From an uncultured Syntrophobacteraceae bacterium (lineage in GTDB: Bacteria > Desulfobacterota > Syntrophobacteria > Syntrophobacterales > Syntrophobacteraceae): 64,000 nucleotides of DNA. A model generated the notes under the pieces. The model saw only the letters and a program-made list of their open reading frames with translations, had not been told where the DNA came from and did not search any database. Positions 1-64,000 of this stretch are shown one piece after another (the stretch's first letter is position 1; the number at the start of each line of letters is the position of its first letter). Made by a program: the position numbers and the translations under genes. Where the stretch lies: NCBI GenBank assembly GCA_964603955.1, contig CAZRWT010000002.1:18014-82013 (forward strand). The letters are read 5' to 3'.

Positions 1-726
1 CTGGGCCAGGTGCGCCAGAATCCGGTCCCGACACACCATGAGCTTTTCCTTGGAGCAGAGCATTCCCGGAGCCTGACAGGTCACTACGGTTCGAGCTTTC
101 AGCATCGAGGAAAAACCGTATCTCTCGTGTACTGCGGCAAACCGGTGAAAGGAGTCATGTACCACGAGGGTCATGGGAATGGATCGAGTGTTTCCCGCAT
201 GAGTTACCAGGTCGTGAGTCAGGGTTCCCAGGCTTGAAGCCAGGCTCCAGGAAGCCTCCATGGTTTTTTCCATGAAAGCTCGCATGCCTTGAAGCCACGG
301 AGCCTGGGGAGAAAGGCTCCTGGGTTTGCGCGAGTTGAAGAAGGCGACATGAAAGGCTTCTTGCGGGAAATGCCCCCGTCCGAAAAGTATCCGGGGACAT
401 CCGAGCCCCTGGCCGTGTTCCGCCAAATCCTGGGGAGATGAAAAACGCGCCGCCCAAAAGCCTCCGAGCTTCCAACGATCCGGTTGCCCGGCTGCCCGGA
501 GGATCTGTGATCGAGAAAAACTCTTTTGCAGGGCGGTTTCCAGCCATTCTCGGATCATGGGAAAACCTTCCAAGGGTTCTTGCGATCCACTCACCAGGAG
601 AGAATGGTATTCCGGACCATTACGCCCGGGCAGCACGGAAAGGAGTGTCGCCAGGGCAAAGACCCTCGCCATGGTTTCGGGAGGCAGGAGATGCAGAACT
701 GTGGAGTTTTCGGTTTGGATACCCAT
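1..726 (-). CDS. hypothetical protein, 3'-partial (runs off window start); absent from supplied ORF track
   Basis: I checked every minus-strand codon in the frame with codon starts at p = 0 mod 3, from 726 to 1, and found no stop. The first ATG is at 726, with GAGG about 10 nt upstream; an alternative ATG is at 672. Translation MGIQTENSTVLHLLPPETMARVFALATLLSVLPGRNG...MTLVVHDSFHRFAAVHERYGF...RDRILAHLAQ looks protein-like. No family recognised. Confidence 0.4.
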   Translation of the reverse strand, partial: MGIQTENSTVLHLLPPETMARVFALATLLSVLPGRNGPEYHSLLVSGSQEPLEGFPMIREWLETALQKSFSRSQILRAAGQPDRWKLGGFWAARFSSPQDLAEHGQGLGCPRILFGRGHFPQEAFHVAFFNSRKPRSLSPQAPWLQGMRAFMEKTMEASWSLASSLGTLTHDLVTHAGNTRSIPMTLVVHDSFHRFAAVHERYGFSSMLKARTVVTCQAPGMLCSKEKLMVCRDRILAHLAQ

Positions 727-862
727 ATAAGGTTGACCTCGACATGGCCTTTGAGTATTTTCCTGCGGGTCTTGAGGGTGTGCTTGACCGTATGAAGCTT
801 ATGGAGAAGAGCCGCCTGAGTCAAGTTGATGTTGATCATGCTTTGAAAAAGGGAACAAACTT

Positions 863-1906
863 ATGAAATTGGGAATCATCGGCCTGGAGAGAAGCGGCAA
901 AACGACCATTTTCAATGCGCTCACGGGGCGCACGGGGGAGTCTGTCCCGCCGGGCGGACAGGTTGCTCCCGCCCTGGGTGTCGTCCCCGTGCCGGACGAT
1001 CGTGTGGATTGGCTGAGCGAACTCTACAAGCCCCAAAAAACCACCTACGCCCAGGTGACCTACCTGGACCTCCAAGGTCTTCCCGGCGGTGTCGAGAACA
1101 AACAGGAACACATCGCCCATCTTCTCAACCACATGAGGCCCATGGATGCCTTCCTCATGGTGGTGCGCAACTTTCACGATTCCATTTTGGGGCCACCCAG
1201 GGCAGCTGGGGATTTGAGCGACCTGGAAGACGAACTCATCCTGGCCGATCTCGCTACGGTGGAAAAACGCCTGGAAAAGCTTGCCATGGAGGAAAAACGC
1301 GGCAAAAAAATCACGGGAAACGAAAAGGAACTCCTCGAAAGTTGCCGGGAAGTACTCGATGCGGGACAACCCCTCAAATCCAGGCCGGAACTGGCCTCGG
1401 CTCCGGAACTACGTGGCTTCACCTTCCTTTCGGGCAAGCCCGCCCTGGTGATTTTCAACAACGAGGATGAAGATGATCGCATGCCCGAAGGCCCTTGTCC
1501 TCCCCAAAACACTATGGTGGTGCGCGGGAAGCTGGAAATGGAAATGGCCCAGCTGTCGGAAGAAGAAGTACTGGAGTTTCGAAAAGACTTCGGCATCGGG
1601 GAATCGGCCTTGAACCGTGTCATCGAGCGGTCCTTCCAGTTACTCCGCCTGGCTTCTTTTTTTACTGTGGGGGAAGATGAAGTGAAGGCCTGGACCATCC
1701 CCAGGGATACCCCGGCCCTCCAGGCGGCGGGTTGCATCCATTCGGATATCCAGAGGGGCTTCATCCGAGCCGAAATAGTGGCCTACGGCGACCTGTATGC
1801 CGCCGGCGACTACGCTGCGGCCAGAAAGCAGGGAACCGTACGCCTGGAAGGAAAACACTACCCGGTGCAGGACGGCGACGTGATCCATTTCCGTTTCAAT
1901 GTGTGA
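863..1906 (+). CDS. ychF: YchF/OLA1-family GTP/ATP-binding protein with C-terminal TGS (DUF933) domain
   Basis: N-terminal P-loop GLERSGKTTIFNALTG. C-terminal FFTVGEDEVKAWTI...GFIRAEIV...GDVIHFRFNV is typical of YchF. Confidence 0.85.
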   Translation: MKLGIIGLERSGKTTIFNALTGRTGESVPPGGQVAPALGVVPVPDDRVDWLSELYKPQKTTYAQVTYLDLQGLPGGVENKQEHIAHLLNHMRPMDAFLMVVRNFHDSILGPPRAAGDLSDLEDELILADLATVEKRLEKLAMEEKRGKKITGNEKELLESCREVLDAGQPLKSRPELASAPELRGFTFLSGKPALVIFNNEDEDDRMPEGPCPPQNTMVVRGKLEMEMAQLSEEEVLEFRKDFGIGESALNRVIERSFQLLRLASFFTVGEDEVKAWTIPRDTPALQAAGCIHSDIQRGFIRAEIVAYGDLYAAGDYAAARKQGTVRLEGKHYPVQDGDVIHFRFNV

Positions 1907-1961
1907 TCCCACTTTAAAAGCAGGGGCGGGAATTCCCATCCCCTTCAGAGGATTGGGAGTA

Positions 1962-3695
1962 TCACTGCCCGGAAGCTTTTGCATCCTGCCCCCGCTCCAG
2001 GAGTTCCACCGCATGAGCCCGGGTTTTTTCCGATATGGAGATCCCTCCCAACATGCGGGCCAGCTCCTCGATCCTCTCCCCTCTCGACAGGCTTCGAATG
2101 AGAGTCACCGTTTCTTCTCCCTTGAGTTCCTTGGTCACCTTGTAGTGGTGGTCTCCATGGGAGGCGATGGTGGGCATGTGCGTGATGCATACCACCTGGT
2201 GCTTTTGTGAAAGCTCTTTGAGCTGAAGGCCCACCAACTCGGCGGTTCTCCCCCCGATTCCCGTGTCCACTTCGTCGAAGATGAGGGTTTCCGCCTCACC
2301 CGAGCGGCTCAGGAGGCTCTTGACGGCCAGCAGGATACGGGAAAGCTCGCCCCCCGAGGCGACCTTCGCCAGGGGCTTCAGATCCTCTCCCGGATTGGCC
2401 GAGAGCAAGAACTGAAGCCGGTCGATACCCGTAGGACTGAAACGGGATTCGGTAATTTCAGCTCCGGGATCGGAGGGCTCTTCGAAACTCACGGAAAAGC
2501 GCGCCTTGCCCATATCCAGACACGTCAAGGTCTTTTGAACGGCCTGCGAGAGAAGCCCGGCGGTTTTTCGGCGCTGTCGGGAAAGCACGCCCGCCTTGCC
2601 GTTGTAGTCCGCACCGAGGGCGGCCAGCCTCTTTTCCAGCTCCGACTCCCGCTCCTGGGAGCCCTCTTCCTGAAGCAGGGAACCTTCGAGTTTTTTTTGA
2701 TGCTCGATCATGGCTTCCACAGTGCCCCCGTATTTCTTTCCCATACGGTGGAGCAGGGCCAGCCGATCCTCGATTTGGGCCAGCCGTGCCGGATCGAAAG
2801 AGACCCCCTGCCCGTATTGGTGAACGGCGTGGGCAAGCTCTTCCAGGTGGATGCGGGCCTGTTCCAGGTGCGTGTCGAGGGGAGCAAGGGATGCGTCTAT
2901 ACTTTGTAGGGTTTTCAGTTCCTTTTCCACGTTGGAGAGCTGTTCGAGGATGGCTCCCTTGCCCGCGTAGAGCAGCTGATGGGCTCCGCGTGAAGCTTCC
3001 GAAAGGGTGGCTGCGTGGCGCAGGAGATTTTTTTCCTTTTGCAGTTCGATGTCTTCATCGGGGATGAGCCTTGCCGTCTCGAGTTCATTGAGTTGAAAGC
3101 GCAGCCAGTCCATGCGATCGGCCTGTTCCGCACGGTCCTTGCGCAGCTTGCGGAGCGATTCCCGGCAGCGGGACCAGGCTTCGAAGGCTTCCCGCACTCC
3201 TTCCACCAGGGAATCGAGTTCCCCGAAGGTGTCCAGGAGGCCCACATGCACTTCCGGGTCCAGGAGGAGTTGGTGTTCGTGCTGGCCGGAAATGGAAATG
3301 AGTCCCCGGGACATCTGCTGGAGTTGCTGGAGGGTGATGGACTGGTCGCACAAGAAAATACGGTTGCGACCGTTGCGATGGATGACGCGGCGAATGACGA
3401 TCTCACTTCCATGGTATTCCAGCTCCCACCGGCGAAGCTTTTCCAGCAGGGAATGCTTTTCTCCAAGCTGGAACACCGCTTCCACCACGGCTTCCTTCGA
3501 TCCGGTGCGGATCATCTCCTGGGAAGCCCGGCTTCCCAGGATGAGGTTGACCGCCCCCACGATGATGGACTTTCCCGCACCCGTCTCGCCGGATAAAATA
3601 TTGAGACCGTCCTGCAAGACAACATTCAGGTCTCGGATAATGGCAAAATTGTGGACCGTAAGCTCACTGAGCACCAGAGGGCTCCTCCTGTTCAT
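1962..3695 (-). CDS. recN: DNA repair protein RecN
   Basis: N-terminus LTVHNFAIIRDLNVVLQDGLNILSGETGAGKSIIVGAV (Walker A). Long coiled-coil middle region. C-terminal SGGELSRILLAVK...LIFDEVDTGIGG (SMC signature and Walker B). Confidence 0.95.
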   Translation of the reverse strand: MNRRSPLVLSELTVHNFAIIRDLNVVLQDGLNILSGETGAGKSIIVGAVNLILGSRASQEMIRTGSKEAVVEAVFQLGEKHSLLEKLRRWELEYHGSEIVIRRVIHRNGRNRIFLCDQSITLQQLQQMSRGLISISGQHEHQLLLDPEVHVGLLDTFGELDSLVEGVREAFEAWSRCRESLRKLRKDRAEQADRMDWLRFQLNELETARLIPDEDIELQKEKNLLRHAATLSEASRGAHQLLYAGKGAILEQLSNVEKELKTLQSIDASLAPLDTHLEQARIHLEELAHAVHQYGQGVSFDPARLAQIEDRLALLHRMGKKYGGTVEAMIEHQKKLEGSLLQEEGSQERESELEKRLAALGADYNGKAGVLSRQRRKTAGLLSQAVQKTLTCLDMGKARFSVSFEEPSDPGAEITESRFSPTGIDRLQFLLSANPGEDLKPLAKVASGGELSRILLAVKSLLSRSGEAETLIFDEVDTGIGGRTAELVGLQLKELSQKHQVVCITHMPTIASHGDHHYKVTKELKGEETVTLIRSLSRGERIEELARMLGGISISEKTRAHAVELLERGQDAKASGQ

Positions 3696-4048
3696 TGCTC
3701 TTCAATCTATAGAAATCCTCAATGAATGCACCATGGTAGCATGAAACGGCAAAAATAAAAGAAAACATTTGAGCAGGGATAAAGCAAGCTGTCCATTATT
3801 TGTTGACTTTCAAGGTGCCGAACAGCCAAAAAAGTTTGGCTTTTCATCGAGGTCTTTGCTAACTTTACACTCTTGGCTTTGTGAAAACGCACGCTCGTGA
3901 AAGCAGCTTCACAGGCAGGGTAAGAGGCCGGACAAGCGGTTTCTTTAAGCTACAATTATCGGGCACTGTTCCACACTTATGGATTCCGAGCTTTCAACAT
4001 GCCAGGAAGGACATCAAACAGGAAGTGCATCAATAGAGGTTTGGAAGT

Positions 4049-6715
4049 ATGAAGCAGTGGTGGCGGAAAATCAGGAACAAAATCAAGTTTACCGGAAATC
4101 GGGATCCTTATGGTTATTCCCTGGATGTTAAACCGAAGGTGACTTTTCAGCGGTGGTTCGAGAAGCTCGTGGCCAAGATTTCCGTGCCCGAGGACCAACA
4201 GCGGCATCTGGAAGAACTTTCCCGCAAGGGATCCATCATCTATGCGATCAAGTACCGATCTCAACTGGACTACGTGTGCGCGTCCCTGAAGCTCCATCAG
4301 TTGGGAATTCCCAATGCGTCCTTCACCTTCGAGGTGAAGCCCTATTTCTGGCTTCCCAGGTGGCAGGCCTTCAAGCTGATCCTCTACCACTCCTGGCATC
4401 TCATTCGCCGCGGTTGCTTCCCCAATCCCTACGATGACGGCTACTATCACAGGAAAATCGAGGAGGGTGAATCGGGGCTGTTTTTCCTGCTCGGCAAGAA
4501 AGGATACTATAAGCGAGCGGTGCTGGTGGGTAACGATCCCATCGAACACCTGGTCGAATATCAAAAAGAGAGTTCCCGGCCCATCTTCCTGGTTCCTCTG
4601 GTGATTCTCTATCGGCGGCATCCCGGAAAGGAACGGGGCAACGGCTTTCGCCCCCTGGCAGGCCCTGCCGACCGGTTGAGCGGTATACGCAAGTTCTTTT
4701 ATTTTGTGGGAGGGTACTCGCATGCGGTGCTCGAGGTGGGCGAGGAGGTGAACCTACAGGAAGTTCTTCCGGAGCTTTCCGAAAAAACCGACGAAAAGCG
4801 CAAGCAGATTTTTACGCTGCGGAGGGATCTGATCGAGTCGGGAGAAAAAATTCGAAGAGCCATTGTGGGTCCCACCATCAAAGGGTCTCTCGAACTCAAG
4901 GAAATCATCCTCCACCACCCGCGACTGGAAGCATTCATGCGGCGCCGGGCACGTTCGAGCAACGTGGAAATATGGAAAGTGCGCAAGGAAGCCGACGGCT
5001 ATCTCGATGAAATCGCCGCCGGCTACAACCACACCGTTGTGGAAGTAGGGGCACGTTTTCTCACCTGGATATGGAACAATCTTTTCGACGGTATCGATGT
5101 GGATCAGGAATCCTTGCAGAGAGTCAAGAAAGTGGCTCGCGACAAGACGCTCGTGTACATCCCCTGTCACAAGAGTCACATCGATTATCTGATTTTGTCC
5201 TACATTTTGTTCCAGAACAACCTGTTCACCCCCTTTGTCGCGGCGGGAAGGAATCTGGCTTTCTGGCCGTTGGGGCCCATCTTCAGGCGCTGCGGAGCCT
5301 TCTTCATCCGCAGAAGCTTTAAGGGAGCTAAGTTCTACGCGGAAATCTTCTCCCTTTATGTGAAGACCATGGTGCAGCTGGGTCACAACATCGAATTTTT
5401 CATCGAGGGAGGACGAAGCCGCACGGGGAAAATGGTGCTCCCCAAGATGGGACTCCTGGCCATTCTCATACAGGCTGTGGAGGACGGTTTCTGTGACGAA
5501 CTGGTATTTGTGCCCACGTCCATCTGCTATGATCGTATTCCCGAAGAGGAATCCTACATGAAGGAGATCACCGGGGGGAGCAAGGTGGACGAAAACATCG
5601 GCCAGTTGGTTAAGGCCAGGAAATTTCTCAAGAAGCGCTATGGACGGGTTTACGTGCAGTTCGCCCAGCCCCTTTCCTTGCAACGTCACCTGGAGCGGTA
5701 TCGCACCGTCGATGGCAAAATGCGCCCTCGCGACCGCCACGCCATGTACCGGGACTTTGCCTATCGCATCATCAACAGTATCAACCAGTCCTCCCTGGTG
5801 ACGCCCCATGCCCTGGCGGCTTCGGCACTCCTGTGGTCTCCCCAGAAGGGGGTGTCCATGGCCGAATTCAACGAGGTCAGCCAGACGTTCCGTGAGTACC
5901 TGACCCTCCGTGGAGTGAGGTTTTCCAATACCTTGCGCCACTACGAAAAGTGCATGGAGGAAACCCTGACGGACCTGGAAAAGGGCAAGCTAGTCGGCAA
6001 GCTCAAGGACGACGACGACGACCTCGAAGAGGAGGTCTTCACCATGGACGACAACAAGCGGCTCATGCTCGAATACTACAAAAACAACATCCTCCATTTC
6101 CTTCTGCCTGCGGCTTTCGTTTCCACTTCCATCCTGGCCCAGGAAGCTTTCCAGTTCAGCCTGGCCAGGGTTACGGAAGATGTGGACTTCATGACGAATT
6201 TTTTCAAATATGAGTTCGTTTACGACAACCAGGTTCCCCCGGAAAAGCTCATCGACGATGTGCTCCAAAGCTTTGAATCCCTGGGATGGGTCCGGCGCGT
6301 GGGGGCCGATGACCAGCCTTACCAGTTGAATTCAAGGGGATTGCGAGCGGCTCATTTTTTCCATGGGCTCATTCGCAATTACCTGGAAGGTTACTGGCTG
6401 GTTTTGAGGGCTCTGAAGTACTTGCAGAAAAAACCCTACAACGAGCGAGATTTCCTGAAAAAAGTGCTCGGTCTGGGAAACAAGGCTCTCAAACTGCAAC
6501 TCATCGAACGTCCCGAAGCCGTTTCCAAGATCATCTTCACCAATGCCGTCAAATATTATGTGGAAAAGGGAGCCATGGGCAAAAAGCAGGACGACTCCCA
6601 GGGAAAGGACAAGGAGGTGGATGTTTACGTGGATGCTGGAAATCGAGTCCTGGTACAACATTTCAGCAAGGAAATCAGTCGTTTCATGAGGCTGCCGCAT
6701 TTCACTCTGCAATGA
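4049..6715 (+). CDS. plsB: glycerol-3-phosphate 1-O-acyltransferase (PlsB-type)
   Basis: 888 aa. Acyltransferase motifs HKSHIDYLILSY (HX4D), FFIRRSF and FIEGGRSRTGK. Size and layout match PlsB. Confidence 0.85.
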   Translation: MKQWWRKIRNKIKFTGNRDPYGYSLDVKPKVTFQRWFEKLVAKISVPEDQQRHLEELSRKGSIIYAIKYRSQLDYVCASLKLHQLGIPNASFTFEVKPYFWLPRWQAFKLILYHSWHLIRRGCFPNPYDDGYYHRKIEEGESGLFFLLGKKGYYKRAVLVGNDPIEHLVEYQKESSRPIFLVPLVILYRRHPGKERGNGFRPLAGPADRLSGIRKFFYFVGGYSHAVLEVGEEVNLQEVLPELSEKTDEKRKQIFTLRRDLIESGEKIRRAIVGPTIKGSLELKEIILHHPRLEAFMRRRARSSNVEIWKVRKEADGYLDEIAAGYNHTVVEVGARFLTWIWNNLFDGIDVDQESLQRVKKVARDKTLVYIPCHKSHIDYLILSYILFQNNLFTPFVAAGRNLAFWPLGPIFRRCGAFFIRRSFKGAKFYAEIFSLYVKTMVQLGHNIEFFIEGGRSRTGKMVLPKMGLLAILIQAVEDGFCDELVFVPTSICYDRIPEEESYMKEITGGSKVDENIGQLVKARKFLKKRYGRVYVQFAQPLSLQRHLERYRTVDGKMRPRDRHAMYRDFAYRIINSINQSSLVTPHALAASALLWSPQKGVSMAEFNEVSQTFREYLTLRGVRFSNTLRHYEKCMEETLTDLEKGKLVGKLKDDDDDLEEEVFTMDDNKRLMLEYYKNNILHFLLPAAFVSTSILAQEAFQFSLARVTEDVDFMTNFFKYEFVYDNQVPPEKLIDDVLQSFESLGWVRRVGADDQPYQLNSRGLRAAHFFHGLIRNYLEGYWLVLRALKYLQKKPYNERDFLKKVLGLGNKALKLQLIERPEAVSKIIFTNAVKYYVEKGAMGKKQDDSQGKDKEVDVYVDAGNRVLVQHFSKEISRFMRLPHFTLQ

Positions 6716-6834
6716 TTGGGTGACGACTCGAGTGGGAATGTAACCGTCGTCCGTGGGTGGATCATGGCGGGCGCTCGAGCCCGGCATTGTAAAGGGCGTT
6801 TGATGTCAGTAAAGACAGACCAGGGAGAAAGTGT

Positions 6835-7911
6835 ATGAAAATCAGTATTGAGCCGGTGGACCCCGCCAGGCGGCGTCCAAAACCGGAAGACGAAACGAAA
6901 CTCGTCTTTGGCAGAACATTCAGCGATCACATGTTCATGATGGATTACTTCGAAGGGCGGGGCTGGGTGGAACCGAGAGTCGTTCCCCACCAGAGTCTCA
7001 TCATGGACCCGGCGGCCATGGTCCTGCACTACGGGCAGGGCATCTTCGAGGGACTCAAAGCCTACCGCACCCAAAGCGGCAAGGTCAATCTCTTCCGACC
7101 GCGCTCCAACTGGGAACGGCTAAATCGCTCGACCGCCCGCATGTGCATGCCTCAAGTGGATGTGGATTTTCAATTCGAGATCATCGAAGCCCTTTTGAAA
7201 ATAGATCAGGATTGGATTCCTCACACCATGGGGTCCTCCTTGTACATTCGGCCCACCGTGATCGCCAATGAACCCCACCTGGGCGTACGGCCCGCACGCC
7301 AATACCTTTATTTCATCATAATGGGGCCCGTAGCCGCCTACTATGCGGAGGGTTTCAATCCCGTGAGCATCTATGTCGCGGGCGAACATGTGCGAGCCGT
7401 GAGGGGCGGCGTGGGAGAAGCCAAAACCATGGGCAATTACGCCGCCAGCCTTTACGCGGCGGAAATAGCCAAGAAAAAAGGCTTCACTCAGGTGCTCTGG
7501 CTCGATGCAGTGGAAAGAAAATACGTGGAAGAAGTGGGCACCATGAACATTTTCTTCCGCATCAAAGGCGAGCTGGTGACCCCCCCTCTCAATGGATCGA
7601 TCCTTCCTGGAATCACCAGGGATTCGGTCATACAGTTGGCCCGCCACTGGGAAATCCCAGTGGTCGAGCGGCCCGTGAGCATCGATGAAGTGGTGGACAC
7701 CATCGAATCGGGAGATATGAAGGAAGTTTTCGGCACGGGCACCGCCGCAGTCGTTTCTCCCGTGAAGTCTATTTCCTACAAGGACAAAAACTATAAAGTT
7801 CAAAATGGCGAAGTGGGAGAATGGGCGCAGAAGCTACATGATGAAATCGTCGGCATTCAATATGGTACGAAGGAAGACCCCTTCGGCTGGATATATGAGG
7901 TCAAGTTGTAG
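6835..7911 (+). CDS. ilvE: branched-chain amino acid aminotransferase (class IV)
   Basis: 358 aa. Motifs FEGLKAYR, GEAKTMGNYAASL, EEVGTMNIFF and LPGITRD are typical of long-form IlvE. RBS GGGAGAAAG upstream. Confidence 0.9.
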   Translation: MKISIEPVDPARRRPKPEDETKLVFGRTFSDHMFMMDYFEGRGWVEPRVVPHQSLIMDPAAMVLHYGQGIFEGLKAYRTQSGKVNLFRPRSNWERLNRSTARMCMPQVDVDFQFEIIEALLKIDQDWIPHTMGSSLYIRPTVIANEPHLGVRPARQYLYFIIMGPVAAYYAEGFNPVSIYVAGEHVRAVRGGVGEAKTMGNYAASLYAAEIAKKKGFTQVLWLDAVERKYVEEVGTMNIFFRIKGELVTPPLNGSILPGITRDSVIQLARHWEIPVVERPVSIDEVVDTIESGDMKEVFGTGTAAVVSPVKSISYKDKNYKVQNGEVGEWAQKLHDEIVGIQYGTKEDPFGWIYEVKL

Positions 7912-8091
7912 GAACCTGCCGGATAGGCGGGGACATGGCATTGTCGCTGGAGAGTCTTCAAGGCGGGGGGCTTGAATTTCGTCCATTCGAAGGTTAAATA
8001 TGATTTGAAGTCGACGATGAGTCGCCTTCTACCAACCCCTCCCGGCCTCGTTCAGAATTCCCCCCCTCCTGCTGAACGAGGCCATTCTTTT

Positions 8092-8583
8092 TTATTTCTT
8101 TTTTCGTTGGGCCGTGTATTCGTTGAGGGCTTTCTCCCACTGCTGCATGAAATGGTCGAAATAGTCCTGGGTGTAACCGTCCACAAAATCTTGTCCGGGC
8201 TCGCTCAAGGCCGTGTAACGGTAGGTTGCTTCAAGATCCGTTCCCTGGTCTTCGTTGGTTTTGAGGCACAAGCTGATTTTGCCGATGGTCATGCCCGGCG
8301 TCACCTTGACCAGTTCGATGCACATGTTACGTCGGTCATGCCGGGTGGTGATCCAGTAGGATTCGGGCTCTTGTTCGCCCGTCAGAAAAATGCAGTCGGG
8401 CTCTATGAGGCCGCTATGGGTATAAACCACGAGGGGGTTCCAGCCGGGTACCCACTCGAGTTCCCTCACGGGGCACAGAAGAGGAAAAACCTCTTCCGGG
8501 GCGGCGTTGATCTTTTGTGTATATGACCTGACCACGGTTACCGGTTCAGCTACTTCCATGATGCTTGTTTCCTTTCCATGCAA
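8092..8583 (-). CDS. SRPBCC (START/polyketide-cyclase-like) family protein
   Basis: 163 aa. Pattern INAAPEEVFPLLCPVRELEWVPGW is typical of SRPBCC/DUF1857-like small proteins. Weak, motif-level call. Confidence 0.55.
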   Translation of the reverse strand: MHGKETSIMEVAEPVTVVRSYTQKINAAPEEVFPLLCPVRELEWVPGWNPLVVYTHSGLIEPDCIFLTGEQEPESYWITTRHDRRNMCIELVKVTPGMTIGKISLCLKTNEDQGTDLEATYRYTALSEPGQDFVDGYTQDYFDHFMQQWEKALNEYTAQRKKK

Positions 8584-8628
8584 TGTTTGGGTTCAAAGTT
8601 TCGTTCCACTGCAAACTTTCTCTCATTT

Positions 8629-8838
8629 TTATTCATTATTTTTATATTCAAGAATCTCCCCCGGTTGACATTCAAGGTGTTTACAAATCGCGTCCAAGGT
8701 GGAAATGCGAATGGCCTTTGCCTTTCCTGTTTTCAGAATGGACAAGTTTTGCTCCGTGATTCCGATCAGCTTGGCAAGCTCGATGGATTTCATTTTGCGC
8801 TTTGCCAAAACCACATCCAAATTTATAATAATCGGCAT
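8629..8838 (-). CDS. XRE-family HTH transcriptional regulator (YozG-like)
   Basis: Internal start MPIIINLDVVLAKRKMKSIELAKLIGITEQNLSILKTGKAKAIRISTLDAICKHLECQPGEILEY, about 69 aa. This is the classic YozG-type HTH. It lies immediately downstream of a DUF2975-like membrane gene, which is the usual pairing. Confidence 0.8.
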   Translation of the reverse strand: MPIIINLDVVLAKRKMKSIELAKLIGITEQNLSILKTGKAKAIRISTLDAICKHLECQPGEILEYKNNE

Positions 8839-8851
8839 GCTGACTCCATGC

Positions 8852-9394
8852 TCAAATGGTGAGTTCATTTTCTTCGGACAATACCCTGGCCTCATCCATT
8901 ATCCATGCGATAATAAAAACAATACCACCGACCAAGAGTGAAGTGATCTCCGCAGTGCCGAAACCAACCTCCAAAACTCTGCTTCCGGGAGGATTTCCCA
9001 AGGAAAACAAAACACTTTTTGCCGATTCATAGATGATTGACAGGAAAACCCATAATACGAGAGCTTTCGCGGTATTTTTAAATATGATGACATGCTCGAT
9101 AGAAAATATGATGCCTTCCTTGTAAAAGGAAAAAAGCTTTCTGATGTTTAGAAGTCCAAGGGTCAATACGGCAAGGGGAAGCAAACTTATTGTAAAACCA
9201 ACAAGTTGCAGCTCAGCTGACAATTTGTGAGGAATCAATGCATTTGAGGAAATGTTTACGGCTATTATTTGGGCAGGTAAGTGATTGATAAAAGCCCAAT
9301 AAACAGCATAGTATACCGGGAGCGCTACAATCAAAAAGGAAATCAAAAAATAAAAATTTTTACTGAATTTTTTAATTTTGAACAGGTTGTCCAT
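8852..9394 (-). CDS. DUF2975-like multi-pass membrane protein
   Basis: 180 aa, about 4-5 hydrophobic segments, AT-rich codon usage. Conserved pairing with a YozG-like HTH. Confidence 0.6.
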   Translation of the reverse strand: MDNLFKIKKFSKNFYFLISFLIVALPVYYAVYWAFINHLPAQIIAVNISSNALIPHKLSAELQLVGFTISLLPLAVLTLGLLNIRKLFSFYKEGIIFSIEHVIIFKNTAKALVLWVFLSIIYESAKSVLFSLGNPPGSRVLEVGFGTAEITSLLVGGIVFIIAWIMDEARVLSEENELTI

Positions 9395-9572
9395 GCCGGT
9401 CTCCTCCTTTGTACATTTTTAAATCGCTCATAAAGGTCTTATTCCGCCGCTTGCCGTGTATCATTCAGCATCTTCCGTGTGCTCAACACTCGGCATGCAG
9501 CGCGCCGCAAGTGAGTTCGTTGAAGGAATAGATATTTTAAAAATAAATGTTTGTCAATTATTTTTTGTTGTT

Positions 9573-9594
9573 TTGCAATAATTTTTTATTGCAA
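9573..9594. promoter_or_regulatory. perfect inverted repeat TTGCAATAA-N4-TTATTGCAA in the divergent nrfH / DUF2975 intergenic region
   Basis: Read directly: ttgcaataa tttt ttattgcaa, with 9-bp perfect arms. It lies about 190 nt upstream of nrfH in an AT-rich promoter region. Confidence 0.4.
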
Positions 9595-9785
9595 ATACGG
9601 GGTCCACAAAAAACAGCGACAAAACCTTGTCTCCATCGCGGCTCCCTTTTGAACCACCTTCTTCATTGACAAAAAAAGTCTTCTCATTCATTATTTTTTC
9701 GAACTAAAAAGAAAAATGACAGCATGTTTTTCCCGTTGCACGAAGGCCGTTTCTCTATTTACATTTTGGCTGAGGTGCCGAGGCG

Positions 9786-10241
9786 ATGAAAACCCAAAAA
9801 TGGTCAATCCTTGCAGGAATCTTTGTACTGGCAGTGATCGGAGGCATTTTCATAAGCTTCGGTCCGCCTCAGCTCATGGCCAGGACGGAAACCCCCGAAT
9901 TCTGTGCTTCGTGCCACGTCATGCAATCTCAGTATGATGCATGGTTTCAGGTGGGTGCTCACCGCACCATCAGATGCGTCGATTGCCACCTTCCCCATGA
10001 AAATTCGGCCGCTTATTACATCTGGAAGTCCATCGACGGAATCAAGGATATGGTGGTGTTCCATTCGGGTAGAACTCCTGAATTCATTCGCATTTCCAGC
10101 CGGCAGGAGGGGGTTGTGCAGTCCAACTGCATTCGGTGTCATGACGCTCGAGTGAGTCAAATCGACAATGATCGCCATTGCTGGAGCTGCCACAGAGGCC
10201 TGCAGCATGGCCAGGCAGGTGTTCGGCTCACAAGCTGGTGA
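9786..10241 (+). CDS. nrfH: cytochrome c nitrite reductase small subunit NrfH (NapC/NirT tetraheme family)
   Basis: N-terminal TM helix plus four CXXCH motifs (CASCH, CVDCH, CIRCH, CWSCH). Directly upstream of nrfA. Confidence 0.9.
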   Translation: MKTQKWSILAGIFVLAVIGGIFISFGPPQLMARTETPEFCASCHVMQSQYDAWFQVGAHRTIRCVDCHLPHENSAAYYIWKSIDGIKDMVVFHSGRTPEFIRISSRQEGVVQSNCIRCHDARVSQIDNDRHCWSCHRGLQHGQAGVRLTSW

Positions 10242-10292
10242 CCCGGTAAGGTGAGCGAATGATCAAAAAACACGGAAAAACAGGAGCTGGAA

Positions 10293-11756
10293 ATGTCGAC
10301 CACTGTCAAGAGTCTGCTGGGATTCTGTTTCTGCCTGGCGTTGGCCCTGGGGCTTTGGGGTTGTGAGCAGCCCAAACCCGAGCTGATGCGAACGGTGGAT
10401 ATCCCCGACGGCACCATTGATCCTGTCGTCTGGGGAAAAGCTTTTCCCGAACAATACGAAGCCTGGAAGTTGACCGAAAAACCCTTCGACACTCGAAGGA
10501 GCAAGTACAAAACGGGAATGGACAGCGGAGGATTGCCCGTGGACAAGCTTTCCCAGTTTCCCTACATGGCTCTCCTGTTCAGTGGATGGGGTTTTGGAGT
10601 GGAATACAACGTCCCCCGGGGTCATGCCTATATGGTACGTGATCAGCTGGAAATCGATTCTTCACGCCTCAAGGCCGGGGGGGTCTGTTTGAGCTGTAAA
10701 TCCCCTTATGCACCGGGTTTGCAAAAGGAAATGGGGGGCGATTACTACAAGCAGCCCTTCAAGGAAGTCATTGGAAAAATTCCTGAAGAAAATCGAGAAC
10801 TGGGGGTGGCCTGCATCGATTGTCACGACAACCGGGACATGGGTCTTCGGATATCCCGCGACTTCACCCTCACCAAAGCTCTACAGTCCATGGGCACGGA
10901 CCCGGAAAAACTCACCCGCCAACAGATGCGCTCCGCCGTGTGTGCTCAGTGTCATGTTACCTACAATATTCCCAAGGATGTCGAAGGGAAGTCTGTGGGG
11001 CTCTATTTCCCATGGCAGAACAGTGAGTGGGGAGCCATCACCGTCGAAGACATCATCAAGCAGATTCGCAGTGATGAAACGGTCAAGGAATGGACTCAAT
11101 CCGTCACTGGATTCCAAATGGCTTTTATGCGGCATCCCGAATTTGAATTCTGGTCCAACGACAGTGTTCATTTTCGAGCTGGGGCTTCGTGCGCCGACTG
11201 CCACATGCCTTATACCGTGGCGGGTGTTCACAAGATTTCCGACCACCGTATCATGAGTCCCGTTCAGGGTGAGATGCGTGCGTGCAGGCAATGCCATGCC
11301 AATTCAGCCGAGTGGCTGCGGGATCGCGTCTTTTCCATCCAGGATCGTACTGTGTCCCTGCTCCTTCGCGCGGGGTATGCCACCGCGACGGTGGCCAAGC
11401 TGTTCGAAACAACCCATCGGGCCCAAGAGTCGGGCAAGGTTATCGACCAGGAGCTTTACGACAAGGCCAAAGACTTTTACATGGAGGCTTTTTATCGGCA
11501 GCTTTTCATCGGCGCTGAAAATTCCGTAGGTTTTCATAACCCAACGGAAGCTTTGCGCGTCCTGGGGGATTCCGTTGCGTTCGCCACCAAGGCGGAAGGG
11601 TTTCTCCGGCAGGCATTGGCCAAAGCCGGCGTGGATGTTCCCCTCAAGGTGGATCTCGAGATCATGAAGTATGTGGATGAACGGGGTGAGCGTCAAATCC
11701 GGTTCGATCCGGCTCTTGAGTTTAAAGATCCCATGGGACTTCAGGAAAGATTTTAA
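10293..11756 (+). CDS. nrfA: ammonia-forming cytochrome c nitrite reductase catalytic subunit NrfA (pentaheme)
   Basis: The diagnostic active-site heme motif CLSCK (CXXCK) plus four CXXCH motifs (CIDCH, CAQCH, CADCH, CRQCH). RBS AGGAG. The signal peptide ends in LWGC, which is lipobox-like. Confidence 0.93.
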   Translation: MSTTVKSLLGFCFCLALALGLWGCEQPKPELMRTVDIPDGTIDPVVWGKAFPEQYEAWKLTEKPFDTRRSKYKTGMDSGGLPVDKLSQFPYMALLFSGWGFGVEYNVPRGHAYMVRDQLEIDSSRLKAGGVCLSCKSPYAPGLQKEMGGDYYKQPFKEVIGKIPEENRELGVACIDCHDNRDMGLRISRDFTLTKALQSMGTDPEKLTRQQMRSAVCAQCHVTYNIPKDVEGKSVGLYFPWQNSEWGAITVEDIIKQIRSDETVKEWTQSVTGFQMAFMRHPEFEFWSNDSVHFRAGASCADCHMPYTVAGVHKISDHRIMSPVQGEMRACRQCHANSAEWLRDRVFSIQDRTVSLLLRAGYATATVAKLFETTHRAQESGKVIDQELYDKAKDFYMEAFYRQLFIGAENSVGFHNPTEALRVLGDSVAFATKAEGFLRQALAKAGVDVPLKVDLEIMKYVDERGERQIRFDPALEFKDPMGLQERF

Positions 11757-11777
11757 GCTTTTTCCGGAAGGATGCTC

Positions 11778-11821
11778 AAAAAAAGTTCCCGGTTGTCTGG
11801 CGCAACCGGGAACTTTTTTTG
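11778..11821 (+). terminator. intrinsic (potentially bidirectional) terminator after nrfA
   Basis: aaaaaaa GTTCCCGGTTG tctggcg CAACCGGGAAC ttttttttg: an 11-bp perfect GC-rich stem flanked by an A-run and a T-run. Confidence 0.85.
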
Positions 11822-11924
11822 AGAGAAGAATCCAGGATGGACCAAGAGGTACGTTGGGCTTTAAACGCTCCATCCTGACAGCTTTTCCAACATTGTCGAG
11901 ATCGACTTTACATCCGAAAGGGTA

Positions 11925-14735
11925 ATGATGGACCTGTCTTTAGCCTACAATGCAGGATTGTTCGAAAAAAATCATGAGCTGTGGAAAAAGGACCCCCGTT
12001 CCGTGAGCCGGGAATGGCAGCTTTTTTTTCAGGGCTTTGAACTGGGCATGGGGCCTCCACGGGATATTTCGGGTGCCTGTGAAAGGGAACAAGTGCTCGG
12101 GCAGGCCCGAGTGGAAGAACTCGTTCACCGATACCGGGACCTGGGGCATCTCCTGGCCTGCCTGGACCCCCTCGAGAGCTGCCCCATGAGTCACCCCCTC
12201 CTGACCCTCCAGGCTGTGGGGCTTTCGGAAGACGACCTGGGCCGCCCTTTTATCTTCCGCCACGGCCCTCACGAAGAGGAAAGGCCCCTCGAGGAAATCG
12301 TCGCGCACCTCCGGGAAACCTACTGCCGCTCCGTGGGCATCGAGTACATGCACCTCCAGGACCCCGACGAGCGGCTCTGGCTGCAAGAGCGCATGGAGGG
12401 CCGCAGCAGCCGGCCGGAAGTCCCGACGGAGTTCAAAGTGCGGCTCCTCCACAAGCTCACCCAGGCCACGATTTTCGAACACTATCTCAATAAAAAATAC
12501 CCGGCACAAAAACGGTTTTCCCTGGAAGGAGCCGAAGTGGTCCTGGCCATGCTCGATGTCCTGGTGCAGGGGGCGTCTCAAGCCGGCATCCGGGAAATCA
12601 TCCTGGGCATGGCCCACCGGGGGCGGCTCAATGTCCTGGTGAACATCCTGGGCAAGCCCTACGAACACATTTTCTGCGAATTCGAGGACAATTTCGACCC
12701 CGAAGCCCTGGTGGGCAGCGGCGACGTCAAATACCACAAAGGATACCTGGCTCATGTGAAAACCCTCGGGGACCGTGCCGTGAAGATGGTGCTGGCCGCC
12801 AACCCAAGCCACCTCGAGGCGGTGAGCCCCGTGGTGGAAGGCATGGCCCGTTCTCGCCGGGAAGCTCTGCCGGACCCCGACGACAAGCTCGTGCTGCCCC
12901 TGCTCCTCCATGGGGACGCGGCCTTCGCGGGGCAGGGCATCGTGGCCGAAACTCTCAACCTCTCCCAGCTCGAAGGCTACAAGACCGGGGGAACCATCCA
13001 TCTGGTCATCAACAACCAGATCGGCTTCACCACCCTCCCACAGGACGCCCGCTCCACCCCCTATTCCACCGATATCGCCAAGATGCTCATGTCCCCCATC
13101 TTTCACGTTCATGGAGAAAACCCCGAAGCTGCCCTGCACGTCATGCAACTGGCCCTCGAGTACCGACAACGGTTCGCCAAGGACGTGGTGGTGGATGTGG
13201 TCTGCTACCGGCGCCACGGCCACAACGAGGGAGACGAGCCCTACTTCACCCAGCCCGCCATGTACGACCGCATCCGGGAACGCCCCCTCCTGTACGGCAT
13301 GTACGGCGAAAAGCTCATGGAAGAAGGCGTGATCACCCGCGAAGACACGGAGGGCATCGTCAAGGGAATCGAACAGTGCCTGGACGAGGCGTTCAAGGCC
13401 GCCCACGATGGAACCTGCTCCCTCCCTTCTGCCCATGTGCATGAACTGTGGGATGCTCATGCCGGCGGCGGGTCTTTTGATGCCGGTGGGGCCGGGTCTG
13501 TCGGTTCCTTGCAGACCCCGGAAACCGCCGTGCCCGAGGAAACGCTGCGCTCCCTGGCCCAAAGCCTCGAGCGAATCCCCGACGGCTTTACGGTGCATCC
13601 CCGGCTGGCAAAGATTCTCCAGCGGCGGCGGGAATGCGTCGAGCAAGGGGAAGGCATCGACTGGGCCAACGGGGAAAGCCTGGCCTTCGCTTCCCTCCTT
13701 GTGGAAAGGACGCCCGTTCGCCTCAGCGGCGAAGATTCCCGGCGAGGAACCTTCAGCCAGCGCCACTGCGTGCTCACTGACCCTGGAAGCGGCGCCACCC
13801 ACACTCCCCTCGAACACCTGGCCCCCGATCAGGCCCCTTTTATGGTGTACGACAGCTTGCTGTCGGAATATGCCGTCCTCGGGTTCGAATACGGATATTC
13901 CCTCGCGGCTCCCCGAACCCTGGTGCTGTGGGAAGCCCAGTTCGGGGACTTTGCCAACAACGCCCAGGTGATCATCGATCAGTTCCTGGTGAGCGGCGAA
14001 CTCAAATGGCAGATTCCTTCGGGGCTGGTGCTGCTGCTCCCCCACGGCTTCGAAGGGCAGGGTTCGGAACATTCGAGCGCCCGGTTGGAAAGATTCCTCC
14101 AATTGTGCGCCCAAGACAACCTGCAAGTCTGCTACCCCACCACGCCCGCCCAGTATTTCCACCTGTTGCGCCGCCAGATGAAGCTCCCTCACAGAAAGCC
14201 CCTGGTGGTGATGGCTCCCAAGAGCCTCCTGCGCAACCCCCTGGCCGTTTCGACACTCGATGACTTTTCCGGGGGCAGCTTCCAGGAAGTGCTCGATGAC
14301 CCGCGCATGCCTTCCGCACTCGATTCCAAACTCGATGCCGACCCCGGCGCCGGTGCCGGCTCCACCCCCACCCCCGAGCGCGTCATCTGGTGCAGCGGCA
14401 AGATTTACTATGACCTGGAAGAAAAGCGGCGGGAGCGGGACCATCGAGAATCCCAAGATACGGTGATCCTCCGGGTGGAGCAGTTTTATCCTTTCCCTCG
14501 GGAGCGAATGCAAAGTCTCATGGAAAAGTACGCTTCCGTTTCCCGTTGGGCCTGGGTGCAGGAGGAGCCGGAAAACATGGGCGGGTGGCCGTTCATGAGG
14601 CTCCGTTTTGCCGACGAGTGGGGCAAGGATATGAAGTACGTGGGACGGCCCGCATCGGCGAGTCCCGCCACGGGGCATTTTCGAAGGCACAAGCTGGAGC
14701 AGGCAACGATTGTTCGGGAAGCGTTGAGCTTCTGA
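11925..14735 (+). CDS. sucA: 2-oxoglutarate dehydrogenase E1 component
   Basis: 936 aa. N-terminus LWKKDPRSVSREWQLFFQGF. Motifs RYRDLGHL, GMAHRGRLNVL, LLLHGDAAFAGQG, CYRRHGHNEGDEP and LWEAQFGDFANNAQ are typical of OGDH E1. Confidence 0.93.
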   Translation: MMDLSLAYNAGLFEKNHELWKKDPRSVSREWQLFFQGFELGMGPPRDISGACEREQVLGQARVEELVHRYRDLGHLLACLDPLESCPMSHPLLTLQAVGLSEDDLGRPFIFRHGPHEEERPLEEIVAHLRETYCRSVGIEYMHLQDPDERLWLQERMEGRSSRPEVPTEFKVRLLHKLTQATIFEHYLNKKYPAQKRFSLEGAEVVLAMLDVLVQGASQAGIREIILGMAHRGRLNVLVNILGKPYEHIFCEFEDNFDPEALVGSGDVKYHKGYLAHVKTLGDRAVKMVLAANPSHLEAVSPVVEGMARSRREALPDPDDKLVLPLLLHGDAAFAGQGIVAETLNLSQLEGYKTGGTIHLVINNQIGFTTLPQDARSTPYSTDIAKMLMSPIFHVHGENPEAALHVMQLALEYRQRFAKDVVVDVVCYRRHGHNEGDEPYFTQPAMYDRIRERPLLYGMYGEKLMEEGVITREDTEGIVKGIEQCLDEAFKAAHDGTCSLPSAHVHELWDAHAGGGSFDAGGAGSVGSLQTPETAVPEETLRSLAQSLERIPDGFTVHPRLAKILQRRRECVEQGEGIDWANGESLAFASLLVERTPVRLSGEDSRRGTFSQRHCVLTDPGSGATHTPLEHLAPDQAPFMVYDSLLSEYAVLGFEYGYSLAAPRTLVLWEAQFGDFANNAQVIIDQFLVSGELKWQIPSGLVLLLPHGFEGQGSEHSSARLERFLQLCAQDNLQVCYPTTPAQYFHLLRRQMKLPHRKPLVVMAPKSLLRNPLAVSTLDDFSGGSFQEVLDDPRMPSALDSKLDADPGAGAGSTPTPERVIWCSGKIYYDLEEKRRERDHRESQDTVILRVEQFYPFPRERMQSLMEKYASVSRWAWVQEEPENMGGWPFMRLRFADEWGKDMKYVGRPASASPATGHFRRHKLEQATIVREALSF

Positions 14736-14780
14736 TGGGCAAGCCAAGTCGCACACAAACCACGCCAACAATAATACGCG

Positions 14781-14974
14781 ATGTGCATCTTTCTTGTTCC
14801 CAAGCTCCAGCTTGGGAACACACTTGCCTGGAAGCTCCAGCTTCCCGTTTCGAAGCGGGTGGAAGCCGGAGCTTCCACAATAATAAAGGCGTTCCCAAGC
14901 TGGAGCTTGGGAACGAGAGATTTGGAGCTTGGGAACGAGAGGTTTGGCAAGGGGGGCATCAAAAAGTTGCACAT
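14781..14974 (+). repeat. MITE-like nested-palindrome element, copy A (between sucA and sucB)
   Basis: Termini ATGTGCATCTTT ... AAAGTTGCACAT form an imperfect 12-bp TIR. Internal hairpins are GTTCCCAAGCTCCAGCTTGGGAAC, GGAAGCTCCAGCTTCC...GGAAGCCGGAGCTTCC and GTTCCCAAGCTGGAGCTTGGGAAC. Near-identical to copy E. Confidence 0.85.
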
Positions 14975-15003
14975 GGGGTAATAAGATGGAACGAGGGACT
15001 GCC

Positions 15004-16242
15004 ATGAAAATCGACGTGAAAATTCCCGAAGTGGGTGAATCGGTACAGGAAGCTCTCCTGGTGGAATGGTACCACAAGGATGGGGACAAGGTGAAAAAGG
15101 ACCAGATTCTTTTCCTCATGGAAACGGACAAGGTGACCCTCGAAGTGGTTGCCGAAGCCGATGGAATCCTGCGCATCCTGGTAAACGAAGGCGAGACGGT
15201 GGCTGTGGGCGCCGTCGTGGCCGTCATAGAAACGGAAGCCGGCCGGAGCGAACCCGTGCCCCGAGAAACTCCCGATGCCGGCACGGGTAAAGGCACGGGT
15301 AAAGGTGATGCGGACGGTGCCGCCCAGGCTCCCCAAGAAGAAACGGCGCTGGTGGCCCCTTCGGCCCGGGTGCTCATGGAGGAAAAGGGCATCGAGGCTT
15401 CTCGAATCAAGGGAACGGGACCTGGAGGACGCATCACGCAGGGAGACGTTTTGCTCTACCTGGAAGGGCAGGAAGAAAAACCGCTCCAGGAAAAGGCTTC
15501 TCGACCGGCTCCGCCGGAGCCGACCCGGGGCGCTTCCCCATCGGAAGAGGTTTCCCGCAAACCCATGAGTCCCATTCGCAGGCGCATCGCCGAGCACCTG
15601 CTCCACGCCAGGCAGAGCACGGCCATGCTCACCACCTTCAACGAAGCGGACATGAGCCGGGTGATCGAACTCCGCCGCCGCTTCCGAGATGCCTTCAAGG
15701 AAAAACATGGAGTACCCCTGGGGCTCATGTCCTTTTTCGTCAAGGCGTCCGTGGCTGCCCTCGAAGAAATCCCCCAGGTCAACGCCTTCATCGACGGCAA
15801 CGACATCGTCCATCACCACTATCAGCACATCGGCGTGGCGGTGGGGGGTGACCGGGGGCTTGTGGTGCCCGTCATCCGGCATGCGGACCGGTTGAGCTTC
15901 GCGCAGATCGAAGGGACCATCGCCGACTTCATCAAGAAAATCCAGGAAAACAAGCTGGAAATTTCCCACATGGAAGGGGGAACCTTCACCATCAGTAACG
16001 GGGGGGTATATGGCTCCCTGTTGAGCACCCCCATTCTCAACACGCCCCAGAGCGCCATTTTGGGCATGCACAAAATCGAAGAGCGGCCCGTGGTGGTCGA
16101 TGGGCAAATCGTCATTCGCCCCATGATGTACCTGGCCCTCAGCTACGATCACCGCATCATCGACGGACGCCAGGCGGTGACGTTCCTCAAACGCATCAAG
16201 GAATGTGTCGAGCATCCCGAACGCCTTCTCCTGGAAGTGTGA
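15004..16242 (+). CDS. sucB: 2-oxoglutarate dehydrogenase E2 (dihydrolipoyllysine-residue succinyltransferase)
   Basis: Start chosen at [14 protein letters not shown] (GAGGG RBS). Lipoyl motif [15 protein letters not shown] (peripheral subunit-binding domain) motif [13 protein letters not shown]. Catalytic motif [14 protein letters not shown]. Confidence 0.92.
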
Positions 16243-16279
16243 AATCATCTGGTAGCATCTGCCGCGCAGGAATTAGGCC

Positions 16280-16358
16280 ATATGCAACTTTCTTGTTCCC
16301 AAGCTCCAGCTTGGGAACACACTTGTCCGGAAGTTCCAGCTTCCCTTTTGAAAGGGGG
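16280..16358 (+). repeat. MITE-like element, copy B (left half only, truncated)
   Basis: ATATGCAACTTTCTTGTTCCCAAGCTCCAGCTTGGGAACACACTTGTCCGGAAGTTCCAGCTTCCC matches the left arm of copies A, D and E. The right half is missing, and the element abuts the Uma2 start. Confidence 0.75.
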
Positions 16359-16361
16359 AAA

Positions 16362-16937
16362 ATGATGGAAACCCCAGCGCGGGAACCCCGGTACTCTCCA
16401 GAACAGTACCTGGCCATGGAGCGAAGGGCGGACCACAAGAGCGAGTACATGGACGGTCGCGTGTTTGCCATGGCGGGAGCGAGCAGGCAGCACAACCAGA
16501 TAACGTTCAATCTCTCCGTGGCAATGGGGATTCAGCTCAAAAAACGGCCGTGTGTTGCCTATTCGAGCGATATGCGCGTTAAAGTGACCCAAACGGGTTT
16601 GTATGCCTACCCTGATGTCGTGGCCACATGCAATGAACCTCAATTCGAGGATTCCTTTTTGGACACTCTGTTGAACCCTCAAGTCATCATCGAGGTGTTA
16701 TCGGAATCCACGGAATCTTATGATCGAGGCAGCAAATTCGCCCACTATCGCAGGCTCGATTCGTTGCAGGAATATGTGCTCGTTGCTCAAAACGCAATGT
16801 GCGTCGAGCATTATGCACGCCGCAGGGAGAAATGGCTTCTTACGGAAATCAGCCTGTCGAGGGGAGAGCTTCATCTCCGATCCATTGGCTGCACCATACC
16901 CTTGACGGACATTTACGACAAAGTGCCTTTGCCTTGA
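16362..16937 (+). CDS. Uma2-family (DUF820) putative endonuclease
   Basis: Start at MMETPAREPRYSPEQYLAMERRADHKSEYMDGRVFAMAGASRQHNQI (GGGGGAA RBS). The pattern E..G.i..M.g....H and later EVLSEST...D...K...Y is typical of Uma2. Confidence 0.8.
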   Translation: MMETPAREPRYSPEQYLAMERRADHKSEYMDGRVFAMAGASRQHNQITFNLSVAMGIQLKKRPCVAYSSDMRVKVTQTGLYAYPDVVATCNEPQFEDSFLDTLLNPQVIIEVLSESTESYDRGSKFAHYRRLDSLQEYVLVAQNAMCVEHYARRREKWLLTEISLSRGELHLRSIGCTIPLTDIYDKVPLP

Positions 16938-17016
16938 ACAACGTTATCGGCGGCGGGAAGTTTGCCGTGCCCCGGGTGAGGCGCCCCTTCCATGCTCCGA
17001 AAGTTGGAGAAACATC

Positions 17017-18453
17017 ATGAGCGACACGAACAAATACGACTTGGTGGTGATCGGATCGGGACCCGGCGGTTATGTGGCCTGTGTGCGCGCGGCTCGACTG
17101 GGAATGAAAACGGCCTGTATAGAAAAATCCGAGCGTCCGGGCGGCGTGTGCCTCAACATGGGGTGCGTTCCCAGCAAGGCCCTGCTCGATTCCAGCGAAC
17201 ACTATCACCTGGTGAAGGAAAGCCTGGGAAGCCACGGCATTATGGTACAAAAGGCGGAACTGGACCTCCGGACCATGATGGCACGCAAGGAAAAGGTCGT
17301 GGATTCACTGGCACGAGATGTCCGAAAGCTCCTCGAAGCCAATGGCGTCGTCATGTATCACGGCACTGCACGGGTCACTGCACCCCATCGAGTGAGCGTG
17401 CAGCCCACGGCAGCGGGGGAAGCGCCTTACGAGCTGGAAGCCCGGTCCATCCTCCTGGCCACGGGCAGCGAGCCCATTCGCCTGGAATCGCTTCCCGTGG
17501 ACGGCCGGCACATCGTGACATCGACGGAAGCTCTCGCCTTCGATACGGTACCCGATCACCTGGGGATCGTGGGCGGCGGGTATATCGGGCTCGAGCTGGG
17601 GTCCGTGTGGCTGAGGCTGGGAGCGCGGGTCACGGTTTTGGAAATGAGTCCCCACATTGCGGGAGGGTTGGACGGCCAGGTGAGACGCGCTCTGGAACGA
17701 GCGCTCACCCGGCAGGGGTTTCAGTGGAAGCTCGAAACCCGGGTCAAATCGGCATGGGTGGAGTCGGGGCGGGTACGGGTCGAGGTGGAATCACGGGGAG
17801 GTGAAAACGAAACCCTGACCTTCGACCGCCTGCTGGTGGCGGTGGGGAGAAGGCCCCTCACTCGGGACCTGGGCATCGAAGCCCTGGGCATGAGGCGAAA
17901 CCAAAGGACGGGAAGCATCTGGGTGGACGAGAGCTACCAAACGAGCGTGCCGGGAATTTTTGCCGTCGGGGACCTGATCGACGGTCCCATGCTGGCGCAC
18001 AAGGCATCGGCGGAAGGCGTGGCCGCCGTGGATTGCATGGCGGGGCTTCCGGGCGAGGTGAACTACGACGCCATTCCCGCCGTGGTGTACACCATGCCCG
18101 AAGTGGCGGCCGTGGGCCTGACCGAAGAGCAGGCCAGGGAGCGCCATGTGCCCGTCTGCGTGGGGCATTACGCCTTTTCGGGAACGGGGCGGGCTCACTG
18201 CCTGGGGGATACGGAAGGTTTCGTGAAGATCATAGGACACGCCAAGACGGGCCGTGTTTTGGGGGTCCATATCATCGGTCCCAAGGCATCGGAACTCATC
18301 GCCCAGTGCGCTCTCGCCATGGAGTTGGGAGCCGGCGTCGAAGATCTGGCCCGCACCATTCACCCTCACCCGACCCTCGGGGAGGCGGTGAAGGAAGCCG
18401 CCATTTCCGCTACGGTGATGCGGGACTCCTTTTCGAAAAACCATTCCAGGTAG
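17017..18453 (+). CDS. lpdA: dihydrolipoyl dehydrogenase (E3)
   Basis: N-terminus YDLVVIGSGPGGYVA. Redox-active disulfide GGVCLNMGCVPSK. NAD site GGGYIGLELG. C-terminal HPHPTLGEA. Confidence 0.95.
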   Translation: MSDTNKYDLVVIGSGPGGYVACVRAARLGMKTACIEKSERPGGVCLNMGCVPSKALLDSSEHYHLVKESLGSHGIMVQKAELDLRTMMARKEKVVDSLARDVRKLLEANGVVMYHGTARVTAPHRVSVQPTAAGEAPYELEARSILLATGSEPIRLESLPVDGRHIVTSTEALAFDTVPDHLGIVGGGYIGLELGSVWLRLGARVTVLEMSPHIAGGLDGQVRRALERALTRQGFQWKLETRVKSAWVESGRVRVEVESRGGENETLTFDRLLVAVGRRPLTRDLGIEALGMRRNQRTGSIWVDESYQTSVPGIFAVGDLIDGPMLAHKASAEGVAAVDCMAGLPGEVNYDAIPAVVYTMPEVAAVGLTEEQARERHVPVCVGHYAFSGTGRAHCLGDTEGFVKIIGHAKTGRVLGVHIIGPKASELIAQCALAMELGAGVEDLARTIHPHPTLGEAVKEAAISATVMRDSFSKNHSR

Positions 18454-18673
18454 TACGCACCTGCCGGAGGGGGTATTGCTAAAAATCATCACCGTGCAGG
18501 TCCCAAAAAGCTTGACATGGTCTGCGGCAGGTGTTAGCCAAGTCATTTTAAAAAGGGGTCTCTTATGGCCAATAAGTATATGATAAGGCTAGGTAATTTT
18601 TGTACTTGCCTGAAGGCGGAGGGGAAAATCTCTTTGCGGAAAAAATTGATGGCTTTCATGACAAAAGGACTCA

Positions 18674-19618
18674 ATGATGAAAAAGAACTTGCTCGACCTG
18701 CTCATTTGCCCCCGTTGCCTGCCCCAGGAGTTCCCCTTGCATGAAGTCACTCGAGAAGTTTCAAGAAACGACATTGTGGAAGGGGTGCTCCGCTGTGGAC
18801 ATTGCAGCGCCCAATACTCCATCCGAGAAGGAATTGCTTTTCTCGAGCCTTACCCCTCTTCCCATGAATACCGATCAAACAACCGCTATGAAACGCCCCA
18901 GGTGGTTTCCTCGTATCTCTGGAGCCACTTTGCCGATCTGCTCGAAGACCCGGATGCAGCCCAAGCCTACCTGGCCTGGGCCGACCGCATGACCCCTCAC
19001 ACGGGACTGTCCCTCGATGCGGGTGCGGCGGTGGGAAGATTCACCTTCGAAATGGCGCGCAAATGCGATTTCGCCATCGGCTTCGACAACGCCGTCGCAT
19101 TCATTCGCACGGCCCGGGAACTCATGACCCGGCGCACCGCCACTTTGGAACTGATCGAGGAAGGGCGGCTCAAGTCCCGGGTGCCTCTGTCCTTTCCCGA
19201 ACACTGGAAAACGGACAACTGTGAATTCATTGTGGCCGACGCCCTGGCCCTTCCTTTCCGCACGGGACTTTTCGACTCGGTGTCCTCCCTCAACATCGTG
19301 GACAAGGTTCCCGATCCCCTGACCCATCTCCAGGAGATCAACCGGGTTGCTCGCCCTCAATCGGCCCAGTGCCTTTTTTCGGACCCTTTTTCCTGGTCGG
19401 CGGACGTGGCCCCCCCTTCGCAATGGCTGGGGGGAACGGAGGAAGGGGAATTCGCCGGGCGAGGACACGACAACGTGATGGCACTGCTGGAAGGGCGGCT
19501 GGGAAAGCTCTCTCCCACCTGGCAAGTCCAGGATCACGGCAAGATCAGGTGGAAAATTCGAACTCACAGCAACCATTACGAAAGCATCCGGAGCTGTTAC
19601 GTCAAGGCGATCCGCTGA
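18674..19618 (+). CDS. class I SAM-dependent methyltransferase with N-terminal Trm112-like zinc-ribbon
   Basis: N-terminus LLDLLICPRC...LRCGHCSAQYSIREGIAFLE (Trm112/UPF0434-like). The middle region LDAGAAVGRFTFEMA...ADALALPF resembles methyltransferase motifs I and post-I. Confidence 0.65.
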   Translation: MMKKNLLDLLICPRCLPQEFPLHEVTREVSRNDIVEGVLRCGHCSAQYSIREGIAFLEPYPSSHEYRSNNRYETPQVVSSYLWSHFADLLEDPDAAQAYLAWADRMTPHTGLSLDAGAAVGRFTFEMARKCDFAIGFDNAVAFIRTARELMTRRTATLELIEEGRLKSRVPLSFPEHWKTDNCEFIVADALALPFRTGLFDSVSSLNIVDKVPDPLTHLQEINRVARPQSAQCLFSDPFSWSADVAPPSQWLGGTEEGEFAGRGHDNVMALLEGRLGKLSPTWQVQDHGKIRWKIRTHSNHYESIRSCYVKAIR

Positions 19619-19695
19619 GGTGATTTCTCAAAATGAACTCAGCGTGTAAGAAGAAGTGATGTAACCCTGCGAACAAGACAAATCCAGGAGGAATC

Positions 19696-21765
19696 ATGGA
19701 AGCTCATACCGTGTGCCGTCTTTGTTCGGCCTGCTGTCCCGTGACGGTCACCGTGGAAGAAGGAGAGCTGGTCCGGGCAAAGCGAAAATCCTTTTTGCCC
19801 CCTCATGAGAGGCTCCATTGTCCCAAGCTGGCCGCAGCCTCCGAAATCGTTTATTCCCCCGACCGTATTTTGAAGCCTCTTGTACGCAACCGCAAGGGCG
19901 CCTTCCAGGAAGCGTCCTGGGACGAAGCCCTGGGCCTCACGGCCGAAAAATTTGCCCATTTCAAAGCCGCCCATGGAGCCCGGTCCGTCGCCTGGCTGCG
20001 GGGCATGGCCGCCGACTGGGGGGCTCCCTGGGACTACGCAAACCGGCTCATGAACGCCTTCGGTTCCCCCAACACCATCGGCAACGGCTCCGTATGCCAT
20101 GTGGCTCGAGACATGGCCCATGTTTACACCTATGGCGCCATGACCCTGCCCCAGCCCAAGTCTTCCCGATGCATCGTCGTTTGGGGTAAAAACGACCGCA
20201 ACACCGCACCGGGAGCCTGCGAAGCCATCTTCCACGCCCGGAAGCAGGGTGCCCGGCTCATCGTCGTGGACCCCATCCGCACCCCCTTTGCCCAAGCCGC
20301 CGACATCTGGCTCCAGGTCAAGCCGGGCCACGACGGCCCCCTGGCCATGGCCATGCTCAACGAAATCATCGCCCGGGGGCTCCACGACACCCGCTTCGTC
20401 AGCCGGTACGGCCTGGGATTCGAAGCTCTCCAGGCGGCAGCGGCCCAGTTTCCCGCAGAAAAAGTCGCCCGCGAAGCCTGGCTCGATGCGGAAGCCATCC
20501 GGGAGGCAGCCCGCCTCTATGCCGTAACCAAACCCGCCTGCATCATCGACGGCAACGGCCTCGACATGCAGATTCATGCCTTCCAGGCCACCCGGGCCGT
20601 TTGCATGCTGCGAGCCGTGACGGGGAATCTCGACCTGGACGGCGGCGACTTCATACCCCAGCCCGTCCCCGCCCGCCCCATGCAACTCCGGGAGCGACTC
20701 TCCGCCGACGTCCTCCCCATCACGGCCGACCACCCCCTCTTCGACACCTTTCACCCCACCTGGGGCCGCCACTCTCAGTCCTGCCTGATCGATGCGATTA
20801 TTGAAGAAAAGCCTTACCCCATCAAGATGCTCGTCGTCCAATCGGGCAACCCGGTGGTGACCATGACCGATGCGGCCAGAGTGCATAAAGCCATGGAAAA
20901 ACTAGAATTCATCGTGTCGATCGATCTTTTTGTGAACCGGACCGCTCAAATGGCCGACGTGGTTCTGCCGGCATCGAGTTGTTTTGAAAAGACCCAGCTC
21001 AATCGAGCCTCCCTGCGCAACAGCCCGGTCATACTTCAAACCCGTGTCATCGAGTGCCTCGGGGAGAGCCGACCCGACTGGGAAATCACCTTCGATCTGG
21101 GGCGGCGCCTGGGACTGGTAGAAGAATTTCCCTGGCAAACGGTCGAGGAAGCCATTGACCACCAGCTGGCCCCCTCGGGCCTCACCGTGGCCGCACTGCA
21201 TGAGAACCCGGACGGCCTGCGCGCCGGCCCCCTCGAGTTCGAAAAGCACAAGACTGACGGCTTCGCCACGCCCTCGGGCAAAATCGAGTTTTATTCGGAA
21301 CGGCTGGCCCAGGCCGGACATCCGCCCGTTCCTTTTATGGACGGCACCTTCGAAGACCCCTTGAGCTTCCGGGAAGAATGCGGGGAAAACGCAATGATCG
21401 GCATGAGCGGTGAGCGTACAAGACACTTCACCCACACCCAGTTCTTCCGGATTCCGTCTCTCCGCAAGCAGGAGCAGGAGGGCTTCATCGACTTTCACCC
21501 TCGGGACGCTGCCGTAAGGGGCATTGCCGAGGGGCAGTGGGTGACGGCTTCCAATCCCCGGGGACGTGTCAGAATGAAAGCCCGCATGAGCGAGGAGGTC
21601 CACCCGGGTTCCATCAGGATCGGGTGGGGCTGGGGAGAACTCGATCCCGAAGCCAACGTCAACAACCTGACCGACGACGACCGCAGGGACCCCGTCACCG
21701 GCACTCCGGCCAACCGGGGATTTTTCTGTCGAATCGAACCGGACTCGCAAGGATCGAACACCTGA
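19696..21765 (+). CDS. molybdopterin-dependent oxidoreductase (DMSO reductase superfamily, cytoplasmic, substrate unknown)
   Basis: 689 aa. N-terminal FeS motif CRLCSACCPV...CPK and no Tat signal. The candidate Mo-ligand region is GSVCHVARD. The C-terminal beta-barrel domain motif is VRMKARMSEEVHPGSIRIGWGW. Confidence 0.8.
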   Translation: MEAHTVCRLCSACCPVTVTVEEGELVRAKRKSFLPPHERLHCPKLAAASEIVYSPDRILKPLVRNRKGAFQEASWDEALGLTAEKFAHFKAAHGARSVAWLRGMAADWGAPWDYANRLMNAFGSPNTIGNGSVCHVARDMAHVYTYGAMTLPQPKSSRCIVVWGKNDRNTAPGACEAIFHARKQGARLIVVDPIRTPFAQAADIWLQVKPGHDGPLAMAMLNEIIARGLHDTRFVSRYGLGFEALQAAAAQFPAEKVAREAWLDAEAIREAARLYAVTKPACIIDGNGLDMQIHAFQATRAVCMLRAVTGNLDLDGGDFIPQPVPARPMQLRERLSADVLPITADHPLFDTFHPTWGRHSQSCLIDAIIEEKPYPIKMLVVQSGNPVVTMTDAARVHKAMEKLEFIVSIDLFVNRTAQMADVVLPASSCFEKTQLNRASLRNSPVILQTRVIECLGESRPDWEITFDLGRRLGLVEEFPWQTVEEAIDHQLAPSGLTVAALHENPDGLRAGPLEFEKHKTDGFATPSGKIEFYSERLAQAGHPPVPFMDGTFEDPLSFREECGENAMIGMSGERTRHFTHTQFFRIPSLRKQEQEGFIDFHPRDAAVRGIAEGQWVTASNPRGRVRMKARMSEEVHPGSIRIGWGWGELDPEANVNNLTDDDRRDPVTGTPANRGFFCRIEPDSQGSNT

Positions 21766-21941
21766 TCCCAACACAAAGGCAAGGGCGATTTCCCAAAAGA
21801 AACATCCCGGAGAGTCAACCGGTGTCTTCATTTTGTGGAATTGCCTGAGAAACTGGCTGAAAATTGTTTTTCTGTCCGGAGAATTGTGGACATAATGGAC
21901 AAAGTGGGAAGCGCATTTTTACCGAATCCAAGGGTAGACTG

Positions 21942-21982
21942 ACGTAGGGTGGGCACAATAAAGCGTTGTGCCCACCCTACGT
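21942..21982. terminator. 17-bp perfect hairpin between convergent genes (no U-tract)
   Basis: ACGTAGGGTGGGCACAA taaagcg TTGTGCCCACCCTACGT. It lies between the stop of the Mo-oxidoreductase gene (21765) and the stop of pabC (22026). Confidence 0.5.
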
Positions 21983-22025
21983 TAGGTCCGAACCGGCGGA
22001 TAAGCGGCCATTTCGTTGGGTATTC

Positions 22026-22883
22026 CTATCGTCCCCGCAACACCCAACGATTCCTGAGTTTCCGGGCCAGAACCCTTTCGAGTTCGGGCAGCGGTTTTCC
22101 GTCCACTTCCCTGGCGGGCATGATTCCCACCAGGGCGTTGAGGACCCACAGGGTTCGAACTTCCTCCAGGTCCCGAGGGAAGACGGGGCGCTCCCGCACG
22201 CTCTGCCCGGTTTCCTCGATCAGTTCCCGGACGGCATCGAGAGTGGTGCCCGGCAGACGGTGGGGGCTTCGGGGAACGACCCACCCGCTTTCCATCCTGA
22301 ACAGCAGGCTTCCCATGGAAGCTTCGGTGATTCTTCCCTGGTGGTCCATGAGGATGGATTCGTCTCGGCCCGCGTCCAGGGCGGCCTGGCGAGCCGCCTG
22401 GAAAAAAAGGTAGCTCAGGGATTTGTGTCGAGCCGTAAACGGTGCATGGCCTTCCCGGAAAAGGTGGAGGCGGATGCCGCATTCGTAAGCTTCTTCTCCG
22501 GGCGCGGCGAAGGGTCTCAGGAAACAACAGAGGGTGGGGGATGCGGATCGAGGAAGCCCCATGCGTGCCTCCACTCCCCGCGTCACGATGATCTTGGCGG
22601 CGGCGACCTGCCCGGCCGCCCCGTTGCGTTCCGCCAGTTCCACGAGGACGGCATGCCAGTGGGGGGGCGATTGCACGGAAATGCGCAGGTCGGCCAGGGA
22701 ACGCTCCAGGCGCTCCAGGTGCCGTTTCAGGTAGAGGGGGCGGCCCGTTTCCATGCGGATGGTTTCAAAAAGACCGTCTCCGAACTGGAATCCCCGGTCC
22801 AGGGGGGAGACGGCGGCCTCCCTTTCTCGGACGAATCGGCCATCGAGCCACAGCCAGGAGTCGAGGTGCGTGTCAGGGTTCAT
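22026..22883 (-). CDS. pabC: aminodeoxychorismate lyase (class IV aminotransferase fold)
   Basis: 285 aa. N-terminus LDGRFVREREAAVSPLDRGFQFGDGLFETIR. 4-nt ATGA overlap with pabB. Confidence 0.8.
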   Translation of the reverse strand: MNPDTHLDSWLWLDGRFVREREAAVSPLDRGFQFGDGLFETIRMETGRPLYLKRHLERLERSLADLRISVQSPPHWHAVLVELAERNGAAGQVAAAKIIVTRGVEARMGLPRSASPTLCCFLRPFAAPGEEAYECGIRLHLFREGHAPFTARHKSLSYLFFQAARQAALDAGRDESILMDHQGRITEASMGSLLFRMESGWVVPRSPHRLPGTTLDAVRELIEETGQSVRERPVFPRDLEEVRTLWVLNALVGIMPAREVDGKPLPELERVLARKLRNRWVLRGR

Positions 22884-24403
22884 GGGGCCTCTTCGTTCAA
22901 GGCTTGCAGGGTCTGGAAAAAAGTGAGCCCCTTGTGCAGGGTTTCTTCGTATTCCTCCCGAGGATCCGAATCGTAAACGATGCCGCCCCCCACGGAAAAA
23001 TACAGCCTGCCCCGGTGAACCAACGCGGTGCGTATGGCAATGCTCAGGTCCATGTTGCCGTGAATGCCCAGGTAACCCAAAGAGCCCGTGTAGATGTGGC
23101 GTGCGTGGGGTTCGATTTCATCAATGATTTCAATGGCTCTGATCTTGGGGCATCCCGTGATGGACCCGCCGGGAAAGGCGGCCTTCAAAATATCCCCCAA
23201 AGTCGTCCCTGGGACGGGTTCCCCCGTGACGATGGAAACCAGGTGATGGACGTTGCGGTAGGATTCGAGACGCTTGTGCTCGATGACGCGCACCGTTCGA
23301 GGGGCGCACACCCGCCCCAGGTCGTTGCGCTCCAGGTCCACGATCATGGAAAGCTCCGCGTCGTCCTTGGGGTGGTCGAGCAGCTCGTGAGCCAGCGCCC
23401 GGTCTTCTTCCTCCGTCTTTCCGCGAGGGCGCGTGCCCTTGATGGGGCGGGTTTCCAGCAGGCCCCCCTCGAGGCGCAGGAAGCGCTCCATGGATGTGGA
23501 GACGACCTGGTGGTCCCCCGCGTTGACAAAGGCATAAAACGGCGCCGGATTCCTTCGGAAGAGGGCGACCCACAGGTCGAAGGGGTTCCCCTGGAACGCA
23601 CAGTCGAACCTCTGCGACAGGTTGACTTGGTACGCATCTCCCGCACGGATGTAGTCCCTGACCTTTTCCACCGCCGTGAGGTATTCTTTTCGCGTGAAAT
23701 TGCTTTGCAGAGGCCCCACCCGGAAGGCTGCATCCCATTCACACAAGGGCCATGGGGATTCCAAAGGGTTGCTCGCCCGCTCCTTTTGGCCGGTCGTACC
23801 ATGCAGACCATGCAGACCACACGGATCACCCGCACCGCCGTCGTCCCCGGCACATCGTTCGTGTTCGTCGTGCGGCGTGTCGTCGTATGGCTCGTACCGG
23901 AGGTCCATCTCGTGAATCCGTCGTGTAGCCCGGTCGTGGATGAGCAGGCGGCGAGGCCACATGAGATAAATGTCGGGCAGGCCCAGCGGGTCACTGGCGG
24001 ATGTGGGGAGCTTTTCCAGGGAATTTTTCAGGTCGTAGGAGAAGTATCCCAGGGCGCCGCCGGAAAAAGGGGGGCATTGGAACGGGATTCCTCGCGAGCC
24101 GTCGAGAAACATTTTGTCCAGGATGCTCAGGGGGGGTGCGATGGTGGAAAATGTTTCGCGGCCCGTGGAGAGGGTGCAGCCGTCCCCTCGGGTGCGCAGA
24201 ACCAGGTGTGGGTTCCAGGCGGCCAGGGAATAGCGGTTGATGGAGTCGGTTCGCAAGGGGCCGCCGCTGAGGAGGAAAACACAGTGGGCGAAAGGGGCGA
24301 TGGGGCGGGCCAGTTGAAGGAACCGGTCGTCGTCCGCGTTTTCCTCCATGAGGCGCACGTTCACGCTCCGGATGTCGGCGATGGGAAAGCCCCTGGCGGT
24401 CAT
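22880..24403 (-). CDS. pabB: aminodeoxychorismate synthase component I (chorismate-binding enzyme)
   Basis: Start at MTARGFPIADIR (ATG 24403, overlapping the pabA stop as ATGA). C-terminal motifs PGGSITGCPKIRAIEIIDEIE, RHIYTGSLGYLG and AIRT...VGGGIVYDSDP. Confidence 0.85.
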   Translation of the reverse strand: MTARGFPIADIRSVNVRLMEENADDDRFLQLARPIAPFAHCVFLLSGGPLRTDSINRYSLAAWNPHLVLRTRGDGCTLSTGRETFSTIAPPLSILDKMFLDGSRGIPFQCPPFSGGALGYFSYDLKNSLEKLPTSASDPLGLPDIYLMWPRRLLIHDRATRRIHEMDLRYEPYDDTPHDEHERCAGDDGGAGDPCGLHGLHGTTGQKERASNPLESPWPLCEWDAAFRVGPLQSNFTRKEYLTAVEKVRDYIRAGDAYQVNLSQRFDCAFQGNPFDLWVALFRRNPAPFYAFVNAGDHQVVSTSMERFLRLEGGLLETRPIKGTRPRGKTEEEDRALAHELLDHPKDDAELSMIVDLERNDLGRVCAPRTVRVIEHKRLESYRNVHHLVSIVTGEPVPGTTLGDILKAAFPGGSITGCPKIRAIEIIDEIEPHARHIYTGSLGYLGIHGNMDLSIAIRTALVHRGRLYFSVGGGIVYDSDPREEYEETLHKGLTFFQTLQALNEEAP

Positions 24404-25098
24404 GGCGTTGCCTGCCGGCGGGAAGGAAAGGGCGGGGAATGGGATGGGGACTCCGGGCGGGGAAGTATCGCCCTGGGAAACCTGTCTTCCGCCGGTTTCA
24501 GCAATGGTGACGAGGGGAGGGGCTTCCACTCTGGATGGAGGGCGAGGAAACCGGCAATGAGTTCCGGTCCGTATTCCGTCATGAAGGATTCGGGGTGGAA
24601 TTGAACCCCCACGATGGGGTGGCGTTCGTGGGCCAGGCCCATGATCACACCGTCTTCCCGGCAGTGGGCCAGGACTTTCAGTGAAGAACCCCGGCCAGCC
24701 ACGCAAAGGGAGTGATAACGTGCGGCCTGGAAAGGGGAGGGGATGCCCGCGAAAATGCTTTCCCCGTCGTGCCGGATCGAGGACCGCTTTCCGTGAACGG
24801 GCACAGGGGCTCTGCCCGTTGTGCCCCCGAAAACTTCGTTGACGGCCTGCATGCCCAGGCAGACGCCCAGGGTGGGAATGTCCCGGCCCAGGCGGGCGAT
24901 GACTTCCTTGCTGATGCCCGCCCGGCAAGGGTCCTTGGGACCCGGCGAGACGCAAATCCAGTGGGGAGCCAGCGCTTCGATCTGCCGGATTGTGACGGCA
25001 TCGTGCCTGCGCACGATCACTTCCACATGGAACTCATAGAAGAGCTGCACCAGGTTGTGGGTGAAGGAATCGTAGTTGTCGATCATGAGCAGGCGCAT
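24400..25098 (-). CDS. pabA: glutamine amidotransferase component II (PabA/TrpG type) with Pro-rich C-terminal tail
   Basis: Start MRLLMIDNYDSFTHNLVQLF. Catalytic motif GVCLGMQ. C-terminal motif GVQFHPES. About 40 extra Pro-rich residues follow the core. Confidence 0.85.
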   Translation of the reverse strand: MRLLMIDNYDSFTHNLVQLFYEFHVEVIVRRHDAVTIRQIEALAPHWICVSPGPKDPCRAGISKEVIARLGRDIPTLGVCLGMQAVNEVFGGTTGRAPVPVHGKRSSIRHDGESIFAGIPSPFQAARYHSLCVAGRGSSLKVLAHCREDGVIMGLAHERHPIVGVQFHPESFMTEYGPELIAGFLALHPEWKPLPSSPLLKPAEDRFPRAILPRPESPSHSPPFPSRRQATP

Positions 25099-25707
25099 GG
25101 TGATGATTTTTCTTTTCAGTTTGCATCCATGATCCGGTGTTGGGCCGGATCGGGTTGCCGTCCACGGCGCCGTGGTCCCCAATGCCGCTCCACGGAAATA
25201 GAATGATCGGCGTGCATTGTGACACTCCGCTCTCACTGAAGTGAGGCGGCTTCTTGCAATGTTCTGCAAGCTGCAGGGGAATGTTCCCCCGGCCGGTGTC
25301 TCGGCGTCTAAGCGTACTCCGCTTACTCTAAAAAGAGCAGCCGGTCCACTATGCTTGGTTCAAAGCGGCGTTCAAGATTTTACATGCCGGACTTCCCGGC
25401 ACAACCCGCTATCTTGAGTTTCAAAGAACCCGTGTTCGTCTGGTTCTGATCCGTCTAGTCTGCCCGTGGGCCTTCGGGTTGTGAACTGCGAACACGCAGA
25501 AAAACTGTACAGAACATAGCTTCATAATGCAACAAAAACACATTTTGGCTGAAGCCGGAAAGCGCCTAACCTCTGCCACCGAAGTGGCGAGGCTTGCGGC
25601 GGGCTAAAGCCCTAAGTCGGTCAAGAGAGGCAAAGGGCACAATTCCTCAACAGGAAGGATGATTGTGGTGATTGACGGCATCGGCCGGTGTTGGTATTAT
25701 TGACAAC

Positions 25708-25990
25708 ATGGATGTTGAATTGATGCTCAAAGAACGACACGCCGTTTCCGAAAGTGCTTTCGTTGAAATGGTGGTGTGGCGATTGACCTTTCCTGTTGCA
25801 GGGAGCCTGCATGCGTTCGAGTACCGCCTGGCCTTTGTGGTACATGGTCATTGCGTGCTGCGATATGACAACGAGCGGGGCAAGGGCGATCACAAGCATA
25901 TTAGGAGACCAAGAAATTCCATACGCTTTCACCACGCCTCAAGCCCTGCTCGATGATTTCTGGAACGATGTGGACAACTGGAGGTACTAA
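25708..25990 (+). pseudogene. TumE-like (DUF6516) toxin gene interrupted by a +1 frameshift near 25900-25904
   Basis: Frame 1 reads MDVELMLKERHAVSESAFVEMVVWRL...HCVLRYDNERGKGDHKHI. The family-typical continuation GDQEIPYAFTTPQALLDDFWNDVDNWRY is in the +1 frame (track ORF 25796..25990). Skipping one A at 25903 joins the two. Confidence 0.6.
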
Positions 25991-25991
25991 A

Positions 25992-26333
25992 ATGCGCACC
26001 GTCACGCTGGGGATATCTTCTCGCGAAGAGGCTAACCGGCGGTTCCTTCGATCATGCGAAGGAGAACCGCAAGGTGTTTTTATCAGCTTCGAATCTGCTG
26101 CTCTTCTGTTTAAAGTGCTCACCGGCAAGCGCTGGGAACTGCTCGACATGATGACCGGCGCCGGGCCGATGACCCTGCGTGAGGCCGCGCGACGGTTGGG
26201 GCGGGACGTGAAAGCGGTTCATGGCGACGTGCATGCGCTTCTCGATGTGGGTATTTTGCAAAAGACGGACAATGGCCGCATTGAATTTCCCTTTGATGCC
26301 GTTTGTGTGAATTTCACACTGAAAGCCGCTTGA
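25992..26333 (+). CDS. HTH DNA-binding protein, putative TumA-like antitoxin/regulator
   Basis: Start MRTVTLGISSREEANRRF with GGAGG RBS, 1 nt after the toxin stop. The wHTH-like region is MTLREAARRLGRDVKAVHGDVHALLDVGILQKTDNGRIEF. Confidence 0.6.
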   Translation: MRTVTLGISSREEANRRFLRSCEGEPQGVFISFESAALLFKVLTGKRWELLDMMTGAGPMTLREAARRLGRDVKAVHGDVHALLDVGILQKTDNGRIEFPFDAVCVNFTLKAA

Positions 26334-26439
26334 AAAACGATTCGTGTTTTCTGCTCGGGAAGCTTTGCAATCCAGCCGAGAGCACGCCTTGGATCGCCTG
26401 AATGCAAGGGCCGGTGTCCTGCTCGAAAAGGATATACCG

Positions 26440-26726
26440 CACCACCTTTTTGTCCCGGCTGTTGGTTGTTCGAACTTCCTTTCGAGAAAACGCGCCTTGA
26501 ACTGGTCGTCATGGGGATACACATCCATCAGAGCAGCGATCACTTCTTGCGACCTGGAATACGTTCCGTCGGAAACTTTCCGGGCAATGTCGTTATACAC
26601 GCGCTCCTGTTCGTGGATCTGGAGGTTGCAAATGACATTGTAACGAAAGGACACCACGGCCAGGGCTCTGAGAATTCGAGCAAAGGCTCCTCGATGGACG
26701 TCGGAATTTTGCGTGTTGGAGTGCAT
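26440..26726 (-). pseudogene. remnant of a DUF262/GmrSD-like gene (internal fragment only)
   Basis: The first ~90 aa of ORF 26052..26726 (ILRALAVVSFRYNVICNLQIHEQERVYNDIARKV...ALMDVYPHDDQFKARFLERKF) resemble the middle region of DUF262-family proteins. There is no N-terminal DGQQR domain or C-terminal HNH domain, and the remainder of the ORF looks like noise. Confidence 0.3.
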
Positions 26727-26876
26727 GGTTGCCGTCCTCGCTTACCTTATTGCCCGGTAATGGACCAGCCTACATTTTGAAACGCCCGCACCACTTGCAT
26801 GGGTATGTATGGGATGGCCCCATCTGCCTCCGGTCATGGGAATGTTCCCCGGAACGATAAATGGAATCCGCAGCCT

Positions 26877-29126
26877 TCAATATCCCCGGGCCAGGGCGTC
26901 GGCTGCTTCCTTGAGGTCCAGGTACCACTGGTGTTTGGGGCGGCCGCTTTCCGTGTCCATCTCCGCGAAGGCTTCCTCGATAGGTACTTTTTCGATGCCC
27001 CTTCCGCGCAGGCCCATGGCGTACACCTCCGAGTTCCCGTTTTTCAGGACATCGAGCATGTGGAAGGCGGCGTTGGCTCCCAGGCGGCTGGCGAGGATGC
27101 GGTCGAAGGCCGTGGGGAGCCCGCCCCTCTGGACGTGCCCCAGGATGGCGGTGCGCACTTCGAACTGTCCCTTGCTCTCCTCTTCCATGAGCCGCTGAAT
27201 GAAATCCGTGGTGTAGCGCCGGGAGGAATGTTCGTTGCGCATGAAGATGACCATGCGCTTTCCGCCATCGAAGCTCTTTTTGAGTGTCTTGACGTCTTCG
27301 TTGAGTTCGGCCAGGCTGATGCCGTATTCGGGCAGGTAGGCTTTTTCGGCTCCCGTGGCCAGGGCGCTCATGAGCGCCAGGAAGCCGCACCTGCGGCCCA
27401 TGACTTCCACGATGAAGGTGCGGCGGGTGGCCCCCGCCGTGTGGCGGATTTTGTCCGCCGCTTCGACGATGTTGTTCAAGGCCGTGTCCACTCCGATGGA
27501 AAATTCGGTGCCGGGGAGGTTGTTGTCGATGGTCGCGGGCAGGAGGACCATGGGAATGTTGAGTTCGTCGAATTCCCGGCGCCGTTCCACCAGTTGAGCC
27601 ACCTTTCGGTAGGTGCCCCAGCCTCCGATGGCGATGAGTCCCCGGATGTTGTGGCGGCGGATGTTGGCGGCGATTTCCGCGTAGTCGGTTTCCTTGAAAT
27701 CCACGCGGGCCGTTCCGATTTCCGATCCCGGCCGGTTGACCCAGAGCACCAGTTCGTTCCAGTCCAGGGGGGTGAGCCGCCCCTTGATGAGCCCCACGAA
27801 GCCGTCCCGAACACCAAGAACGGAGGCTCCCTGGTTGATGAGGCAGCGGGCCGCCACGCTCACGGCCGTGTTCATTCCCGGAGAATCGGCGCCTCCCGTG
27901 AGGATGGCCACCGTTCCTTCGTGGGTGCATTCCTGGGCGGGGGTGATGCGCGTGAGCGTCTTGACCAGTTCGAGGGTCTGGATGAAGGAGCCGCCGCGCA
28001 ATTCCTGAGCCCTTGCGTAGTTTCCGTTTTCCACTTCCGCCCGGACGGCCTGGCTCTTTTCCACCACCTCGACCAGGGGGGTGGCCACCACGCGATTTTT
28101 GATCAGTCCCAGCATGTGGCAATGGTCGGCATCGGGGGCGTTCACCAGGGTGTCCACGGCTGCCACTCCCAGCCGGGTGGCCATGATGCGGTCGAAGGCG
28201 GTGGGGGCTCCCCCCCGCTGCACATGCCCGAGGACGGTGACGCGAACATCGAGCTTGAGCCTTTCCGCCAGGATTTGCTTGACTTCGTTGGAGCTGATGA
28301 TGAGCCCGTCGGGATGCCTGGCGCCTTCCGCCACGATGACCATGTGGTGGGGGCGGCCGATCTCGCGGGCTCTCTCGATGGACTTCACCATTTTCTGGTG
28401 CCACCGCAGTTCGAGTTCCTCTTCGGGTACCAGGACCCAGGAGGCTCCTCCCGCCAGGGTGGCGCTCAGGGCCAGGTAGCCGCAATGCCTGCCCATGGTT
28501 TCCAGGATGAAAGTGCGCTGGTGGGACGCCGCCGTGGACGCCAGGTTGTCGATGGCCCGCACGATGTGGTTGAGGGCCGTATCGGCTCCGATGGACATGT
28601 CCGTGCCGTGGAGGTCGTTGTCGATGGAGCCCGGCAGGCCGATGACTTTCAGGGAAGGAGGGGGGGCGGCAGGGGCGGTTTCTTCCTCGCCTTCGTCCCG
28701 GCCCTCGTTTTCGCTTTCTTCGTCATCATCCTTGACCAGGCCTTTGGTCAGTGCTTCCACATGCTCCCGCCACTCGTCGGCCAGGACGTGGGCCCCCATG
28801 AGCGACCCGTCGCCTCCCACGACGATCAATGCATCCAGTCCCAACTCGAGCATGTTCCGGACTGCCAGCCTGCGGCCTTCGGGAGACCGGAACTTTTCCG
28901 ACCGGGCGGTGCCCAGGAAGGTGCCTCCCTTTTGGAGTGCCCCTCCCACATCGTTCCACGAGAGGGGTTTGACGGCGTCCCCCCCCTTGACCAGACCTTC
29001 GTACCCGTCGTAAATGCCGTAAATGGTCAGGCCTCTCTGAATGGCTCTTCGAACCACCGCCCTCACGGCCGCGCTCATTCCTGGAGAATCGCCTCCGCTG
29101 GTCATGACCCCCAAGGTTTTGATCAT
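26877..29126 (-). CDS. pfkA: tandem-fused (two-domain) 6-phosphofructokinase, 749 aa
   Basis: The N-terminal half carries GVMTSGGDSPGMSAAVRAVV, VVGGDGS, PGSIDND, MGRHCG and GHVQRGG. The C-terminal half carries a second, degenerate set: ILTGGADSPGMNTAV, IGGWGT, PATIDNN, MGRRCG and GHVQRGG. An acidic insert DDDEESENEGRDEGEEE sits in the N-terminal half. Confidence 0.9.
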   Translation of the reverse strand: MIKTLGVMTSGGDSPGMSAAVRAVVRRAIQRGLTIYGIYDGYEGLVKGGDAVKPLSWNDVGGALQKGGTFLGTARSEKFRSPEGRRLAVRNMLELGLDALIVVGGDGSLMGAHVLADEWREHVEALTKGLVKDDDEESENEGRDEGEEETAPAAPPPSLKVIGLPGSIDNDLHGTDMSIGADTALNHIVRAIDNLASTAASHQRTFILETMGRHCGYLALSATLAGGASWVLVPEEELELRWHQKMVKSIERAREIGRPHHMVIVAEGARHPDGLIISSNEVKQILAERLKLDVRVTVLGHVQRGGAPTAFDRIMATRLGVAAVDTLVNAPDADHCHMLGLIKNRVVATPLVEVVEKSQAVRAEVENGNYARAQELRGGSFIQTLELVKTLTRITPAQECTHEGTVAILTGGADSPGMNTAVSVAARCLINQGASVLGVRDGFVGLIKGRLTPLDWNELVLWVNRPGSEIGTARVDFKETDYAEIAANIRRHNIRGLIAIGGWGTYRKVAQLVERRREFDELNIPMVLLPATIDNNLPGTEFSIGVDTALNNIVEAADKIRHTAGATRRTFIVEVMGRRCGFLALMSALATGAEKAYLPEYGISLAELNEDVKTLKKSFDGGKRMVIFMRNEHSSRRYTTDFIQRLMEEESKGQFEVRTAILGHVQRGGLPTAFDRILASRLGANAAFHMLDVLKNGNSEVYAMGLRGRGIEKVPIEEAFAEMDTESGRPKHQWYLDLKEAADALARGY

Positions 29127-29169
29127 GATAAAGACCCCCTCATGGTGAAAGTGTAATCTGGTTTTTGCT

Positions 29170-29260
29170 TCTCGTTCCCAAGCGGAGCTTGGGAACGAGG
29201 GAACGAGCTGCTTTTGGTTCCCAGGCCGGAGCTTGAGAATCGGAGGAAAAATTTACACAT
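29170..29260 (+). repeat. MITE-like element, copy C (degenerate, right-end half)
   Basis: TCTCGTTCCCAAGCGGAGCTTGGGAACGAG ... GGTTCCCAGGCCGGAGCTTGAGAA ... AAATTTACACATGG matches the right arm and terminus of the family. Confidence 0.6.
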
Positions 29261-29687
29261 GGAGTACTATGACAGTATTGAAGGCTCAGCTCAACTCATT
29301 TCAGATGGGGGACGAGTTTCCATGACAGCTGCCGATCTCATGGGGGTGCAGGAAAATCCATGTGCTTTTCTTATCAAGCAGCTTGACTTGAATGATGCAA
29401 CTGGTTTAAGAAACGGTTTGAATTCTCAGATGGTGTGAGCTTGCTCCATGCTCTTATATATTTTGTCGGTGAGTCGAAATTTCCAGGTGTTTCTCATGGC
29501 TGCCGGGTGTGAGAGCGAAGAGCAGGAGTGGAAATTTTCCCATTTCCCTTACGAGGTGTCCGGTTTGTCCATTGTCTGCTTCCCCATTATCAGATCATGC
29601 GAAGGGTTGACGTGATTTTTTTGGTCGGGCGGCAGTGGCTGGGGCTCTCGTGTTTCGAGGGGAATGGGTTTTTTTATGGTTTTGTTT

Positions 29688-29703
29688 TGTGATTGTAATC
29701 ACA
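29688..29703. promoter_or_regulatory. perfect TGTGA-N6-TCACA palindrome (CRP/FNR- or Rex-type operator candidate) about 100 nt upstream of hdrA-like gene 1
   Basis: Read directly: tt TGTGATTGTAATCACA tt, with 7-bp arms TGTGATT/AATCACA. Confidence 0.45.
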
Positions 29704-29802
29704 TTAGCAATATGCGCAAACTTCAAACGTTTTTTGTAAGGAGCAGGATATTTTCAACTCGAGGCAACAGCGGGCCTTCTCAAAAGTTCCCTTACGGAGT
29801 GG

Positions 29803-32800
29803 ATGTTCATGAATGAAAAAAAAGCATCTCAGCCAGTAACTGGCGCGGTAATGGTGGTTGGAGGCGGTATCGCCGGGGTGCAGTCGGCTCTCGATCTGGC
29901 GGAGTCGGGCTACTACGTTTACCTGGTGGAAAACAGCCCTTCCATTGGTGGTGTGATGGCGCAGTTGGACAAGACTTTTCCGACCAACGACTGTTCCATG
30001 TGTATCCTTTCCCCCAAGCTGGTGGAAGGGGGCCGTCACCTCAACATTAAACTCATGACCCTGTGCGATGTGGAAGCCCTCGATGGAGAGGCCGGCAATT
30101 TCACCGTGACGGTGAAGGAACGCCCGAGATACATCGATACGACAAAGTGCATCGCCTGCGGGGTCTGTGCCGAAAAGTGCCCCAAGAAGGTCGAGGACAC
30201 CTTCAATGAAGGCCTGGGACCTCGCAAGGCGGCTTACGTCAAGTATCCCCAGGCGGTTCCTCTCAAGTATGCCATCGACGAGGACAACTGTATTTATTTC
30301 AAAAACGGCAAGTGCCGCGCCTGTGAAAAGTTCTGTCCCGCCGGTGCTGTTGATTTCAATCAGAAGCCTCAGACGCACACCGTCCAGGTGGGTTCCGTCA
30401 TTCTCGCCCCCGGCTTCAAGGCCTTCAGCCCCGAAGTCTATGATACCTACGGTTTCGGGAAATATCCCAACGTGATCACCAGCATGCAGTTTGAGCGCAT
30501 CCTGAGTGCTTCGGGTCCCTTCGAAGGCCACCTGGTGCGTCCTTCCGACAAGAAGGAGCCCAAAAAGATTGCCTGGCTCCAGTGCGTGGGGTCCCGCGAC
30601 ATCCACCATGGGGCTCACGGCTACTGTTCCGGCGTGTGCTGTATGTACGCCATCAAGGAAGCGGTCATCGCCAAGGAGCATTCCAAGGAAGGGCTCGATA
30701 CGGCCATCTTCTTCATGGACATGCGCACTTACGGCAAGGATTTCGAGCGCTATTACAACCGGGCCAAAGGAGAGACGGGGGTACGCTTCATCCGGTCCCG
30801 TATCCACAGTGTGGCCACCCTTCCCGGTACCGATGACCTGGTGCTCGAATATGCCGACGAAAACGGTCAGCTTCAAAGTGAAGTCTTCGACATGGTGGTT
30901 TTGTCCATCGGCCTGGAAATCGGCGACGAACTGAAGAAAATGGCGGAAAGAATCGGAGTGGGGCTCGATGCCGATGGGTTTGCGCAAACGAGCTGCTTCA
31001 CGCCCGTGGCCACTTCGAAAGAAGGTGTTTTCGCCTGTGGCGCCTTTTCCGGTCCCAAGGACATTCCCTACTCGGTCATGGAAGCATCCGCGGCATCTGC
31101 GGCATCCGCCGCCCTGCTTTCTTCCGTGCGGGGCACCCTCACCCAGGAAAAGACCTACCCGGCCGAGGAGGATGTGGAAAAAGAAGAGCCGCGTGTCGGT
31201 GTTTTTGTCTGCCATTGCGGCATCAACATCGGCAGCGTGGTGAATGTTCCAGGGGTGAAGGAATATGCCCGGTCCCTCCCCGGAGTGGCTTACGTGGCGG
31301 AAAACCTTTTCACCTGTTCGCAGGACACGCAGCAGATCATTCGCGATGCCATCAAGGAACACAAGCTCAACCGCGTAGTGGTGGCGGCCTGTACGCCCCG
31401 CACCCATGAGCCCCTCTTCCAGGAAACCATCCGCGAGGCGGGCCTCAACCGTTATCTTTTTGAACTGGCCAACATTCGCGACCAGGATTCCTGGGTGCAT
31501 CAGGCCGAACCCGAAAAGGCCACGGAAAAGGCCAAGGACCTGGTGCGCATGGCGGTGGCCAAGGTGGCGTTGCTCGAACCTATCGAGCGCATGAGGGTCG
31601 ATTTGAACCAGGATGCCCTGGTGATCGGCGGTGGTGTTTCGGGCATGAGCGCCGCCGTGAACCTGGCGGACCAGGGCTTCAAGACCTACCTTGTCGAGGA
31701 AAAGCCCGAACTTGGCGGCCATGCCCTCAAGGTGCATAAGACCTGGAAAGGCGAAGATGTTGCTTCCTACGTCAAGGCACTGGTGGACAAGGTCGAAAAG
31801 CATGCCAATATCGAGGTGCTCAAGGGCGCCAAGGTGACCGATGTTTCCGGCTTCGTGGGGCAGTTCAAGACCACGGTGCAGACCGACGGCGCGGCTCGCG
31901 AATTGGAGCACGGGGTGGCCATTATCGCCACGGGCGCTCATTCCCTGGCTCCCGATCTGTACCTCTACGGTCAAAATGATCGCGTGAGCCGCTGGCACGA
32001 CTTGCAAAAAATGCTTGAGGAAGACCCCAAAAAGCTGGACGAGGCGGAAGCTGTGGCCTTCATCCAGTGTGTAGGGTCCCGCGAACCCGAACGTCCCTAC
32101 TGCTCGAAAATCTGCTGTACCGCTTCGGTGCAACAGGCACTGGACCTCAAGGCGAAAAAGCCGGACCTGGATGTTTACATCCTGTATCGCGACATGCGTA
32201 CTTACGGCGGACGGGAAGACCTGTACAAAAAGGCCCGCGAGCAGGGCGTTCTTTTCATTCGTTTCAACCAGGATGAAAAGCCGACCGTGGAAGCCGTGAA
32301 GGACGGCGGCAAGGAAAAATTGCGGCTCACCGTCAAGGACCATATCCTGGGGCGTCCCATCAAGATCGATGTGGATTACCTCAACCTGGCCACGGCCATC
32401 ATTCCCAAGGGCCAGGAAGAGCTGGCCAAGTTCTTCAAGGTGCCCCTCAATGAAGACGGCTTCTTCCTGGAAGCCCACATGAAACTGCGCCCGGTGGATT
32501 TTGCCACGGACGGCGTGTTCATTGCCGGTCTGGCGCATTATCCCAAGCCCATCGAGGAGTCCATCGCCCAGGCCCAGGCGGCGGCGGCTCGGGCATCGAG
32601 CGTGCTGGCCAAGCCCTATGTCGAGGTCGAGCCGGTTGTTTCCGTGGTGAACCAGGATATGTGTATCGGCTGCGGACTCTGTGAAGCTTCCTGTCCCTTC
32701 GGGGCCATTCGGCTGCACAAAATCGTCGGCAAGGGGTATCGAGCTGAAACCATTTCCGCATCCTGCAAGGGCTGCGGTGTTTGCGCCGCGTCGTGTCCCA

Positions 32801-32877
32801 TGAAAGCCATCGACATGATGCATTTCCGTGACCGTCAAATCTGTGCTGCGATTCGTGCGGGTGGTGCACGTCAATAG
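29803..32877 (+). CDS. hdrA: large HdrA-like flavoprotein (internally duplicated HdrA core; HdrL-like), Cys form
   Basis: 1024 aa. First FAD site VVGGGIAGVQSALDLAESG; second dinucleotide site VIGGGVSGMSAAVNLADQG. Two copies of the HdrA cluster motif are present: CVGSRDIHHGAHGYCSGVCC and CVGSREPERPYCSKICC. Several ferredoxin-type CxxCxxCxxxCP motifs. Confidence 0.88.
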   Translation: MFMNEKKASQPVTGAVMVVGGGIAGVQSALDLAESGYYVYLVENSPSIGGVMAQLDKTFPTNDCSMCILSPKLVEGGRHLNIKLMTLCDVEALDGEAGNFTVTVKERPRYIDTTKCIACGVCAEKCPKKVEDTFNEGLGPRKAAYVKYPQAVPLKYAIDEDNCIYFKNGKCRACEKFCPAGAVDFNQKPQTHTVQVGSVILAPGFKAFSPEVYDTYGFGKYPNVITSMQFERILSASGPFEGHLVRPSDKKEPKKIAWLQCVGSRDIHHGAHGYCSGVCCMYAIKEAVIAKEHSKEGLDTAIFFMDMRTYGKDFERYYNRAKGETGVRFIRSRIHSVATLPGTDDLVLEYADENGQLQSEVFDMVVLSIGLEIGDELKKMAERIGVGLDADGFAQTSCFTPVATSKEGVFACGAFSGPKDIPYSVMEASAASAASAALLSSVRGTLTQEKTYPAEEDVEKEEPRVGVFVCHCGINIGSVVNVPGVKEYARSLPGVAYVAENLFTCSQDTQQIIRDAIKEHKLNRVVVAACTPRTHEPLFQETIREAGLNRYLFELANIRDQDSWVHQAEPEKATEKAKDLVRMAVAKVALLEPIERMRVDLNQDALVIGGGVSGMSAAVNLADQGFKTYLVEEKPELGGHALKVHKTWKGEDVASYVKALVDKVEKHANIEVLKGAKVTDVSGFVGQFKTTVQTDGAARELEHGVAIIATGAHSLAPDLYLYGQNDRVSRWHDLQKMLEEDPKKLDEAEAVAFIQCVGSREPERPYCSKICCTASVQQALDLKAKKPDLDVYILYRDMRTYGGREDLYKKAREQGVLFIRFNQDEKPTVEAVKDGGKEKLRLTVKDHILGRPIKIDVDYLNLATAIIPKGQEELAKFFKVPLNEDGFFLEAHMKLRPVDFATDGVFIAGLAHYPKPIEESIAQAQAAAARASSVLAKPYVEVEPVVSVVNQDMCIGCGLCEASCPFGAIRLHKIVGKGYRAETISASCKGCGVCAASCPMKAIDMMHFRDRQICAAIRAGGARQ

Positions 32878-32963
32878 ATATCGATAGATAGCTGTTTTTT
32901 GAACCTCTTGAATCCTCCGGGGCCTTGCGGGGCTCCGGAGCCCCATGAAACAGGAGATGTGAA

Positions 32964-33722
32964 ATGAGTCAAACTTTCGAGCCGAAGATTCTGGCCTTCC
33001 TATGCAACTGGTGTGCATATGCCGGGGCCGACCTGGCGGGCGTGTCCCGCTTTCAATACCCGCCGACCATCCGGGTCATCCGCACCATGTGCTCGGGCCG
33101 CGTCGATCCCACTCACGTGGTGGAGGGGTTGAAGAGCGGCTTTGACGGTGTCTTCGTCTTTGGTTGACACCTCGGCGACTGTCATTACCTGGAAGGTAAT
33201 GTTTATACCCAGAAGCGTATGCGCGTTGTGTCCCGGTTGCTGGAACTGGCCGGTATCGGCAGTGACAGGATGCACCTGAGATGGGTGAGTGCCGCGGAGG
33301 GACAGATTTTCGCGGATTTTGTAAAGGAATTGAGCGCTGTCATCGGTGAAAAGGGCCCCTTCGATCCCAAGGAGCATCAGTTGAAGCTGGCCGCTGTGGA
33401 GGGAGCATTGAATTCTCCTCGCCTCAGGTGGCTTTTGGGCATGGATCGGCAGCTCACCGAGCGGGAGAATGTGTATCACCATAAGTTGGACGATGCGGCT
33501 TATGAGAAGCTGGTGGATCAGGCGACGGAAGAAGAGTATCAGAAAGCCATGATCCTGGAGGTTCTCAAGGATGGGCCGCAATCAGTGCGCGAAATCGCAG
33601 GCAAGAGCGGGCTGCCGATTTACACGGTGTCTCAGCTGCTCGGTGACATCGAAAAGGCCGGTAAAATCGAGTTTCACGGCTACGAAGGGACCACACCGAA
33701 GTTCATCAGGCTGGCGGCATAG
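32964..33722 (+). CDS. mvhD: MvhD-like protein with in-frame UGA (probable Sec at 33165..33167) and C-terminal winged-helix-like extension
   Basis: Track ORFs 32964..33167 and 33219..33722 share a frame, and the only stop between them is this TGA. VFVFG-TGA-HLGDCHYLEGN aligns to VWVSGCHPGDCHYIEGN of the paralog at 37032. The C-terminal region is ILEVLKDGPQSVREIAGKSGLPIYTVSQLLGDIEKAGKIEF. Confidence 0.8.
33183..33201 (+). other. putative bacterial SECIS-like hairpin for UGA 33165
   Basis: CATTACC tggaa GGTAATG: a 7-bp perfect stem starting 15 nt after the UGA, with a GG-containing loop. Confidence 0.55.
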
Positions 33723-33845
33723 GTCCGCGTGGTTTGTGTGATGGGGCGGACGCCGCGAGGGGAGGGGGCTTCGATACAGGTTCCCGGTCTTCGGGGTGCT
33801 GCCCGTAAACGCTAAAGTAGCAGAGGAAACGACAGCAGGATAAAA

Positions 33846-36800
33846 ATGATGAACGCTAGCAATAACAATAAAGTCGGCGCTGTAATGGTCGTCGGAGCCG
33901 GCATCGCCGGCATGCAGGCGGCCCTGGACCTGGCAGATTCAGGTTATTACGTCCATCTCGTGGACCGCTCACCCACCGTGGGCGGGATCATGGCTCAGCT
34001 GGACAAGACGTTCCCGACCAACGACTGTGCCATGTGAGTCATCTCACCCAAACTGGTCGAGGTCGGCCGGCATCATAATGTAAATATCATCACCAACTCT
34101 TCCGTTGATTCTCTGGAGGGGGAAGCTGGAAACTTTACGGCAAAGCTCAAAACTCAACCGAGGTACATCGATCCGCTGCGCTGCACCGGTTGCGGCGACT
34201 GCGCCAAGGTGTGCCCCGTGACAAGCGTCAACGAGCACAACTGTGGACTGGACAAGCGTGCGGCTACCTATATCCGCTATGCTCAGGCCGTGCCCCTGGT
34301 TTTTGCCATCGATACGGACATCTGTATCGGGTGCGGCCTTTGTGAAAAAGTGTGTCTGGCCCAGGCCATCAAGTACGACGATCAGGCCCGCTACACCGAA
34401 GTGAAGATCGGGTCCGTCATTTTGGCCACCGGTAACGACGTGTTCGATCCTTCTCATTTCGATACCTACAGCTACGCTCAACTTCCCAACGTGATCACCA
34501 GTATGGAGTTCGAGCGTATTCTCAGTGCTTCCGGTCCTTATATGGGCCATCTCATGCGGCCCTACGACCGGGAAGAGCCCAGAAAGGTCGCCTGGTTGCA
34601 ATGCGTGGGTTCCCGAGACACGCACCACTGTGACAATCCCTACTGTTCGGGCGTGTGTTGTATGTATGCCATCAAGGAAGCCGTCATCGCCAAGGAGCAT
34701 TCGCACAGCGGCATGGAGGCGTCCATCTTCTATATGGACATGCGCACTTACGGAAAAGACTTCGAGCAGTATTACGACAAGGCCAAGGAAGAAGGCGTGC
34801 GATTTATCCGGTCGCGCGTCCATTCGGTGGAACCGGTGGGGGATGGAGACCTCGAAATCACCTATGCGGATGAAACCGGCCAGGTCAAGCAGGAAGTGTT
34901 CAACCTGGTGATCCTTTCCGTAGGGTTCCAGGTAGGGAAGGAAGGCATCGAGCTTGCTGAAAAGCTTGGTATCGACCTCAATGAAAACCGTTTCGTCAAA
35001 ACCGACAGTTTCACCCCCGTGGCCACTTCGCGGGAAGGTGTGTATGTCTGCGGAACCTTCCAGGGTCCCAAGGACATTCCCCAGTCCGTGATGGAAGCAT
35101 CGGCGGCGGCGTCGGCATCCAGCCTCCTTTTGAGCGACGCGCGCTGGACCGAAGCCACGGTCAAGGAAAAGCCCACGGAAAGAAATATCATCGGTGAACG
35201 CCCCCGCATCGGCGTGTTTGTGTGCCAGTGCGGTATCAACATCGGCGGCATCGTGAACATTCCCAAGGTGCGGGAATATGCCCGTACCCTGCCTTATGTG
35301 ACTTATGTGGAAGACAATCTCTATACCTGTTCCCAGGACACCCAGGTGAAAATGGCCCAGGTGATCAAGGAACAGGGGATCAACCGCGTGGTGGTGGCTG
35401 CCTGTACGCCTCGTACTCACGAGCCTCTCTTCCAGGAGACTCTGGCCAACGCGGAACTGAACAAGTACCTCTTTGAAATGGCCAACATTCGAAACCAGGA
35501 TTCCTGGGTGCATTCGGGCGATCCCGTGAAAGCCACGGAGAAAGCCATGGACCTGGTGCGCATGGCCGTTTCCAAGGTAGCCCTCCTCGAACCCCTCAAG
35601 GAATCGGAACTGGGAGTGACGAGGAAGGCCATGGTGGTCGGCGGCGGTGTTGCCGGCATGGTGGCGGCCAAGGAACTGGCGGACCAGGGGTATCCCGTGT
35701 ACCTCGTGGAGAGGTCTGCACAGTTGGGCGGCCAGGCGAGGAAGCTGTTCCAGACCTGGAGGGGCGAGAGCATCCCGGCCTATGTGGATGAGCTGGCCAA
35801 AGAAGTGGAAAACCACCCCAACATCACGCTTTACCTGAACAGTGAACTGAAAAACGTGGACGGGTTTGTAGGGAATTTCAAGTCTACCATTCAAAACGGC
35901 GGTGAACCGGAACTCGTCGAGCACGGGGTCACCATCATCGCCACGGGTGGTCGAGAACTGCAACCCGAGGAATATTGCTATAAAAAACATCCCCGTATCG
36001 TGACGCATCAGGAACTGGATCAGCGGTTCGCTGAGAAAGATCCCAGTCTCAAGAGCATCAACAGTGCCGTTTTCATTCAGTGCGTGGGCTCGCGAGAACC
36101 TGACCGTCCCTATTGCAGCCGAGTTTGCTGCACCCATTCCGTGGAGAGCGCTCTCGAGCTGAAAAAGCTCAATCCCGAAAGTGATGTGTATGTGCTCTAC
36201 CGGGATATGCGGACTTACGGGGAACGTGAATTGATTTACCAGGAAGCCCGCAAGAAAGGTGTGATCTTCATCCGCTACTCCCTGGACAACAAGCCCCAGG
36301 TGGAAGTGGTGAACGACAAGGTCCAGGTGACCGTGTTCGATCCCATCCTTCAGCGGCCCATCCGTGTGGTGAGTGACCTGGTGACGCTGGCGACGGCCAT
36401 CCTTCCCAATGAAACCGATGCCCTGTCTCAGTTTTTCAAGGTACCGGTCAACGCGGAAGGGTTTTTCATCGAGGCCCATGCCAAGCTGCGTCCCGTGGAT
36501 TTCTCCACGGACGGTGTGTTTTTATGCGGTCTGGCCCACTATCCCAAGGCCATTGACGAGAGCATCGCTCAGGCCAAGGCTGCGTCGGCCCGCGCCGCGA
36601 CCCTCCTGGCTCGCGACTCGATTTTCTTCAGTGGGATGGTGGCCTACACGAGGCCCATCGATTGCAGCAGCTGCGGGGTTTGTGTGAGCATCTGCCCGTT
36701 CAGTGCGCCGCGTTTCATCGAGACGGGGCGGGATGCGGGCAAGGCGGAAATCAACCCGGCTCTTTGCAAGGGCTGCGGGCTTTGCGTGGCTTCGTGCCGT

Positions 36801-36866
36801 TCGGGTGCCATCGGGCTGCGAGGCTTCGATGACTCCCAGATTTTTGCCATGATCGATAATGTTTGA
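33846..36866 (+). CDS. hdrA: large HdrA-like flavoprotein, selenocysteine form (UGA at 34035..34037)
   Basis: Track ORFs 33846..34037 and 34209..36866 share a frame, and I read no other stop between them. [21 protein letters not shown] aligns to FPTNDCSMCILSPKLVEGG of the paralog at 29803. The rest is collinear with paralog 1 ([37 protein letters not shown]). Confidence 0.85.
34053..34070 (+). other. putative bacterial SECIS-like hairpin for UGA 34035
   Basis: CTGGTCG aggt CGGCCGG: a 7-bp stem including 2 G-U pairs, loop AGGU, starting 15 nt after the UGA. Confidence 0.5.
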
Positions 36867-37031
36867 TCCATTCTTCGAGCCTTTTTTTTCATGGGCGGAT
36901 GAAGTCGGACTTCCTCTGCCCATGGCTCGGTTTGAGAGAGAGTTTGAAACGAGCTGAAGCCCTTTTGGAAAGTTGGAGCACAATCGAGCGCGAGTGTCGC
37001 TTCAGTTTCAGTTTGAAATAGGAGAACTTAC

Positions 37032-37463
37032 ATGTCCGATTGGGAACCGAAAATCGTAGCCTTCCTGTGCAACTGGTGTTCGTATGGGGCGGCGGACCTC
37101 GCAGGCGTCAGCCGCATGCAGTATCCGCCGAACTTTCGTGTCATCAGAGTACCTTGTACAGGTCGAATCAATCCTAAATTCATTCTTTCCGCCCTGCGTC
37201 ACGGCGCGGATGGGGTATGGGTGTCCGGATGCCACCCCGGAGATTGCCATTACATCGAGGGGAACCTCTACGCGCGCCGGAAATTTGCCCTTTTGAAAAA
37301 CATGTTGGAGCATATGGGCATCGAGCCCAAACGTCTCCATTTTTCATGGATTTCTTCCGCGGAATCCACCAAGTTTGCCGATGTGGCTCGCGAAGTGATC
37401 CGTACGGTCAAGGAAGCAGGTCCGGCTCGACATTTCATCAAAAAGCAAGCTGAGGTGGCGTAG
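37032..37463 (+). CDS. mvhD: MvhD/FlxD-like protein (methyl-viologen-reducing hydrogenase delta subunit family), Cys form
   Basis: 143 aa. Motifs KIVAFLCNWCSYGAADLAG, RVPCTGR and VSGCHPGDCHY. Confidence 0.88.
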   Translation: MSDWEPKIVAFLCNWCSYGAADLAGVSRMQYPPNFRVIRVPCTGRINPKFILSALRHGADGVWVSGCHPGDCHYIEGNLYARRKFALLKNMLEHMGIEPKRLHFSWISSAESTKFADVAREVIRTVKEAGPARHFIKKQAEVA

Positions 37464-38414
37464 ATGCAAGCATATACCGAACGGATTCGAGAGGCGGCGA
37501 AACGCTTGTTGAGTGAGGGCAAGGCGGATGTGGTGATCGGATTTCGCAAGGGCACCATTCCCTTCATGAACGAGCCCTACCTTGCCAAAACGGCCGAACA
37601 GGTCGATCAGCTCATGTGGGACGGCAACTGTGGTGTGAACCTCGCCAATTATCTCACCAAGAGGACGGATCGCGTTGCCGTTGTGGCCAAGGGGTGCGAT
37701 TCGAGAAACATCGTGGAGCACATTGTCGAGAACCAGGTCAAACGCGACAACCTCCACATCATCGGAGTCCCCTGCAAGGGGATGATCGACAAGCGTCGCA
37801 TCAACGGCGAACTCAAGGGCAAGGAGCCTTTGACCGTCGAGGAAACGGAAAAGGAAATTCAGATTAAGGGCCGTGACTGGAACTTGACGCTGGATCGTAA
37901 GGAATTCCTCCAGGAAAATTGTGCCATCTGTATCCACCGCAATCCCGTCATTTACGATGAGCTGGTGGGTGACCTGGTGGAGGAGCAGAAAGACGTTGAT
38001 CGTTACGCCGACGTGAGGAAGATCGAGGCCATGGGTGCCGAGGAGAAATGGAAATATTTCGACGATCTCATCTCCGGGTGCATCCGCTGTTATGCCTGCC
38101 GCAACGCCTGTCCGGCATGCTATTGCCCGACCTGCTTCGTGGATGAGTCGCGGCCTCAGTGGGTGGGAAAATCCACTGATCCCACCGACACGCGCACCTT
38201 TCACTTTTTGAGGGCTTACCACCTGGCGGGGCGTTGTACCGATTGCGGCTCCTGTGAGAGGGCCTGTCCCGTGGGCATCAAGGTACGCCAATTCAATAAG
38301 AAGCTCGAGAAGGACGTCAAGGAACTGTTCGATTACGAAGCCGGGATCAACCCGGATGTGCGCCCGGCTCTCGACTTCTATCGACCCGATGATCCCCAGG
38401 GATTCATCAAGTGA
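37464..38414 (+). CDS. 4Fe-4S cluster protein (FlxB/FlxC- or FrhB-related)
   Basis: 316 aa. The start ATG directly follows the mvhD stop. Motifs CIRCYACRNACPACYCPTC and CTDCGSCERACP. Confidence 0.7.
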   Translation: MQAYTERIREAAKRLLSEGKADVVIGFRKGTIPFMNEPYLAKTAEQVDQLMWDGNCGVNLANYLTKRTDRVAVVAKGCDSRNIVEHIVENQVKRDNLHIIGVPCKGMIDKRRINGELKGKEPLTVEETEKEIQIKGRDWNLTLDRKEFLQENCAICIHRNPVIYDELVGDLVEEQKDVDRYADVRKIEAMGAEEKWKYFDDLISGCIRCYACRNACPACYCPTCFVDESRPQWVGKSTDPTDTRTFHFLRAYHLAGRCTDCGSCERACPVGIKVRQFNKKLEKDVKELFDYEAGINPDVRPALDFYRPDDPQGFIK

Positions 38415-38557
38415 TCCCGTCTCCCGGCCGGCGGCGTTTTGCGTCGCGGTACCCATGGAGACGCATGAATGTATGGACCTTGTTGGACCTGGGAGCGGCT
38501 TTTTCATCCAACAGTCGATCACGGGTAGAAGAACTCTGCTGAAAAAGGATTGAATTC

Positions 38558-39604
38558 ATGTCGGAAATTTATATCTCCAAAGAAAAATTTCCAGAAGTCG
38601 TAGGACAGCTCATGAGCCGCGGTCGTGTCTATGGACCCGTGTTTCAAGGGATGTATCATGAGTTTGCCCGGCTGGAGAAACCGGAAGACATAGACCTCGG
38701 CTTTCAGAACACGCGCCTTTCGCCAAAGGAGCTTTTTCATCCTCAATGTGAAAGGATGTTCACCTATTCCCTGGCCAAGGACGATCCCGAGTGTTGCATC
38801 GTCAAGGAAGCTCCCAAGGATTACTCGCCTCGAGTGGTTTTGGGCATCCGTCCCTGTGACGCCAAGGCGTTTCAACTGGACGACTGCAACTTCGACACGG
38901 AAACCATCAAGGACCCCTGGTGGGTGGAAAGAAGAAAAACCACCACCCTGGTGGGGCTTGCCTGCAACACCCCTTGCAACACCTGTTTTTGTACCACGGT
39001 GGGTACCGGCCCCTTCGATACATCGGGACTGGACGCGCTCATGGTGGATGTGGGAGACGGCTATGTGATCCGTGCCGTCACGGACAAGGGCAAAGAATGC
39101 ATCGGGGCCGTGAAGGGCGCTCAAGCGGTGCCGACCCCCGCCGCAGAAAAGGAAGCCCAGCTCAAAAAAGCGGCCGAGGACGGCATGGGCCAGGTATTCG
39201 ATATGAAGCCCATCTACGAGAAAAAGACCCTGGACCTTTTCAACGATCCCCTTTGGGATGAGGTCCAGTTCGCGTGCATCAACTGCGGAACCTGCACTTT
39301 TGTATGCCCCACCTGCTGGTGCTTCGACATTCAGGACGAAGTTCAGGGAGATGCGGGAGACCGCTTGAAAATGTGGGATTCCTGCATGTTTCCCCTGTTC
39401 ACCTTCCATGGGTCGGGTCACAATCCGCGCTCTCAAAAGCTTCAGAGGGTTCGGCAGCGGTTCATGCACAAGCTCAAGTACTATCCCGAAAAGTACGGAA
39501 ACGGACCGACTTGCGTGGGTTGTGGTCGCTGTGTGAAGTCCTGCCCGGTCAACATCGACATTCGACATGTGGCTCGCCTCATGTCCGCAGCCTGCAGTTG
39601 TTAG
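38558..39604 (+). CDS. 4Fe-4S dicluster protein (AsrA / sulfhydrogenase-beta / FlxB/C-like)
   Basis: 348 aa. Motifs CINCGTCTFVCPTCWCFD and CVGCGRCVKSCP. Positioned directly upstream of an AsrB/HydG-like flavoprotein. Confidence 0.7.
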   Translation: MSEIYISKEKFPEVVGQLMSRGRVYGPVFQGMYHEFARLEKPEDIDLGFQNTRLSPKELFHPQCERMFTYSLAKDDPECCIVKEAPKDYSPRVVLGIRPCDAKAFQLDDCNFDTETIKDPWWVERRKTTTLVGLACNTPCNTCFCTTVGTGPFDTSGLDALMVDVGDGYVIRAVTDKGKECIGAVKGAQAVPTPAAEKEAQLKKAAEDGMGQVFDMKPIYEKKTLDLFNDPLWDEVQFACINCGTCTFVCPTCWCFDIQDEVQGDAGDRLKMWDSCMFPLFTFHGSGHNPRSQKLQRVRQRFMHKLKYYPEKYGNGPTCVGCGRCVKSCPVNIDIRHVARLMSAACSC

Positions 39605-39634
39605 ACCTGCGCGCTCATAAATGGAGGAACGAAG

Positions 39635-40477
39635 GTGAGGAATCCTTATCTGCCTTATCCTGTCCGTATCGAGTCCATCGTGACGGAAACGGAAGATCGC
39701 AATCTCAAGACGTTCAAGTTCGTCTTTCTCAACAAGGAAGACGAAGAGAGCTTCAAATACATTCCCGGCCAGTTTGCCGAGCTTTCCGTGCCGGGCCAGG
39801 GCGAAATCCCCATCGGTATCGCCTCGTCCCCCACGGAAAAAGGCTTCATCATGTTCACGGTCAACAAGGTGGGGAAGGTATCGAGCTACATGCACAACAT
39901 GCAGGTCGGCGACATCATGGGTGTGCGCGGCCCCCTGGGCAACTGGTACCCCTGGGAAACGCTCGAGGGCAAGAATATCGTCATCATCGGCGGTGGTTTT
40001 GCCTTCACGACCCTGCGCTCGTCCATCGAGTACATGTTGCAGCCCGAAAACCGCTCCCGTTTCGGGAAGATCGACGTGGTTTACGGCGCCCGGACCCCCG
40101 GCCTTTTGCTCTACAAGGACCAGTTGGCGGCCTGGGAACAGCGGGACGACATCGACATGCACATCACCGTGGATTCCAGCAACGACCCCAACTGGAAGTA
40201 CAACGTGGGTTTCGTGCCGGCGGTGACCAAGGAGAAGGCCCCGAGCGCGGAAAATTCCTACGCCATCATCTGCGGGCCCCCCATCATGATCAAGTTCACC
40301 CTGCCGGTGCTGACCGAACTGGGATTCCCGCCCGAGCGGATCATTTCCAGTCTCGAAATGAGGATGAAATGTGGCATCGGCATTTGCGGTCGCTGTAACC
40401 TGGGGACCGAGTATGTTTGTAAGGACGGTCCCGTTTTCACGTTGGAAAAGCTTTCCCAGTTGCCCAACGAGTATTGA
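39635..40477 (+). CDS. FAD/NAD(P)H-binding oxidoreductase with C-terminal 2Fe-2S (AsrB / HydG / PyrK / FlxA-like)
   Basis: 280 aa, GTG start with GGAGGA RBS. Motifs FKYIPGQFAEL, VIIGGGFAFTTLRS and a C-terminal CGIGICGRCNLG. Confidence 0.8.
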   Translation: MRNPYLPYPVRIESIVTETEDRNLKTFKFVFLNKEDEESFKYIPGQFAELSVPGQGEIPIGIASSPTEKGFIMFTVNKVGKVSSYMHNMQVGDIMGVRGPLGNWYPWETLEGKNIVIIGGGFAFTTLRSSIEYMLQPENRSRFGKIDVVYGARTPGLLLYKDQLAAWEQRDDIDMHITVDSSNDPNWKYNVGFVPAVTKEKAPSAENSYAIICGPPIMIKFTLPVLTELGFPPERIISSLEMRMKCGIGICGRCNLGTEYVCKDGPVFTLEKLSQLPNEY

Positions 40478-40641
40478 TTTCGAGCATTGTTTTTTGCTGT
40501 GAAGCCTCGTGCATTGTCCTCGAGCCGGGGGCGATGCGCGGGGAAGACGTCTCACGGAAAAAGTGCTTCAAATGAAGAGTACCGTGTGTTATAGGCTTTA
40601 AGCGAGCCATCTACTTGAAAAACATTTCAGGGGAGAGAATT

Positions 40642-41862
40642 ATGGAGCCATTGCTGTTGACAAAGCGCGATAAGCGCAAACTGGCGAGCCAATACGCCGA
40701 CCTGTGCCTCACCTGTGGCACTTGTTCCGGTGGCTGTCCGGTCACAGGTGTTGACGGCCTGGATGTGCGGAAAGTCGTGCGCCTGGCCTTGCTCGGGTTG
40801 GATCAGGAAGTGATCGACTCGAAATTTCCTTGGGTTTGTACCCTCTGTGGACGGTGTGAGCACGCATGTCCCATGAACATCGACCTCCTTGCCCTGCTGC
40901 GGTCCGCCCGTAGCAAAAGAGCCAGGGACAAGGTGCCCGGTGTGCTGCACAAGGGTGTCGAGATGTGCTTGAAGACCGGCAACAACGTGGGCATTCCCAA
41001 GGATGACTTTGTCTTCCTGCTGGAAGATCTGGGAGTGGAGTTGGCCGAGGAACTGCCGGGTTTCGAGGTTCCCGTGGACAAAAAGGGAGCCAAGTACCTT
41101 TTCACCATCAATTCCAAGGAACCCTTCGCCGAACCCGAAGACATGATGTACTGGTGGCGTATCCTGTATGCCGCCAATGAATCGTGGACGGTGCCGTCGG
41201 AAAACTGGGAAGGTGTCAACTGGGGTCTGTTCACTGGTGACGACGAGGCCATGAAGGAAATCGTCGGACGCCTGGTGAAGAACTACAAGGAACTCGAGTG
41301 CGAGTACCTTGTCTTACCCGAATGAGGCCACGCTTACTATGCGACCAGGCTTGGTCTGCAAAAATGGTATGCCGACGAAGGCGTCAAGTTCCTCAGTATT
41401 CATGATCTCCTCACTTCGTATGTGAAAGAGGGTCGGATTAAACTGGACAAGACGATTCATCATCATCTGACCACGTATCACGATCCTTGCAACTATGCGC
41501 GTAAGAGCGAGCGCACTTTCGGCCACGGCTACTACGAGGAGCCCCGTTGGGTGACTCAGCAGTGCTGTGAGAATTTCGTGGAAATGTATCCCAACCGCGC
41601 CAACAATTTCTGTTGCGGTGCCGGCGGCGGTGCCTGGGCTTCCCCCTACGTGGAAGAGAGAATCTTCTACGGCAGGACCAAGGCCAAACAAATCAAGGAC
41701 ACCGGGGCCAAGCTGCTCATCGCTCCGTGTCACAACTGTCGTGACCAGATCATGAAGAGCCTCCGCAAGGAGTACGATTTTGAAGATGTAGAAGTCAAAT
41801 ACCTCTGGGAGCTGGTGGCCGACTCTTTGATCATCGAGCCCCGCGAGGAAGCCGAAGAATAA
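40642..41862 (+). CDS. fused HdrC/HdrB-type (HdrD/DsrK/GlpC-like) Fe-S protein with in-frame UGA (probable Sec at 41323..41325)
   Basis: Start at MEPLLL (GGGAGAG RBS). N-terminal ferredoxin motifs CLTCGTCSGGCP and CTLCGRCEHACP. Track ORFs 40615..41325 and 41422..41862 share a frame, and the only stop between them is this TGA. The C-terminal CCG domain reads DPC...CCGAGGG...PCHNC. Confidence 0.72.
41341..41359 (+). other. putative bacterial SECIS-like hairpin for UGA 41323
   Basis: GCGACC aggctt GGTC(t)GC: 6 bp with one bulge, a GG-containing loop, starting 15 nt after the UGA. Confidence 0.4.
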
Positions 41863-41891
41863 AGATTGTTCGGTTGACTCCATGAAACGAA

Positions 41892-41935
41892 AGCCCCAGA
41901 ATCGCGCCGTCGGCGTGTGCATGGGGCTTTTTTTT
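41892..41935 (+). terminator. intrinsic terminator after the hdr/flx-like operon
   Basis: AGCCCCA ...23 nt... TGGGGCT followed by an 8-nt T-run. Confidence 0.6.
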
Positions 41936-41964
41936 GCCCTCTCAACCACAAATCAAGTGTGGGT

Positions 41965-43188
41965 ATGAAAAAGAAACGAGACACCAAAAAAGCAAAAAAG
42001 AGCAGCGTGACTCTCTCCCGGGAAGACCAGCTCGAGTTGCAGATGATCCTGGATCGCCTTTCCGTCCAGAATCCTGATGGAGAGAGCTTCCATAATTACC
42101 TGGAATCGCTTGCGGGAATCCTTGGGAACCGGGAGGAATTCACTCTCGCTTTCCTGGAAGATTTGAGTAGGAAGCCCACGGTGGCGGGATTCAAAGTGTT
42201 CCAAAAGCTGAAGGATATTGTGAGGGGATCGGATAACAAGAGAGCCGTGAGGCAGGCGGCCTACAGGTTCGAGCAAAAAGGTTTTACCGTGGACGAGGGG
42301 AGTGAGGCTCGAGAAAAAGTTGTACTGGTTTCCAAAGAAGAGCGCAAAGCGGCGGCTCACCTCATTTCCATGGGAGGGACTTTCGGTTTTGTGGCAGCCA
42401 TCGTTCCGATCGAGGGTTATCCTGTTCCCATGGCTTTGACCGTTTACGCGCATGTTGCATCGGAAGCCATCAAGGCAAGCGTGACTCAGAGCTCCCACAG
42501 TGTTTATCGGGATTACCTGCGGATGGTTGCCGGAGAAGTTCCTGGATCAAATATCTGTGAGGTGCCCATCAGCCATGCGGCTCGTTTGGTGTTCGAATTG
42601 CCGGATTTGCTCGGGAGGCATGGGTATGTGGTCGAACTGGAAAGGGCTAAGGAACTCCTGAAACCCTACCATGATCCTCAAAAACCTCCACATATTCATG
42701 TTTTGATGGAAAAAATCGAGCATCCGGGCGAGGCGATACGGGCGGTTCGTATCCGGGAACTGATGGAGCACCTGGACCTTTCATGGCTCTTGTTTTCCCA
42801 GGAAGAACTGGCACCGTATCGCGATGATCTGGAAAGTTCGCGCAGCACCGTGCTCGTGCTGTCGACGGATATCATGCAGGATCGCACACAAGCCTTGTTG
42901 AAGCGGGCAGCCGACTCCTTGTGCGTCGGCAATAAAAAGCATTTCTACATCCGCTTTTTCGAAGAACAGGCACTGGTGTTTTATCTTTCCGGCATGATGA
43001 ATGCCGCTAAAGACGCCTGGATCACGGCACAACACCTTGCATCGGATCTGCCGCCCGGTGAAAATCCTGTTGTCGTCCAAGTGATTCTCTCGTCCATACA
43101 TGAACACTGGCCGGAAGCAAGCGAAGTGGCGCAGGAAGAACCGGAGCCTTACGAAACGACCGATTCAGGGTTGCTGATTCTGCGGTGA
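41965..43188 (+). CDS. hypothetical protein (no recognisable domain)
   Basis: 407 aa from MKKKRDTKKAKKSS. Coding-like composition. Located after a terminator and before yjbQ. Confidence 0.55.
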   Translation: MKKKRDTKKAKKSSVTLSREDQLELQMILDRLSVQNPDGESFHNYLESLAGILGNREEFTLAFLEDLSRKPTVAGFKVFQKLKDIVRGSDNKRAVRQAAYRFEQKGFTVDEGSEAREKVVLVSKEERKAAAHLISMGGTFGFVAAIVPIEGYPVPMALTVYAHVASEAIKASVTQSSHSVYRDYLRMVAGEVPGSNICEVPISHAARLVFELPDLLGRHGYVVELERAKELLKPYHDPQKPPHIHVLMEKIEHPGEAIRAVRIRELMEHLDLSWLLFSQEELAPYRDDLESSRSTVLVLSTDIMQDRTQALLKRAADSLCVGNKKHFYIRFFEEQALVFYLSGMMNAAKDAWITAQHLASDLPPGENPVVVQVILSSIHEHWPEASEVAQEEPEPYETTDSGLLILR

Positions 43189-43300
43189 GCGGGGCGACTG
43201 TTCATGGATGGTGCCCAAAGTATGCGTTCCCACGCAGGAATGTGGGAATGAGGGGCAAGTGGTTGTGGTGAAACCTCAAACTTCGAAGGGGAGCTGAGCA

Positions 43301-43699
43301 ATGTTGGAAACCATTCAGGTCAATACTCCGGATCACGGTGTCATGGTGGATATCACCGATCTCGTGTCCCATAGGGTCAAGGAAAGCGGCGTGCAAAGCG
43401 GAATCTGCATGGTTTATGTGCCGCATACCACTGCGGCAGTAACCATAAATGAGGGTATCGATCCAGATGTCATGGACGACATCCTCAAAACCCTGGATAA
43501 GGTGATTCCCTGGCGCGCCGGTTACAAGCACACCGAGGGCAATTCGGCGGCACACATTAAGGCCATGCTGACGGGTGGGAGCTGTCACCTCATCATCGAC
43601 GGAGGACGCCTGATGCTGGGTACCTGGGAGCGTATTTTCCTGTGTGAGTACGATGGGCCGAGAACCAGGAAAATACGGATCAAGATCATGAGAGATTGA
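43301..43699 (+). CDS. yjbQ: YjbQ-family protein (UPF0047, secondary thiamine-phosphate synthase)
   Basis: 132 aa. Motifs GICMVYVPHTTAAVTINE, HTEGNSAAHIKAML and GTWERIFLCEYDGPR. Confidence 0.88.
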   Translation: MLETIQVNTPDHGVMVDITDLVSHRVKESGVQSGICMVYVPHTTAAVTINEGIDPDVMDDILKTLDKVIPWRAGYKHTEGNSAAHIKAMLTGGSCHLIIDGGRLMLGTWERIFLCEYDGPRTRKIRIKIMRD

Positions 43700-43705
43700 G
43701 GGGAT

Positions 43706-44614
43706 TCACTCGAAAATTTCGATCACGTTGGACAGCGTCTCATCGGGCATTTCCTCGAAGGGTTTTTGGCAGAACACCACTCGCATCCTGTACTTGCCCG
43801 GCTGAAGGTGTTCCGGTATTTCCAGGGAAATGTGGCGGGATGCTTTCCGGTCGGCTATGGGGATGCAGTTCTCGGCGCCCTGTTGAATCACCGGAGCCCA
43901 TGCCGCCGTGTGATCCTGCTGAGCATTGCTCACGAATAGCACCGTGGCCGATATGCCGAATCCGAAATCGCTCACCGAAGCGAACCGCAGGCGTACCGGG
44001 TCTCCGGGGCGGTACCGGTCCAGGTCCGAAGAGAGATGGATGCGCCGGTTTTGTTCGCTTTGGTCCGTTCTCGTACCCGATGTGCCCGCTTCCCAGAACC
44101 TGGGTCGCCCTGAATCCAGGTGAATGGCCGGCCCACCGTAGTGCCCCACTCCACAGCAGTCTTCACTCCTGATGAGTTCCCACAGTTCCTTCCCGTTCAC
44201 TCCCTCGATTTTAAAATCCAGGGCCATACCGTCCATGTGCAGGCTTGTCATGGCCACATTGCCGCCCCGTTCTCTCAGGGCTGCGTTGTAGTCGGGATCG
44301 CGGTAGGCCGATACCACATCGATCCTTTTTCCCGGTGCCGCCAGGTCCGTGAAATGGTCCAGTATGAAAAGCATCCTCGGGCAGATGTGTTCCCCCTTCT
44401 CCTCTGTGGGAAATCCGAAGAGTTCATCAATGCGGGCCAGTTCATCATGGTCGAGGGAGCCGTCGGGGTTGAGCAGGGACACACGGATTTCCCGGCCCGA
44501 GTGCATGTTTTTGAGGTGCAGCTTTCCGTCTCCCATGAGGAAAAAACGATTCGGTTGCATGTCCGCATGGGAGATGCCCGCAGCGAAAAAAAGGCACATG
44601 CAGGTGAAAAGCAA
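43706..44614 (-). CDS. DUF882 (YcbK-like, peptidase M15A fold) protein with C-terminal extension; start uncertain
   Basis: Motifs VVSAYRDPDYNAAL, TSLHMDGMALDF and GVGHYGGPAIHLD. A signal-like segment KTFSWPTLLFTCMCLFFAAGISHA has no canonical upstream ATG or GTG; a TTG at 44614 was used provisionally. The ORF stays open into MITE copy D. Confidence 0.65.
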   Translation of the reverse strand: MLFTCMCLFFAAGISHADMQPNRFFLMGDGKLHLKNMHSGREIRVSLLNPDGSLDHDELARIDELFGFPTEEKGEHICPRMLFILDHFTDLAAPGKRIDVVSAYRDPDYNAALRERGGNVAMTSLHMDGMALDFKIEGVNGKELWELIRSEDCCGVGHYGGPAIHLDSGRPRFWEAGTSGTRTDQSEQNRRIHLSSDLDRYRPGDPVRLRFASVSDFGFGISATVLFVSNAQQDHTAAWAPVIQQGAENCIPIADRKASRHISLEIPEHLQPGKYRMRVVFCQKPFEEMPDETLSNVIEIFE

Positions 44615-44643
44615 GGTGGGCCATGAGAACGTCTTTATACGCG

Positions 44644-44890
44644 ATGTGCAACTTTCTTGTTCCCAAGCTCCGGCTTGGGAACACACTTGCCTGGAAGCTC
44701 CAGCTTCCACCTTGTCATCCTGTTCAAAAGCTCCCCGTGAACTGGTCAACGAATCCAGGGGCTGCTTCCCCACGCCACGAAGATTGGAAGCGGGAGCTTC
44801 CAAGGCAAAGGCATCCCCAAGCTGGAGCTTGGGAACGAGAAGTAGAGAGGCCGAAGGGGGTGATAAACGCACTTTCGAAAAGTTGCACAT
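44644..44890 (+). repeat. MITE-like element, copy D (perfect 12-bp TIRs, divergent centre)
   Basis: ATGTGCAACTTTCTTGTTCCCAAGCTCCGGCTTGGGAAC ... CCCCAAGCTGGAGCTTGGGAACGAGA ... AAAGTTGCACAT. The central stem GGAAGCTCCAGCTTCC...GGAAGCGGGAGCTTCC encloses a longer loop than in copies A and E. Confidence 0.85.
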
Positions 44891-44932
44891 AACGTTCCTA
44901 ACGGTTGTCGGCTCCATGGTGATTTTTGTTTT

Positions 44933-54500: not shown

Positions 54501-55197
54501 GGCCGACCAGTCCCAAGGTCCCGATCAACACATAGACAAGGGCCATGGCGCTTAGCTGCTTTTCGGATTGCGACAAATAAGCCGCCAGGGGTACGGAGAG
54601 GCTGATACCTCCATGAATTTCGCCCACACTGTATCCCTGATCGGCGTGACACTTGAGACAGTTTTTCTCGGTGGTGATGGGCCGCATGAATCGCAAGTAA
54701 GGTTTGCCGTTCATGATTTCCAGGTCGGTTGCCTGTTGTGCTCCCTCCTTGAACGACCGCAGAGCCTCGGCTTCCCAGGCGTCGGGAGCGTTTTTCCGGC
54801 GAATGGGGTTCAGGCTCGTGATGCGTCCCTGTAAGCCGTATTGCTCCCGTCCCAACTCGTATACCTGGCGGGTCATGTAGGCCGGGTTGATGAGGGTGAG
54901 TTGATTGCCGCTCGTGGTGGTCACATCCCGGTCCGGCAAATGTGCCAGGTAGGGGTTGGGCGGCGAGGCTTCGGTGGGCGGGACGTATACACCGCCATGA
55001 GCGGCGGCCCAGCGGCGATAAACCAGGTCTTTCTCGAATGAAGCCCGCGCTTCGTTTTGGGCCAACACCATCATGGAATGGTTTATCTGGTGCCGGTTCC
55101 AGGCAAAGGAAGCTGCAAGCACGACGACCCACAACACCGCGGCTGCTAGAGCCAGGCGATCGGTGGTCTGGAATCTATGCGGCGATTTTTGTTTCAT
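51571..55197 (-). CDS. hybrid sensor histidine kinase: DUF3365 (c-type heme) sensor, 2 PAS, HisKA/HATPase, 2 REC, Hpt
   Basis: 1208 aa. Sensor motif CLKCH within a DUF3365-like domain. Phosphoacceptor motif H-box SHEIRTPMNGV. Motifs GNAVKFT and GGSGLGLAI. REC domains VLVVDN...AIVD and ILVAEDNPVNRQV...DLVLMDVMMPEMDG. Hpt motif AHTIKGMAANL. Confidence 0.9.
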   Translation of the reverse strand: MKQKSPHRFQTTDRLALAAAVLWVVVLAASFAWNRHQINHSMMVLAQNEARASFEKDLVYRRWAAAHGGVYVPPTEASPPNPYLAHLPDRDVTTTSGNQLTLINPAYMTRQVYELGREQYGLQGRITSLNPIRRKNAPDAWEAEALRSFKEGAQQATDLEIMNGKPYLRFMRPITTEKNCLKCHADQGYSVGEIHGGISLSVPLAAYLSQSEKQLSAMALVYVLIGTLGLVGLWVGNRLLRRERDLNEYYLDSIRNCVMALDPTGRVTMINRAGCELLGHAEEEILGRHWFSTFLPQPHGMTDVYPVFQRMMAGEPSSADYFENSVVCRDGTVRLMGWHNTCLKNHDGKILGILSSGEDITARKQIEEQLRKLSRAVEQSPVSIVLTDLDGTIEYVNPAFTRVTGYSFEEAIGENPRILKSSDKNKEEYRELWETISSGREWRGEFKNIKKNGEVFWESASISPIVNDQDHPTHYIAVKEDITERKKAEAALLEARREAEAATQAKSQFLANMSHEIRTPMNGVIGMIELLLDTRLTKEQRRYAEMAQSSGKALLNLVNDILDFSKIEAGRMELEMLDFDLQSLMDDFTATMALSAYEKGLEFLSIMNHDVPPLLRGDPGRLRQILTNLVGNAVKFTEHGEIVVGTSVEQTEDQQVLLRFSIRDTGIGIPEDKTNLLFDKFSQVDASITRKFGGSGLGLAISKQLAEMMGGKVGVTSTPGQGSEFWFTARFTRQKIERPSVVETHKDLRGLHVLVVDNHVGIRTFLAKELTSWGMRPEVADSGEAVLQVLAAAQDKGDPFELAIVDTQIPCMNDGELSRQIKSDPRFQAIPLVMVTSLGRPGDARRYAELGFAAYLNKPIRRSELFDTLVLVMAHMGQRSPTKPIITRHLVRETLHRPKPLPRLSGHILVAEDNPVNRQVALNMLNKLGLSADIVANGREALNALEATHYDLVLMDVMMPEMDGLEATRLIRKREAERMKGEGEKAISPDPSPLASRLSPLPIIAMTAGALQQDRERCIEAGMDDYTAKPVKPDELALVLDKWLQKNASPESKDRNGGLGGGRLDTKSKEPEHLPAHELPLQEFQYTGISQVPSAPIVFNRKALLNRVMDDEELIQEIVEIFLENTPGRIEDLRAAVNAGDAPTARLLAHTIKGMAANLSGEALQALAQEIEDAAGSEDLNAIRDLTAELERRFDQLRKTLQEELRGF

Positions 55198-56723
55198 GGG
55201 AGCGGTGTGTTCGTCATCAGTTCACTGCAGGGTACCACCGCGATGCCTTCTCTGCCAAACCTCTCCACGTTTCGGCGCAGAACTTTGAGTGTGCATTCAT
55301 GGGGATGGCCTATGGCGATGGCTGTTCCCCTGGTCCTGGCTCTGGCGATGAGCTGGTCGATTTGACCACTCACAAACTTTTCGGTTTGGATGTGATCCAG
55401 GAAAATATCCCTTTTTCCCGTGGGAACGTACAATTTTCGCGCGGTGGGCACCACCACGCTGGTGGCCGTGGTGTGGCTGTCCAGGAAAAACATTCCATTA
55501 CGGCCGACTTCTTTCAATACCACTTCCATATGGGGCCCACTTTCGGTGAATTTTGATCCCATATGATTGTTGACTCCACTGAAAAAGGGGCTCGTGTCCA
55601 GTGCTGTCCGCAAGGAAGTTCGGATCGCGTCATCATTCATGGACAGGAGGAGCGCACCGGTTCCGGGGTTTACCTTGGGGTATCCTTTGGGCTCCATGGG
55701 CACATGCAGGAGCACTTCCCGGCCCATGGCATGGGCGAGCCTTGCGATTTCCCGGGTATGAGTCTGGTGGGGAAGAACCGAAAAGGTGATGGCCAGGGGA
55801 ATTTGGAGGAACCTTTTGGCCATGTTCAAATCCTGCCCGAAATCATCGATGACGATGGCGACTCTACCCATGGGAGGCATCAAGTCCGGATCGGTTCTTG
55901 GCGCCGGTGGTGGAGATGCCTCGCGCGGAGTTGCGGCGCTGGGAGGGAGAGCGGCAAGATGTGTGGGCTTTTCCGGAGTTTGTCCACCTGGGGTGGAAGG
56001 CAAAGGATCATCCGGCGGGGGCTGTGCGGCAGGTGCCGCCGGTTCGATGTTTCCCGTGGGCAAGGGGGGATGGGGTTTGGGAATGGCCGCTTGTTGCGGA
56101 GAAGGCGGTGCGATTTTCAAGGAATCTTCCGCTGTTCCGAGCTTTTTGCTTTCGGTATCCGCAATAGGATGCGGGATGCCGTTGTTGTCGCGACTGACCG
56201 TGGTGGGATGTTCGGGCGAAATGACCTGTCGGTGCGAGGGAGTGGCCGGTTCTTGAGCTTCAGGGACAACGACGGGGTCTTCGACCCTGGTGTGAGTGGG
56301 CGGTGAAGGCGGCTTTGCCTCTTTCTGCTTTTGGTTCATGGCAAGAGGGGGGCGGATTTGCGATGAGTTGTCCCGATTGCCGTTTTCAATGCCCCAATAT
56401 ATGAGGCCGGAAAGGACGACCATTACGAGGAGCCAGGCAGCGGTAAGGGGCAGGATAGGGAACGAAAATCCCCATCCTGCCTTTCCCGGTTTTTTCTTCC
56501 CGGCAGTGGTCTTGGATGAGCCGGCAGACCTTTTGGGGCTTTGGGAGATATTGGGCTTTCGGTTTTTACCGGCGGTGGTCTTCCCGGGCTTTTGGGTGTT
56601 TTTATCTGGAGGCATTGGTTTGGCGGATGTGCTTTTGAGCCGAAAAAACTTTTTGAAAATGCTCAGGGCACCCGTTTCTGATTTTTTATCGATGTCGTCC
56701 GGGGTGCCCTGAGAGCTTCTCAT
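55194..56723 (-). CDS. yibQ: divergent polysaccharide deacetylase family protein (YibQ-like) with ~250-aa Lys/Pro-rich N-terminal region
   Basis: The C-terminal domain reads VAIVIDDFGQDL...PLAITFSVLPH...LLHVPMEP...NNHMGSKFT. The N-terminus has one TM segment plus low-complexity P/A/K-rich sequence. Confidence 0.8.
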   Translation of the reverse strand: MRSSQGTPDDIDKKSETGALSIFKKFFRLKSTSAKPMPPDKNTQKPGKTTAGKNRKPNISQSPKRSAGSSKTTAGKKKPGKAGWGFSFPILPLTAAWLLVMVVLSGLIYWGIENGNRDNSSQIRPPLAMNQKQKEAKPPSPPTHTRVEDPVVVPEAQEPATPSHRQVISPEHPTTVSRDNNGIPHPIADTESKKLGTAEDSLKIAPPSPQQAAIPKPHPPLPTGNIEPAAPAAQPPPDDPLPSTPGGQTPEKPTHLAALPPSAATPREASPPPAPRTDPDLMPPMGRVAIVIDDFGQDLNMAKRFLQIPLAITFSVLPHQTHTREIARLAHAMGREVLLHVPMEPKGYPKVNPGTGALLLSMNDDAIRTSLRTALDTSPFFSGVNNHMGSKFTESGPHMEVVLKEVGRNGMFFLDSHTTATSVVVPTARKLYVPTGKRDIFLDHIQTEKFVSGQIDQLIARARTRGTAIAIGHPHECTLKVLRRNVERFGREGIAVVPCSELMTNTPLP

Positions 56724-56733
56724 GCCTTTTGTA

Positions 56734-58047
56734 TCAGTTTAGCCGCATGTCTCCCATGATTCTGTAGCCTTTGAGCAAGTCGAGCGCTCTGCGCAATTGA
56801 TTGTCCTGCGCAAGAATCTTTTGAGCTTCCTCCAGGGCCGCATCCATTTTGGGATCATTGGATGGTTTTGAATTTTGCATGTGCCTGGGGAGATCGATTT
56901 CCCTTAACCTTCTTGGGGTGTCGGGAGCCTCGTCTTGATCCGTGGGCGGCATTTCACGCACAACCAGGATATCCGGTTCGATGCCCTTGGCCTGAATGGA
57001 TCGCCCCGATGGTGTGTAATAGAGCGACGTGGTGAGGCGAATGGCAGACCCGTCCGTCAGGGGAATCACCGTTTGTACGGAGCCCTTGCCGAAAGTGGGT
57101 TCTCCCAGGATGATCGCTCTCTTGTGGTCTTGCAACGCTCCGGCCACAATCTCCGATGCGCTGGCGCTGCCCGAATTCACCAAAACCACAATGGGGTAGT
57201 TTCGGGGGGTGGAATTTCTTTTGGCTTCAAAGCGCATTTTCTGGCTTTCCAGGCGACCTCCCGTATAAACGATGAGGCCCTGTTCCAGGAATTCATCGGC
57301 TACTTCCACGGCCTGATCCAAAAGCCCACCCGGGTCGCTCCGTAGGTCGAGAATGAGGCCGTGCAAGGGATTGTTCACGGCTTCCAGCTCATTGAGAGCC
57401 TTTCTTAAGTCCCCGGCCGTGCCGCTCTGAAACGTGGAAATGCGTACATACCCGTATCCCAGTTCCAGTGTGCGTGACCTCACGCTCTGTATGGAAATGG
57501 TGTCACGCACGATGTTGAATTCAAGAGCCTCCTGCGCGCCCTTTCTGATTATAGTGAGCTTGACGCGTGTGCCCTTGGGACCTCTCATCTTTTGCACGGC
57601 TTCCGTGAGCGTCATGTCTTGGGTCGGCTGGTCGTCGATCCTGACGATCTGGTCTCCGGCTTCTATGCCCGCGCGATCCGCCGGAGTGTCTTCAAGGGGG
57701 GCCACAACGGTAAGGATACTGTCGCGCATGGATATTTCGATACCGAGCCCTCCGAATTTACCCCGCGTTTCCACCTGAAGCTCTTTGTACTCCTCGGGCT
57801 TCATAAAGGAAGAGTGGGGATCGAGTTCCCGCAGCATACCGTTGATGGCTCCGTAAATCAGGTTTTGTGCATCCACGGTTTCCACATAGTTTTCCTGCAC
57901 GATGTTCAGAACATCGCTGAACAGGCGCAGGTACTGGTACATGTTGGAATCGTCCGTGTTGGTTTTGGCCGTCAATGTCGACCATGCAGCGAGCATGAGG
58001 GCGAAACCGGTGACAAGTACAAAAATTTTGTAATTCTTCTTGAACAT
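56734..58047 (-). CDS. ctpA: S41 carboxyl-terminal processing protease
   Basis: PDZ motif GIEAGDQIVRID. Catalytic region LVNSGSASASEIVAGALQD...GEPTFGKGSVQ. N-terminal signal anchor. Confidence 0.92.
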   Translation of the reverse strand: MFKKNYKIFVLVTGFALMLAAWSTLTAKTNTDDSNMYQYLRLFSDVLNIVQENYVETVDAQNLIYGAINGMLRELDPHSSFMKPEEYKELQVETRGKFGGLGIEISMRDSILTVVAPLEDTPADRAGIEAGDQIVRIDDQPTQDMTLTEAVQKMRGPKGTRVKLTIIRKGAQEALEFNIVRDTISIQSVRSRTLELGYGYVRISTFQSGTAGDLRKALNELEAVNNPLHGLILDLRSDPGGLLDQAVEVADEFLEQGLIVYTGGRLESQKMRFEAKRNSTPRNYPIVVLVNSGSASASEIVAGALQDHKRAIILGEPTFGKGSVQTVIPLTDGSAIRLTTSLYYTPSGRSIQAKGIEPDILVVREMPPTDQDEAPDTPRRLREIDLPRHMQNSKPSNDPKMDAALEEAQKILAQDNQLRRALDLLKGYRIMGDMRLN

Positions 58048-58644
58048 GGAATTTCCTCTTTTCCGAATATGGAGATACCTTTGAGGTTCGCTCAGTGTGT
58101 AAGACTTCGCGAATCAATACATTCTCATAGTTGCGCCCGAATTCTCGCGATGACAGCGGTTTGATGGGAACGTGGGCACATGTGCGACGATTGCATCCCG
58201 GCTTTTTGAAAAAAGCAAAAAAATTTCATATCCTATAAAAAGGCTCTTGTAAAGAGTTACCCACGATGCCCGCACGCTCACCTGCTGCGCCGTAAAGCCC
58301 CGTCTTTTCAGGGCGGAGATATAAGACGCTTTCCCTGCCTCTTACAACAAGCAGGAGGCAGGGAAACAATTTATGTTGAGTTGGCAAAGGCTCCGATTTC
58401 ATTTATCTTTTTCCTGTGCGGCGGGGCATGCCGTGTCAGCCTGTGGAGGGGCAGTGAGACCTGGGGGATTATGTGGTTGGTTCAAAGCCGTAAAACTCCC
58501 CACTGTGGGAGCTAAAGCAAAAACCAAGCAGGTTCTTCCCTGGGCAGCCTCGTTGAAGCAGGAACCCCTTGGGACGGCCGCATAAGCCGCTTCAGGAATC
58601 CTCGGCCTTCAGGCCGGGAAGGATGTCAATTGCGTGCGGCTGTA

Positions 58645-60576
58645 CTATTCCGTCAGGCACGCTTCCGTCGGATTGTCGAGCAACAACCGGATCTCGTATG
58701 CCCCTTCCCTGAAGGACCCCTCCACCACGTAACCGAGTTTTGCAAAGACTCCAAAAACCTGCTCATTGCCCGAAGTGATATAGGCCACCAGCTTACGGAT
58801 ACCGTTGCTTCTGGCGATTTCCGCTACATGCTGAATGAGGAAGCTCGCGATGCCCTTTCGTCCGTGGTCGGGATGCACCAAAAAGTCGATCTCCGCCGTG
58901 CCCGTTTCTTCATCTTCCCAGCTATAGCGGCCGATACAGATGATCCGTTCCGCTTCCACATCTCCCATAAGTCCCACAATGGACATCTCTTTATGATAAT
59001 CGATGTTGACCATGCGTGCCACGTCATAGTGGGGAAAAACCTTCATGATGGACAAAAATCGGATGTAAGATTCATCGCGTGGAAGCGAATAAAAAAATTC
59101 TTTCAAAGGCCGTTCGTCGGTGGGTTTGGCCGGTCGAAAAAAAACTTTTGTTTCATCGTGAAAAATCTGTGTCAATTCATAATGAGATGGATAGAGGGCC
59201 TTGGGAGTGCTGAGGTGGACGATACTCTTTCGAAGATAGTTCAACTCCTGTGCCGCGTGGAGGAGCTCCTCTCGAAAGTCGGGATGGGCAATTCCGATGA
59301 GGGCCAGAGCTCGTTCCCGTATGCTCTTGCCGCTAAGATTGGCGATGCCGAATTCCGTGACCACGTACTGCACACCCCCTCGAGTGGTTACAACTCCACC
59401 TCCTTCGGAAAGAGCCGGCACAATACGCGATTTACCCCCATCGAGAGTCGTTGAGGGGAGGACCATGATGGCTTTGCCCTTTTTGGAGGATCGAGCTCCT
59501 CGCAGGAAATCGATGGCACCCCCCACGCCACTGTAAATCTCGTAGCCCTGTGAGTCCGCGCATACCTGTCCCGTGAGGTCCACCTCGAGGGCCGAGTTGA
59601 TGGAAATCATTTTTTCGTTTTCAGAGATCACCAGGTTGTTGTTGACGTATTGAGAGGGGTGAAAGTACACCATGGGATTATTGTTCACAAAGTCATAAAG
59701 CTTTCGTGTTCCCAGGCAAAAGCTGGTGATGATCTTTCCCGGATGAAGGCTCTTGCGCGCATTGGTGATGATGCCGAGGTCGATGAGGTGGAGGTAGGCA
59801 TCGGTGAGCATGTCCGCGTGAACCCCCAGGTCTTTCTTTTCCTCCAGGGCATAGAGGACGGCAGTGGAAACACTACCGACTCCCACGCGAATGGTGGAGC
59901 CGTCTTCAATGAGTTTGGCCACGTTGGTGCCGATTGCCTGCGCGATGGGATTGAGCAGGGGAGGCGCGACTTCCAAAAGAGGCTCTTCGTATTCCACGAC
60001 GGCGTCCATGTCGCGCACATGAATGAAAGCGTCTCCCAGTGTCATGGGCATTTGCGGATTCACCTGGGCAATGACGTAAGCGGCGCTTTCCGTGGCCGCC
60101 TTTACGATGTCCACGGATATTCCGTAGCTGCAAAAACCGTGTTCGTCCGGTGGTGAAACCTGGATGAGAGCCACATCGATAGGAATGGCTCCGCTGCGAA
60201 AAAGCTCGGGAGTGTCTCCCAGGTTGATGGGAGTATAGTCCGCTCGCCCCTCCGCCACGGCCTCACGGCTTGCCGAAGCCACGAAAAAGGACTTTAATCT
60301 GCACTTGTCGAACAGGTTTTCGCTGGTGTACCTGGGCTTGCCGACGCTCAAGATATGAAGGATTTCCAGATCGGAAAGGAGCGGGATGACTTCTTCGAGG
60401 GTTTGAGCCAGGTGCTGGGGTTCTCCGCACCCCGACCCCACAAAGACACGATGCCCGCGCTTGATGGCCGACAGGGCCTTTTCCGCCGTGGTTTTCTTCT
60501 GTTCGTAAATCTCCCGCCAGGGGCGAGGAGACATATCGGTAACGTTTAGCGAGGGTTCTTCTATGAATAGAGGCAT
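58645..60576 (-). CDS. acetyl-CoA hydrolase/transferase family protein fused to a C-terminal GNAT acetyltransferase domain
   Basis: The N-terminal ~430 aa read GSGCGEPQHL...EVDLTGQV...GGAIDF (Cat1/4-hydroxybutyrate CoA-transferase-like). The C-terminus reads FLVHPDHGRKGIASFLIQHV (GNAT motif A-like). Confidence 0.8.
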   Translation of the reverse strand: MPLFIEEPSLNVTDMSPRPWREIYEQKKTTAEKALSAIKRGHRVFVGSGCGEPQHLAQTLEEVIPLLSDLEILHILSVGKPRYTSENLFDKCRLKSFFVASASREAVAEGRADYTPINLGDTPELFRSGAIPIDVALIQVSPPDEHGFCSYGISVDIVKAATESAAYVIAQVNPQMPMTLGDAFIHVRDMDAVVEYEEPLLEVAPPLLNPIAQAIGTNVAKLIEDGSTIRVGVGSVSTAVLYALEEKKDLGVHADMLTDAYLHLIDLGIITNARKSLHPGKIITSFCLGTRKLYDFVNNNPMVYFHPSQYVNNNLVISENEKMISINSALEVDLTGQVCADSQGYEIYSGVGGAIDFLRGARSSKKGKAIMVLPSTTLDGGKSRIVPALSEGGGVVTTRGGVQYVVTEFGIANLSGKSIRERALALIGIAHPDFREELLHAAQELNYLRKSIVHLSTPKALYPSHYELTQIFHDETKVFFRPAKPTDERPLKEFFYSLPRDESYIRFLSIMKVFPHYDVARMVNIDYHKEMSIVGLMGDVEAERIICIGRYSWEDEETGTAEIDFLVHPDHGRKGIASFLIQHVAEIARSNGIRKLVAYITSGNEQVFGVFAKLGYVVEGSFREGAYEIRLLLDNPTEACLTE

Positions 60577-60579
60577 GGA

Positions 60580-61413
60580 TCACCTTTTTTTGTCATTTTT
60601 TAAGCCCTTCTTCAGGAACGGCTTGCATGTTGAATGCTTCGATATGAAAAATGCCAGCAACAGGCCGGTCAGGACCATTGCGATACACAGAATTTGCCCC
60701 ATGGTGAGAGTACTCATGAGGAATCCCAGGTGTGCATCGGGTTCCCGGAAAAATTCGATGAAAAACCTGATGGTACCGTAAAAAGAAAGGAAAAGAGCCA
60801 CCATCATGCCGTCCCGGTATTCTTTTTTTCGAAGAATCCAGAGCACCAGGAACAACACCAATCCTTCTCCAAAAGCCTCGTAGAGCTGTGAGGGATGGCG
60901 GGGTAAGGGACCTGCTCCCGGAAACACCATGGCCCAGGGCACCTCCGAGGGCCTCCCCCACAGCTCCCCATTTATGAAATTACCGATCCTACCCAACCCC
61001 AGGCCTACCGGAGCCGTGACGATCACGCTGTCCGCCGTGGCGAAAAAGGGTAACTTTCTACGGCGGCAGAACAGGTAACCTCCCAGTGCCGCCCCCAGGA
61101 GCCCCCCGTGGAAGGACATGCCCCCTTGCCAGGTGGCGATGATTTCGAGAGGGTTCTTGAGATACGTCAGGTAATCGGTATACTGGTAGAACACGACGTA
61201 CCCGAGCCTGGCTCCCACGATGAGTCCAATGGCGAGAAAAAAGATGAGATCTTGTGCTGTTTGCCCTGTCAGTCCGATCTCTCGAGACCTTTTCTGCCGT
61301 TGTATGAGGAAATAAGATGCCAAAAACCCAAAGACATACATCAGCCCATACCAGCGGATTCTGACGGGGCCTATGCGAATCAAGTCGGGGTCGATGTCGG
61401 GAAACGGAATCAT
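60580..61413 (-). CDS. lgt: prolipoprotein diacylglyceryl transferase
   Basis: Motifs IRWYGLMYVFGF, GGMSFHGGLLG, GRIGNFINGELWGRP and HPSQLYEA. Confidence 0.93.
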   Translation of the reverse strand: MIPFPDIDPDLIRIGPVRIRWYGLMYVFGFLASYFLIQRQKRSREIGLTGQTAQDLIFFLAIGLIVGARLGYVVFYQYTDYLTYLKNPLEIIATWQGGMSFHGGLLGAALGGYLFCRRRKLPFFATADSVIVTAPVGLGLGRIGNFINGELWGRPSEVPWAMVFPGAGPLPRHPSQLYEAFGEGLVLFLVLWILRKKEYRDGMMVALFLSFYGTIRFFIEFFREPDAHLGFLMSTLTMGQILCIAMVLTGLLLAFFISKHSTCKPFLKKGLKNDKKR

Positions 61414-61505
61414 TTTGTCGGATCGCCTTTCTGTTAGAATCCACAGGCTAGCATTCCGAATCTAAAGGGTCAATCAGTAACACGAGTTTCAAGGAGGAGA
61501 AAGTA

Positions 61506-61811
61506 ATGGGTCATCATACACATCACCATGGTCAGGAGCATCATCATAGTCATCAGCATGGTCATCAGCATGCGGGGGAGGATCAAGCCGGCACGGCTGA
61601 ATCGTCCCTCGGTGATCGCGACAAGCTCATTCGCATGCTGGAACACTGGCTACGGCACAACGACGAACATGCTCAATCCTATGGCAGGTGGGCGGACACA
61701 GCCCGGTCCCTTGGGGAGGAAGAAATCCAAAACCTTTTGCAGGAAATGGCCGGGGATGCTCGCAGGCAAAATCAAAGACTACAATCCCTCATTCGCAAGG
61801 CCGCCGGATAG
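61506..61811 (+). CDS. small histidine-rich protein (possible metal-binding)
   Basis: 101 aa. RBS AAGGAGGAG. N-terminus MGHHTHHHGQEHHHSHQHGHQH, followed by a helical region LEHWLRHNDEHAQSY. Confidence 0.6.
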   Translation: MGHHTHHHGQEHHHSHQHGHQHAGEDQAGTAESSLGDRDKLIRMLEHWLRHNDEHAQSYGRWADTARSLGEEEIQNLLQEMAGDARRQNQRLQSLIRKAAG

Positions 61812-61825
61812 CTTTGCGGGCTTCA

Positions 61826-61854
61826 TTGACAGTGAGTGTACCGTGTGCCAATAT
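61826..61854 (+). promoter_or_regulatory. sigma70-like promoter candidate for the aldehyde dehydrogenase gene
   Basis: TTGACA (61826-61831), a 17-nt spacer ending in TGc, then CAATAT (61849-61854). Confidence 0.35.
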
Positions 61855-61900
61855 ACATCGTTTCGTAAGGTAATTCATAAAGTACACGGAGAACGCTAGA

Positions 61901-63343
61901 GTGGAAAATCGCCGGACGGATTGTTTTGCGTGTTGGGTGGATGGAAAACGGGAAAGGGGAGCCCAAAGCTCTCCTCTTGTGGACCCCTCTACCGGAAAAG
62001 AGTTTGCCTGGGTCACCATCGCCGGGTCGGAGCTGGTGCATGCGGCCCTGGAAAGTGCGGCGGGTGCTTTCCGGGGTTGGAGCACTACTCCGGCGGCAAA
62101 GCGAGCTGAATTGCTGCATGTGTTTGCGGAAAACGTGCGCAAGGAGCTTCATTCACTGGCCGGAATGTTGAGCCTGGAGGTGGGAAAAACCATTAGAGGG
62201 TCCCGAGATGAAGTGAGCAGTGCCGCGGCCCTTCTCGATTACTTTGCCGAGGAGGCCTTACGCCTGTCGGGAGACATCCCTCTTCTGGGGCATGACCGTG
62301 AGCACGTGCTGGTTGTTCGGGAACCGGTGGGAGTGGTGGCGGCCATAATGCCCTTCAACTATCCCTTGAGCACTCTCGTGTGCAAAATGGGGGCAGCCCT
62401 GGCTTCCGGCTGTACCGTGGTGGCAAAACCCGATGAGCATACTCCCCTCACCACGCTGCGAATGGCTGAACTGGCCATGGAATCCGGAATTCCGGCAGGG
62501 GTTTTCAATGTGGTGACGGGACCGGGCGGACATACGGGGCGTTTTTTGGTGGACCATCCCATTCCACGCCTGGTTTCGTTCACGGGCAGCACGACCGTGG
62601 GTAAAGAAATTGCCCGGGTGAGCGCCTCGTGGGTGCGGAAGGTGATCCTGGAGTTGGGCGGCCACTGCCCGGCTATCGTGTGTGAAGATGCTCCCCTCGA
62701 TGTCATACTGCCCCAGTTGCTTTCCCAGGCGCTGAAGAACAGCGGTCAGTATTGCTATCGCGTCAGTCATATTCATGTGTCGGAGCCCATCTACGATCGG
62801 TTTATGGAGGAATTCATCAACCTGGTTGCCGCTCTCGAAGTCGGCCCACCTTCCGATGTCAATGTAGATATCGGGCCTCTCAACAACTCTCAAATCATCG
62901 AGACCGTTTCTCGCCAGGTGGAGCTTGCCGTTCAAGAGGGGGCCAAGATCGAATGGGGAGGGTGTTCCCTCGGTGAAAAGCTGAGTGGGTTTTACTATTC
63001 TCCCACGATCCTCTCCGAGGTACGTTCGGACATGTCCATTACACAAGAAGAAGTTTTTGGTCCCGTGGTGATGGTCTCGCCTTTCCAGCACCTGGATGAC
63101 GCCATCGAGCGAGCCAATAGCAGTCCTTTCGGCCTTGCCGCCTATGTTTTTTCGAAGGATGTGGGGGCGGCTCTGGAATGCGCGGGCAAGCTCGATGCCG
63201 GGAGCGTCTGGATCAACAGGATTCATCAGGCCTATCCCCAGGCTCCCTTTGGGGGGGTCAAGGAGAGCGGACTGGGGCGGGAGAAGTCCCCTTACGGAGT
63301 CCGGGAATACACGGAGTTGAAAACCATTTATCTGTCCTATTGA
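61901..63343 (+). CDS. NAD(P)+-dependent aldehyde dehydrogenase family protein
   Basis: 480 aa. Motifs FTGSTTVGKEI, ELGGHCPAIV (ELGG plus catalytic-Cys region) and EEVFGPV. GTG start is uncertain. Confidence 0.88.
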   Translation: MENRRTDCFACWVDGKRERGAQSSPLVDPSTGKEFAWVTIAGSELVHAALESAAGAFRGWSTTPAAKRAELLHVFAENVRKELHSLAGMLSLEVGKTIRGSRDEVSSAAALLDYFAEEALRLSGDIPLLGHDREHVLVVREPVGVVAAIMPFNYPLSTLVCKMGAALASGCTVVAKPDEHTPLTTLRMAELAMESGIPAGVFNVVTGPGGHTGRFLVDHPIPRLVSFTGSTTVGKEIARVSASWVRKVILELGGHCPAIVCEDAPLDVILPQLLSQALKNSGQYCYRVSHIHVSEPIYDRFMEEFINLVAALEVGPPSDVNVDIGPLNNSQIIETVSRQVELAVQEGAKIEWGGCSLGEKLSGFYYSPTILSEVRSDMSITQEEVFGPVVMVSPFQHLDDAIERANSSPFGLAAYVFSKDVGAALECAGKLDAGSVWINRIHQAYPQAPFGGVKESGLGREKSPYGVREYTELKTIYLSY

Positions 63344-63428
63344 TTTTAAGGATCGGGGTTCATAAAGCCTGAGGGTTGCTTCTCATGAAAAAGAGTCCGT
63401 TGGTTTACCCCGCCAGCAGGAGCGAACT

Positions 63429-64000
63429 GTGATCCCCATTGTTTGCTTTGTTGGTGCGTCCGGTTCCGGCAAGACGACTTTCCTGGAAAAACTGATCCCG
63501 ATTTTTACGGACGGAGGCTATCGGGTGGGGACGGTCAAGCACGATGTCCATGGCTTTGAAATGGATCGAGAAGGCAAGGATACCTGGCGGCATGGCAAGG
63601 CCGGGGCTCAAACCATCGGCATTGTTTCCCCCTACAAGACGGCGAGTATTCGGAATACCCGCGAGGAGATGGACCTCGCCAGGTTTGTTGGAAGAACTTT
63701 TTGGAACGAAGACATTGTTTTTGCGGAAGGTTTTAAGCGTTCTCCATTTCCCAAGATTGAAATTTTTCGTTCGCGATCGGGATGTCGTCCCCTTTGCGGT
63801 CGCAAGGATCATTTGGTGGCTTTGGTGACCGATGATCCCGGCAAGGTGAGCGAGAACGCCGATGATGTTCCCGTTTTCGCACTCCATGACTTCGGTGGAG
63901 TGGCGAATTTTATTGTCGAGAGGTATCTCCTGGAGCGAAAAGCGGCGGCTCTTCAAGTTTTTCTTGACGGCAGGCGTCTTCCCATGAACCATTTTGTGGA
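63429..64000 (+). CDS. mobB: molybdopterin-guanine dinucleotide biosynthesis adapter MobB, 3'-partial (runs off window end); absent from ORF track
   Basis: GTG start 6 nt after AGGAG. I checked the frame codon by codon to 64000 and found no stop. Translation VIPIVCFVGASGSGKTTFLEKLIPIF...VGTVKHDVHGFEMDREGKDTWRHGKAGA is typical of MobB. Confidence 0.8.
   Translation, partial: MIPIVCFVGASGSGKTTFLEKLIPIFTDGGYRVGTVKHDVHGFEMDREGKDTWRHGKAGAQTIGIVSPYKTASIRNTREEMDLARFVGRTFWNEDIVFAEGFKRSPFPKIEIFRSRSGCRPLCGRKDHLVALVTDDPGKVSENADDVPVFALHDFGGVANFIVERYLLERKAAALQVFLDGRRLPMNHFV

Follow-up and report, generated by a model that had tools for sequence, protein, structure and literature searches.

A UGA codon within an hdrD-like gene of a Flox/HdrA operon as a probable selenocysteine codon at the ECGH position

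An hdrD-like gene of an uncultured Syntrophobacteraceae bacterium is interrupted by a UGA codon that we conclude is, with very little doubt, read as selenocysteine (Sec). The gene, of the type labelled 'GlpC-like Fe-S oxidoreductase', was found in a 64-kb stretch of DNA (hereafter 'the window'), where it occupies positions 40642..41862 of the plus strand. Its frame begins with the ATG at 40642, passes through an in-frame TGA at 41323-41325 and ends with the TAA at 41860-41862. If the UGA at 41323..41325 (plus strand) specifies Sec228, in the context LVLPE-U-GHAYY, then the gene yields one HdrD-type protein of 406 residues, which we expect to act as the thiol/disulfide module of a Flox/HdrA complex. 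Public gene calls divide the same gene into a 227-aa 'HdrC' and an 'Fe-S oxidoreductase' of roughly 146 aa.

The gene is a member of an already known group, the UGH selenoprotein family (Sec-HdrD) of sulfate-reducing and syntrophic bacteria. An 'Fe-S oxidoreductase (GlpC)' or 'Fe-S oxidoreductase-like' selenoprotein with the Sec motif UGH has been catalogued (PMC13188914), GlpC selenoproteins are known to be encoded in hdrA/frhD operons (PMC1794560), and a Sec-containing HdrD4 has been annotated in Desulfobacterium autotrophicum (PMC2702500). Other examples of this family of Deltaproteobacteria/Desulfobacterota are the three GlpC selenoproteins that Syntrophobacter fumaroxidans encodes. Because this selenoprotein family is on record, the assignment reported here is correct but ordinary; the family, its motif and its operon context are all in the literature, and none of them is new as a discovery. 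We add two modest points. One is a link between the Sec of the UGH motif and the catalytic Cys of the ECGH motif found in DsrK-type proteins, and a literature search combining DsrK, selenocysteine and CCG returned no paper that joins the two. The other is the splitting of the gene in public calls.

Several features near the interruption favor a continuous gene. A Shine-Dalgarno-like element, GGGGAGAG (40630..40637, plus strand), can be read from the sequence 4 nt upstream of the ATG. As the initial annotation had noted, the TGA lies in frame with the upstream ORF (40615/40642..41325), and the 32 codons that follow it, GHAYYATRLGLQKWYADEGVKFLSIHDLLTSY, are open, with the frame continuing to the TAA. 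Were the UGA a true stop, the locus would instead yield an HdrC-like protein of 227 aa and, from GTG 41422, a CCG protein of 146 aa, much like separate HdrC and HdrB subunits. Exactly these two products appear in public gene calls under the names 'heterodisulfide reductase subunit C' and 'Fe-S oxidoreductase', and the B and C subunits are indeed separate in canonical HdrABC. We nevertheless consider this two-polypeptide arrangement highly improbable. No ribosome-binding site comparable to GGGGAGAG precedes GTG 41422, which is where gene callers place the start of the 'second half'. Moreover, homologues that carry Cys conserve the peptide that the 32 intervening codons specify (GHAYYATR...), and the supposed stop would fall exactly on a near-invariant Cys.

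The homologues themselves also speak for a single polypeptide. Fusion is the rule among them: a search of 5.8 billion proteins gave 3026 matches, and the best 120 of these 3026 are full-length, with 87-100% coverage of the query. The suggestion that two separate genes might be the norm in relatives therefore does not hold. Furthermore, the NCBIfam models for HmcF, TmcB and DsrK all run collinear through the UGA; the HmcF model, for example, aligns with residues 20-398 of the read-through product.

The read-through protein is predicted to be a soluble HdrD-type fusion composed of HdrC-like and HdrB-like parts. Its HdrC-like ferredoxin domain (40696..40881, plus strand, residues 19-80) is recognized by Pfam Fer4_8 and related families, and in profile searches against the PDB this domain matches HdrC chains with an E value of about 1e-18. 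The ligands for its two ordinary [4Fe-4S] clusters would be C22, C25, C28 and C32 together with C66, C69, C72 and C76, and all eight residues are invariant in our alignment of homologues (A1). Near the C-terminus is a complete CCG domain (41473..41751, plus strand, residues 278-370; Pfam PF02754, E = 7e-13) that is predicted to hold one noncubane [4Fe-4S] cluster. Its ligands C283, C324, C325, C363 and C366 are invariant in A1, as is G326. Pfam and the alignment agree that the protein carries exactly one complete CX(n)CCGX(n)CX2C motif, and that the N-terminal HdrB-like domain is devoid of these Cys residues.

To place the UGA within this architecture we relied on structural comparison. An AlphaFold model of the whole 406-residue read-through product, computed as one protein from 18 sequences, has a pLDDT of 84.8 and a pTM of 0.85. 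HdrC structures match the N-terminus of the model. Mycobacterial EtfD (9OJN) matches it over the whole length with a TMq of 0.69, and complete HdrB chains align across about 285 columns with TM values (normalised to HdrB) of 0.60-0.69. Because these EtfD and HdrB fold matches span the site, the UGA lies within the HdrB-like module and not at a protein junction; judging from the model, its position falls in what appears to be a degenerate first CCG-like domain of that module. The initial annotation had taken the UGA to separate a ferredoxin half from a CCG half, and this placement must be corrected. The same result weakens the two-polypeptide arrangement further, as termination at this point would cut inside the HdrB-like fold rather than at the border between HdrC and HdrB. 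When the C-terminal half was used to search PDB sequences, its alignment to HdrB and EtfD was confined to the complete CCG domain, and no DsrK structure was found in that search.

The column occupied by the UGA is one in which Cys is strongly conserved. In alignment A1, Cys is present at this position in 16/17 homologues, within the motif LLLPE-C-GHAYYATR, and the remaining homologue carries Ser. We also scanned 596 Gb of DNA with a degenerate pattern for P-E-TGA-G-H-A-Y-Y-A-T, which by our estimate should turn up about 0.3 times by chance. The TGA form was recovered from at least 119 species-representative genomes, all of them Desulfobacterota, and the otherwise identical pattern with TGY in place of TGA from 51 genomes. 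On these counts (at least 119 TGA species versus 51 TGY species), Sec is the majority state of the subfamily. The frame around the TGA is open in nearly all of the listed genomes, for roughly 230-330 codons on the 5' side and 175-210 codons on the 3' side. Some MAGs carry both forms (locus L008 with L125, and L064 with L153). The nearest relatives are two Syntrophobacteraceae MAGs from soda lakes, with 85.6% nucleotide identity.

This distribution also bears on the idea that the TGA reflects faulty sequencing or assembly, or that an inactivating mutation has turned TGC or TGT into TGA and left a pseudogene. The TGA is just one base from either Cys codon, and a few related loci from long-read MAGs (L066 and L070) do have broken frames. 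However, the TGA recurs, between intact flanking frames, in the genomes of at least 119 independent species, and the identical N-terminal product occurs on independent contigs from several sources. In addition, a hairpin conserved together with the TGA (see below) dictates codon choice, even to the point of replacing Gly with Ser. Conservation across species effectively refutes this explanation, and we assign it a negligible probability.

Reassignment of UGA in the genetic code of this organism was considered and ruled out, because TGA is the stop codon of 9/14 genes checked in the window. A window-wide scan for in-frame TGA codons gave only two convincing candidates, namely TGA 41323 and a site at 33165 in an mvhD gene; a third site, at 34035 in an hdrA gene, fell outside the filters of that scan and rests on translation and hairpin folding. 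The 64-kb window contains neither selA, selB, selC or selD nor any tRNA that a search could detect; that the host can decode Sec is supported indirectly by its three sites at which a UGA is paired with a hairpin, TGA serving elsewhere as a stop. Taken together, comparison of sequences indicates one gene, a UGA on a conserved Cys, a hairpin that is conserved along with it and a Flox/HdrA context, and the reading of TGA 41323-41325 as Sec is strongly supported on these grounds.

A candidate signal for Sec insertion is located immediately downstream of the UGA. A bacterial SECIS-like hairpin (41341..41359, plus strand), identified by folding and by its conservation in UGA forms, has a stem of GCGACCA/UGGUC(U)GC whose 5' end is 15 nt past the UGA. 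This is the hairpin that the initial annotation had written as GCGACC-AGGCUU-GGUC(U)GC, and it is present as described; ViennaRNA returns the structure GCGACCA/GGCU/UGGUC(U)GC, in which the apical loop GGCU (41348-41351) is 22 nt past the UGA. Considered alone, the 63-nt fold of this sequence is unexceptional (z = -1.07). When the nine codons concerned are recoded synonymously, however, an equally stable fold results in only 2.4% of cases.

The two forms of the gene differ sharply in this respect. Using a criterion of -6 kcal/mol or better for the stretch from +15 to +41, we observed a hairpin with a GG-containing apical loop in 120/120 TGA forms compared to 5/51 Cys forms, and so the question of whether orthologs with the UGA conserve the hairpin has a clear answer. 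The mean fold energy of this stretch is -9.1 kcal/mol for TGA forms and -3.8 kcal/mol for Cys forms (Mann-Whitney p = 9e-23, a value that overstates the significance because the sequences are related and thus not phylogenetically independent). Those Cys genes that encode the identical peptide YATRLGLQ(K/R) do so with a codon choice that abolishes the hairpin. The Arg codon that provides the GG of the loop is NGG in 119/120 Sec forms, but in only 7/51 Cys forms. That conservation of the hairpin is limited to TGA forms is again contrary to what is expected if the UGA simply terminates translation.

Loops among the Sec forms are GGCU or G(G)UU and reside 22-23 nt past the UGA. They belong to two hairpin registers, of which GACCA-GGCU-UGGUC is represented by 52 unique sequences and AACCCG-GUU-CGGGUU by 34. 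In the former, seven species exhibit a compensatory change from C:G to U:A that comes at the cost of a Gly to Ser substitution. Strict column-wise covariation is limited, given that the two main types differ in register and that double changes occur at two pairs only. An extended lower stem, formed by +12 to +17 with +41 to +46, was evaluated and is not part of the element; it has 4.4 of 6 pairs in Cys forms versus 5.0 in TGA forms, and we discounted it because the coding constraint of YY...W[YF] explains the pairing. Searches of Rfam, both at the gathering threshold and at E values up to 10, gave no SECIS match at 41341-41359, but they likewise missed the mvhD and hdrA sites, so that this negative result carries no information.

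The paradigm for bacterial SECIS elements is that of E. coli fdhF, which is embedded in the coding region shortly 3' of the UGA and presents a small apical loop with GG/GU about 20 nt past this codon. The hairpin described here is similarly intragenic, is positioned 3' of its UGA and has a GG loop. It differs in that its loop is 3-4 nt farther from the UGA, in that its 3' arm carries a single bulged U, and in the existence of two alternative registers among species. If the hairpin at 41341-41359 functions as a bacterial SECIS, as sequence and comparison suggest, it would recruit SelB with Sec-tRNA(Sec) at the UGA, and the ribosome would thus produce one 406-residue protein rather than a 227-aa fragment.

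The operon supplies internal controls for this interpretation. Its gene order is hdrA-like, mvhD(Sec), hdrA(Sec), floxD, floxC, floxB, floxA, hdrD(Sec). The first gene, hdrA-like by Pfam and gene order, spans 29803-32877. It is followed by an mvhD/frhD-like gene (32964..33722, plus strand) with an in-frame UGA at 33165 in the context FVFG-U-HLGDCHY and a GGA-loop hairpin at +26, and by a second hdrA-like gene (33846..36866, plus strand; Pfam Pyr_redox_2 and Fer4) with an in-frame UGA at 34035 in the context TNDCAM-U-VISPK and an AGGU-loop hairpin at +25. The UGA of mvhD stands at a known Sec position, and that of hdrA at the known CxxU Sec position. All three UGAs (33165, 34035 and 41323) are followed by a hairpin that places GG of the apical loop at +25 to +27. 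The site in hdrD had been regarded initially as less certain than the other two, for lack of a Cys paralogue in the window. Such a paralogue is indeed missing, but the Cys column, the fused homologues and the conserved hairpin all favor Sec, and we therefore consider this site to be as secure as those in mvhD and hdrA. Indeed, every refuting test that the initial annotation had put forward came out in favor of Sec.

Between hdrA(Sec) and hdrD lie four genes assigned by Pfam, all on the plus strand: floxD (37032-37463), which is MvhD-like and in the Cys form, floxC (37464-38414), an Fe-S protein gene, floxB (38558-39604), with Fer4_22, and floxA (39635-40477), with FAD/NAD-binding domains. By Pfam and gene order, the content of a Flox/Hdr cluster is thus present, including FlxA, FlxB, FlxC, an MvhD-like FlxD, HdrA and a CCG-type disulfide reductase. 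The floxDCBA order beside the Sec gene recurs in Syntrophobacteraceae, in Desulfacinum and at other loci. A second arrangement, hdrD-hdrA-mvhD, is found both with Sec forms and with Cys forms.

A closely similar cluster exists in S. fumaroxidans, where the Hdr/Flox genes Sfum_1969-1977 include HdrD in place of HdrBC (PMC5947623). Gene order and domains are alike, with two hdrA genes, mvhD, floxDCBA and a fused HdrD shared between the systems (PMC5947623). The S. fumaroxidans cluster is a variant of the FlxABCD-HdrABC system of Desulfovibrio vulgaris. The canonical FlxABCD-HdrABC arrangement has separate HdrB and HdrC proteins and two CCG motifs, whereas the gene examined here encodes one fusion with one CCG motif plus Sec. 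A study of the S. fumaroxidans proteome did not detect the counterpart of our protein, Sfum_1969 (PMC5947623); a truncated database entry may be the reason.

With other members of the UGH family this copy shares the U-G-H motif, Cys in homologues, a downstream SECIS whose apical loop contains G, and an association with hdrA and mvhD/frhD selenoprotein genes that recurs among related loci. Many members have an N-terminal HTH domain that is lacking here, and instead of heading a glpC-hdrA-frhD-frhG-frhA operon this copy is the 3'-most gene of a Flox-type one; nothing essential sets it apart from the family. The designation 'GlpC-type', which had been applied initially, is a label derived from COG and nothing else. 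We rejected identity with true GlpC, as the equivalog models for that protein, with cut-offs of 278-280, give scores of 33 and 21 bits and match the ferredoxin domain only.

A further relationship is that with DsrK, HmcF and TmcB. According to a study of DsrMKJOP, these proteins have one CCG motif and a strictly conserved Cys in the sequence (T/G)ECGH, and this Cys has been proposed to be essential for disulfide reduction (PMC10861901). The context of the UGA had been likened to the (P/T)GC position at the start of CCG domains, which is wrong; the motif is instead the (T/G/P)E-C/U-GH of DsrK/HmcF/TmcB-type proteins. By alignment, Sec228 occupies the position of the Cys in the (T/G)ECGH motif. 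An HmcF-like paralogue in locus L004, which scores 442 bits against the HmcF model, aligns MTE-C-GH with the PE-U-GH of our protein, and a divergent paralogue in a Desulfonatronospira MAG (locus L015; 39% identity) has NTE-U-GH and a hairpin at the same offset. A conserved Cys at the column of the UGA, which the initial annotation had left to be established, is seen both in A1 and in the 51 TGY genomes.

Shared features of this protein and DsrK/HmcF/TmcB include the HdrC-like domain with two [4Fe-4S] clusters, the single complete CCG motif and the (T/G)ECGH residue, which is Sec here. DsrK, HmcF and TmcB are catalytic subunits of membrane-bound complexes of sulfate respiration, and their motif contains Cys. 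No membrane cytochrome b or other membrane partner is present next to our gene, whose neighbours are the soluble HdrA, MvhD and FloxABC. The DsrK, HmcF and TmcB models, whose cut-offs are 750, 735 and 400 bits, give scores of 197, 186 and 164, so that there is no match at the equivalog level, and the protein represents a distinct paralogous subfamily.

The same fold is found in methanogen HdrB/HdrD (5ODC, 7BKB and 8RVU) and in mycobacterial EtfD (9OJN). HdrB and HdrD bind two noncubane clusters by way of two full CCG motifs, in contrast to the protein described here, where the first motif has been reduced to a single Sec. The residue at the ECGH position is the sole thiol that remains of the lost second CCG cluster site. 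A comparison by hhalign of the N-terminal HdrB-like domain with the C-terminal CCG domain gave no significant alignment (probability 0.8%); the register of secondary structure suggests that the counterpart of U228 is the first Cys of CX2C.

We propose a way in which such a residue might be used. HdrD is most likely the terminal thiol/disulfide module of a flavin-based bifurcating or confurcating Flox/HdrA complex. The substrate would be a disulfide or trisulfide, with DsrC as the leading candidate; the selenolate of Sec228 could attack one of its sulfurs, and the noncubane cluster nearby would deal with the partner sulfur. The products would then be released by two one-electron steps that pass from HdrA through the HdrC-like clusters. 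Alternatively, Sec may be inserted but bind the noncubane [4Fe-4S] cluster through its selenolate, either permanently or in a switchable manner, and so tune the potential of the cluster or keep it in its 'open' conformation. In keeping with this role, the residue descends from a position that once supplied a cluster ligand in the lost CCG motif. However, Sec in prokaryotic selenoproteins mostly takes the place of redox-active Cys (PMC1794560), and the motif has been likened in the literature to the redox-active ECGLH Cys of APS/PAPS reductases. We therefore view a ligand role as unlikely, if worth serious consideration, and favor Sec228 as a nucleophile.

The presence of Sec at the ECGH position, which is the state in most of the subfamily (at least 119 Sec versus 51 Cys species), could mark the redox-active partner of the single noncubane cluster in all one-cluster HdrD, DsrK, HmcF and TmcB proteins, although we offer this generalization only tentatively. 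If true, it would be compatible with a mechanism in which the residue forms an Se-S (or S-S) intermediate with the substrate, and also with reversible ligation of the cluster, in which case it would be the first natural selenolate-ligated noncubane Fe-S centre. Sec at this position provides independent support for the catalytic residue proposed in DsrK-type enzymes (PMC10861901). It also offers a 77Se spectroscopic handle on disulfide or trisulfide reduction by one noncubane cluster and one chalcogen.

There are consequences for annotation as well. The same false split affects orthologues in well over a hundred species, and through it the terminal catalytic subunit of Flox/HdrA complexes escapes notice. 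The absence of the HdrD of S. fumaroxidans from the proteome (PMC5947623) may have the same cause.

Finally, the end of the operon appears to be marked by a hairpin that resembles an intrinsic terminator. It is followed by a run of eight U residues, lies at 41889..41935 (plus strand) and begins 27 nt past the stop codon. A consensus terminator scan did not pick up 41889-41935 because of its loop limit of 8 nt, and the structure was found by folding. The predicted stability is -27.4 kcal/mol (z = -3.74), a value equalled by 0/200 shuffled sequences.

The hdrD-like selenoprotein gene of the window (40642..41862, + strand) appears in public collections as two separate proteins, a 227-residue 'heterodisulfide reductase subunit C' encoded by nucleotides 40642-41322 and an 'Fe-S oxidoreductase' of 140-157 residues encoded by nucleotides 41422-41859. 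The two halves are likewise kept apart in 22 and 30 cluster members from related organisms. The halving of hdrD at its Sec codon in these collections is a systematic mis-annotation.

Two genes of the same operon also carry an in-frame UGA at a canonical Sec position. These are the MvhD/FrhD gene (32964-33722, + strand; UGA at 33165, FVFG-U-HLGDC) and the HdrA gene (33846-36866, + strand; UGA at 34035, CAM-U), which presumably contain the other two candidate Sec sites of the initial annotation. Located 3' of each UGA is a hairpin whose apical loop presents GG at +25 to +27. The Sec-encoding mvhD is immediately preceded by another large HdrA-like gene (29803-32877, + strand; 1024 residues) that has no internal TGA, and therefore the window cluster includes two hdrA genes, as does the cluster of S. 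fumaroxidans.

A Desulfonatronospira MAG (SLAE01000089.1) includes a second, divergent HdrD-like copy that shares 39% identity with the window protein. This paralogue carries an in-frame TGA (nucleotides 5149-5151 of locus L015, + strand) at the same motif position as that of the window gene (NTE-U-GHELYAVRFG). The offset of its hairpin (CAGUCCG-GUU-CGGACUG) also matches that of the window gene. At the ECGH position, which aligns with Sec228 of the window protein, Sec is therefore used outside the PE-U-GHAYY subfamily as well.

Of the 51 Cys-form loci, for example those encoding YATLLGLRR and YATLLGLHR, 5 retain a stable hairpin where the SECIS lies in Sec forms, with stabilities down to -14.8 kcal/mol. 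These hairpins may be fossil SECIS elements that persist after recent conversions of Sec to Cys. One full-length homologue (P0021) carries neither Cys nor Sec at the ECGH column but Ser (LLLPE-S-GHAYLATR), which would be unexpected if the residue at this column is catalytically essential. Two TGA-form loci from long-read MAGs (L066 and L070) have short open frames at the site (23/48 and 59/97 codons), suggesting either frameshifts caused by assembly error or real pseudogenes.

Among the matches listed, most full-length homologues (P0001-P0055 and others) are 480-490 residues long, with the HdrD-like body fused at its N-terminus to an HTH domain of the excisionase/MerR type (PF12728), and there are also Sec loci with approximately 310-330 codons upstream of the TGA. 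The HTH-bearing homologues usually reside at the head of hdrD-hdrA-mvhD clusters. This domain is absent from the window copy of hdrD, and the joining of a DNA-binding domain to an Fe-S disulfide reductase is odd.

Three further ORFs in the window, all on the + strand, have no match in Pfam. The candidates at 26799-29156 (785 residues) and 48936-50588 (550 residues) may be real genes or shadows of opposite-strand genes. The third (41965-43188; 407 residues), which lies 3' of the terminator that follows hdrD, is kept in the same position beside Sec-encoding hdrD in many Syntrophobacteraceae-type loci, with 33-62% identity.
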